32,000 nt of DNA from an uncultured bacterium (GTDB taxonomy: Bacteria; Auribacterota; JACPWU01), in the NCBI GenBank assembly GCA_964640155.1, contig CAZXEQ010000003.1, positions 254,189 through 286,188 on the forward strand, written 5' to 3'. The position numbers and the translations under genes are program-made. The notes under the pieces were generated by a model. That model saw only the letters and a list, made by a program, of their open reading frames with translations. It searched no databases and was not told where the DNA came from. This document shows, one piece after another, positions 1-32,000 of this stretch (position 1 is the stretch's first letter; each line of letters starts with the position of its first letter).

Positions 1-1650
1 ACTTATAAGCTCATATTTTTTAATTGAAAGTTTTTCTCCTGTGCTGATTTCACTTTTAATTTCTTGATTAAAAGCATTTCCTCCCACTCCCACAAATATC
101 ATGACAATGCCTAAATGAACGACATAGCCTCCATAGCGACGAGCATTTTTGCGTGTGAGGTTGATGAGGGCAATCAATACATTCTCTCTTGTAGAGCGTA
201 TTCTTGCCAAAGTTCCTCTATAAAACTCAAGAAAAACAGTGAGTATGACAAAAAATGAAAGAGTGAAACAAGTCCACGCATATAAGTGGTGAATACCCAT
301 AAACCAAATGCTTGCACCCAAAATCATCGAAAGAATAATGGGTAAAGAAAAATTCTTTTTAAGGCTGGCCCAAGATGTTTTGCGCCAGGCTAAGAGAGGA
401 CCTACCCCTGTTAAAAAAAGTAGAATGATGCCAATGGGAATGTTTACTTTATTAAAGAACGGGGCCCCCACTGTTATTTTTTGACCCTGAACCGCTTCAG
501 AAATAATGGGAAATACAGTTCCCCAAAGAACGGCAAAGCAGGCTGTGAGTAATATCCAATTATTAAGTAAAAAACCTGCTTCTCGAGATAGAACAGATTC
601 AAGCGTGTTCTCAGATTTTAGAAAAGAGATTCTTCTAAAAATAACAACAAAACAAAAGACTATAGCGATCATAAGAAAAACAATAAAATAGGAACCAATG
701 GCGGAACGAGCAAAAGAATGTACAGAGCTTACAATGCCACTTCGTGTCAGAAATGTCCCAAAAATAGACAGAATAAATGTTAGTGCGACAAGAATCATAT
801 TCCAAATTTTAAGCATGCCTTTTTTTTCTTGAATGAGGCAAGAGTGCAAGAAAGCTGTGGCTGTGAGCCAGGGCATGAGGGATGCATTTTCGACAGGATC
901 CCAGGCCCAATATCCACCCCAACCGAGTTCTACATAAGCCCATTTGGCGCCCAAGAGAATTCCTGTCCCCAATAAGGCCCAGCTTACAATAGCCCATTTA
1001 CGAGTGGTGCGAATCCATTCTGTACTTTTATTTCGAGTGATGAGTGCTGCCATGGCAAATGCAAAAGGAGCAATCGTTCCAATGTATCCTAAGTAAAGAA
1101 TGGGGGGATGAATCAGCATGGCAAAATATTGCAAGAGCGGATTAAGGCCTTTCCCATCCTCGGGTTGATAGGGATAAATATGACCCTGGCCGTGATCAAC
1201 AACCAGTTCTTTAAAAGGATTGGCTACTACTGTGTTAAGAAGCAGAAAGAAAAAAGAAGTACTCATTAAGATGATGATGATCCAGGGGATTAAACCGATA
1301 TGACGGTGTTTATTTTGGAAAACAATCAGAGCGCTAAAACCCGTAAGAATCCAAGACCAAAAAAGAAGAGACCCTTCTTGTCCTCCCCAAAGGGCGGCCA
1401 GTTTATAAAAAGGGGACATGCTCGAGTTTGAAAATTGGGAGACATATTGAATATGAAAGTTATCGTTTAAAAGCTCTGTCCAAAGAGCAATGATAGCGAG
1501 AGTTACAAAAATCCAAACCATAAAAACAGAATGTCTGGCGCTTTGTATAAGTGAAAATCTTGTTTGTCGAGTTCCCATCCATGCAGCGATGATTGCATAG
1601 GCTGAAAAGGCGAAAGCACAGATGAGAGAGAGATTACCTAGGCTGGACAT
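1..1650 (-). CDS. ccmF: Cytochrome c-type biogenesis protein CcmF (heme lyase), C-terminus runs off the window
   Basis: Absent from the ORF track because it runs off the window. My minus-strand translation from the ATG at 1650-1648 reads MSSLGNLSLICAFAFSAYAIIAAWMG... and stays open to nt 1. It contains the WWD heme-handling motif LGWGGYWAWDPVENASLMPW (about nt 868-930) and RRYGGYVVHLGIVMIFVGVGG (about nt 90-160). The start overlaps the ccmE stop by 17 nt. Confidence 0.9.
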   Translation of the reverse strand, partial: MSSLGNLSLICAFAFSAYAIIAAWMGTRQTRFSLIQSARHSVFMVWIFVTLAIIALWTELLNDNFHIQYVSQFSNSSMSPFYKLAALWGGQEGSLLFWSWILTGFSALIVFQNKHRHIGLIPWIIIILMSTSFFFLLLNTVVANPFKELVVDHGQGHIYPYQPEDGKGLNPLLQYFAMLIHPPILYLGYIGTIAPFAFAMAALITRNKSTEWIRTTRKWAIVSWALLGTGILLGAKWAYVELGWGGYWAWDPVENASLMPWLTATAFLHSCLIQEKKGMLKIWNMILVALTFILSIFGTFLTRSGIVSSVHSFARSAIGSYFIVFLMIAIVFCFVVIFRRISFLKSENTLESVLSREAGFLLNNWILLTACFAVLWGTVFPIISEAVQGQKITVGAPFFNKVNIPIGIILLFLTGVGPLLAWRKTSWASLKKNFSLPIILSMILGASIWFMGIHHLYAWTCFTLSFFVILTVFLEFYRGTLARIRSTRENVLIALINLTRKNARRYGGYVVHLGIVMIFVGVGGNAFNQEIKSEISTGEKLSIKKYELIS

Positions 1651-2128
1651 AGGGCTCGGTAGCTATGGAACTCTTTTTTGTTTTTTGTTCCGCTTCATAT
1701 TTCGATGCACATTTGGCTTGGATTTTTTGTGCTAAGAAGATGCCATTATTATCCAAAGTTCCTTCAACCACAGCTTGACCTCCTTCTTTAAAAGTATCTG
1801 GAACAGGATCTCGGCCAATATAATGGACAGGTAGACTTAAAATTTCCTGCCCCCTGTCGGGGACTGCAGCAGCCTGCCCCCTAGCGGGGACTACAGAAGA
1901 TTGATGTATTGTGAAATAAAGGTCTGTCCCTTTTCTTTGGATAGAACCGTTTGTCACTTCACCTGCAACCCGAACACGTGTGCTTTTACCTTCAGCTTTC
2001 ATTGTTTTCAATTCTGTAATCGTAACGTAATAGGCCTTCCCTTCTTTAAACCCAGAGAAAGCAAGCCAGGTGAGAGTACTAAGAATGATGGAAATCCCGA
2101 TTATGAATTTTAAATGATGTCGTTGCAT
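1634..2128 (-). CDS. ccmE: Cytochrome c maturation heme chaperone CcmE, CxxxY variant
   Basis: 164-aa ORF with an N-terminal membrane anchor (IIGISIILSTLTWLAF) and OB-fold-like body (VRVAGEV..GSI....DLYFTI...VHY.G..PDTFKEGGQAVVEG). The C-terminal motif is AKCASKYEA where canonical CcmE has LAKHDENY. It lies directly upstream of, and overlaps, ccmF. Confidence 0.85.
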   Translation of the reverse strand: MQRHHLKFIIGISIILSTLTWLAFSGFKEGKAYYVTITELKTMKAEGKSTRVRVAGEVTNGSIQRKGTDLYFTIHQSSVVPARGQAAAVPDRGQEILSLPVHYIGRDPVPDTFKEGGQAVVEGTLDNNGIFLAQKIQAKCASKYEAEQKTKKSSIATEPYVQPR

Positions 2129-2289
2129 GATTTTCCTGTTTTTAGCCTTGAAAGTGAGAAGGGCGAATCATAGCACAAAATATATATTCATAGCAAGATT
2201 TTTCGAATCAATATTAATTTTATAACTATTTGATAATAAGCATATTATAAATATTTTGTTCTGCAGGACAGGCCTACTATCTAAAACGG

Positions 2290-2298
2290 TGGTATAAT
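2290..2298 (+). promoter_or_regulatory. Putative extended -10 promoter element TGGTATAAT for the 1108-aa ORF
   Basis: Exact TGnTATAAT match 56 nt upstream of the ATG at 2355, in a 226-nt AT-rich divergent intergenic region. The identical 9-mer lies upstream of the paralogous ORF at 5765-5773. Confidence 0.35.
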
Positions 2299-2354
2299 TA
2301 AAGACGGTTTAGTGAAGTTGATCAACGCAGGGGGGAAGCGAAAGGTTTTAGATA

Positions 2355-5300
2355 ATGCGAAAGCTTCTTGCGTTATTCATTAGCCTAACGTTGTTAGATG
2401 GTGGATTAAGTAAAGAGGTTTTTTCAGATTCTTCTCCCCGAGAAGCTAAACCCATTTACTCCAGTTTTTCCGATTTTCTCCAAAAAGTTAAAGCTGATTT
2501 AGAACCCTTTGTTCAATTTGGTCAAACCTCACTTGCGAATCCTGATAAACCTTTTTTTATTTTATTGCGTGATCTTCATTGTAATTATGAAGCTCAACTT
2601 TCTATTGCTAAAGCGATAGAAGTAGTCGCCAGTTATCAGTTATCAGTCTCCAGTAAAAATAATCCCTTAGTAACTGGCGACCGGCGACTGAGGACTGGTG
2701 ACGGTTTTTTAGTTTTAACCGAAGGTGCTGATGGGCCTGAAGATACAAGTTTGCTGGGAACATTTCCAGATAAAAAAGTAAGGGAAGAAGGATCAAGGGC
2801 ATTCATGAAAGAAGGAAAAATGACGGGTGCAGAGTTTTTGTCGATTACAAGATATGGAGAAATTCCTATTCACATTGAAGGCGTTGAAGATGCAGATTTA
2901 TATATAGAGAATCTTAAAGCTTTTCAGAAAGTTATTGGCAAGAGAGACGATGTTAAAAGCTTTATTGCAAAAACTGAAGAAGTCTTGAATCAAGTGAAGG
3001 AAAAGATTTATTCTCCCGAGTTGGTTGAATTAGAAGCCAAAGAACATCGTTATCAGGAGGGAAAAGAAAATATTGCTGTTTATGGAAAATACATTAGGGA
3101 AATTTATCTGAAATCATTAAGTGATCAGGGGACCCAGTTAGAAGGGTCGTTCAATGTAGATTTCCCTAATCTCGCTCTTTTTCTTGAAATGGCTCAAGCA
3201 CATCAAGAAATTTCAGCAGAAGAGGTAGAGAAGGAAAGAGTTGCTGCGATGGAGACACTGAGTCAAAAACTCCCTAAAGAGGAATTGGCGACACTCATTA
3301 AGCAAGCCCTGGAATATCGATTAGGGAAAGTTACCGGTTCAGATTATTGGAAAAATTTTTTTCAACTCGTACAAAAAAATCTAGATGTAGAAAAATATAA
3401 AACATTAGCAAAATACGCTCAATTAATGGGCAAAGAAAGCCTTCTGAATCATGAAACATTACTAGATGAAATCGAAAAGATAACTCAGAAGAGCAAAGAA
3501 AGATTGATGACTAAACAGGAAGAAAAAGAGGTTGCGAGTTTTAGTAAAAGACTTGAATTGTTAAAAAGGCTTTTAAATCTTGAGATGAGTCGAGATGATC
3601 TTGAGTTTTATCAAGCATGTTCTCAAGAAGCAGATATTGGCGTGATGCTTAAGCAATTAAAAGAATTCTCTGAAAAATGTGGCGTGGATTTTTCAAAGAA
3701 AATTTCAATTGAAAAAGAAGTGCAAAAGATTTCTAGCTTGCAAGCGGCCGCTCAAAAGTTTTATGAATTGGCTTTGAAGCGAGATGAGATGATGGCGGGG
3801 AAGGCTTTAAGGGCAGTGGATAATAAGCTACCCACAATCCACTATCCCCAAATCACTGTTTTAATCACCGGCGGTTTCCATTCTAGTGGTGTTGCCAAAA
3901 TTTTAAAAGAAGCAGGTGCTGGATTTATTATTTTAACTCCTCGAATCAAGGGCCAAATTGAAATGACAAATTATTTTCAATTAATGATGCATGAACAATT
4001 AAGGATGGGAACACTTGATTTTATTCATTTATTTGGACAAAAACTTGCACAAAGATTTCCTGAGATGGTTAGGGGAATGATGGAAGAAGCAATAAATGAA
4101 TTTATTGCTTTGGCTACAAAGCATAAAGTTTCTCAAGAACGACTTGTAGAATGGTTCGATGAATTAGTGCAGACGCATAACGAAGCAACAAGTTTTATCG
4201 CAGAGTTAAAAGCAAAAATTGTCAGTGATGGAACTCCTCCAATATCTCCATCTTCTTCAAAGAATAAACCAACTTTTATTCATACTGGTTTGCAAAAGCA
4301 AATTATTGATGCTCTTGTAGTAAGAGAAAAACCCGAAATGCAAGCGAGTGCTAAAGAACACTTAGAAGTTTTATTTGAACGCCTTAATGCCTCTATAGGC
4401 CCTAGCTGGTTTGCTGATGGAAGGATTTGTGGAAATTTGGCTGGGGTGAGAATTCTTGTTGAATTAATGGAGCAAGCAGACTTAAGTAAACCAGAGAATA
4501 GAGCACAGGAAATATCGAAATTAGCCAGAGAACTTTTTTGTTATCAAGTATTTCAGCAGATTTTGTCACCTATTTTAAGTGATCGTGAGCGAGAAAGTAT
4601 CATAGGTAGTTTGCCAGAAGATTTTAAAGAAAAATATGGACCATGCGAGGCAGAGGAGATTTTAGCCCGATTTTTAACTTCATTAATAACGGGCAAAGAT
4701 CAAGCTTCTTTAGCCCTCGATAGAGGGCAGAATCTTTTCGAAGATGTTTCTTTGGATTTGGAAGAGGCTTTAAGAGGAAAAACTTCTTTAGCAACTATTT
4801 TTGAGTTAATAGATGAAATGGGATCTTCGGAAAGTGATCGTGAACGGGTTGTTCAAGCCTTAGCAGCTCAAGTATCTATGACTGCTGATGAGGTAAAGGC
4901 TCGAGCGAGTCGTGCAGAAAATATAAATCATTTGGTTCAGGCAGGCTCAGTAACTTTAAGAGCTTGGGAAAAAATACAAAAAATAATTGCTTCAAGCTTC
5001 GAAGGTAAAAGACCTCGAGCTTATGTTTTTGAAATTCAAAATGAGCAAGAACTTATAGGACTTGCAGCTGCCTACCGTCAAATGCGATCTGTAGACAAGA
5101 AGGGGCATATCATTTTGAATACTTCTTTGGATAAGGGAGTGATTTTGAAATGGATGAGAACTCAAGGTTTGTCTGAAGAATTATTGGGTAAGGAAATTCA
5201 TGTGATCGATTTAGCTAAAAGAGGAAGGGTTGAGGAGCTGTTGGTGGGTATTCGTGGGTTAGAGGGTGCAACATTTTCTGAAGCTCAGACTGACGATATG

Positions 5301-5681
5301 GTGTTTGTGGTTTCTTCTGAAGAGTCTCGAACGCGTTTTCAGCCCAGGCAATACAAAGTGTTAATAGGACAATTGGGAGAATCAAGTCAATGGTCTCATC
5401 TGGTTCCTGATGCGATGGGAATGGCTTTAATTTTAGGAAGTGTTGATAAGGCTTTTGATAGAAATGAGATGACGAATGAATTAAGAAAGAGATTGGAAGC
5501 CTTTTTAATCGAAATCGCTCGTGAATATTTTACTGGAGAAGAAGATCAAGATAGGGAAGTGCAAGAAATGATTAACGAAATTGCCGAAAATGGGTATTTC
5601 AAAATGCCCCCATGGACCAACCCCATAGATTTAATGATGAATGAACTGGCTGCTCAAGAAATGATCGAGACTTCGGCATAA
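2355..5681 (+). CDS. Large secreted hypothetical protein (paralog A): shared N-terminal head plus unique C-terminal half
   Basis: 1108-aa uninterrupted ORF with a Sec-type signal peptide (MRKLLALFISLTLLDGGLSKE). Residues about 55-625 align clearly with the next ORF (KPFFILLRDLHCNYEAQ, FLVLTEGADGPEDTS, GAEFLSITRYGEIPIHIEGVEDADLYIENLKAFQ, TIHYPQITVLITGGFHSSGVAKILKEAGAGFIILTP). I recognise no named family with certainty. Confidence 0.85.
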   Translation: MRKLLALFISLTLLDGGLSKEVFSDSSPREAKPIYSSFSDFLQKVKADLEPFVQFGQTSLANPDKPFFILLRDLHCNYEAQLSIAKAIEVVASYQLSVSSKNNPLVTGDRRLRTGDGFLVLTEGADGPEDTSLLGTFPDKKVREEGSRAFMKEGKMTGAEFLSITRYGEIPIHIEGVEDADLYIENLKAFQKVIGKRDDVKSFIAKTEEVLNQVKEKIYSPELVELEAKEHRYQEGKENIAVYGKYIREIYLKSLSDQGTQLEGSFNVDFPNLALFLEMAQAHQEISAEEVEKERVAAMETLSQKLPKEELATLIKQALEYRLGKVTGSDYWKNFFQLVQKNLDVEKYKTLAKYAQLMGKESLLNHETLLDEIEKITQKSKERLMTKQEEKEVASFSKRLELLKRLLNLEMSRDDLEFYQACSQEADIGVMLKQLKEFSEKCGVDFSKKISIEKEVQKISSLQAAAQKFYELALKRDEMMAGKALRAVDNKLPTIHYPQITVLITGGFHSSGVAKILKEAGAGFIILTPRIKGQIEMTNYFQLMMHEQLRMGTLDFIHLFGQKLAQRFPEMVRGMMEEAINEFIALATKHKVSQERLVEWFDELVQTHNEATSFIAELKAKIVSDGTPPISPSSSKNKPTFIHTGLQKQIIDALVVREKPEMQASAKEHLEVLFERLNASIGPSWFADGRICGNLAGVRILVELMEQADLSKPENRAQEISKLARELFCYQVFQQILSPILSDRERESIIGSLPEDFKEKYGPCEAEEILARFLTSLITGKDQASLALDRGQNLFEDVSLDLEEALRGKTSLATIFELIDEMGSSESDRERVVQALAAQVSMTADEVKARASRAENINHLVQAGSVTLRAWEKIQKIIASSFEGKRPRAYVFEIQNEQELIGLAAAYRQMRSVDKKGHIILNTSLDKGVILKWMRTQGLSEELLGKEIHVIDLAKRGRVEELLVGIRGLEGATFSEAQTDDMVFVVSSEESRTRFQPRQYKVLIGQLGESSQWSHLVPDAMGMALILGSVDKAFDRNEMTNELRKRLEAFLIEIAREYFTGEEDQDREVQEMINEIAENGYFKMPPWTNPIDLMMNELAAQEMIETSA

Positions 5682-5694
5682 GCACTTCTTATGC
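5676..5694 (+). terminator. Weak stem-loop overlapping the stop codon of paralog A
   Basis: GCATAAG-cactt-CTTATGC forms a 7-bp stem and 5-nt loop, followed by AT-rich sequence without a clean U-tract. Confidence 0.2.
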
Positions 5695-5764
5695 ATATCT
5701 TAATATATTCTACAAGAACAAGTTAAATAATAATTGATATGTGCTTCCAAAATCATCATTTTTA

Positions 5765-5773
5765 TGGTATAAT
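5765..5773 (+). promoter_or_regulatory. Putative extended -10 promoter element TGGTATAAT for the giant ORF
   Basis: Exact TGnTATAAT match 64 nt upstream of the ATG at 5838. It is the same 9-mer found upstream of paralog A. Confidence 0.35.
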
Positions 5774-5837
5774 GAACCTATTATTGGGTGATCGAATCTA
5801 CTTGTGTCTGTGATGCTTAGATCTTTTGGGGAAATCC

Positions 5838-8800
5838 ATGAGTTTATTGAAAAAAATTATCATTTGTTTGCTCATTTTAGGTCAATTGGACTTAGGATGG
5901 GCTCAAGAGCTTTCCAAGTCAAAAAGAATATTAAAGTCAGAATTATCTCCAGTAAAAACTTTTATTAAAGAGCTTCAGAAAAAGCTCACTCCTTTCGTCA
6001 TCTTTGGGGAACAATTTTTCCATTCAACTTCAGACAAGCCCTTTTTTATTTTATTTCGAGATCTTCATTGTAATTACGAAGCACAGCAGAATATTGTGAA
6101 GACTTTAGAAATTATTTTGACGCAAAACGCTGTACACAATACGCACGACAATTTTTTAGTTTTAACCGAAGGTGCAGATGGGCCAGAAGACACAAGCTTC
6201 TTAGGAAAATTTCCAGACAAAAAGGTTCGGGAAGAAGCGTCTCAAAAATTTATGAAAGAAGGAAAAATAACCGGAGCAGAATTTTTATCGATTGCGAAGT
6301 ATGGAGAAATCCCTATTCAGATTGAAGGTATTGAAGATGCAGATTTGTATGTTGAGAATCTTAAAGCTTTTCAAGCTGTGATGGGGAAGAAACAACAAAC
6401 AGATGCTTTTGTTGAAGCAGCTGAATCCGTGATGGAAGAAATAAAGGTCAAAACCTTTTCTCAAAAGCTTTTAGAACTGGATGTGAAGGAAAATGAATTT
6501 GAGAAAGACTCGATTAAATTAGAGGAGTACGTGAGCTATCTTGGGAATCAGAATATACATTCTCTTGAGAAACTAGAGCAGTATCCAAACCTTTCTATTT
6601 TTTTTGAGTTGATATCCCATCAAGAAAGTATTTCTTCTGAGAGGGTTGAAGAAGAAAAAAATAAAGTTATAGAACAATTAAGCAAAAAACTACCTAAAGA
6701 AGAATTAAATCTTTTGATTCAACAAAGCTTGAAGTTAAGATTAGGAAAGGTTGCCCAGGAAGATTATTTTGGGAGTTTAGAGGAGCTGACTAAGAAAAAT
6801 CTTAAGTCGGAGAGATACCCTAGTCTCATCACCTATATCAGTATCGTGAAGAAGCAGGCAGAATTAAATCATGAATTATTGCTTGATGAAATCTATAAGC
6901 TTTCTGAAAAATTAAAGCAAGCCTTGGCGACGACAAGAGTTGAAAAAGAACTACTAACTCTTGATAAAAATTTGACTATTTTAAAACAGATGTTTCGATT
7001 AGAGATGACACGTGAGAATTTGGAGTTTGTGAAAGAGCATCGACAAATTTACCAAGTCGAAAGCATTATTGAACAGTTAAAGAAGTGCGTTTTGAAATCC
7101 AAAATTATCTTTCCTAAAGCATTTAATTCCCCTAGGCAAATTCAAGATCTCTCAGAAATATTTCAAGCGAGTGAACTTTTTTATGATTTAGCATTGAAGA
7201 GAGATGAAGTGATGGCTAGAAAGGCTTTAAAAGCAGTGGATAGTAATTGGAGGATAGGGGATAGTGACTTAAAGGAGATTATTAATAAAAACGATAAACT
7301 ATCCACAATCCACTATCCACAAATTCCTGTTTTGATCACTGGCGGCTTCCACTCTGACGGTATCACCAAAATTTTAAAAGAAGCAGGAGCAGGTTTTGTT
7401 GTTCTTACTCCAAAAGTAAATCAATCTCATGATATAAAAAATTATTTATCGCTCATGATGGATCAACGAATTCGTATTACGGCCTTAGATTTCTTTCATA
7501 TTTTTGGAAGAAAACTGGCGGAACGGTTCCCTGGGATGTCTCATGGCTTGTTGAAAGAGATCATTAGGGACTTTGTTGAATTAGGAAAGCAATATCAAAT
7601 TAATCCATATCAGCTGCACGCTTGGCTCGATCAAATTCAGGATGTAGACAAAACTATTTTAGATGAGATTCGCAAGATAATAGTTATTGAAAACCGTCCG
7701 GGACTTCCAAGGTGGGTAATGACTGTTGAAACAATAGCGGTATTGGTATTACGATTAAGTTCTATTACTGCCAATTTGACAGCGGATGTACTTACAGAAT
7801 TAGATAGAAAAGGGCGTCTCGACAGAAGGTTATATGAAGAAGTGGAGGAAAAATTTGTTTGGAGGCAAGAAGAAGTTCCAAAAATTAAGGTTGGTCTAGC
7901 AGCTTTGGCTGATTTTATTTATTTAGATCTTTTATGTGCTAAAGAGAGAGAAATGGATCAAGAACAAATGCTTCAATTAGTTTATCAATCTGCTCAAGCA
8001 AGGATTAAGGTATTTAGCTTGCTGCGTCCTCGTATGAAACAGGTTTTATTGGATAATAAGGTTAATTATTTTTTAGGCATTCAAAATATTTTAATAGTTA
8101 TTGATGAGCTTGAAGCTCATCGAGATGATTACGCTCGAATTGTCCAAGAATATTATAAAGAATATTTTTCTCGAGAAGGATTAAAAGGTTTTTTGGAATC
8201 TCCTCAGGGCTATTTTGGATCAGGTCGCGCTAATCTTTGGGGAAAAAGTCAGTTTCAAAAGTGGGCACGAGCGGAGCAGAGAATTATGTCAGATAAAACT
8301 TCATCAAAAACTGTTTCAACAGAAGGATCTTTAGGTATTAAGGGCGAAGAAGAGGTTATTTCTGATGCTAATCCGCTCTTGTCTATCTCTTATGTAGGAC
8401 ATGCTATGGAAGTTAAGAGACAAGTGAATCCTGATAATAAACCTTTAGTAGCTGTGTATGCTGGAGCAGGAACAGATATTTCTTCTTTTCTGCTAACTAC
8501 AAATGCGACGGAAGGATATTTTTTAGATCGCTCATCATTTGATATTAGAACTTTAAAGGATTTAGTTGAAGATGAAGAAAGTTGGGATAGCATTGATCTT
8601 GATGATCCATATATACGATCGAAGAGTACGATTGGGTATGGAGGATATGGATATTTAACTTTTAATCAGTTTCCTTTAAGAATTGTCCAGGAATTAAAAA
8701 GTATAGGTGTTAAACGAGAGTCTATTAAAATAGATATTCAGGATGGACGCGTAAATATTCAATTTTTATGGACTTACCCGGGAACTACCCAAGAGAGAAT

Positions 8801-11800
8801 CTATTCAATTACCTATATTTGCATGTCGGCCCACAGCATAGAGGATTCACTTCAGAGTGTATTTCTTAATAAGATTTTGGAACAAGGAATTGATATTTAT
8901 TATGAGCGAGCAAGTTTGGACATTCCTAAAGATTATGCCCTTTTTATGCCTGCAATAGGTCGAGCTCTGAAGGTAGGAGGATATGTCATTAGTAGTGATA
9001 CATGCCATAATGTAGACAAGAGTCCAAAGCGATTTTTGGAATCAAACGAGATTAAATTTGAAGCTATTTCTTCGACATTACTCTCAGAATGGTGGGCGAG
9101 TATGATGCCTACAGATGATTTTTATGGATCTAAAATGGGTGTATTGTGCAAAAAATCAGATTCTCGGTCTAATGATCAGATAGGTCTCATGGGAAAATTA
9201 TTTTTTGATGCATCTGGAGAACAAATTGCAACAGGGCCGATTACAGCGACAGAGTCAAATGGTGTTGTAACTTTTAAGACGATGGAAGGTGCAGAACTTT
9301 ATGATAATAAAGGAAACCCTGCACAAGTAAGAGTGCTGCGACAGGAACAATCACTCATATTTTCGTCTGTCATTCCCGCAAGTTTCAAGCGGGAATCTAG
9401 AGAAACTGGATCCCCGACAGGTACACTCGGGGATGACAACCAAATGGTTGTATCGGAGACATTAACGCCAGGTTTTGAAACTTATATTCGAGAAACACTT
9501 AGTAAGTCTGTGAGAGTTATTGCAGATGACTCTTCGGTGAAAGGGTTTTCAAATGGAGAAGTTTTATATTTAAGAGAGGATCTTTTAAAAGATCCCATTG
9601 CCCTGTTTCATGAGCTGGGTGAGGGATATTTTAAAAAGAATCCAAAAGAACTTCCTGGTCGAGACAATCCTAAAACGGTTGCTCTCAATCCGCATACTTA
9701 TCTAAGGGGTGTTGGGAAAGAGATTGGAAATCTTCCTGATATTGAAAAATATTCGGACCCTGCCAAACTCATTGAATACATAAAATCAAAACTTTCCCCC
9801 CATCGACAAAATGAAGCTGAATTTGCATTAATTCAATGGAATGCAAGTCAAGGTCGTACAGGTCGAGCTCTTTTTTATGGGCTACAAGATCTTGTGTTTG
9901 GAGAAGAAGCAAATCGTATTTTGAGTGAGAAAGTAGGCAAAAAGAAAGTTTTACCTCGACCCCCTTTGGATAAATTAAAAGCAGGTTTATCTGCTGTAGC
10001 AGACATTGTCTATTTAGATCTTCTCTATGCTAAAGAAAGAGGCTTGGATCAGGAACAAATGATTCAGTTGGCCTATCAATCCGCTCAAGCGCGAATTAAA
10101 GCATTTAGTGCATTTGGTAAATGGGCAAGAGATTTTCAATATGGCCCAAATCCTTATCAATATGTTGTGTTTCGTTATGTCGTAGATGTCATTGATGAAC
10201 TCGAAGCCCATCGAGATGAGTATGCACAGATGGTTAAGGAATATTATGAAGAGTTTTTTGAGAAAAAAGGGATTAATGGACTTGTTGGAAACACTACTAT
10301 GTATTATGGGATTTATAAACCACCATTGATAGGAAAGAGTAGATTTAGAGATTGGGGAAAAGCTGATGAAAAAATAAGATCTACGAGACAATTAGGATCT
10401 CAAACTATTTCAAAAGGTCCTCTCAATGTAGATAGAGATGCTATTCCTGAGGATACAAATGCTGTTTTGTCTCCTGCTTATATTGCATATTCCATGGAAC
10501 TCAAAAAACAAGTCAATCCTGATAATAGGCCCTTGGTGGCTGTTTATGGGGGAGCAGGATCTGACATTTCTTCATTTCTCTTGTCTACGAATGCTACTGA
10601 AGGCTATTTCGTCGAAGGAGCGCCTGTAGATGCTAAGAAGTTGAAGAAATGGATAGAGGAAGATTGGGGAAAAGTTGAATTAAATGATGGATATATGCAA
10701 CGCAAAAGATTTAGAGGTTTTGGAGAAAGTAGAGATTTAGGGAAATCTTTGGAGTATCGGATTGCTCAAGAATTGAAAGCGATGAGAGTTAACCCTAAAA
10801 CTATTCACATTTCTGTGAAAGATGTGGAGGACAGAAGAACATTGTTTATGGGACGTCATGATCCTAATCCTAAGAAGTATGTAAAAATTGAGTTTGATTG
10901 GACATATCCGGGAGTACAAGAAAGCAAGTATTCGATTACTTATATTCCTGAGAGTATTTTTGACATTGCTACCTATCACCGTGAAATAGAAAGGTCATTG
11001 TTAGATAAAGTATTGGGCAGGGGTATAGACGTTTATTATCAGAGAGCAGGAGAGGATATTGCAGAGATATATGAACATTTAATGCCTGTTTTAGGAAAGG
11101 TGCTTCGTCCGGGGGGATGTATCGTCAGTGATAATTGCAAGAACACGAAAATGACCGAGAGAGAAAGTGGAATCGTTGATCCAAAACCTTTCTTGGAGCA
11201 GAATGGAGATAAGTTTGAAGTTGTTCCTCCGACACTATTGATGGATTGGTGGACTGTCATCATGCCCAGCTGTACGCCTTATGGATCAAAGATGAATGTT
11301 TTGCGTAAACAACCTCATGAAATAAGGGTAGAGGATTTTCTCAAAATTATTGAAAAGCGTATTTTGGATGAGCAAAGACCTTTATCTGTTGAGGTATTAA
11401 AAATACTGATTATAGATTTTTTAACACTTTCTTATCAGTATGATTTTGATATTAGCCCCATATCACTTTGGCTTAAAGGATGGGCAAATAAGCGAGTAGC
11501 CAGAGAAGTTGCTATTTCCATAGATGAGGATAAAACTATTGCTTTTCTGAGAGAGCAATTATCTGTTAGAGCCCAGCACATAGGAGATAATTCAAAACCT
11601 TTTTCGCAAAATTTATTTGGAGACTCGATTAAAAAAATATTTGAGTCAAGTTTAACTATTTTTGAAGAAGCTTTGGAAGACGCCTCTCGTGAGGATATTT
11701 CTTACTCTTCTTTTCTACGCGAGGTTAGAAAAGAAAAAAAATCTCGAATTTCAGGGGGGCTTGCGGCTTTGGCCGACTTTGTGTGGATAGATTTGAAATG

Positions 11801-13169
11801 GGCTGAAATAGCTTGTGGATACTCTCTTAGAGGTGAGGAATTAACGCAAGCAGCCCAAGAATTTGTAGTTTCTAGGATTCAAGGATTAATGTCTATAACA
11901 GAAGATTTGCAAAAAACAGCTTTAGGGTTTATTGATGCACCTTCTCCAGAATTACAAGGGCTCAATGACATGTTGCAAATTATTGAATATATTAAAAGTC
12001 ATCAAGAAGAATGTATACATGCGGTGGTTAGGTATCTCGAGGAAGAGTATGCAAACGATGATGGAATTACCCCTGATTTAAATTCTATGACCCGTAGACA
12101 TATTTACGGAGTAAGTGGGGCTAGAGATTGGAAAGGTTGGGAAAATGTGTTACAGAATAGAGGTGTTGCATTAAGTTCTAGATATATACCTCGATTTTTA
12201 AAAACTAAAGAAGTCGATGTACCTTCTTATCCAGTCCTAAGTAAGCCTCATGTAGGTTATGCCATGGCTGTTAAAGAAATGGTTAATCCTCATAATGAAG
12301 ATTTAACAGTTATTTATGGCGCAGCAGGTGCTGATATTTCTTGCTTTCTACTATCCACTAATGCAACGAATGGGTATTTTATTGATCCTATCATTCCTGA
12401 TCCTCAGAAATTTAAAGAAATCCTTGTGGATGACTGGGAAAATTTAAACTTAAATGATTCATATATGAAAACAAAAAGGGAGAGAGGTTTTGCAAATATG
12501 GTGGATCTTTCAGAAAGAAAGGTCGTGTCTCTGAGACTCGCTCAAGAGTTGAAAGCAATGGGTGTAGAGAAAGAGTCGATAAAAGTCCAACATAACTCTA
12601 GGAATAAGAGACATATGCGTATTTCTTTTGACTGGATTTATCCTGGAACCAATCAGAAAAGAAATTATGTCATTACGTATATTGCTTGCCCTGTTCAAGA
12701 AATGGCTAGCCCAACAAAAAGAGATCCTGAAATTGCAAAACTTTTAGATGGAGAAAATGTGGATATTTATTATCAGAGAGCAGGCCTTGATATCCCAAAG
12801 CTTTATGAATCATTTTTACCTGCTTTATCTTCAGGTGTAAAACCAGGAGGATTTCTTGTTACGAATGATTATGAGTCAGGAGGAAGAGATTCTCGTATCT
12901 TTTTTGCAAGAGCAAATGAGCTGGGTTTTGAGGAACAATATCCTTCTTATGCTGCAAAATGGTGGGAAATGATGATTCCTTATGAATCTCCTTATGGTTG
13001 GAAAATGCATATTCGTAGAAAAATGAAAGAGTCTGCTGATTATAGGATAACTCTTACAGATGTTAAAACAATTGGATCGGAGAAAGGGGAAATTAATTTA
13101 ACAGTAGGAGTTCCTGCACATCCACATGCTTTTCATGTTTCACCGAGCTTTGTAGAGCAGGCTGCATAG
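5838..13169 (+). CDS. Giant secreted hypothetical protein (paralog B): shared N-terminal head plus three tandem methyltransferase-like modules
   Basis: The ORF track opens this ORF at a TTG (5826). The ATG at 5838 gives MSLLKKIIICLLILGQLDLGWAQE, a typical signal peptide. About 2443 aa are uninterrupted. The N-terminal roughly 620 aa are paralogous to ORF 2355-5681, and the rest contains three internally repeated modules (listed separately). Confidence 0.85.
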   Translation: MSLLKKIIICLLILGQLDLGWAQELSKSKRILKSELSPVKTFIKELQKKLTPFVIFGEQFFHSTSDKPFFILFRDLHCNYEAQQNIVKTLEIILTQNAVHNTHDNFLVLTEGADGPEDTSFLGKFPDKKVREEASQKFMKEGKITGAEFLSIAKYGEIPIQIEGIEDADLYVENLKAFQAVMGKKQQTDAFVEAAESVMEEIKVKTFSQKLLELDVKENEFEKDSIKLEEYVSYLGNQNIHSLEKLEQYPNLSIFFELISHQESISSERVEEEKNKVIEQLSKKLPKEELNLLIQQSLKLRLGKVAQEDYFGSLEELTKKNLKSERYPSLITYISIVKKQAELNHELLLDEIYKLSEKLKQALATTRVEKELLTLDKNLTILKQMFRLEMTRENLEFVKEHRQIYQVESIIEQLKKCVLKSKIIFPKAFNSPRQIQDLSEIFQASELFYDLALKRDEVMARKALKAVDSNWRIGDSDLKEIINKNDKLSTIHYPQIPVLITGGFHSDGITKILKEAGAGFVVLTPKVNQSHDIKNYLSLMMDQRIRITALDFFHIFGRKLAERFPGMSHGLLKEIIRDFVELGKQYQINPYQLHAWLDQIQDVDKTILDEIRKIIVIENRPGLPRWVMTVETIAVLVLRLSSITANLTADVLTELDRKGRLDRRLYEEVEEKFVWRQEEVPKIKVGLAALADFIYLDLLCAKEREMDQEQMLQLVYQSAQARIKVFSLLRPRMKQVLLDNKVNYFLGIQNILIVIDELEAHRDDYARIVQEYYKEYFSREGLKGFLESPQGYFGSGRANLWGKSQFQKWARAEQRIMSDKTSSKTVSTEGSLGIKGEEEVISDANPLLSISYVGHAMEVKRQVNPDNKPLVAVYAGAGTDISSFLLTTNATEGYFLDRSSFDIRTLKDLVEDEESWDSIDLDDPYIRSKSTIGYGGYGYLTFNQFPLRIVQELKSIGVKRESIKIDIQDGRVNIQFLWTYPGTTQERIYSITYICMSAHSIEDSLQSVFLNKILEQGIDIYYERASLDIPKDYALFMPAIGRALKVGGYVISSDTCHNVDKSPKRFLESNEIKFEAISSTLLSEWWASMMPTDDFYGSKMGVLCKKSDSRSNDQIGLMGKLFFDASGEQIATGPITATESNGVVTFKTMEGAELYDNKGNPAQVRVLRQEQSLIFSSVIPASFKRESRETGSPTGTLGDDNQMVVSETLTPGFETYIRETLSKSVRVIADDSSVKGFSNGEVLYLREDLLKDPIALFHELGEGYFKKNPKELPGRDNPKTVALNPHTYLRGVGKEIGNLPDIEKYSDPAKLIEYIKSKLSPHRQNEAEFALIQWNASQGRTGRALFYGLQDLVFGEEANRILSEKVGKKKVLPRPPLDKLKAGLSAVADIVYLDLLYAKERGLDQEQMIQLAYQSAQARIKAFSAFGKWARDFQYGPNPYQYVVFRYVVDVIDELEAHRDEYAQMVKEYYEEFFEKKGINGLVGNTTMYYGIYKPPLIGKSRFRDWGKADEKIRSTRQLGSQTISKGPLNVDRDAIPEDTNAVLSPAYIAYSMELKKQVNPDNRPLVAVYGGAGSDISSFLLSTNATEGYFVEGAPVDAKKLKKWIEEDWGKVELNDGYMQRKRFRGFGESRDLGKSLEYRIAQELKAMRVNPKTIHISVKDVEDRRTLFMGRHDPNPKKYVKIEFDWTYPGVQESKYSITYIPESIFDIATYHREIERSLLDKVLGRGIDVYYQRAGEDIAEIYEHLMPVLGKVLRPGGCIVSDNCKNTKMTERESGIVDPKPFLEQNGDKFEVVPPTLLMDWWTVIMPSCTPYGSKMNVLRKQPHEIRVEDFLKIIEKRILDEQRPLSVEVLKILIIDFLTLSYQYDFDISPISLWLKGWANKRVAREVAISIDEDKTIAFLREQLSVRAQHIGDNSKPFSQNLFGDSIKKIFESSLTIFEEALEDASREDISYSSFLREVRKEKKSRISGGLAALADFVWIDLKWAEIACGYSLRGEELTQAAQEFVVSRIQGLMSITEDLQKTALGFIDAPSPELQGLNDMLQIIEYIKSHQEECIHAVVRYLEEEYANDDGITPDLNSMTRRHIYGVSGARDWKGWENVLQNRGVALSSRYIPRFLKTKEVDVPSYPVLSKPHVGYAMAVKEMVNPHNEDLTVIYGAAGADISCFLLSTNATNGYFIDPIIPDPQKFKEILVDDWENLNLNDSYMKTKRERGFANMVDLSERKVVSLRLAQELKAMGVEKESIKVQHNSRNKRHMRISFDWIYPGTNQKRNYVITYIACPVQEMASPTKRDPEIAKLLDGENVDIYYQRAGLDIPKLYESFLPALSSGVKPGGFLVTNDYESGGRDSRIFFARANELGFEEQYPSYAAKWWEMMIPYESPYGWKMHIRRKMKESADYRITLTDVKTIGSEKGEINLTVGVPAHPHAFHVSPSFVEQAA
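7893..9155 (+). repeat. Intragenic protein-level repeat, module 1 of 3 (helical lead-in plus Rossmann/SAM-MTase-like core)
   Basis: Motif series: GLAALADFIYLDLLCAKEREMDQEQMLQLVYQSAQARIKVFS ... VIDELEAHRDDYARIVQEYYKEYF ... VNPDNKPLVAVYAGAGTDISSFLLTTNATEGYFLD ... FLWTYPGTTQERIYSITYI ... GIDIYYERAS ... LKVGGYVISSD ... WWASMMP..FYGSKMGVLCKK. The same ordered series recurs in modules 2 and 3. Confidence 0.75.
9984..11312 (+). repeat. Intragenic protein-level repeat, module 2 of 3
   Basis: Motif series: GLSAVADIVYLDLLYAKERGLDQEQMIQLAYQSAQARIKAFS ... VIDELEAHRDEYAQMVKEYYEEFF ... VNPDNRPLVAVYGGAGSDISSFLLSTNATEGYFVE ... FDWTYPGVQESKYSITYI ... GIDVYYQRAG ... LRPGGCIVSDN ... DWWTVIMP..PYGSKMNVLRKQ. Confidence 0.75.
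11757..13022 (+). repeat. Intragenic protein-level repeat, module 3 of 3 (most diverged)
   Basis: Motif series: GLAALADFVWIDLKWAE ... IIEYIKSHQEECIHAVVRYLEEEY ... VNPHNEDLTVIYGAAGADISCFLLSTNATNGYFID ... FDWIYPGTNQKRNYVITYI ... VDIYYQRAG ... VKPGGFLVTND ... KWWEMMIP..PYGWKMHIRRK. Confidence 0.7.
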
Positions 13170-13222
13170 GCTGTTTCTCTTTTGAGTTGAATATCTTGTT
13201 TTAACAAGTATAATCCCTGTCT

Positions 13223-13486
13223 ATGTTGATCGAAAAATTTAAGTTAGCTGTTGAAGAAATTTTGAAAAGACGATGGGTGGGGGAGTTTGATTTGGCAGAT
13301 TTAATCATACAGCCCTATGGGTGCAGTCTTGTATTTAAAAGTACAAAAGATAATTATCGGTTTTCTCCGACGATTATTTCAAATAAATTGATTTTAGCTA
13401 TTCTGGTTGATAATTCTGTAAATGCTCGTCAAGCATTAGAAAAAGAGATTGAAACAGCTTTTCAAAAATATGTAATTAGTGGATAA
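13223..13486 (+). CDS. Hypothetical small protein (87 aa)
   Basis: ATG-initiated ORF filling the gap between the giant ORF and folE. Its stop lies 2 nt before the folE ATG, and a TATAAT hexamer sits at 13209-13214. I recognise no motif. Confidence 0.45.
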
Positions 13487-13487
13487 C

Positions 13488-14054
13488 ATGTCCAAAGACT
13501 CTATTGAATCTAATATTGAAGCAATTTTGAAATATATTGGAGAAGATCCAACACGTCAAGGTCTTGCCAAAACGCCTCACCGAGTTCAAAAATCTTTTGA
13601 GTATTTGACATCAGGTTATTCAAAGAATATCAACGAAGTTTTGAATGGTGCTGTTTTTGATGAAGCTTATGATGAGATGGTGACGGTAAAAGATATTGAG
13701 ATTTTTAGTCTTTGTGAACATCATCTTTTGCCTTTTTATGGGAAATGTCATGTCTCTTATATTCCCAATGGGAAAATAATTGGTTTAAGTAAAATTCCTC
13801 GTTTGGTTGAAGTTTTTTCCAGGCGTCTTCAGGTACAGGAAAGACTCACTACACAAATAGCCAATTGTATTAACGACACACTGAAACCCCGAGGGGTTGG
13901 TGTTGTTGTAGAAGCCTTCCATTTGTGCATGGCGATGCGTGGAGTTGAAAAACAGCATGCCTTTGCTGTAACAAGTTCTATGCTTGGAGCCTTTCGGTCA
14001 GATCGTGGGACTCGTATGGAATTTTTGAACTTCATTAGTCCTAAAGGACGATAA
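13488..14054 (+). CDS. folE: GTP cyclohydrolase I (FolE type)
   Basis: Strong family motifs: [77 protein letters not shown]. The track opens at a GTG (13479). I prefer the ATG at 13488, but either start is possible. Confidence 0.93.
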
Positions 14055-14110
14055 CGAGGCTGTTGTTCTCTACAGCGGTCTTCATTTCCTTTTAATCCTC
14101 ATCCATAAAA

Positions 14111-14147
14111 TAATCATAACTATAACCACTAGAATTAGTTATGATTA
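14111..14147. repeat. Perfect 11-bp inverted repeat (TAATCATAACT ... AGTTATGATTA) with a 15-nt spacer
   Basis: Read directly from the sequence, 57 nt downstream of the folE stop. It is AT-rich, so it could be a weak terminator hairpin or a protein-binding site. Confidence 0.4.
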
Positions 14148-14203
14148 AAATGCTCTCATATTTGACAAATGAAGATTCATGTGCGAAGTTATAGACAAGA
14201 GGT

Positions 14204-14539
14204 TTGGAATGGGGGAAAACGAATGCAATGAAAAGCACGTTTTTGCAAGGTTCTAGATGGCAAGATGTTATAGTCCCCCATAGTGGGCAAAGAGTTGCAA
14301 GGAGCTTTAAAACTATGTATCAGCTATATCAGTCATTTTTAAGAGAACTTGTGCTGAAAGGCTATTCGGTGGTTAACGTGGCCGATAGCAAAGAAGCTGC
14401 GCAACATATTGAAAGCACAAAACGCTGCATGATTCTTTCTCCTGCAATGATTGCTGTAGAAGATAAAGAAGGTCTTCTCACGCGCATTTCTGGAGTTCAT
14501 CCCAAGCCTGTTATTATCTCCATTCAGCCTCGAGATTAG
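14204..14539 (+). CDS. Hypothetical protein (weak call)
   Basis: 111-aa ORF opened at a non-ATG codon, with an internal ATG at about 14228. It has no recognisable motif, only a vague CheY-like flavour (GYSVVNVADSKEAAQHI). It fills an otherwise non-coding gap. Confidence 0.3.
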   Translation: MEWGKTNAMKSTFLQGSRWQDVIVPHSGQRVARSFKTMYQLYQSFLRELVLKGYSVVNVADSKEAAQHIESTKRCMILSPAMIAVEDKEGLLTRISGVHPKPVIISIQPRD

Positions 14540-14631
14540 ACTTCCAAAGTACATTCTTGATCTCTTGTTTTCCCCTTGCTTTCATGCGATAATGAATACA
14601 CCGGTGGTTCTTTGCAGCAGTGGAGGAGGCC

Positions 14632-15255
14632 ATGTCCAAGCTCAAAAAGGGGTCATTAGGATTTACTGTCAATGAGATGGTGATGGTTCTGGCGACCATT
14701 CTTTTCCTGGCCACAATTTTGCTACCCAGTCTTCTGAAGGCTAGAGAATCAGGCCGTTCAACCAAATGTGTTGGGCATTTAAAAAACCTGATTCAGGCGG
14801 TACAATTATATGTGAGTGATGAATCTTTGGGTCGTTTCCCTGATTTGAATCCAGATACAGATTTAAAGGATATGATGAGTCTTTTACTCCCTTATCTTGG
14901 AAGCTCTACCTCGATTACAACAGTCAAACCAGAATTACAAGTCTTTCGATGTCCATCCAATGACAATGCAAATAATTTCTCAAATCGACAAGACACTTAC
15001 GGAAATCAAACGGATTATAGTTTTAATACCAATTTAGATAATCAAGTTGCGCAAACCCGTGTTGGAAGTCCCCAGTGGGTTTCTGTTTTATGGGATTACC
15101 CATCATTTCCTACTTCTTCCAAAGCACACATTCATAGAGGCGGTACCAATATTGCTTTTTACGATGGACATGTTCAGTGGTTTTCTAGAGATCAGATGAT
15201 GGAGTCACACGCGCCTGACACTGGAACTCAATACAATACATGGGGAATTAATTAA
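14632..15255 (+). CDS. Prepilin-type N-terminal cleavage/methylation domain protein with C-terminal H-X9-DG motif (DUF1559-like)
   Basis: The ATG at 14632 is preceded by GGAGGAGG (the track opens at GTG 14620). N-terminus is KKGSLGFTVNEMVMVLATILFLATILLPSL (G|FTxxE pilin-like), then KCVGHLKNLIQAVQLY, then C-terminal HRGGTNIAFYDGHVQWFS, an exact H-X9-DG spacing. Confidence 0.85.
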   Translation: MSKLKKGSLGFTVNEMVMVLATILFLATILLPSLLKARESGRSTKCVGHLKNLIQAVQLYVSDESLGRFPDLNPDTDLKDMMSLLLPYLGSSTSITTVKPELQVFRCPSNDNANNFSNRQDTYGNQTDYSFNTNLDNQVAQTRVGSPQWVSVLWDYPSFPTSSKAHIHRGGTNIAFYDGHVQWFSRDQMMESHAPDTGTQYNTWGIN

Positions 15256-15903
15256 ATGTTAAAGGCAGACAGACGCAGGTTTAAGAGAAATCAAGGTTTG
15301 ACCATGATCGAAATGGTTGTGGTTTTTGCGGGGCTGATCATTTTAATTGGTCTTTTGGCCCCTACGCTTAAAAAAGTGAGAGATACAGGTAAAAGGGTCA
15401 AATGCTTAAGTAATTTAAAGCAATTGGGGGTTGCCATGGATATGTATATCCAAGACGACCGTCAAGGCCGTTTTCCTGGTTGGAGTGGGAATTGTAATTT
15501 GGTTGAAAATTTACCAAATCTTCTAAACGCTTATTTAGGGCAAGAAGATACGGATGCTTTAACGAGTGGGGAATTGAGTCAATTCCGTTGTCCTGCAAAT
15601 CAGTATACTGGTAATCTTTCTCAACGACAGGATGCATATGGAAATCAAGTGGACTATGAGCTTAATTGTAATTTGAGAGGACAATCTGTTGTTGCTGAAG
15701 TAGGTAATGATGCTATCGCTGTTATATTAGCGGATTTTCCAGCTTATCCAGCAAGTGCTTCCAATCAGGTTCATTTAACGGGAACAAACCTTCTTTTTGT
15801 AGACGGTCATGCCCAGTGGTATAGCAGAAGCAAACTTAACTCTGCATGGCCTAATGAGACGCAATATCCTGGGACTGCTTACTACAACTGGGGAACACAG
15901 TAA
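15256..15903 (+). CDS. Prepilin-type N-terminal cleavage/methylation domain protein with C-terminal H-X9-DG motif (tandem paralog)
   Basis: Motifs are GLTMIEMVVVFAGLIILIGLLAPTL, KCLSNLKQLGVAMDMY and HLTGTNLLFVDGHAQWYS (H-X9-DG). The ORF starts immediately after the previous stop (TAA-ATG). It shares FRCP.N....N.S.RQD.YGNQ.DY with the upstream paralog. Confidence 0.85.
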   Translation: MLKADRRRFKRNQGLTMIEMVVVFAGLIILIGLLAPTLKKVRDTGKRVKCLSNLKQLGVAMDMYIQDDRQGRFPGWSGNCNLVENLPNLLNAYLGQEDTDALTSGELSQFRCPANQYTGNLSQRQDAYGNQVDYELNCNLRGQSVVAEVGNDAIAVILADFPAYPASASNQVHLTGTNLLFVDGHAQWYSRSKLNSAWPNETQYPGTAYYNWGTQ

Positions 15904-16125
15904 ATCAAGAATAGGGTCCTGCCCAACGAATCATGATTTACGATCTTCTCTCGTACGCATTCCAGCGACCGTAAAGAAATTGATTTAACTTTTGGTTTGC
16001 TAAAGTAAAAGATGAACTTTAAAGGGGGTGTCTTTGCCTTCGTTGCTTTCACTCGAGTGCGATCGCTCATCATTAGGTTTCATTGGTCACCCTTCATTTA
16101 TCAAAGGACAGACTTTTTTGTCCAC

Positions 16126-16139
16126 GATCAATATTGATC
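16126..16139. promoter_or_regulatory. Perfect 14-bp palindrome GATCAATATTGATC, candidate operator upstream of the sugar ABC genes
   Basis: Read directly from the sequence. It lies about 75 nt upstream of the transporter ORF start, in a 300-nt intergenic region. Confidence 0.3.
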
Positions 16140-16214
16140 CCTCCAGACAAAAACATTGCTGCTCAAAATTATTTGTGATATTTTCATTTGCCTTGATGCA
16201 TTTTGAATGCTCAG

Positions 16215-18536
16215 ATGAGCGAACTTTGTTGCAACCGATGGGGAGTTGTGGAGCTCAAGTCTAATAAATCTCTTAATTTTCGTTGGTTCTTGGTGGGGCT
16301 GTTTACAGTCTCACTCTCTCTTATTTTTCCATTTTTTGTTCACGCCAAAGATGTCAAAAAGCTGGAAGTTTGGGCAATGGGCGAGGAAGGTCAGAAAATT
16401 GGAGTTCTTGCCAGAGAATTTGAAAAAACACATCCCAATGTTAAGGTCGTTGTTCAAGCTATTCCATGGGGTGCCGCTCATGAGAAATTAATTACGGCAG
16501 TTGCAGGCGAATCAACTCCTGATGTTTGTCAGCTTGGAAGCACTTGGGTTTCTGAATTTCAGGCCATGAAAGTGCTTCTTCCTTTAGATCCATTTTTAGC
16601 AAAATCCTCCATAAAATCAGAAGATTTTTTTCAAAGCGCTTTGAATGTCAATATCATCGCAAATCAACTTTACGGGGTTCCATGGTATGTCGATACGCGA
16701 GTTCTTTTCTTTCGCAGAGATATTTTAGAAGAAGCTGGTTTTAATCACGCTCCCCATACCTGGAAAGAATTGTACGAAATGTCCAGGCGCCTGACTCGAG
16801 ATTTTGATCAAGATGGAAAAAAAGAACGTTATGGGGTTAATTTGCCTTTGCGCGATTGGCAACATTTCTTGATGTTTGTTTGGCAAAATGGCGGAAATAT
16901 TCTTTCAGAAGATGGAACTAAAGTTGAAATTGAAAGTCCTGAAGTACGAGAAGCTTTAGAGTATTATGTTCATTTTTTTCATGCGGGCTTTGCTCCAAGA
17001 GAATTAGCTACAGGAACAGATATCTTTAATGCATTTGATAAAGGTTTTTTGCCCATGTTTATCAGTGGGCCTTGGATGCTTCGTCAATTGCACGAGCAAT
17101 TACCTCATTTAGATGGCAAATGGGATGTGGTTACCTTGCCTTCAAAAAAGGGTTTTACCTCTTTCGTTGGTGGTTCAAGTCTTGTCATTTTTAAATCGAC
17201 AAAAAAGGCTCAACTGGCTTGGGAATTTATTCAATTTATGAGCGAACCACAAAACCAAGTGAAGTGGTATCAATTGACAGAAGATTTGCCATCCAATCAA
17301 CATGCCTGGAAAGACCCGTTTTTTGAAAAATTGGGAATGGTGAGGGTTTTTGGACAGCAGTTGGCTGATGCAAAGAGTTCTCCTTCTATTCCTCAGTGGG
17401 AAGAAATTGCAAATGTTATTGATAATGGAATGGAAAGGGCGATTTTTGAGAAGGACAAAGTAGAAAATGTTCTTCGTCAAATGTCTCTTCAAATTCAAAA
17501 AATTCTAGAAAAAGATCATCGCAACCAAAGCCCTCTTTTTAAGGGAACTATTATTGTCATCTTCCTGGGAATCATTTTTCTTCTATTGTTTTTTTATTTC
17601 TATGCTAATTCTAAGAAGATCCCGTATGAGATTGTGAGCGTTTCTTTTTTTGGGAAAATGAAACGATATTTAAAGGCCTATGGTTTTATCGCGCCAAGTA
17701 TTCTGATCTTTACAGTATTTCTTTTAGCTCCAGTCTTTATTTCTCTTTTGATGAGTTTTACTAATTGGGATATACGATCGATTGTAGATGTGGGACAAGT
17801 TTCTTTTGTGGGGCTTGAAAATTATAAAAACCTTATGCACGATCCTATTTTTAAACGAGCCTTATGGAACACCTTTATATTTGTCTTGATTGGAGGTCCG
17901 TTGACAATGATCATAGCTCTTTTTTTAGCTATGGTTATGAACAATGCTCTTGTTAAATTTAGAACCTTTTTCCGAGTGGGCTTTTTTACACCGGTTGTTA
18001 CAACCATGGTGGCGGTAGCAGTGGTTTGGCGATGGCTTTATAATTCCAGATTTGGCTTGATCAACTGGGTTTTAAGTCTTTTAGGTTTAGATGGGCAAAA
18101 TTGGCTTGGTGATGTTACTTGGGCTATGCCTGCATTGATTGTGATGGCAGTCTGGAAGAATTTTGGTTATCACATGGTCATTTTTTTGGCGGGATTACAG
18201 GGAATTCCACCGCATCTTTATGAAGCTGCTAATATTGATGGAGCCAATCGTTTTCAAGCCTTTTGGCATATTACGATTCCTCTTTTGCGCCCAACCATTT
18301 TCTTTGTGGCTATTATGACCAGTATTGGGTATTTTCAGTTTTTTGCGGAGCCTTACATCATGACAGATGGGGGACCTCTGGACAGTACAGTTTCGGTCAT
18401 TCTTCATATGTATCGGCAGGGCTTTAAGTTTTTCCATATGGGCTATGCTTCCAGTATTGCGTATGTTCTCTTTATTGTCATAGCTGCTTTTTCAATCATT
18501 CAATTCAGAATGAACAAACAGAGTTTTGAGTACTAA
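16215..18536 (+). CDS. Carbohydrate ABC transporter: extracellular solute-binding protein (family 1) fused to a MalF/UgpA-type permease
   Basis: The track opens at TTG 16203, and the first ATG is at 16215. Order along the protein is signal/anchor (FRWFLVGLFTVSLSLIFPFFVHA), a roughly 400-aa SBP_bac_1-like region (LEVWAMGEEG..., PDVCQLGSTWVSEF, YGVPWYVDTRVLFFRRD, FISGPWM), an extra TM helix (GTIIVIFLGIIFLLLFFYF), then a 6-TM permease with an EAA loop (YEAANIDGANRFQAFWHITIPLLRP). Confidence 0.85.
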   Translation: MSELCCNRWGVVELKSNKSLNFRWFLVGLFTVSLSLIFPFFVHAKDVKKLEVWAMGEEGQKIGVLAREFEKTHPNVKVVVQAIPWGAAHEKLITAVAGESTPDVCQLGSTWVSEFQAMKVLLPLDPFLAKSSIKSEDFFQSALNVNIIANQLYGVPWYVDTRVLFFRRDILEEAGFNHAPHTWKELYEMSRRLTRDFDQDGKKERYGVNLPLRDWQHFLMFVWQNGGNILSEDGTKVEIESPEVREALEYYVHFFHAGFAPRELATGTDIFNAFDKGFLPMFISGPWMLRQLHEQLPHLDGKWDVVTLPSKKGFTSFVGGSSLVIFKSTKKAQLAWEFIQFMSEPQNQVKWYQLTEDLPSNQHAWKDPFFEKLGMVRVFGQQLADAKSSPSIPQWEEIANVIDNGMERAIFEKDKVENVLRQMSLQIQKILEKDHRNQSPLFKGTIIVIFLGIIFLLLFFYFYANSKKIPYEIVSVSFFGKMKRYLKAYGFIAPSILIFTVFLLAPVFISLLMSFTNWDIRSIVDVGQVSFVGLENYKNLMHDPIFKRALWNTFIFVLIGGPLTMIIALFLAMVMNNALVKFRTFFRVGFFTPVVTTMVAVAVVWRWLYNSRFGLINWVLSLLGLDGQNWLGDVTWAMPALIVMAVWKNFGYHMVIFLAGLQGIPPHLYEAANIDGANRFQAFWHITIPLLRPTIFFVAIMTSIGYFQFFAEPYIMTDGGPLDSTVSVILHMYRQGFKFFHMGYASSIAYVLFIVIAAFSIIQFRMNKQSFEY

Positions 18537-18539
18537 AAT

Positions 18540-19370
18540 ATGAAAAAAATTAATAATTTATTTAAGACAATAGGACTGCATGGCTTGATTTTCTTTGCCT
18601 TGCTTTTGACACTGGTTCCATTTTTATGGATGATTTCAACTTCGCTTAAGCCTGAAGAGGGTATTTTTGCTCTTCCTCCTCAAATTATTCCTAAACACAT
18701 TACCTTCGAATATTACAAAGAACTTTTTGAAAAAGTTCGCTTTATGAAATTCTTCGCAAATAGCGTGTTTGTTTCTGTTTCTATTACACTTTTAAATCTT
18801 TTACTTAATTCTTTGGCAGGGTATGCATTTTCAAAGCATAAATTTCCAGGTAGAGAAAAGATTTTTACACTTCTTTTGTTAACCATGATGGTGCCTGGAC
18901 AGGTTTGCATGATGCCCGTATTTTTAATTCTTAAAAGTATGAATCTTTTGAATACTTTTACTGGTTTGATTATTCCTGGTGCTACGAGCGTTTTTGGTAT
19001 TTTTTTGATGCGACAATTTATGAAAGGCATTCCCAATGAGATTTTAGAAAGTGCCAGAATGGATGGATGTGGAGAATTGCGCATTCTTTGGAGTATTGTT
19101 TTGCCTTTGTGTCGACCTGCACTTGCTACTATGACCATTTTTACTTTTATGGGAGCTTGGAATGAATTTTTATGGCCTTTGATCATAATGACCAAAGAAT
19201 CCAAGTATACCTTGCCTGTTGCTCTTGCTAATTTAAACGGTCAACATAACACAGAATGGGGCCTTCTGATGGCGGGTTCTGTGGTTGTGATCGTACCTAT
19301 ATTAATTCTCTTCATTTTTATGCAACGCCATTTTGTGAAGGGCATGGTTCTGAGTGGGATTAAGGGATAG
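18540..19370 (+). CDS. Carbohydrate ABC transporter permease (MalG/UgpE type)
   Basis: 276-aa, 6-TM profile with EAA motif ESARMDGCGELRILWSIVLPLCRPAL and the typical C-terminus QRHFVKGMVLSGIKG. It starts 3 nt after the preceding stop. Confidence 0.9.
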   Translation: MKKINNLFKTIGLHGLIFFALLLTLVPFLWMISTSLKPEEGIFALPPQIIPKHITFEYYKELFEKVRFMKFFANSVFVSVSITLLNLLLNSLAGYAFSKHKFPGREKIFTLLLLTMMVPGQVCMMPVFLILKSMNLLNTFTGLIIPGATSVFGIFLMRQFMKGIPNEILESARMDGCGELRILWSIVLPLCRPALATMTIFTFMGAWNEFLWPLIIMTKESKYTLPVALANLNGQHNTEWGLLMAGSVVVIVPILILFIFMQRHFVKGMVLSGIKG

Positions 19371-19458
19371 AAATAAAGTATTTTGTATTTAGCATATATC
19401 GTAGTTAGTGAAATATACTCTTGGAATGTTTTCTCTTTTACTAAATACGAAATTCGAA

Positions 19459-19968
19459 TTACGAACTACTGCTTTTAAATTTCTTCTCTACCACTTCTCC
19501 AAGATAAACCAATCCTTTTAAAGTCTCCAGATGTATGTCTTTATATCCTATTTCGCTTTCTATTTTCTCTATGAAATGAATGAACTCTCGAAATCCAATA
19601 TCATTGCTTGAAGTTGTTTGTGTAGGGCGTCTTATTTGTGGTTGCAAAGGCGCGAGTAACGATTGTGTAGATGATTCAGCATAAATGGTTTTTTCGCTGG
19701 ATCGAATTGCTTGTTCTATACGAGCTTGTTGATTGTTAGCTTGTATGGTAATGTCAACAATATCACCAAGATTGTCCGGTGCTTTTTCCCATTTTAAGTC
19801 TTCTTGAAGAGCTTTATCTGAGCGATGGGCAATCCATGAAGAAATTTGTACAACTACAAAAAGAATGAGAAGAAACCAAAAAGCACTACTTCGAATGACA
19901 GATTGAAAGGTTTCTTTGAAAGAATGGATAAAGAACTTGAAGAAATCTGTGAAAAATGAGGGTTTCAC
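19459..19968 (-). CDS. Hypothetical single-pass membrane protein
   Basis: 169-aa ATG ORF with one hydrophobic helix (SAFWFLLILFVVVQISSWIA). It is the only long ORF in this interval and I recognise no family. Confidence 0.5.
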   Translation of the reverse strand: MKPSFFTDFFKFFIHSFKETFQSVIRSSAFWFLLILFVVVQISSWIAHRSDKALQEDLKWEKAPDNLGDIVDITIQANNQQARIEQAIRSSEKTIYAESSTQSLLAPLQPQIRRPTQTTSSNDIGFREFIHFIEKIESEIGYKDIHLETLKGLVYLGEVVEKKFKSSSS

Positions 19969-20148
19969 CTTGAGTTTCTCCTTTATTTATCATGTCAAAA
20001 TAAGACCTTTTCTGCAAGCATGAAGGAATACCATTCTTCTTTTTCTTTTCCTTGTTATTAAGTTTGTTTTTTTGTATCCTTTTTCGACATTTCCCCAATT
20101 TTAGAACAGTTTAGATTTAGTTTAAATATCACTTATTCGGAGGCTTAT

Positions 20149-22551
20149 ATGCAGTTTGAAGTAGCAGCAGAAGGTTTTAAAAAAGATGGTCATCCTTTTT
20201 TTCTTTTATCCGGTGAAATGCATTATTTTAGAGTCAAAAAGAAAGATTGGCCGAAGCATTTAGAGAAAATGAAAAAAGCCGAGTTAGATTCTGTAACCAC
20301 TTATATTGGGTGGTCTTTTCATGAAACAAAAGAAGGTCAATTCGATTTAACCGGTGAAACCTCCCCCGAGCGAGATATCGTTGGATTTATTGATTTATGT
20401 GCTCAGATGGGACTCAATCTTAATGTTAAACCTGGTCCTTATATTTTAGCAGAGTATCAAGATCAGGGGATTCCTCGGTGGTTGCTGGAAAAGCATCCTG
20501 AAATTCAAGTCTGTGGTCCCAATGGTAAGCCTAATATCCCATTTGTTTGTTCCTTCATGCATCCTACTTATTTGGCTTATGCAGCAAAATGGTTTGATCA
20601 AATTATTCCTGTTTTGCGAGATCGTCAGTCATCAAATGGTGGACCTATTTTGATGACGCAAATTTGTAATGAAGTAGGACTTCAGCATTGGTTAGCAGGA
20701 TGTGGTGATTATAATCCTGAAACTCTAAAATATTATTATCAATTTCTGGCGCAAAAATATTCTTCGATTCAGAATTTAAATCAACTCTATCAAACTCAAT
20801 ACTCTCATTTTGAACAAGTGATTCCTCCGTCAGGCAATACGGAAAAACACGCCGATATTGCTCGTTATCGTGATTGGCATGAATTTCATCGTTGGTATTA
20901 TCGTGTTTATATTCAATACATCATAAGTGATTTGAAAAAGAGGGGAATCAATACTCCTTTTTATGAGAATGTGCCAGGATGGGCGTTTGGAAAGGCAAGT
21001 GAGTTTCCAACTTGCGTAACACTTTATTCCGACACAGCAAAGGAATGTCCTGAATTGCTTTTGGGATTGGATCATATTCCTGAAAATGTAGATTTTAGGA
21101 ATTTTCACGATGCTTCAATCATTACTGAAATATCTCGTTCAGTGCAGAATCGCAAAATGCCCATTTTTTCAGCAGAATTTCAAGCAGGTTCGCGTGAGCA
21201 TTGTGTGAGGACTTATCCAAATGAGCTAGGCCTCTTTTATAAGGCAGCTCTGGCTTATGGAACACAGGGGTGGAATTATTACATGTTTAGCCAAGGGAAA
21301 AATCCACCGGGAGAAGGCGTGTATGGCCCCATGTTTTATTGGGATACGCCTCTGGATGTAAAGGCTAAAGAAACCCCTTTGTACGATACCGTTGTTGAAA
21401 TGAATCGCTGGATTCGAGCCAATGAGACAAATTTGGTTCCTGCAAAGAAAAAAGCAAATGTAGGTGTTTCTTTTTATAAACCTTATTATGAAACAGAATT
21501 TTTCTATCCACTTTTTATAAAAGATAAATATTTTAGACCCGAAAAAGTGGGTCTTACTTATGATTATAAATGGCTCAGAGAAGCTTTTTATTATGAAGGG
21601 CTTTTAAAAGTTTTGAATATGTTGAGCATTGCTCATGAAATTCCTGATTTGGAAGTTCAGTCGATTGAAGAGCTTCTTCGATATGAAGTCCTTTGGGTTT
21701 TTTGTTTGGAAGTGATGGATGCAAAGACTCAAAGCAAGCTTGTGGATTTTGTGAAACAGGGTGGACGAGCAATTTTTTATCCAGTTCTTCCTAAATTTGA
21801 TTTGCAGGGAAATTCTTGTGAAATTTTGAAAAAAGGTTTGGGCATAGAAGGTGAAAATCTCCTTTTCCCCGTCGAATCTAAGGTTAGTTATTTTAATCAA
21901 GAGCCCGTAAACGGATTGCCTATTTTATGTGAATTTCAGCCCAATGGATCAACCCCGATTGCAAAATTTGGCCGAAAGATTTGTGGTTTTGAAAAACAAG
22001 TTGGAAAAGGCCATGCAACGGTCATGGGGACGATTCCCAATTATCAGATTGCAGAACACATAGATGTGTTTCAACAGTTTTTGGCAAAAGATGGCATTAA
22101 GTCTGAAGTTGTAAGTAGTGAACAGGATATTGTGACTCATTTAAGAAAAGGCCCTCACGGATCTTTCTTATTTGTGTTAAATTTTCATCCTGTTGAAAAG
22201 GATTTTATTTTAGATTTAAATTTGAATGGGAACTCCTTACGTATTCCTTCTGTGCGCAAACTTTCTATTCCTGGGACCTATGGTGTTATCATGCCGATTG
22301 ATCAAAAAATCTCGAAAGGGAAAATTGTTTATTCCACTTCCGAATTCTTGGGTGAATCTAAAGAAGGAACAGGAATAAAATTGATTTTGAAAGGTTCTAA
22401 AGAAATTGTGGGAGAAATGGTATTAAGTTTAGAAAATGCTCCTCAAAAAGTTTTAGTTCAAGGAAAAGAAACTAAATTTGAGAAAACCAAAGACGGAATT
22501 TTGGTTAAATACCGTCATCCATCAAAAGAATTTACATTGGAGATTGTATGA
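20149..22551 (+). CDS. Glycoside hydrolase family 35-like enzyme (beta-galactosidase / exo-beta-glucosaminidase type)
   Basis: The GH35 N-terminal signature layout is present: FFLLSGEMHYFRV...DWPKHLEKMKKAELDSVTTYIGWSFHE..EGQFDLTG..D...FIDLCAQMGLNLNVKPGPYILAEYQDQGIPRWL, with candidate acid/base QICNEVG. A GGAGG RBS precedes the ATG. Confidence 0.75.
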   Translation: MQFEVAAEGFKKDGHPFFLLSGEMHYFRVKKKDWPKHLEKMKKAELDSVTTYIGWSFHETKEGQFDLTGETSPERDIVGFIDLCAQMGLNLNVKPGPYILAEYQDQGIPRWLLEKHPEIQVCGPNGKPNIPFVCSFMHPTYLAYAAKWFDQIIPVLRDRQSSNGGPILMTQICNEVGLQHWLAGCGDYNPETLKYYYQFLAQKYSSIQNLNQLYQTQYSHFEQVIPPSGNTEKHADIARYRDWHEFHRWYYRVYIQYIISDLKKRGINTPFYENVPGWAFGKASEFPTCVTLYSDTAKECPELLLGLDHIPENVDFRNFHDASIITEISRSVQNRKMPIFSAEFQAGSREHCVRTYPNELGLFYKAALAYGTQGWNYYMFSQGKNPPGEGVYGPMFYWDTPLDVKAKETPLYDTVVEMNRWIRANETNLVPAKKKANVGVSFYKPYYETEFFYPLFIKDKYFRPEKVGLTYDYKWLREAFYYEGLLKVLNMLSIAHEIPDLEVQSIEELLRYEVLWVFCLEVMDAKTQSKLVDFVKQGGRAIFYPVLPKFDLQGNSCEILKKGLGIEGENLLFPVESKVSYFNQEPVNGLPILCEFQPNGSTPIAKFGRKICGFEKQVGKGHATVMGTIPNYQIAEHIDVFQQFLAKDGIKSEVVSSEQDIVTHLRKGPHGSFLFVLNFHPVEKDFILDLNLNGNSLRIPSVRKLSIPGTYGVIMPIDQKISKGKIVYSTSEFLGESKEGTGIKLILKGSKEIVGEMVLSLENAPQKVLVQGKETKFEKTKDGILVKYRHPSKEFTLEIV

Positions 22552-25043
22552 ATAAAAATCTTAAGAAAGTAGCTCCTAAATCTAAGCAGACTTCGAAAGA
22601 AGAAAAGCTTTTTAAAAATGAATATGGATATTTTACAGCGGATGGTTCTGAATATGTGATTACACGCCCTGATACACCCCGTCCTTGGGTTAATGTCATG
22701 AGCAATGGACGTTATGGCATGATTCTCTCTCAAACGGGCGGTGGGTACAGTTGGTATGACAATGCTCAAATCAATCGTATTACACGATGGGAACAGGATT
22801 TAATTAAGGATGAATGGGGAAAATTTATTTATTTGAGAGATGATGAAAAAGGAACCATCGGATCATTGACATGGAAGCCTACTTGCTCAAATTTCTCATC
22901 GTATGAATGTCGACATGGTGTGGGATATACGAGTTTGGAATCTGTATGGGAAGGGATTCGTGGAAAGGTGACTTTTTTTGTTCCTCCTGAAAAATCTTGC
23001 GAGGTTTGGATTGTTGAACTTGAAAACACTTCCAAAAAAGATCGAAAGATTTCTCTTTTTACTTATTTTGAATGGTTGTTAGGACGTTGGCCTGATAGTC
23101 ATCGTGAGTTTCATCGTCTGTTTATTGAAACAGAGTATGATGCAAAACTTCAAACGTTATTGGCTAAGAAACGATTTTGGGATATTCCCAATGAAAGAGG
23201 TCAACTTTGGAATAATTCTTATTCTTATACAGCATTTCATGCTTCAAGCAAGAAACCTGTAGGCTTTGAGGCAGATAAGGAAAGCTTTATTGGGATGTAT
23301 GGAAATATTCAAGAACCTAAGGCTCTTAAAACAGGGCGGTTGAGTGGAAAAGATGGGAAATGGAATGATTCCATTGCAAGTCTTCATCTGAAATTTTCTT
23401 TAAAACCAGGTAAGACTGAAAAATTGGTATTTGTGACAGGTCTTTCTGAAAATCAAGAAGGTGTTTCAAAAACTCTTCAGGAATTTCTCTCTCCAGAGAA
23501 AGCTGAGAAGGCTTTAGAAGCAACCAAGCAATCCTGGAAAAAGATGCTTTCTTCTTTTGAAATCAAAACTCCTGATACAGCTATGAATTTTATGACGAAC
23601 ACGTGGCTTCGTTATCAAGCCATTTCGGGTCGTATTTGGGGTCGTACAGGTTATTATCAGGGTGGAGGAGCTTTTGGTTTTCGTGATCAACTTCAAGATA
23701 GTCAGATTTTTTTGCCTATCGATTCGGCTCGTACACTTGCTCAGATTAAACTTCATGCAGAACATCAAAATCCAGATGGTACAGCGATTCACTGGTGGCA
23801 GAATCTTGCGCCAGAAGCCAGTGGCTCTCATCATTCAGATAATCTTTTGTGGTTGCCCTTTGTTTTAATTAATTATCTAAAAGAGACAGCAAATTTTTCT
23901 TGTCTCTCTCATCAGCTTTTATTTGCCAAGAGTGAAGAGAAGGCCTCACTTTACGAACATTGCAAACGAGCTATTTTAAAAGTGATGTCACGCATGAGCC
24001 CAAGAGGACTTCCTTTGATTGGTGAAGGCGATTGGAATGATGGACTCAATGCTTGTGGTCGCGAATGGAAAGGTGAGTCTGTTTGGCTTGGACAATTTTT
24101 CTATGGTATTTTAAATGAATTTTCTCATGTTGCCAAGAATCAAAATGATTCAAGTTTTGTGGATCAAATTGGCAAAGAAGCTTCACGTTTGAAAGGGGTA
24201 TTGAATACGGTTGGCTGGGATGGTCAATGGTATTGGGGTGCAACCACCGACAATGGAAAAGTATTAGGTGGTCAGCAGAGCAAAGAAGCAAAAATTTTCT
24301 TGAACACCCAAACATGGGCATTGATTAATAATGTTGCGGACGCTGATCGTGCAAAGACAGTTAAACAAATGATGGAAAAACATCTTTTTAAAGAATATGG
24401 TCCGCTTCTTTTATATCCTGCTTATAAAACTCCAGATATTGATGTTGGTTATTTGACTCGCTATCCTGCAGGAATGCGTGAGAATGGTGGGCTTTATACG
24501 CATGCAGGTGTTTGGGGTATATGGGCTGAATGTGTGGTTAAAGATGCCAAAAAAGCATATGAGACTTACAACAAAATCTCGCCTATTGTGAGAGGCAAGG
24601 AACCTAAGAAGTATTATGGAGAACCTTATGTTCTTCCAGGAAATGTCGATGGTCCTGAGTCTGAGAATTATGGACGAGGTGGATGGACATGGTACACAGG
24701 ATCGGCTGCTTGGTATTTTAGAATCACATCGGAGTGGTTATTAGGTATACGCCCTGACTACGATGGTCTTGTGATAGATCCTTGCATTCCAAAAGAATGG
24801 GACGGTTTTCAGATGACTCGCCAGTTTAGAGGAGCCACTTATCATGTCACGGTTAAAAATCCTAAGCATGTTTCTGGAGGCGTTGCAGAATTAAGAGTCA
24901 ATGGAGAAAGAGTTTCTGGAAATAAAGTAAGAGCTTTTTCTGAAGGGGAGATTTGTAACGTTGAAGTTCTCCTTGGTAATGGAAACTCAAAAAATTCTGC
25001 TCAAAGTTTGAAAGAGTCTAAAGAAACACTTTCGACGGTTTAA
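22548..25043 (+). CDS. Glycoside hydrolase family 94 phosphorylase (cellobiose / chitobiose phosphorylase type)
   Basis: 831 aa. The N-terminus is GH94-typical (YGYFTADGSEYVITRPDTPRPWVNVMSNGRYGMILSQTGGGYSWYDNAQINRITRW). The (alpha/alpha)6 core motifs are GGGAFGFRDQLQDS, GEGDWNDGLN and ENGGLYTHAGVW. The start overlaps the GH35 stop (ATGA). Confidence 0.85.
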   Translation: MNKNLKKVAPKSKQTSKEEKLFKNEYGYFTADGSEYVITRPDTPRPWVNVMSNGRYGMILSQTGGGYSWYDNAQINRITRWEQDLIKDEWGKFIYLRDDEKGTIGSLTWKPTCSNFSSYECRHGVGYTSLESVWEGIRGKVTFFVPPEKSCEVWIVELENTSKKDRKISLFTYFEWLLGRWPDSHREFHRLFIETEYDAKLQTLLAKKRFWDIPNERGQLWNNSYSYTAFHASSKKPVGFEADKESFIGMYGNIQEPKALKTGRLSGKDGKWNDSIASLHLKFSLKPGKTEKLVFVTGLSENQEGVSKTLQEFLSPEKAEKALEATKQSWKKMLSSFEIKTPDTAMNFMTNTWLRYQAISGRIWGRTGYYQGGGAFGFRDQLQDSQIFLPIDSARTLAQIKLHAEHQNPDGTAIHWWQNLAPEASGSHHSDNLLWLPFVLINYLKETANFSCLSHQLLFAKSEEKASLYEHCKRAILKVMSRMSPRGLPLIGEGDWNDGLNACGREWKGESVWLGQFFYGILNEFSHVAKNQNDSSFVDQIGKEASRLKGVLNTVGWDGQWYWGATTDNGKVLGGQQSKEAKIFLNTQTWALINNVADADRAKTVKQMMEKHLFKEYGPLLLYPAYKTPDIDVGYLTRYPAGMRENGGLYTHAGVWGIWAECVVKDAKKAYETYNKISPIVRGKEPKKYYGEPYVLPGNVDGPESENYGRGGWTWYTGSAAWYFRITSEWLLGIRPDYDGLVIDPCIPKEWDGFQMTRQFRGATYHVTVKNPKHVSGGVAELRVNGERVSGNKVRAFSEGEICNVEVLLGNGNSKNSAQSLKESKETLSTV

Positions 25044-25078
25044 TTAAGTCTGAAAATGGATTTCCTCTAAAAGATTGC

Positions 25079-25108
25079 GGGAATGACAAACCTTAAGTTG
25101 TCATTTCC
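25079..25108 (+). terminator. Stem-loop downstream of the GH94 gene (possible terminator)
   Basis: GGGAATGACAA-ccttaag-TTGTCATTTCC gives about 10 bp with one bulge, 36 nt after the stop. No U-tract follows immediately; a T5 run lies about 25 nt further on. Confidence 0.3.
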
Positions 25109-25206
25109 GAGTGTATCTATCGGGAATCTATTTTTATAAATGATGTGAATGATAATGAATGCTTAGTTCATAGCTCTTCATTTTGTTTTCTGATAATCTT
25201 TCCTTC

Positions 25207-26262
25207 ATGCCCTATATCAATCACATCTCAACAGCTGTCCCTTGCAACGAAGGCCATTCTTCCTCCATTGATTTTTTAGCTCAGTTTATTCCTTCAAAAG
25301 AAGATTTAAGTCGATTTTTGGCTGTTGCCAAAAGATTGGGCATTGAAAAGCGTTATACGGTTCTAAATCCTTTTTTTGATGTAGATGGAAGTAAGAAGGA
25401 AGCCTTTTATCATTTGGATCAATTTCCTACAACAGAAGAGAGAATGCTTCGTTATAAAAAAGAAGCCCTTCCATTAGTTTCTAAAGCACTCAATCCTCTT
25501 TTTTCTAAGATGAATCCTGAGGACATTACGCATTTAATCGTCACATCTTGTACAGGTTTTTATGCTCCTGGCTTAGATGTCGATATCATTCAGAAATTTA
25601 ATCTTTCGAAGGATGTTGAACGAACCTTTCTTGGTTATATGGGGTGTTATGCCGCCATTTCGGGTTTGAAGTTGGCTCAGCATATTGTAACGTCTAAAAA
25701 AGAAGCAAAAATTCTTATGGTCAATTTGGAACTTTGTACGCTTCATTGGCGCAAAGACGACGTTCCATTTGATCAGTTAATTTCTTTTCTTCTTTTTGCA
25801 GATGGTTGCGCAGCCAGTATTATCAGTCAAGAACCAGCAGGACTAAAACTTGAAAGTTTTTACTCTTGTGTGTTGCAGGATAGTTTGAATGCTATGCGTT
25901 GGACGATTGGAAATGATGGATTTTTTATGAATTTAGATGCAGCATTGCCCAAACAAATTGTAGAAGGTCTGCGACATCATAAAGAAAAAATTCTCAGAGA
26001 ACATTCTTTACAAGATTTTGACTTTTGGGCCATTCATCCAGGAGGAAGAAATATTTTAGATTCTATTCGAGATGAATGGGCTCTTACTTCCGATCAGGTG
26101 AAGGGTTCTTATGATGTGATGAGAAATTACGGCAATATGTCGTCTCCTACGATTATGTTTATTTTAAGCAATTTTTTAGAAAATAAAGCTTCTGGTTTGG
26201 GCTGTGGATTGGCATTTGGACCTGGATTGACCATTGAAAGTTTTCTTTTCAGAAAGGATTAA
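25207..26262 (+). CDS. Type III polyketide synthase (chalcone/stilbene synthase superfamily)
   Basis: The Cys-His-Asn triad contexts are present: LIVTSCTGFYAPGLD, FWAIHPGGRNILD, MRNYGNMSSPTIMF. The track opens at TTG 25183. I prefer the ATG at 25207 (MPYINHISTAVP). Confidence 0.9.
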   Translation: MPYINHISTAVPCNEGHSSSIDFLAQFIPSKEDLSRFLAVAKRLGIEKRYTVLNPFFDVDGSKKEAFYHLDQFPTTEERMLRYKKEALPLVSKALNPLFSKMNPEDITHLIVTSCTGFYAPGLDVDIIQKFNLSKDVERTFLGYMGCYAAISGLKLAQHIVTSKKEAKILMVNLELCTLHWRKDDVPFDQLISFLLFADGCAASIISQEPAGLKLESFYSCVLQDSLNAMRWTIGNDGFFMNLDAALPKQIVEGLRHHKEKILREHSLQDFDFWAIHPGGRNILDSIRDEWALTSDQVKGSYDVMRNYGNMSSPTIMFILSNFLENKASGLGCGLAFGPGLTIESFLFRKD

Positions 26263-26265
26263 AAT

Positions 26266-26973
26266 TTGAAATTTTTCTTTTTAAGAAGTGAAGAACCTGA
26301 ATGGATGGATGATGGGAATGTTTCTATAGATGAGATTAAAGAGAGTCTCAAAGATCTTTGTTTTATCAATCGGTATTTAGGTGGAGCAGCTGTTGCTTTG
26401 AGATTGATTAAGAATATCGTAAAAAAGAAAAATCTTCAAAAATTTTCTATTTTAGATGTTGCGACAGGGTCTTCAGATATCCCCAGACAATTGATTAAGT
26501 GGGCAAGACAAGAGAATTTAGATATTTCAATCACAGCTTTAGATAAAAACCCTCAAATGATTAAAATTTCTCAAGAATTTTCAAAATTCTATCCAGAAAT
26601 ATCTTTTGAGATTGGAGATTTTTTAAAAAATAGTTATTCAGAAAATACTTTTGATTTTTGTATTTCATCATTATTTTTACACCATTTAAGTGATGAAAGG
26701 ATTAAGCCTTTTTTAAAAGAAATGTTTCGTTTGTGTCGACATGGAGTGATCATCAATGATTTGGTAAGGGGTATTGTGCCCTATGTGTTTTTTAAGTTAA
26801 TAGGCCCTCTTTTGCGTCTTCATCTTATGACTCGCCATGATGGTGCTGTTTCGATTCGTCGGGCGTTTACTCTTAAAGAAATAAAGTTAATTGCTCGGGA
26901 AGCTGGGTTTCATTCATTCTCTGTTAGAAAACATTTCCCTTATCGAATGAGTTTGGTGCTTCATAAAGGATAA
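26266..26973 (+). CDS. Class I SAM-dependent methyltransferase
   Basis: Motif I is ILDVATGSSDIP, followed by acidic ALDKN, then FDFCISSLFLHHL and motif III-like CRHGVIINDL. The TTG start has AAAGGA 8 nt upstream and lies 3 nt after the PKS stop. Confidence 0.85.
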   Translation: MKFFFLRSEEPEWMDDGNVSIDEIKESLKDLCFINRYLGGAAVALRLIKNIVKKKNLQKFSILDVATGSSDIPRQLIKWARQENLDISITALDKNPQMIKISQEFSKFYPEISFEIGDFLKNSYSENTFDFCISSLFLHHLSDERIKPFLKEMFRLCRHGVIINDLVRGIVPYVFFKLIGPLLRLHLMTRHDGAVSIRRAFTLKEIKLIAREAGFHSFSVRKHFPYRMSLVLHKG

Positions 26974-26976
26974 TGC

Positions 26977-28074
26977 ATGTCTGAAACTTACGATGCTATT
27001 GTTGTGGGGGGAGGACCGGCAGGAAGTGCATCAGCCATATCCTTGAAAAAGAAATTTTCTTCTGTCCTTTTGATTGAAAAATCTTTTTTCCCTCGAGATA
27101 AAGTGTGTGGTGAATTCATTAGTCCGGCTGCTTGGAAAGTTTTTGATGGCTTAGGTCTTCGTGATGAAATTATGAAGAGTAGTTATTGTCCTATTGATAA
27201 GGCTATTCTTCATTCTCCGAAAGGTCATAAAGCTCAAATTTGCTTTTACTCAAATCATGCGTTGGGTTTAAGTCGTAAGTCTCTGGATTCAATTTTGATC
27301 AATCATGTGAAATCTTTGGGAGTTGATGTATTAGAGGGTTTTCTAATGACACATTATGAGAAGGATGCTGATGGATGTTGGAAGGTGAGTGTGTTTTCTA
27401 AAGATTCTAAAATTGTGCAGTATTATAAAGCCAAACATTTGATTATGGCTAAAGGGCGTTCTTCTTCTGTGGCACCAAAGAAAAAAATGATAGGGTTAAA
27501 GGCTCATTATCAGGGGATTGAACGCTCTCAAAATATTTTGGATCTTTATCTTTTTAGAGAAGGATATGGAGGATTGGTTCAAGTGGAAGACCAGACTACC
27601 AATGCATGTTTTCTTGTGGATATGAAAAAGATTCCCTTACCTTTTCTTCCAAGAAATCCAGATCAGGTCATGGATTTTATTTTTTCTTGTCATCCCATAC
27701 TTAAAAAACAAATGACAAGTTCAAAACGTGTCAGTAATGTTCAAGTGACAGGCCCTTCATCCTTCGGTTTACAATATTATTCGGATTCTGATGAAGTTTT
27801 TCATGTTGGAGATGCTTTAGGTGTGATTGATCCGTTTTTGGGAGATGGAATGACAATGGCGATGGAGGCAGGGTCTTTGGTAGGTAACTCTGAAAACGCT
27901 CGTCATTTTTCTAGAGTTATCAAAGAAAAATTTTCAAGCCGATTTAGATGGAGTCAGTGGTTGAGACTTTTTCATTTTCATCCATGGGTGATGGATCAGA
28001 GCATTTCCTTTTTGAGTTCCCATGAAAAACTTACCCAAAATTTATTTGAGAGAACCCACGGGTATATTGCTTAA
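26977..28074 (+). CDS. FAD-dependent oxidoreductase / monooxygenase (geranylgeranyl-reductase-like family)
   Basis: N-terminal dinucleotide fold YDAIVVGGGPAGSASAISL..LLIEK and C-terminal FAD motif GDALGVIDPFLGDGMTMAMEAG. It starts 3 nt after the methyltransferase stop. Confidence 0.85.
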   Translation: MSETYDAIVVGGGPAGSASAISLKKKFSSVLLIEKSFFPRDKVCGEFISPAAWKVFDGLGLRDEIMKSSYCPIDKAILHSPKGHKAQICFYSNHALGLSRKSLDSILINHVKSLGVDVLEGFLMTHYEKDADGCWKVSVFSKDSKIVQYYKAKHLIMAKGRSSSVAPKKKMIGLKAHYQGIERSQNILDLYLFREGYGGLVQVEDQTTNACFLVDMKKIPLPFLPRNPDQVMDFIFSCHPILKKQMTSSKRVSNVQVTGPSSFGLQYYSDSDEVFHVGDALGVIDPFLGDGMTMAMEAGSLVGNSENARHFSRVIKEKFSSRFRWSQWLRLFHFHPWVMDQSISFLSSHEKLTQNLFERTHGYIA

Positions 28075-28146
28075 TTTTTAAGGTAAGAGTTGATTTTTAA
28101 ATGACTTTCGAGCATTATATCTGAAGTTTTTTTGGAAAGTTAACAT

Positions 28147-28220
28147 CGGGGTGTAGCGCAGCTCGGTAGCGCACCTGCCTTGGGCGCAGGGGGTCCCCAG
28201 TTCGAATCTGGGCACCCCGA
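28147..28220 (+). tRNA. tRNA-Pro (anticodon UGG)
   Basis: Hand-folded cloverleaf: acceptor CGGGGTG/CACCCCG, D-arm GCGC-AGCTCGGTA-GCGC, anticodon arm CCTGC-CTTGGGC-GCAGG (U33, anticodon TGG, G37), variable GGGTC, T-arm CCCAG-TTCGAAT-CTGGG, discriminator A. CCA is not encoded. Confidence 0.9.
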
Positions 28221-28244
28221 TTTTTTATTTAGAGAGTTAAGAAG

Positions 28245-28532
28245 ATGAAAGCTCAAACTAATCGAATCATTTTCTATTTTTCCTTGTTTTGTTTTTTTAA
28301 TATAAAGTTTTTGCAAGCAATGGAAAATCCTTCTTCTCAAACTATCAATCAAACATGCCCAAAATGTAGTTCCTCATCTGTTGTTGAGATTATTTATGGT
28401 AAACCGGATCATGAATTAATGGAATTGGCTGAAAGAGGAGAAGTAATTTTAGGTGGATGTGAAGTTGCAAGAGATAATCCTGATTTTGCTTGCAAGAGTT
28501 GCGGCCACAGATGGCTTCGCCTCAAGCATTAA
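28245..28532 (+). CDS. Small hypothetical zinc-ribbon protein with N-terminal hydrophobic leader
   Basis: 95 aa with leader IIFYFSLFCFFNIKFLQA. Two CxxC pairs (CPKCSSS ... CKSCGHRW) flank YGKP...LGGC. An alternative start is MENPSS at 28320. Confidence 0.5.
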   Translation: MKAQTNRIIFYFSLFCFFNIKFLQAMENPSSQTINQTCPKCSSSSVVEIIYGKPDHELMELAERGEVILGGCEVARDNPDFACKSCGHRWLRLKH

Positions 28533-30472
28533 GCCCTCAATTGCCTTTCCGCATCAATTACGTCACGGTTCATGAGTTCTTTAGCTTTCATAGCGGTATC
28601 TCGAAGTGTAGGAGATATGTAGGGGGCATGAGCCAATTCTCGCAAAAGTTGAATCACCATTCGGAAATAACGCACCAATTCTCCTTCATCCGCCTGAGTG
28701 TACCTAAATAATTTCTGAAAACTTGCTCCGTGTGTCCAAGCTTCTATGGCAGGAGCTAAATTGAAATGTGGAGGTTTAGTGTATGGATAAATTCTATATT
28801 TTTGTTCTTTTCTGTGAATCATTTTTGCATGATTCTCTACCATTTTTCTTAAGTCATCATTTTGCCCATGAAGTTTGGGTGGATGGTCACCTTTGCGGGG
28901 TTCAAAAACAAGTGCTGATAAAAGAATGTTTAATTTTGATTCTTTAAGTCCCTCGAGAACTCCTTCTTCCTGCATTTCTGAAAGAATAAGTTCATATCCA
29001 AAAAGTGATGCTGCAAATTCTCCTTTTGAGGTTAGACGCTCAGGAGTGAGATAACCCATATTTTCTAAAATGGCAATTTTGCGCTCAATGAGTTGATATC
29101 CTTCTTTTCGTCGTTTCGAGCTAGATTGAAAATGATGAAAAGAATCAGGGTAGATTCTTAAAAGTTCACGACCATGTTTTTTGTAAAGATTGAGAATGGT
29201 TGCATAAGCTGTATTTAACTGGCTTCTGATAGGTTCAGGCTTTCCATAAATAATACGCTGAACCTCAGGGTAGGAGATATCATGAGGATTAATTCTTGAA
29301 TAGACATAACCTTGTGTATCCATTCCACGTCGGCCTGCACGGCCTGCCATTTGATAAAAATCTCGCGTGCTGAGCGTGCGAAAGCCTGTACCATAAAATT
29401 TTTCAAGTTCATCAAAGATCACACTTCGAGCAGGCATGTTAATGCCCAAAGCAAATGTCTCTGTGGTAAAAATAAGTTTGATGAGGCGGCTTGTAAAAAG
29501 TCGTTCAATCACTTCTTTTAAAGTAGGGAGAAGCCCTGCGTGGTGAAAGGCAATGCCACGCTCAATGAGAGGTCTAATTTCTTGGGCAGATCTCTCATGA
29601 TGTAAATCATAACGTGAAAGAAGTTCGTCATAAAGAGATTGAATTTTCTTTTGCTCGTCAGGTGTAAGAAAGTTAAAAATCTCGCTCTCCCAAGCAAGAA
29701 GCTCTGTTCTTTTGCGTCCAAAGGCAAAATAAATGGCAGGAAGTTGATCTTTTTTAATAAGATGTTCTAAGAGTTGATCCAATCGATTGGGTTTTGCGCG
29801 AAGTGGCATGGATCTATAATGTTGCTGACGATTATAGTCTTTCCAATTTTCTTTATGCGAATATCCTTCCGTAAAAAGTTTGTGAGTTTGATCGATGATT
29901 CTATTTTGAGCTTGAAAAAGAAATTCTAAGGGAACGGGTCTTTTACTTTCTTCAACAACAGCGACAGGGCGGTGATGAATCAGTTTAATCCAATTAGCCA
30001 ATTCATTGACATTAGGGATTGTAGCACTGAGGGCTAAGATTCGAATTTTTTGAGGGGTAAAAAGCAAAGATTCTTCCCAAACTGTCCCACGTTCTGGATC
30101 ATCTAAATAATGCACTTCATCAAATATCACCCAGCCGGTTCTTTCAATGCGCTGATGACTTTCAAAAAGGCAATTTCGATAGATTTCTGCAGTCATGATC
30201 AAAAGAGGTGCATCTTGATTGATAACAACGTCACCTGTAAGTATCCCGACACTTTCTCCATAGCGACCACGAAAGTCTCTATATTTCTGATTGCTAAGGG
30301 CTTTGATAGGAGCCGTATAAATGACGCCTTGGCCCTCCGCCATTGCTTTTTCAATCACACGTTCAGCGATGAGGGTTTTTCCAGAACCTGTGGGGGCAGA
30401 GATTAAAACAGAATGGCCTTTTTCTATCCACGCAATGGCTTCTTTTTGGAATTGATCTAATTCAAATGTCAT
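28529..30472 (-). CDS. Ski2-like DEVH-box RNA helicase with C-terminal DSHCT-like domain (HelY-like, compact)
   Basis: Helicase motifs: Walker A SAPTGSGKTLIAE, motif II VIFDEVHYL, motif III LSATIPN, motif VI QMAGRAGRRGMD. The C-terminus IEAWTHGASFQKLFRYTQADEGELVRYFRMVIQLLREL resembles the Ski2/Mtr4 DSHCT domain. Confidence 0.9.
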   Translation of the reverse strand: MTFELDQFQKEAIAWIEKGHSVLISAPTGSGKTLIAERVIEKAMAEGQGVIYTAPIKALSNQKYRDFRGRYGESVGILTGDVVINQDAPLLIMTAEIYRNCLFESHQRIERTGWVIFDEVHYLDDPERGTVWEESLLFTPQKIRILALSATIPNVNELANWIKLIHHRPVAVVEESKRPVPLEFLFQAQNRIIDQTHKLFTEGYSHKENWKDYNRQQHYRSMPLRAKPNRLDQLLEHLIKKDQLPAIYFAFGRKRTELLAWESEIFNFLTPDEQKKIQSLYDELLSRYDLHHERSAQEIRPLIERGIAFHHAGLLPTLKEVIERLFTSRLIKLIFTTETFALGINMPARSVIFDELEKFYGTGFRTLSTRDFYQMAGRAGRRGMDTQGYVYSRINPHDISYPEVQRIIYGKPEPIRSQLNTAYATILNLYKKHGRELLRIYPDSFHHFQSSSKRRKEGYQLIERKIAILENMGYLTPERLTSKGEFAASLFGYELILSEMQEEGVLEGLKESKLNILLSALVFEPRKGDHPPKLHGQNDDLRKMVENHAKMIHRKEQKYRIYPYTKPPHFNLAPAIEAWTHGASFQKLFRYTQADEGELVRYFRMVIQLLRELAHAPYISPTLRDTAMKAKELMNRDVIDAERQLRA

Positions 30473-30556
30473 GGTTAACTCTTGGGTAGATTATACAGAA
30501 GTTATGTGAACTTAGGTCCTGAATTCTTTTTACGTTTTCAAAGGGGGAAGGAAACA

Positions 30557-32000
30557 ATGAAAGATTCTGCACAATCCATTAATCAGAACGAGCCAATTTT
30601 TTACCCACCATCAGATTTGAGCCAGAATGCTTATATCAAAAACCGAGAAGAATATGAGAAGCTTTATCAGCAATCCATTGAACAACCTGAAAAATTTTGG
30701 GATGAGCAGGCTCAAGATAATTTGATCTGGTTTAAAAAATGGGAAAAGGTTTTTGAATATGATTTTTCGAAAATTGGGGAAGTAAAAACACCGTATGTTC
30801 AATATTTTATCGGGGGGAAATTAAACGTTTCATACAATTGTTTAGATCGTCATTTAACAAGTTCCAGACGTGATAAGGCTGCGATTGTTTGGGTGGGTGA
30901 AAACGAAGAAGAAAAGAGGATGCTGACTTATCAAGAGCTTTATACACTTGTCTGTCGTTTTGCCAATGTGCTCAAATCTCAGGGAGTCAAAAAGGGAGAC
31001 CGCATAACTATTTTTCTCCCCATGACTCCAGAGATTGTAGTGGCAGTGTTAGCTTGTGCAAGAATTGGCGCGATTCATTCCGTGGTCTTTTCAGCTTTTA
31101 GTGCAGAAGCGCTTAAAAGTCGTATTCAAGATTGTCAATCGAAGCTTGTGATTACATCTGACATCGGTTTTCATGGTGGAAAACAAATTGAATTAAAAGC
31201 AAAAGTGGATGAAGCTTTGCGTGATTGTCCAACGGTTGAACATGTCATTGTATACAATCGCGGAAATCAGAATGTTCAGATGCAAAAGGGCCACGATTTG
31301 TGGTGGCATGAGCTGATGAGCCAAACAAGTTTTTCTTCTGAATGCCCCGCTGAAGAAATGGACGCCGAAGATCCTCTTTTTATTCTCTACACCAGTGGTT
31401 CTACAGGAAAACCTAAGGGAGTTTTGCACACTTCTGGGGGATATCTTCTTTATGCCCATTTAACTTTTAAATGGGTTTTTGATGTGAAAGAGGAAGACCT
31501 TTTTTGGTGTACGGCTGACATTGGTTGGATCACAGGACATTCGTATGTCATTTATGGGCCTCTTTCCAATGGAGCAACTGTTTTGATATTTGAAGGAATT
31601 CCTACTTATCCTGAACCAAATCGTTTTTGGAAAATTATTGAAGACTATAAAGTCACTATTTTCTATACAGCCCCTACTGCGATTAGAGCTCTCATGAGAT
31701 TGGGAGATGAATGGCCCAATCAGCATGATTTATCTTCTTTGCGAATTTTGGGAAGTGTAGGAGAGCCTATTAATCCAGCCGCATGGTTATGGTATCACCG
31801 GGTGATTGGAAAGGAACGTTGTCCTGTGATAGATACATGGTGGCAGACTGAAACAGGTGGAATGATGATTACGCCTCTTGCGGGAGCTTTGCCAACCAAA
31901 CCAGGGTCTACCTCAAAACCTTTTTTTGGAATTGTTCCTGAAATTTTAAAATATGATGGCTCAAAAGTAGATACGAATGAAACGGGCTGTCTTGTGATTA
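30557..32000 (+). CDS. acs: Acetyl-CoA synthetase (AMP-forming), C-terminus runs off the window
   Basis: Absent from the ORF track because it is truncated at the window edge. My translation from the ATG at 30557 (RBS AAGGGGGAAGG upstream) reads MKDSAQSINQ...YEKLYQQSIEQPEKFWDEQA...YFIGGKLNVSYNCLDRHL... It also contains the AMP-binding motif YTSGSTGKPKGV (about nt 31390) and TADIGWITGHSY. Confidence 0.93.
   Translation, partial: MKDSAQSINQNEPIFYPPSDLSQNAYIKNREEYEKLYQQSIEQPEKFWDEQAQDNLIWFKKWEKVFEYDFSKIGEVKTPYVQYFIGGKLNVSYNCLDRHLTSSRRDKAAIVWVGENEEEKRMLTYQELYTLVCRFANVLKSQGVKKGDRITIFLPMTPEIVVAVLACARIGAIHSVVFSAFSAEALKSRIQDCQSKLVITSDIGFHGGKQIELKAKVDEALRDCPTVEHVIVYNRGNQNVQMQKGHDLWWHELMSQTSFSSECPAEEMDAEDPLFILYTSGSTGKPKGVLHTSGGYLLYAHLTFKWVFDVKEEDLFWCTADIGWITGHSYVIYGPLSNGATVLIFEGIPTYPEPNRFWKIIEDYKVTIFYTAPTAIRALMRLGDEWPNQHDLSSLRILGSVGEPINPAAWLWYHRVIGKERCPVIDTWWQTETGGMMITPLAGALPTKPGSTSKPFFGIVPEILKYDGSKVDTNETGCLVI

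Follow-up and report, generated by a model that had tools for sequence, protein, structure and literature searches.

A conserved N-terminal head domain with variable C-terminal regions in two adjacent long modular proteins of the Omnitrophota type

The uncultured phylum Omnitrophota is noted for its long and giant modular proteins, which are poorly understood. Long multi-enzyme proteins of this phylum that bear signal peptides or TM helices, and contain methyltransferase and PGM/PMM domains, have been reported (10.1101/2023.11.21.568195; 10.64898/2026.06.07.730766). The 46 giants ('Archaeovorins') of West-Roberts et al. 2023 are mostly at least 30 kaa long and combine numerous enzyme domains with multiple TM helices (10.1101/2023.11.21.568195), a catalogue of 916 proteins reaches 147 kaa (10.64898/2026.06.07.730766), and Seymour et al. 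count ORFs of >20 kb. The N-terminal regions are reported to be without identifiable domains in the published surveys (10.1101/2023.11.21.568195; 10.64898/2026.06.07.730766).

The window analyzed here comprises 32,000 nucleotides of contig CAZXEQ010000003.1. Within it we confirmed two adjacent ORFs on the same strand, A and B (1108 and 2443 aa), at the positions given in an earlier sequence-only reading of this DNA (Table 1); the public protein library contains both exact sequences, P0003 for A and P0004 for B. The ORFs are probably co-transcribed; scans for promoters and terminators gave chance-level matches only. The flanking genes, described as housekeeping genes in the earlier reading (ccmEF and folE), are ccmE (Pfam match, 9.5e-22), ccmF/ccmH and folE (2.5e-75), the last separated from ORF B by an 87-aa ORF without a Pfam match. 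The base composition of the pair is not visibly different, as had been stated, with a G+C content of 0.34-0.39 vs 0.33-0.43 in the rest of the window. The suggestion that the pair is an accessory insertion, or a mobile island, was dropped: there is no shift in composition, the borders of the pair carry neither a tRNA nor flanking repeats nor mobility genes, and the head family described below is phylum-wide and often in tandem, with tandem head genes at three other loci (L011, L074, and L079).

Table 1. Features of ORFs A and B, in coordinates of the window.
Feature	Position	Strand	Description
ORF A	2355..5681	+	1108 aa: putative signal peptide, head and orphan tail; C-terminus -SA-COOH
A putative Sec signal peptide	2355..2420	+	aa 1-~22: MRK / LLALFISLTLL / DGGLS; hydrophobicity heuristic
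A head	2355..4229	+	aa 1-625; BLASTP, conserved columns
A head candidate catalytic residues	D73 2571-2573, H75 2577-2579, E123 2721-2723, R476 3780-3782, H509 3879-3881	+	
A head all-helical insertion	2892..3824	+	~310 aa, aa ~180-490; splits alpha/beta core; AF2 secondary structure
A tail	4230..5678	+	aa 626-1108
ORF B	5838 (ATG) or 5826 (TTG)..13169	+	2443 aa from ATG: putative signal peptide, head and 3 modules; C-terminus -AA-COOH
B putative Sec signal peptide	5838..5903	+	MSLLKK / IIICLLILGQL / DLGWA, followed by QE; hydrophobicity heuristic
B head	5838..7697	+	aa 1-620
B head equivalents of the candidate residues	D75 6060-6062, H77 6066-6068, E111 6168-6170, R455 7200-7202, H505 7350-7352	+	
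B module 1	7755..9209	+	helical region and methyltransferase-fold core 8355-9209
B unique insert	9210..9845	+	between modules 1 and 2; contains FHELGEGYF
B module 2	9846..11369	+	core 10446-11369
B module 3	11661..13166	+	core 12210-13076

A BLASTP comparison of the two proteins aligned A1-628 with B4-621 at 44% identity (E 1e-163), confirming the homologous N-terminal region of about 620 aa noted earlier. Beyond ELKAKIV / EIRKIIV, from where the proteins had been called unrelated, no significant match was obtained. A and B are adjacent, old paralogues.

Both ORFs had been said to start with Sec-type signal peptides, and both passed a simple heuristic (K/R in the n-region, a hydrophobic core of 7-15 residues, and small residues at -3/-1). 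Each has a basic n-region, a core of 11 residues and a small-residue site (GLS before K in A, GWA before Q in B), and neither N-terminus has a lipobox. The same pattern is present in 137 of 151 head-family representatives, mostly with an AFA-type site. A convincing internal TM helix was found in neither protein, and directly past the head of ORF B lie two stretches of borderline hydrophobicity (aa 627-645 and 683-701). These stretches would fit a multi-enzyme scaffold that stays in the cytoplasm, tethered to the membrane by an N-terminal hydrophobic segment that is uncleaved or mispredicted, with the head as membrane-proximal organizer. In such a location SAM, ATP and sugar phosphates would be at hand, the cargo of the family is of a cytoplasmic type (PGM/PMM, PGK, PFK, PGI, UDPGP, methyltransferase), and West-Roberts et al. 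voice the same doubt about localization. We nevertheless consider tethering unlikely, as the h-region is just 11-15 residues long with basic residues ahead of it, the AxA-type site in most members marks a cleaved Sec signal (N-in/C-out), and a further TM-like segment occurs in only 31 of the 151 members.

Across the Omnitrophota there is a family of long modular proteins whose constant module is this head. An exhaustive profile search matched it to 8,841 cluster representatives at E<=1e-3 (5,295 at E<=1e-30), and in all 150 matches listed of these it is N-terminal (residues ~1-550). Among the matches listed, protein lengths range from 421 to 5568 aa with a median of 2,483 aa; most head-bearing proteins are 1-5.5 kaa long, and stand-alone forms of ~520 aa occur as well. 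A search of GTDB species genomes yielded 130 relatives, of which the best 80 loci lie nearly all in Omnitrophota MAGs. At the loci of this genome scan there are 82 head ORFs of 500-3900+ aa with variable tails, and B's modules and A's tail are absent from all 82. The architecture of a constant head with variable C-termini, described earlier from two proteins, thus holds at a very large scale, and both the phyletic spread beyond this locus and the association with other C-termini, which had been proposed as checks, were found. A word-indexed homologue search of the head returned 2 matches only; this is a sensitivity artefact, because the exhaustive profile search found thousands.

The family resembles the Omnitrophota giants in phylum, in its N-terminal signal peptide, in its strings of enzymes (methyltransferases, PGM/PMM, glucose-phosphate isomerase) and in being predicted to lie outside the cytoplasm, which raises the same paradox over cofactors. 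A and B (1.1 and 2.4 kaa) are far smaller, and the family reaches ~5.6 kaa among the listed matches, so that the pair falls outside the giant criterion (1,108 and 2,443 aa; listed-family maximum 5,568 aa) while sharing modular enzymes and a signal peptide. In contrast to the giants, A and B show no convincing TM helices, and the N-terminus showed no C39 or S8 peptidase; moreover, the defining feature of the family, its conserved head, is not described for the giants. By this family-wide architecture the pair belongs to the long modular proteins recently described from the Omnitrophota; it is no mobile island, nor does it look like a pair of toxin and immunity genes. The notion of an undescribed system is therefore only partly upheld: long multi-enzyme proteins of this phylum had already been reported, whereas the head domain itself is undescribed, being absent from the descriptions in 10.1101/2023.11.21.568195 and 10.64898/2026.06.07.730766 and covered by no Pfam or NCBIfam model. 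A single conserved, unannotated domain of ~520 aa that heads thousands of Omnitrophota proteins provides a concrete handle on them, accompanied by a catalogue of interchangeable cargo, and the small members in the window lend themselves far better to expression and study than giants of 30-150 kaa.

The head measures 520-620 aa across the family and has, in the AF2 model, an alpha/beta core interrupted by a helical insertion of ~300 aa. Among 79 sequences 18 columns are invariant, including D73, H75, C76, E123, R476, and H509 of A. The residues are laid out as D-x-H-C, E 28 on, R, and then GGFH 28 on. The spacing from H to E is 28 in 217 of 230 head sequences and that from R to H is 28 in 207 of 226, and the first acidic residue is Asp in all but one of 230 (229/230). 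Predicted beta-strands end at each of these motifs (AF2 model of A, pLDDT 54). A metallophosphoesterase-like reading of D-x-H...GGFH was discarded, since the GDxxDR and GNHE motifs expected in between are missing.

The catalytic set of TIKI/EreA/ChaN (acid-x-His, Glu +28, second His) has its layout reproduced in the head, with Asp as the first acid, and the R476 column corresponds to the conserved basic residue ahead of the second His in the TIKI superfamily. Residue order and spacing are shared with TIKI/EreA/ChaN/TraB proteins (PF04187, PF05139, PF01963; RRSP, Bcr135, EreB), as in H3902/E3930 and R4001/H4030 (29) of RRSP and H85/E113 of Bcr135 (PMC6254334). The predicted position of the key residues, at the ends of parallel strands, would likewise be that of the superfamily, and TIKI domains also carry varied appended domains. 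The head differs from the superfamily in having Asp for the first Glu, an invariant Cys after the first His, the long helical insertion between the two halves, and a fusion to kilo-residue enzyme strings. Conservation of the TIKI-type acid-x-His/Glu/Arg/His set argues for catalysis by the head, and we infer that it is probably hydrolase-like, with a layout of the TIKI/EreA/ChaN type.

Statistically, the assignment to the TIKI superfamily is not secured: the head has no significant profile-profile or structural match to it. For whole proteins and segments of A and B, Pfam and NCBIfam gave nothing above threshold, in agreement with the earlier view that neither can be assigned to a named family. 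The top Pfam match of the head-family consensus is PF04187 (Tiki superfamily, ChaN), at E 2e-4 and 21.9 bits over the C-terminal half only, below the gathering score of 27.7 bits; 27 of 79 members match this family weakly. The helical insertion of A has weak PAH_ZNF598 and centrin-like matches; in sequence-profile searches of the head against the PDB, the centrin-like one (E 0.003) was the only match. Using hhalign, no match was found to YbaP of E. coli, a TraB-family protein. With an Ere-family alignment of seven plasmid-derived sequences, the expected residues were paired at a Prob of 0.3-1.2%; with the core only, all motifs aligned, yet a reversed-template control scored better. Foldseek with the poor AF2 model of full-length A (pLDDT 54) returned no significant match and no TIKI structure. 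Because ChaN is the only Pfam family touched, and stand-alone forms of ~520 aa occur, the head could instead be a non-catalytic ligand-binding or anchoring module that, like the haem-binding ChaN of PF04187, fixes the enzyme string to the envelope. The positions of active TIKI proteins are invariant in 79 sequences, with fixed spacing in >200, and we regard such a role as improbable.

The three enzyme-like repeat modules of ORF B seen in the earlier reading, at aa ~640-1124, ~1337-1844, and ~1942-2413, are 35-47% identical to each other and have a class I SAM-methyltransferase fold. In a Foldseek search against the PDB the top 50 matches were all SAM methyltransferases (best 4.4e-4, with low TM-scores of 0.24/0.39), as were 8 of 10 matches in a PDB profile search (best 0.0029). 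The modeled Rossmann-like fold and strand order resemble those of NNMT (2IIP), PfPMT (4R6W) and FAM86A (8FZB). All three modules contain VY(G/A)(G/A)AGxD followed by GYF(L/V/I)(D/E/D), and the Gly-rich loop (VYGGAGxD) and LKPGG motif present here are features of class I enzymes; in three out of four metagenomic homologues of the modules, A/G/S occupies the acidic position that closes strand 2. Identity to solved methyltransferases is only 12-14%, no curated methyltransferase model scored above threshold for B (PF07757 only, E 0.13), and neither Pfam and NCBIfam searches with the separate modules nor a word-indexed homologue search gave a match. Unlike known methyltransferases, B has three tandem copies, each with an N-terminal helical extension of ~200 aa. 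The insert of 210 aa between the first two modules has weak relatives only in P0029 and P0042.

In the tail of A, aa ~716-1102 (4500-5660) have a single homologue, the C-terminal part of P0025 (3518 aa). The tail gave no match in a word-indexed homologue search and chance-level fragments of botulinum toxin against PDB sequence profiles, and the tail of P0001 is related neither to it nor to the insert of B. About half of the head family ends in a conserved domain of ~130 aa, whose HMM found 120 domains (116 at the very C-terminal end of the protein) and had no match in A, B, P0001 or P0025. That the tail of A is a diverged copy of this domain was rejected on the HMM and hhalign results, the terminal dipeptide being the sole resemblance.

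The joining of a constant N-terminal domain to many unrelated C-termini led the earlier reading to invoke polymorphic effectors or toxins, with the head as a trafficking domain and the C-termini directed against competitors or hosts. The putative signal peptides, the host-dependent or predatory life attributed to Omnitrophota (PMC10066038) and the occurrence of TIKI domains in MARTX effectors (PMC6254334) would be in line with this. The content of the C-termini is not: in 29 relatives, as in A and B, there is no toxin family, and the cargo consists of metabolic enzymes, with PGM/PMM in 22 of the 29 besides PGK, PGI/GPI, UDPGP, PFK, transaldolase, NTP-transferase, CofD and GHMP kinase, next to the methyltransferase fold of B. 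No immunity-like small gene follows B, no genes for a type I, V, VI or VII secretion system adjoin the pair, and the residues of the head suggest a catalytic role more than that of a secretion tag. We abandoned the polymorphic toxin system as an explanation and hold it to be highly doubtful. The head family does share with MARTX and other modular multi-effectors the design of one polypeptide, here putatively exported, with several enzymatic modules of varying content and a putative TIKI-type domain. It lacks RTX repeats, the cysteine protease domain (CPD) for autoprocessing and nearby type I secretion genes, and its TIKI-like domain is the constant N-terminal part, whereas in MARTX it is one of the variable effectors.

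We favor, with moderate confidence, the explanation that A and B are old paralogues within an Omnitrophota-wide, exported modular family in which a TIKI-like hydrolase head is combined with interchangeable enzymatic cargo. The Sec signal would export the polypeptide, and the head would work outside the cytoplasm as a hydrolase, either a protease or an esterase, that processes or tethers its own polypeptide or has its substrate in the envelope or the host. What lies past the head would be the interchangeable cargo: mostly sugar-phosphate enzymes in the relatives, three tandem modules of helical linker and methyltransferase in B, and the 480-aa tail in A. A difficulty is that cargo using SAM, ATP or UTP has no obvious supply of these outside the cytoplasm, and finding such enzymes behind putative Sec signal peptides sharpens this puzzle. 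The head carries candidate catalytic residues in a fixed arrangement, and its link to a known hydrolase superfamily can be tested.

A bolder version, which we put forward only tentatively and think rather unlikely, is that the head represents an unrecognized branch of the TIKI superfamily and that Sec-exported 'polyenzymes', a phylum-wide class of ~9,000 clusters, serve host-dependent Omnitrophota to carry cytoplasmic-type enzymes into the periplasm, the surface, or a host or prey. The exported enzymes would be sugar-phosphate mutases, isomerases and kinases and, here, three methyltransferases. As a built-in protease, the head would process the polypeptide to release or activate its modules, the role of the CPD in MARTX toxins, and a conserved C-terminal [SA][LVA]-COOH might serve as a second recognition signal. 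This dipeptide is found at the end of 102 of the 123 long members of the family, as well as in A (-SA) and B (-AA).

Beyond the head shared by the adjacent reading frames A and B (residues 1–628 of A and 4–621 of B; 44% identity, E 1e-163), BLASTP gave no significant match between the two proteins. In B the head is followed by three modules (listed in the table) that are 35–47% identical to each other; weaker similarity to them is also seen in the head, at its helical end, and the stretch between modules 1 and 2 is unique. The sequence-only reading, which had described the common head and its divergence, Sec-type signal peptides on both proteins, three repeats in B, an inconspicuous base composition and no assignment to a named family, was right in every checkable detail, ORFs and flanks included; its interpretation was supported in part. 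It had taken the pair for an accessory insertion. The pair is bordered by ccmH-ccmF-ccmE and, at its opposite end, by folE; no repeats flanking it were found, the G+C content does not differ from the remainder of the window and the sole tRNA lies 15 kb away; an accessory island was rejected. The only DNA repeats within 1500–14600 are paralogous stretches of A and B, the strongest (81% identity over 244 nt) between the heads. Two small ORFs without a Pfam match lie on either side of folE, and the 87-aa ORF overlaps its start by 8 nt.

Features of the window, with positions in loci L083–L086 for the metagenomic giant ORFs that contain relatives of the B core
Feature	Position	Strand	Remarks
ORF A	2355–5681	+	1108 aa
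Part of helical insertion of A	2950–3280		aa ~199–309
C-terminal end of A	5658–5678		-SA
ORF B	5838–13169	+	2443 aa counted from ATG; TTG present at 5826
Hydrophobic stretches after B head	7716–7772; 7884–7940		aa 627–645; 683–701
B modules 1, 2, 3			aa ~640–1124; ~1337–1844; ~1942–2413
C-terminal end of B	13146–13166		-AA
Small ORF	13223–13486		87 aa
Small ORF	14204–14539		111 aa
Tandem DUF1559 genes	14620–15903		PVC-type prepilin-like
ABC sugar transporter	16203–19370		solute-binding protein fused to permease, then second permease
GH35/42 beta-galactosidase	20149–22551
GH94 phosphorylase	22548–25043
Three-gene set	25183–28074
DEAD-box helicase	28529–30472	−	C-terminal DSHCT (NUC185) domain
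B-core relative	L083:2064–9215
B-core relative	L084:6858–11420
B-core relative	L085:1008–16565
B-core relative	L086:46–7719

A word-indexed search for the head returned two relatives only, P0001 (915 aa; its tail, a third one, is unrelated) and P0002 (incomplete, from an Omnitrophica MAG). Exhaustive searching by HMMER, with a profile built from four head sequences, raised the number to 8,841 cluster representatives (E ≤ 1e-3), of which 7,678 match at 1e-10 and 5,295 at 1e-30; A and B are themselves present in the protein library (P0003 and P0004). Among the matches listed, the head occupies approximately residues 1–550 in 150 of 150, and protein lengths range from 421 to 5,568 aa (median 2,483), with eight proteins below 700 aa and 44 of at least 3,000 aa. 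Scanning one genome per GTDB species yielded 130 head relatives. The best 80 of these 130 loci, nearly all from Candidatus Omnitrophota MAGs and a few with other labels, contain 82 head ORFs; stand-alone heads of 500–560 aa account for about 20, and the others range from 700 to more than 3,900 aa, many being cut by contig ends. Two to four copies occur in several MAGs. In 23 of the 80 loci the head gene is immediately preceded, on the same strand, by a further giant ORF; homologous upstream giants are found in L004, L011, L016, L033, L044, L046, L051, L065 and others, and often exceed 3,100 aa, a lower bound as their ends lie beyond the locus flank. The one in L011, whose N-terminus is in view, has its own head, and L074 and L079 carry two head genes each, so that a pair such as A–B is typical of the family.

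Neither Pfam nor NCBIfam has a model that reached threshold in A, in B or in the 79 relatives scanned. When 79 heads are aligned, 18 columns are invariant (G56, D73, H75, C76, A80, Q81, E123, G124, G127, E160, G176, Y183, Y354, Y470, R476, G506, G507, and H509). Among 233 sequences examined, the histidine of D-x-H-C and the glutamate of E-G-x-x-G are 28 residues apart in 217/230, and the same distance separates the arginine of (K)R-D from the histidine of G-G-F-H in 207/226. In a poor AF2 model of A (pLDDT 54 overall, 55–88 in the head), each motif lies at the end of a β-strand, and an all-helical insertion of ~300 residues separates E160/G176 from R476. This layout of residues matches that which defines enzymatically active proteins of the TIKI/EreA/ChaN hydrolase superfamily, such as RRSP (E3900-x-H3902, E3930 at +28, R4001, H4030 at +29) and Bcr135 (H85, E113 at +28), each built around a parallel-sheet core (PMC6254334). 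In scans of the 79 individual heads, the single enzyme-type family to recur is PF04187 (‘Haem-binding uptake, Tiki superfamily, ChaN’), matched weakly in 27 (best E 0.01). It is also the top Pfam match of the family consensus (E 2e-4; 21.9 bits, under the cut-off of 27.7; consensus residues 357–446 on profile positions 115–204) and of two insert-deleted constructs (E 0.004–0.005). When the head was compared by hhalign with erythromycin esterases, using real genes retrieved from plasmids, H75 and E123 were paired as expected with H46 and E74 of EreB, but with Prob 0.3%; a core-only comparison spans all motifs at E 0.044, and its reversed-template control scores better. Neither hhalign against E. 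coli YbaP (TraB family) nor Foldseek with the poor A model, among whose matches there was no TIKI structure, gave a link. A TIKI/ChaN-like hydrolase is the best-supported hypothesis for the head, and a rather probable one, short of established membership. Part of the helical insertion weakly matches PAH_ZNF598 (Pfam) in 58/79 members (best 2e-6) and centrin EF-hand pairs (E 0.003).

Behind the head, Pfam identified PGM/PMM domains in 13/15 and 9/14 sampled giants, phosphoglycerate kinase (5e-74), PGI/GPI, UTP-glucose-1-phosphate uridylyltransferase, phosphofructokinase, transaldolase, NTP-transferase, CofD, PRK, and GHMP kinase; the upstream giants of L011 and L009 contain an ARMT1-like phosphatase and an APH kinase domain, respectively. 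This range indicates a family with a constant head, joined to many different tails, and interchangeable, mostly sugar-phosphate, enzyme modules, which speaks against the proposed polymorphic effectors or toxins; a polymorphic toxin/immunity system was rejected. About half of the head sequences share a C-terminal domain of ~130 aa, located at the extreme end in 116/120 matches (consensus ...ILPRIxPVDxxEAxEAYKAAxxALxSL-COOH). HMM and hhalign comparisons did not find it in A, B, P0001 or P0025, and despite its absence A and B end in -SA and -AA. An [SA][LVA]-COOH end is present in 102/123 long head proteins, 43/242 neighboring ORFs (18%) and 0/8 stand-alone heads, and may be a C-terminal recognition signal.

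The tail of A (aa ~716–1102; predicted with pLDDT <50) has no Pfam or PDB relatives and, among 82 locus ORFs and 151 library representatives, reappears in a single protein, at the C-terminus of P0025 (3,518 aa), which belongs to the same sub-branch. The B modules are absent from both sets. Each comprises a helical part (~200 aa) and an α/β core (~280 aa) with the motifs VY(G/A)(G/A)AGxD-ISxFLLxTNATxGYF and LKPGG. With a moderate AF2 model of module 1 (pLDDT 60, core 70–90), the best 50 Foldseek matches in the PDB are class-I SAM methyltransferases (e.g., NNMT, FAM86A; best E 4.4e-4, TM-scores low). In a metagenome scan, four relatives of the core (27–37% identity) turned up inside headless giant ORFs of 1,521–5,186 aa with HATPase_c or metallo-beta-lactamase domains, indicating that the module moves between distinct long-protein families. 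A profile of all seven cores matched SAM methyltransferases in 8/10 PDB hits (best PfPMT, E 0.0029). The fold assignment is sound; as the strand-2 acidic residue is unconserved in the metagenomic relatives, we consider the modules methyltransferases by fold only, not by activity.

At their N-termini, A and B each show a basic n-region followed by a hydrophobic core of 11 residues, with small residues at −3/−1. From the family-wide occurrence of this basic, short-hydrophobic, AxA pattern we infer a cleaved Sec signal; a further TM-like segment is seen in only 31/151 members. Judged by these sequence features, A and B most likely leave the cytoplasm via Sec. The head, whose conserved catalytic-type residues are complete in both proteins, would then be a putative hydrolase outside the cytoplasm, which may process or tether its own polypeptide or attack an external substrate, and the region behind it would be exchangeable enzymatic cargo. 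This reading has one main difficulty: modules that depend on SAM, ATP or UTP would lack a cofactor supply there, a problem also raised for Omnitrophota giants (10.1101/2023.11.21.568195; 10.64898/2026.06.07.730766). It leads to two other readings: the head proteins may be membrane-tethered cytoplasmic scaffolds, or may be delivered into a host cell. Two borderline hydrophobic stretches follow the head of B (Kyte-Doolittle ~1.6–1.7); should these be genuine TM helices, they would place the methyltransferase modules on the cytoplasmic side.

Long and giant Omnitrophota proteins with signal peptides or TM helices, strings of domains (methyltransferase, PGM/PMM, isomerase, and others) and N-terminal regions mostly without identifiable domains have been described (10.1101/2023.11.21.568195; 10.64898/2026.06.07.730766), and giant ORFs of this phylum are poorly annotated (Seymour et al., 2023; PMC10066038). 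A and B are small examples of such proteins. Undescribed, as the sequence-only reading had suggested, is the conserved head and not long modular proteins as such. What appears to be new is a single head domain defining a very large subclass (1–5.5 kaa), its TIKI-like catalytic signature, as read from sequence, and the cargo of this locus, where both the triple methyltransferase-fold array and the tail are orphans. Our literature search found no paper connecting Omnitrophota with TIKI/ChaN domains. Type II secretion and pilin genes have been published as lying near Omnitrophota giant genes; the tandem DUF1559 genes are located 1.5 kb downstream of B.

The transporter and the two glycoside hydrolase family genes downstream of B fit a carbohydrate theme, and in 8 further loci a homologue of the transporter stands downstream of a head gene. 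Further downstream, a compact set of a type III polyketide synthase (chalcone-synthase-like), a SAM methyltransferase and an FAD-dependent monooxygenase looks like a small secondary-metabolite cluster, and the DEAD-box helicase is Ski2/Mtr4/HelY-like.

Follow-up and report, generated by a model that had tools for sequence, protein, structure and literature searches.

The window analysed here, a stretch of 32,000 nucleotides, encodes in a single ORF on the + strand (5826..13169) a protein of 2,447 residues, translation of which probably begins with the ATG at 5838, in agreement with the database protein P0001. Starting from the N-terminus, it comprises a signal-peptide-like segment, a head domain, three modules (M1, M2 and M3) and a short tail (Table 1). 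Synteny links the window to a Ca. Auribacterota MAG, and a syntenic ortholog of the protein (L001) is present in an independent MAG. A canonical methyltransferase (MTase) is also encoded in the window, at 26266-26970.

Table 1. Features of the protein and its upstream neighbour, in positions of the window
Feature	Position	Strand	Basis or remark
Adjacent paralog: signal peptide, head domain and unrelated 480-aa C-terminal half	2355..5681	+	
Signal-peptide-like N-terminus (MSLLKKIIICLLILGQLDLGWA/QE cut)	5838..5903	+	n-h-c layout, heuristic rule
Head domain, aa 27-640	5904..7745	+	shared with upstream paralog
M1 helical lead-in, aa 690-841	7893..8348	+	aligns to M2 and M3 lead-ins
M1 core, predicted class I MTase fold, aa 842-1110	8349..9155	+	AF2 model, Foldseek
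M1 core motif VNP	8421-8438		
M1 core Gly loop	8448-8477		
M1 core D901	8526-8528		
M1 core motif IDIYYERA	8889-8912		
M1 core motif LKVGGYVIS	8967-8993		
M1 core motif YGS	9123-9131		
Inter-module segment 1, aa 1111-1386	9156..9983	+	FHELGEGYF...HTYLRGVGK element at 9606-9632
M2 helical lead-in, aa 1387-1539	9984..10442	+	module alignment
M2 core, predicted class I MTase fold, aa 1540-1829	10443..11312	+	family profile match 290.9 bits
M2 core Gly loop	10536-10565		
M2 core E1597	10614-10616		
M2 core motif IDVYYQRA	11025-11048		
Inter-module segment 2, aa 1830-1977	11313..11756	+	
M3 helical lead-in, aa 1978-2128	11757..12209	+	module alignment
M3 core, predicted class I MTase fold, aa 2129-2399	12210..13022	+	family profile match 307.4 bits
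C-terminal tail (48 aa) and stop codon	13023..13169	+	translation

The N-terminus, head domain and inter-module segments

The N-terminus displays an n-region with two lysines (MSLLKK), an h-region of 11 residues (IIICLLILGQL) and a DLGWA stretch ending in a GWA/QE cleavage-type site. This corresponds to a Sec-type signal peptide by the heuristic rule that was applied, namely a basic n-region, an h-region of 7–15 residues and a small-x-small signal peptidase I site. It is the only strongly hydrophobic N-terminal stretch in the protein, in which no convincing further transmembrane (TM) segment was found. The layout is shared by the upstream paralog and most members of the domain family described below, with similar signal peptides in 46 of the 64 complete large members and 8 of the 26 stand-alone ones. 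This heuristic call supports export of the protein, as had been predicted from its sequence. It might be argued that the N-terminal segment instead stays in place as an anchor, or plays no part in export, so that the modules act in the producer's own cytoplasm on endogenous substrates with cytoplasmic SAM: the call comes from a heuristic rule, the sequence past the putative cleavage site (QELSKSKR) contains several basic residues, and 46% of long Omnitrophota proteins are reported to possess TM segments only, most of each such protein being predicted to lie in the cytoplasm (10.64898/2026.06.07.730766). We nevertheless regard this as decidedly unlikely, given that the classic n-h-c layout and small-x-small site are kept in the paralog and dozens of relatives, that a signature motif of the c-region is about 120-fold enriched at N-termini, and that a single N-terminal helix with a basic n-region would place the remainder of the protein outside.

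The head domain shows 44% identity over 646 aa to the product of the adjacent ORF, and 19 further proteins bearing the MTase-fold domain have it close to their N-terminus. The paralog has the head and no MTase-fold module, which indicates that the head is a separable N-terminal unit. Its AF2 model (pLDDT 80) displays an α/β core interrupted by a helical insert of ~330 aa, and its invariant residues are D..H..Q, E-G, R-D and GG.H, which we take to fit the His...Glu...Arg...GxxH signature of the ChaN/Tiki/TraB/erythromycin-esterase proteins. Hints of a ChaN/Tiki-type relationship were weak (Pfam ChaN, E 0.069; Foldseek match to 2g5g, E 3.1, probability 0.20), and Foldseek returned no significant fold match for the model. 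Profile matches of the head domain to PDB entries (calmodulin and others) were dismissed as chance matches to the helical insert.

Pfam detected nothing in the C-terminal half of the paralog, the inter-module segments or the tail of L001, and the 48-aa tail of the window protein had no matches in our searches. Where the latter has this tail, L001 extends for ~1,340 aa. Inter-module segment 2, for which no family match was found, is missing in L001, where M2 abuts the next lead-in. The HE element of segment 1 recurs twice in the L001 tail, once as a true HExxH (FHEAAHSYF); to call it peptidase-like would be speculation.

Three modules from an undescribed domain family

The three modules had been predicted to lie within one polypeptide, and all of their intervals (7893-9155, 9984-11312 and 11757-13022; aa 690-1110, 1387-1829 and 1978-2399) are indeed in frame with the ORF. 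Each consists of a helical lead-in followed by a core of ~270 aa. BLASTP recovered M2 with M1 at 43% identity (E 2e-120) and M3 with M1 at 33% identity (E 2e-68), a similarity that exceeds chance by far. The ordered motifs were likewise located in all three copies: the glycine-rich loops VAVYAGAGTD, VAVYGGAGSD and TVIYGAAGAD at aa 875, 1571 and 2161; the acidic residue of YFLD, YFVE and YFID exactly 19 residues past the last glycine of the loop; IDIYYERA, IDVYYQRA and VDIYYQRA at aa 1022, 1734 and 2312; and LKVGGYVIS, LRPGGCIVS and VKPGGFLVT 26 residues further on, where about 27 had been given. DNA-level comparison of the modules revealed no recent duplication or gene-conversion tract, and M1-M3 are old, diverged duplicates. 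The M2 core shares 91% aa identity with that of L001 at a dN/dS of 0.19, and the corresponding ratio for M3 is 0.21; thus, the two copies that can be compared with L001 are under purifying selection.

Two elements of the original prediction needed adjustment. The helical lead-in does precede each core and aligns across M1-M3, but only the C-terminal ~270 aa of the module (profile positions ~158–433) are conserved outside close relatives; beyond the window, a full match to the lead-in was found only in P0002 and L001, and a partial one in P0011 and P0125. Similarly, the insert of ~110 aa proposed to lie between post-I and II does contain extra elements, but in the AlphaFold model its Y.ITYI part is the canonical β3, and the actual additions amount to about three helices and a β-hairpin.

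An exhaustive HMMER search of 1.84 billion proteins recovered 404 cluster representatives of the core, whereas a word-indexed homolog search drew in no protein with module 2 and only 3 with the family profile. The core is an undescribed and unannotated domain family, having neither a Pfam nor an NCBIfam model. Its members reside mostly inside multi-enzyme proteins of 2–8 kaa; many are in proteins of 4–8 kaa, of which the named ones are from Omnitrophota, and stand-alone homologs of 300–380 aa with signal peptides also exist. Of 152 proteins, 16 carry the domain in tandem. Since exported multi-enzyme giants of Omnitrophota-like bacteria use the domain time and again, often in several copies in a row, the earlier view that three such domains on an exported protein are highly unusual was overstated. 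No conserved partner gene or delivery system turned up beside the window gene or the genes of its stand-alone and giant relatives. The notion that the modules resemble one another by chance, through low-complexity repeats or because of an assembly artefact has a negligible probability and is refuted by the above e-values, the 404 homologous representatives, the syntenic ortholog in an independent MAG, the purifying selection and the high-confidence structure model described below.

The family is typified by a variant motif I of the form Y-G-x-[AS]-G-x-D, a D-x-Y-Y-Q-[RK]-A motif at β4, GG at β5, a T-D-D turn and a C-terminal Y-G-W, together with an insert between β2 and β3 that comprises extra helices and a β-hairpin (F-x-W-x-Y). 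When residues were checked copy by copy, the family-conserved positions proved to be kept in all three modules, which retain N, P, Y, G, D, T-N-A, Y-F-x-[DE], K, G and E-L as well as F-x-W-x-Y, D-x-Y-Y, R-A, G-G and Y-G. M3, which carries YGW, R at column 308 and, at the acidic position that follows β3, an E where M1 and M2 have Ser, is nearest to the family consensus.

Predicted fold and conservation of the core

For the M1 core, AlphaFold2 gave a model (pLDDT 90.5, pTM 0.90) with the class I order of elements along the chain, as in an α/β/α sandwich with a terminal β-hairpin. The 50 best PDB matches of this model in Foldseek were all class I SAM methyltransferases, 38 of them at E<=1e-3 (best E ~1e-4; probability 0.93–1.00, mostly 1.00), with modest TM-scores of 0.33–0.43 and with NNMT, TPMT and halide MTase as the best. 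Structure prediction thus returned a class I MTase fold rather than a non-Rossmann one, and the predicted order β1-αA-β2 ... β4-αD-β5-αE-β6-β7 agrees with the Rossmann-fold succession of motifs I, post-I, II and III proposed earlier. The motif I loop (YAGAGTD, YGGAGSD, YGAAGAD) directly follows β1 (strand 875–879) in a variant form devoid of the leading D/E, and aligns with the G63-S-G65 loop of NNMT. D901, E1597 and D2187 close the predicted β2; an acidic residue at this point contacts the ribose hydroxyls in class I MTases. Taken together, the model supports a class I SAM methyltransferase fold for the core.

Sequence comparisons gave fainter signals. When the family profile was compared with PDB sequences, 14 of the 17 best matches were class I MTases, all of them sub-threshold, and these aligned at motif I/post-I and the β4-β5 region. 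This signal disappeared with a second, noisier profile derived from a messy full-length alignment, and homology to MTases at the sequence level is therefore unproven. None of the Pfam MTase models (Methyltransf_11/12/25/31, NNMT_PNMT_TEMT, AdoMet_MTase) reached its gathering threshold in the 3 window modules or in sets of 23 and 57 family members, and no NCBIfam MTase model scored above threshold among these 57+23 members. The best sub-threshold Pfam match was of one member's domain to Methyltransf_31 (E 4.9e-4; 20.2 bits against a cutoff of 27), and aa 1551-1609 of M2 matched AdoMet_MTase weakly (E 0.13). A phmmer search of PDB with the whole window protein yielded no matches, hhalign of the family against the window's canonical MTase gave an uninformative probability of 0.5%, and jackhmmer searches from the giant proteins toward the canonical-MTase profile recovered nothing.

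Class I MTases bind cofactor and substrate at the C-terminal ends of β1-β5 and the pre-β7 loop, and it is in these places of the core model that the conserved columns from 152 domain instances fall. Among them, the Gly-loop G is conserved in 95%, the following D in 84% and the β4 D in 89% of the domains. Conservation is nevertheless strongest at residues beyond the canonical SAM motifs (N 97%, F 99%, W 93%, E-L 91–94%, Y 94%), and the post-I acidic position is D/E in just 65%. Along with the sub-threshold similarity to active MTases, the signal peptides seen across the family and an extracytoplasmic location devoid of SAM, this could signify a repurposed fold that does not methylate and that, independently of SAM, serves as an extracellular ligand-binding or scaffold domain or uses another small molecule. 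We consider this a real though rather unlikely possibility, because the conservation of the Gly loop and β4 D, and its clustering at the cofactor/substrate site, speak against it. Moreover, related signal-peptide-bearing proteins also carry APH kinase, PrmA-like MTase, GNAT and HPr domains; given that bona fide MTase, kinase and GNAT domains, which Pfam does detect, are found on exported proteins of this type, the cofactor paradox is a general one and not a sign of decay of the core domain.

Proposed function and comparison with known systems

Building on what is documented above, namely the repeat and its predicted fold, a family associated with signal peptides, and purifying selection, we favor, as on balance probable, the reading that this is a Sec-exported modular protein whose modules each bind SAM and methylate, most likely in the cytoplasm of another cell. 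Each copy of the core would bind S-adenosylmethionine in the canonical site and methylate a substrate gripped by an aromatic-rich, family-specific surface, made up of the N-P loop, the Y/K/G helix, the F-x-W hairpin, YYQR, TDD and YGW, and M1, M2 and M3 may have diverged in specificity. To our knowledge SAM is not available outside cells, and activity would hence most likely follow the entry of the protein, or of released modules, into another cell's cytoplasm. There is precedent in the established class of secreted SAM-MTase effectors (PMC10117894, PMC10653858), but a free-living, fermentative way of life has been inferred for Ca. Auribacterota (PMC9324843), which makes action in another cell less obvious. 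A broader proposal, which is unlikely, is that the core represents a new extracytoplasmic MTase family forming one cassette of a modular export system, which delivers SAM- and ATP-dependent enzymes into neighbor or prey cells; alternatively, the domains would use a non-canonical extracellular methyl donor. In such a system, used by Omnitrophota, Auribacterota and relatives, a signature signal peptide and a conserved head would be followed by interchangeable cytoplasmic-type enzyme modules, the HExxH-like inter-module elements possibly freeing the latter.

With the class I MTases of the NNMT/PNMT/INMT and TPMT/HOL types (6chh, 2iip, 3bgd, 3lcc), its best structural and best sub-threshold profile matches, the core shares the Rossmann-like core, the Gly loop after β1, the acidic β2 end, an LKPGG-type β5 and an aromatic-rich active-site periphery. 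It differs from them in its identity of just 9–13%, the lack of a Pfam model match, a motif I of Y-G-x-[AS]-G-x-D rather than [DE]-x-G-x-G-x-G, ~60–80 added residues (helices and β-hairpin) separating β2 from β3, a further helix in the β6-β7 interval, and its occurrence in tandem inside signal-peptide-bearing multi-kiloresidue proteins. Secreted bacterial MTase effectors such as Legionella RomA are likewise exported and draw on the SAM pool of the recipient cell (PMC10117894, PMC7819608). However, most of them are SET-domain or other MTases that a T3SS or T4SS brings into eukaryotic hosts, whereas the window protein has a Sec-type signal, no dedicated injection system nearby and another fold family; by this analogy, the likeness is functional only.

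A further comparison is with the exported multi-enzyme giants already described for Omnitrophota ('Archaeovorin-type'; West-Roberts et al. 2023, bioRxiv 10.1101/2023.11.21.568195; 2026 preprint, 10.64898/2026.06.07.730766), in which enzymes of cytoplasmic type (MTase, GNAT, HATPase, HAD, kinase) are strung together as a mosaic behind a signal peptide and/or TM segments, and for which MTase-like domains seen only by structure prediction have been noted. These catalogues cover lengths of at least 10 kaa and, as far as we searched them, do not mention the core family, the head domain or the signal-peptide signature. The window protein shares its signal peptide, head and MTase-fold domains with 4–8 kaa relatives, but measures only 2.4 kaa, has a signal peptide and no TM segment, belongs to an Auribacterota-like genome and consists almost wholly of one repeated domain type. 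Both giant-protein papers raise the question of whether cofactor-dependent enzymes are active behind signal peptides, and the wide presence of the core in exported giants extends it to where such enzymes work. This TM-free protein and the smaller stand-alone homologs should be far easier to express than giants of 10–100 kaa, and allow one to ask whether signal-peptide-borne cofactor-dependent enzymes are active, what they methylate and where. An unannotated domain in at least 404 protein clusters thereby gains a name and a testable hypothesis; what is new is the domain family and its fold variant, while the fold itself and the Omnitrophota-type exported-giant setting were known.

Modular structure and extent of the family

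The giant ORF spans 2,447 codons on the + strand (5826..13169), and its likely start, the ATG at 5838, gives a 2,443-aa protein present as P0001 in a 15-billion-protein collection. All three intervals singled out as methyltransferase (MTase)-like in the original prediction were in frame with this ORF (M1, M2 and M3; aa 690-1110, 1387-1829 and 1978-2399), and every motif quoted for them was recovered with the spacing described. The modules are clearly homologous, with M1 sharing 43% identity with M2 over 449 columns (E 2e-120) and 33% with M3 (E 2e-68); chance resemblance is excluded. Given that their DNA identity is only patchy (65-74%), and that the three cores are mutual best or near-best protein matches among 152 family domains, the duplications are old and lineage-specific rather than recent. 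The protein ends 48 aa after the last module.

An exhaustive search with a profile of M1, M2 and M3 against 1.84 billion cluster representatives recovered 404 proteins at E<=1e-3, 282 at E<=1e-10 and 77 at E<=1e-30. Because almost all of the 404 match only profile positions ~158-433, it is the last ~270 aa of each module that form the conserved unit. Full matches to the helical lead-in (GLAALADF...) are confined to the family protein P0002 and the ortholog on L001, a Ca. Auribacterota MAG contig, with partial ones in P0011 and P0125. Most of the 152 best family proteins are 2-8 kaa in length, with two domain copies in 14 and three in 2, while the 26 complete proteins below 450 aa are essentially stand-alone domains. 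Besides L001, genomic matches came from Omnitrophota, a Planctomycetales MAG and one 'Actinomycetota' MAG, and members named in databases are Omnitrophota 'hypothetical proteins'.

L001 shows synteny with the window that takes in the 3' portion of the giant gene, folE, both DUF1559 genes and an ABC transporter (81-91% nucleotide identity). We observed that its ortholog (L001 1-6216 against window 10437-13169) has a different module layout, being without inter-module segment 2 (window aa 1830-1977) and extending ~1,340 aa beyond the last MTase-fold module. Identity is 91% for M2 and only 63% for M3, and dS of the M2 core (10437-11312; 0.24) is much below that of folE (13479-14051; 0.68), a contrast which suggests an uneven history along the locus, such as a recent exchange of the M2 module. 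An inter-module element, FHE[LA][GA][EH].Y[FY]...H.Y.RG.GK (9606-9632; aa 1261-1269), recurs twice in the L001 tail (aa 898 and 1605), once as a true HExxH; it has no Pfam match and may be a zinc-peptidase-like processing element.

Fold and conserved residues of the core

The AlphaFold2 model of the M1 core, computed from an alignment of the three cores and 20 stand-alone homologs, reached a mean pLDDT of 90.5 and a pTM of 0.90. Foldseek returned 38 PDB matches at E<=1e-3, and the best 50 matches were all SAM-dependent class I methyltransferases, including NNMT, Arabidopsis halide MTase (3lcc), TPMT, CbiT (3e05), calmodulin-lysine MTase, NSUN4/6, histamine MTase and the OvoA MTase domain. The modest TM-scores (0.33-0.43) and low identity (9-13%) are consistent with a remote, insert-bearing relative. 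The model thus bears out the proposed Rossmann-type SAM methyltransferase fold, and the class I assignment is well supported at the level of modelling. The predicted topology is that of class I, to which some three helices and a hairpin are added between β2 and β3; the proposed ~110-aa insert therefore holds for these elements, whereas its Y.ITYI part is the genuine β3.

Predicted elements of the M1 core (AlphaFold2 model) and residues conserved over 152 domain instances
Feature	Location	Followed by	Conservation
N-helix (first predicted element)	before aa 875		
N-P	before β1		N 97%, P 89%
β1	aa 875-879	αA	
Y-G-x-[AS]-G-x-D	after β1		central G 95%, D 84%
T-N/D-A			among most conserved positions
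β2	aa 896-901	four helices	
Y-F-x-D	end of β2		F 89%; D/E only 65%
Y...K...G			84-93%
E-L...G-V			91-94%
β-hairpin	aa 968-983		
F-x-W-x-Y	hairpin		99%, 93%, 84%
β3	aa 990-999	αC	
D	after β3		69%
β4	aa 1022-1027	αD	
D-x-Y-Y-Q-[RK]-A	β4		D 89%, A 93%
β5	aa 1048-1056	αE, β6, helix, β7	
G-G	β5		89%
T-D-D	after β5		
Y-G-W	before β7		Y 94%

Sequence-level tests are weaker than the structural ones. No Pfam or NCBIfam model reached threshold on the giant ORF, on 23 aligned family members or on 57 shorter family proteins. Against PDB sequences the family profile gave E-values of only 0.1-1.3, with 14 of 17 matches being class I MTases (among them PEAMT, NNMT and the pavine and tetrahydroprotoberberine N-MTases) that cover motif I/post-I and the β4-αD-β5 region; a noisier profile lost this signal. 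One member's domain matched Pfam Methyltransf_31 (E 4.9e-4) and the motif I region of M2 matched AdoMet_MTase (E 0.13). Homology to methyltransferases is not established at this level. The highly conserved short helix-turn 'ELkalGVd.edI' (aa 956-967, 1649-1660, 2241-2252) repeatedly matched the XisI-like protein PDB 3d7q, locally and below threshold, when two independent profiles were searched; this local motif is probably a coincidence.

On the secondary structure of the model, the conserved positions lie where strands β1-β5 end, on their C-terminal side, and ahead of β7. Class I MTases hold SAM and substrate there, and, as read from their positions along the chain, these residues would form the equivalent site. 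A rival explanation is a repurposed, cofactor-independent fold. M1, M2 and M3 each retain nearly all family-conserved residues. M3 is nearest the family consensus, and M1 and M2 have three derived states in common: a Ser where the acidic residue follows β3, YGS for YGW and Leu at column 308. The two testable copies are under purifying selection relative to L001 (dN/dS: M2 core 0.19, M3 0.21, neighbouring folE 0.045), and none of the three looks like a decaying pseudo-domain.

Probable export signal, head domain and gene neighbourhood

The N-terminus of the window protein reads MSLLKKIIICLLILGQLDLGWA followed by QE. Under a crude rule (n-h-c plus small-x-small), signal-peptide starts were called in 46 of 64 complete large family proteins and 8 of 26 stand-alone ones. 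Among 126 complete family N-termini, 17 share a signature that closes with F[LV]x[QN][DQ][IV]S[FWY]A at the boundary, as against 0.1% of internal windows. This c-region signature, seen in P0069, P0036, P0095 and P0122 and more loosely at window 5838-5903, may mark export that is specific to a lineage or pathway. A cytoplasm-facing topology is a less likely rival explanation; these N-termini speak against it, as does the lack of any convincing internal TM segment in the window protein.

A head domain takes up the first ~610 mature residues and is 44% identical to ORF 2355-5681; a ~500-610-aa version lies near the N-terminus, directly behind the signal peptide, in 19 other family proteins (including P0024, P0086, P0051, P0122 and P0009). 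Residues D-x-H...Q, E-G, R-D and GG-x-H are invariant in the head, and its AF2 model (pLDDT 80) shows an α/β core interrupted by a helical insert of ~330 aa, with only weak hints of ChaN/Tiki-type proteins. Relatives with the signal peptide and head also bear APH-type kinase, HAD hydrolase, Pfam-detectable PrmA-like MTase, HPr, subtilase, GNAT and metallophosphatase domains. The adjacent ORF 2355-5681 (+; 1,108 aa), with a signal-peptide-like N-terminus, is paralogous to the giant ORF over the latter's first ~640 aa (44% identity); the C-terminal half of the adjacent ORF (480 aa) is unrelated and has no Pfam match.

Downstream lie two tandem DUF1559 genes (14620-15903, +) with prepilin-like N-termini, a type typical of PVC-group bacteria. 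They are followed by a 777-aa ORF (16203-18536, +) fusing an SBP_bac_1 extracellular solute-binding domain to a BPD_transp_1 ABC permease domain, a second permease, and GH35 and GH94 genes, which together look like a sugar-uptake/phosphorolysis cluster. Further on (25183-28074, +), consecutive genes encode a type III polyketide synthase, a canonical class I SAM methyltransferase (Methyltransf_25/11) and an FAD-dependent oxidoreductase, and look like a small biosynthetic cluster of the alkylresorcinol or pyrone type; this methyltransferase has no detectable similarity to the MTase-fold modules.

Proposed activity and comparison with known systems

The best-supported reading combines export, SAM binding and methylation. 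The protein would be exported by Sec, as suggested by its sequence and family-wide conservation, and would carry three domains predicted by modelling to fold independently. For SAM binding, each would use the Gly loop, the Asp behind it and the acidic residue of β2, and each would methylate a substrate that the family's own aromatic-rich elements hold in place. By structure and by profile the domain comes closest to small-molecule N/S-methyltransferases, which by analogy hints at a small amine-type substrate. Since SAM is intracellular, the protein would have to get inside another cell to be active; no delivery machinery was seen next to the gene or its relatives. Auribacterota are inferred to be free-living fermenters (PMC9324843).

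The signal peptide, head and enzyme-domain architecture of the relatives is that already described for Omnitrophota giant proteins, near whose genes small class III signal-peptide genes, resembled by the DUF1559 pair, are reported. Two studies of such giants (bioRxiv 10.1101/2023.11.21.568195 and 10.64898/2026.06.07.730766) note their MTase content and raise the puzzle of metabolic domains predicted outside the membrane, and secreted MTase effectors are known (PMC10117894, PMC10653858). The class I MTase fold and exported multi-enzyme giants as a protein class are already known. What is new is a separate MTase-fold family of considerable size that carries no annotation, has a variant motif I and bears extra sequence between β2 and β3; also new are the frequent occurrence of its domain in tandem copies, its link to a conserved head domain and signature signal peptide, and its presence in an Auribacterota-like genome within a compact, experimentally tractable protein.
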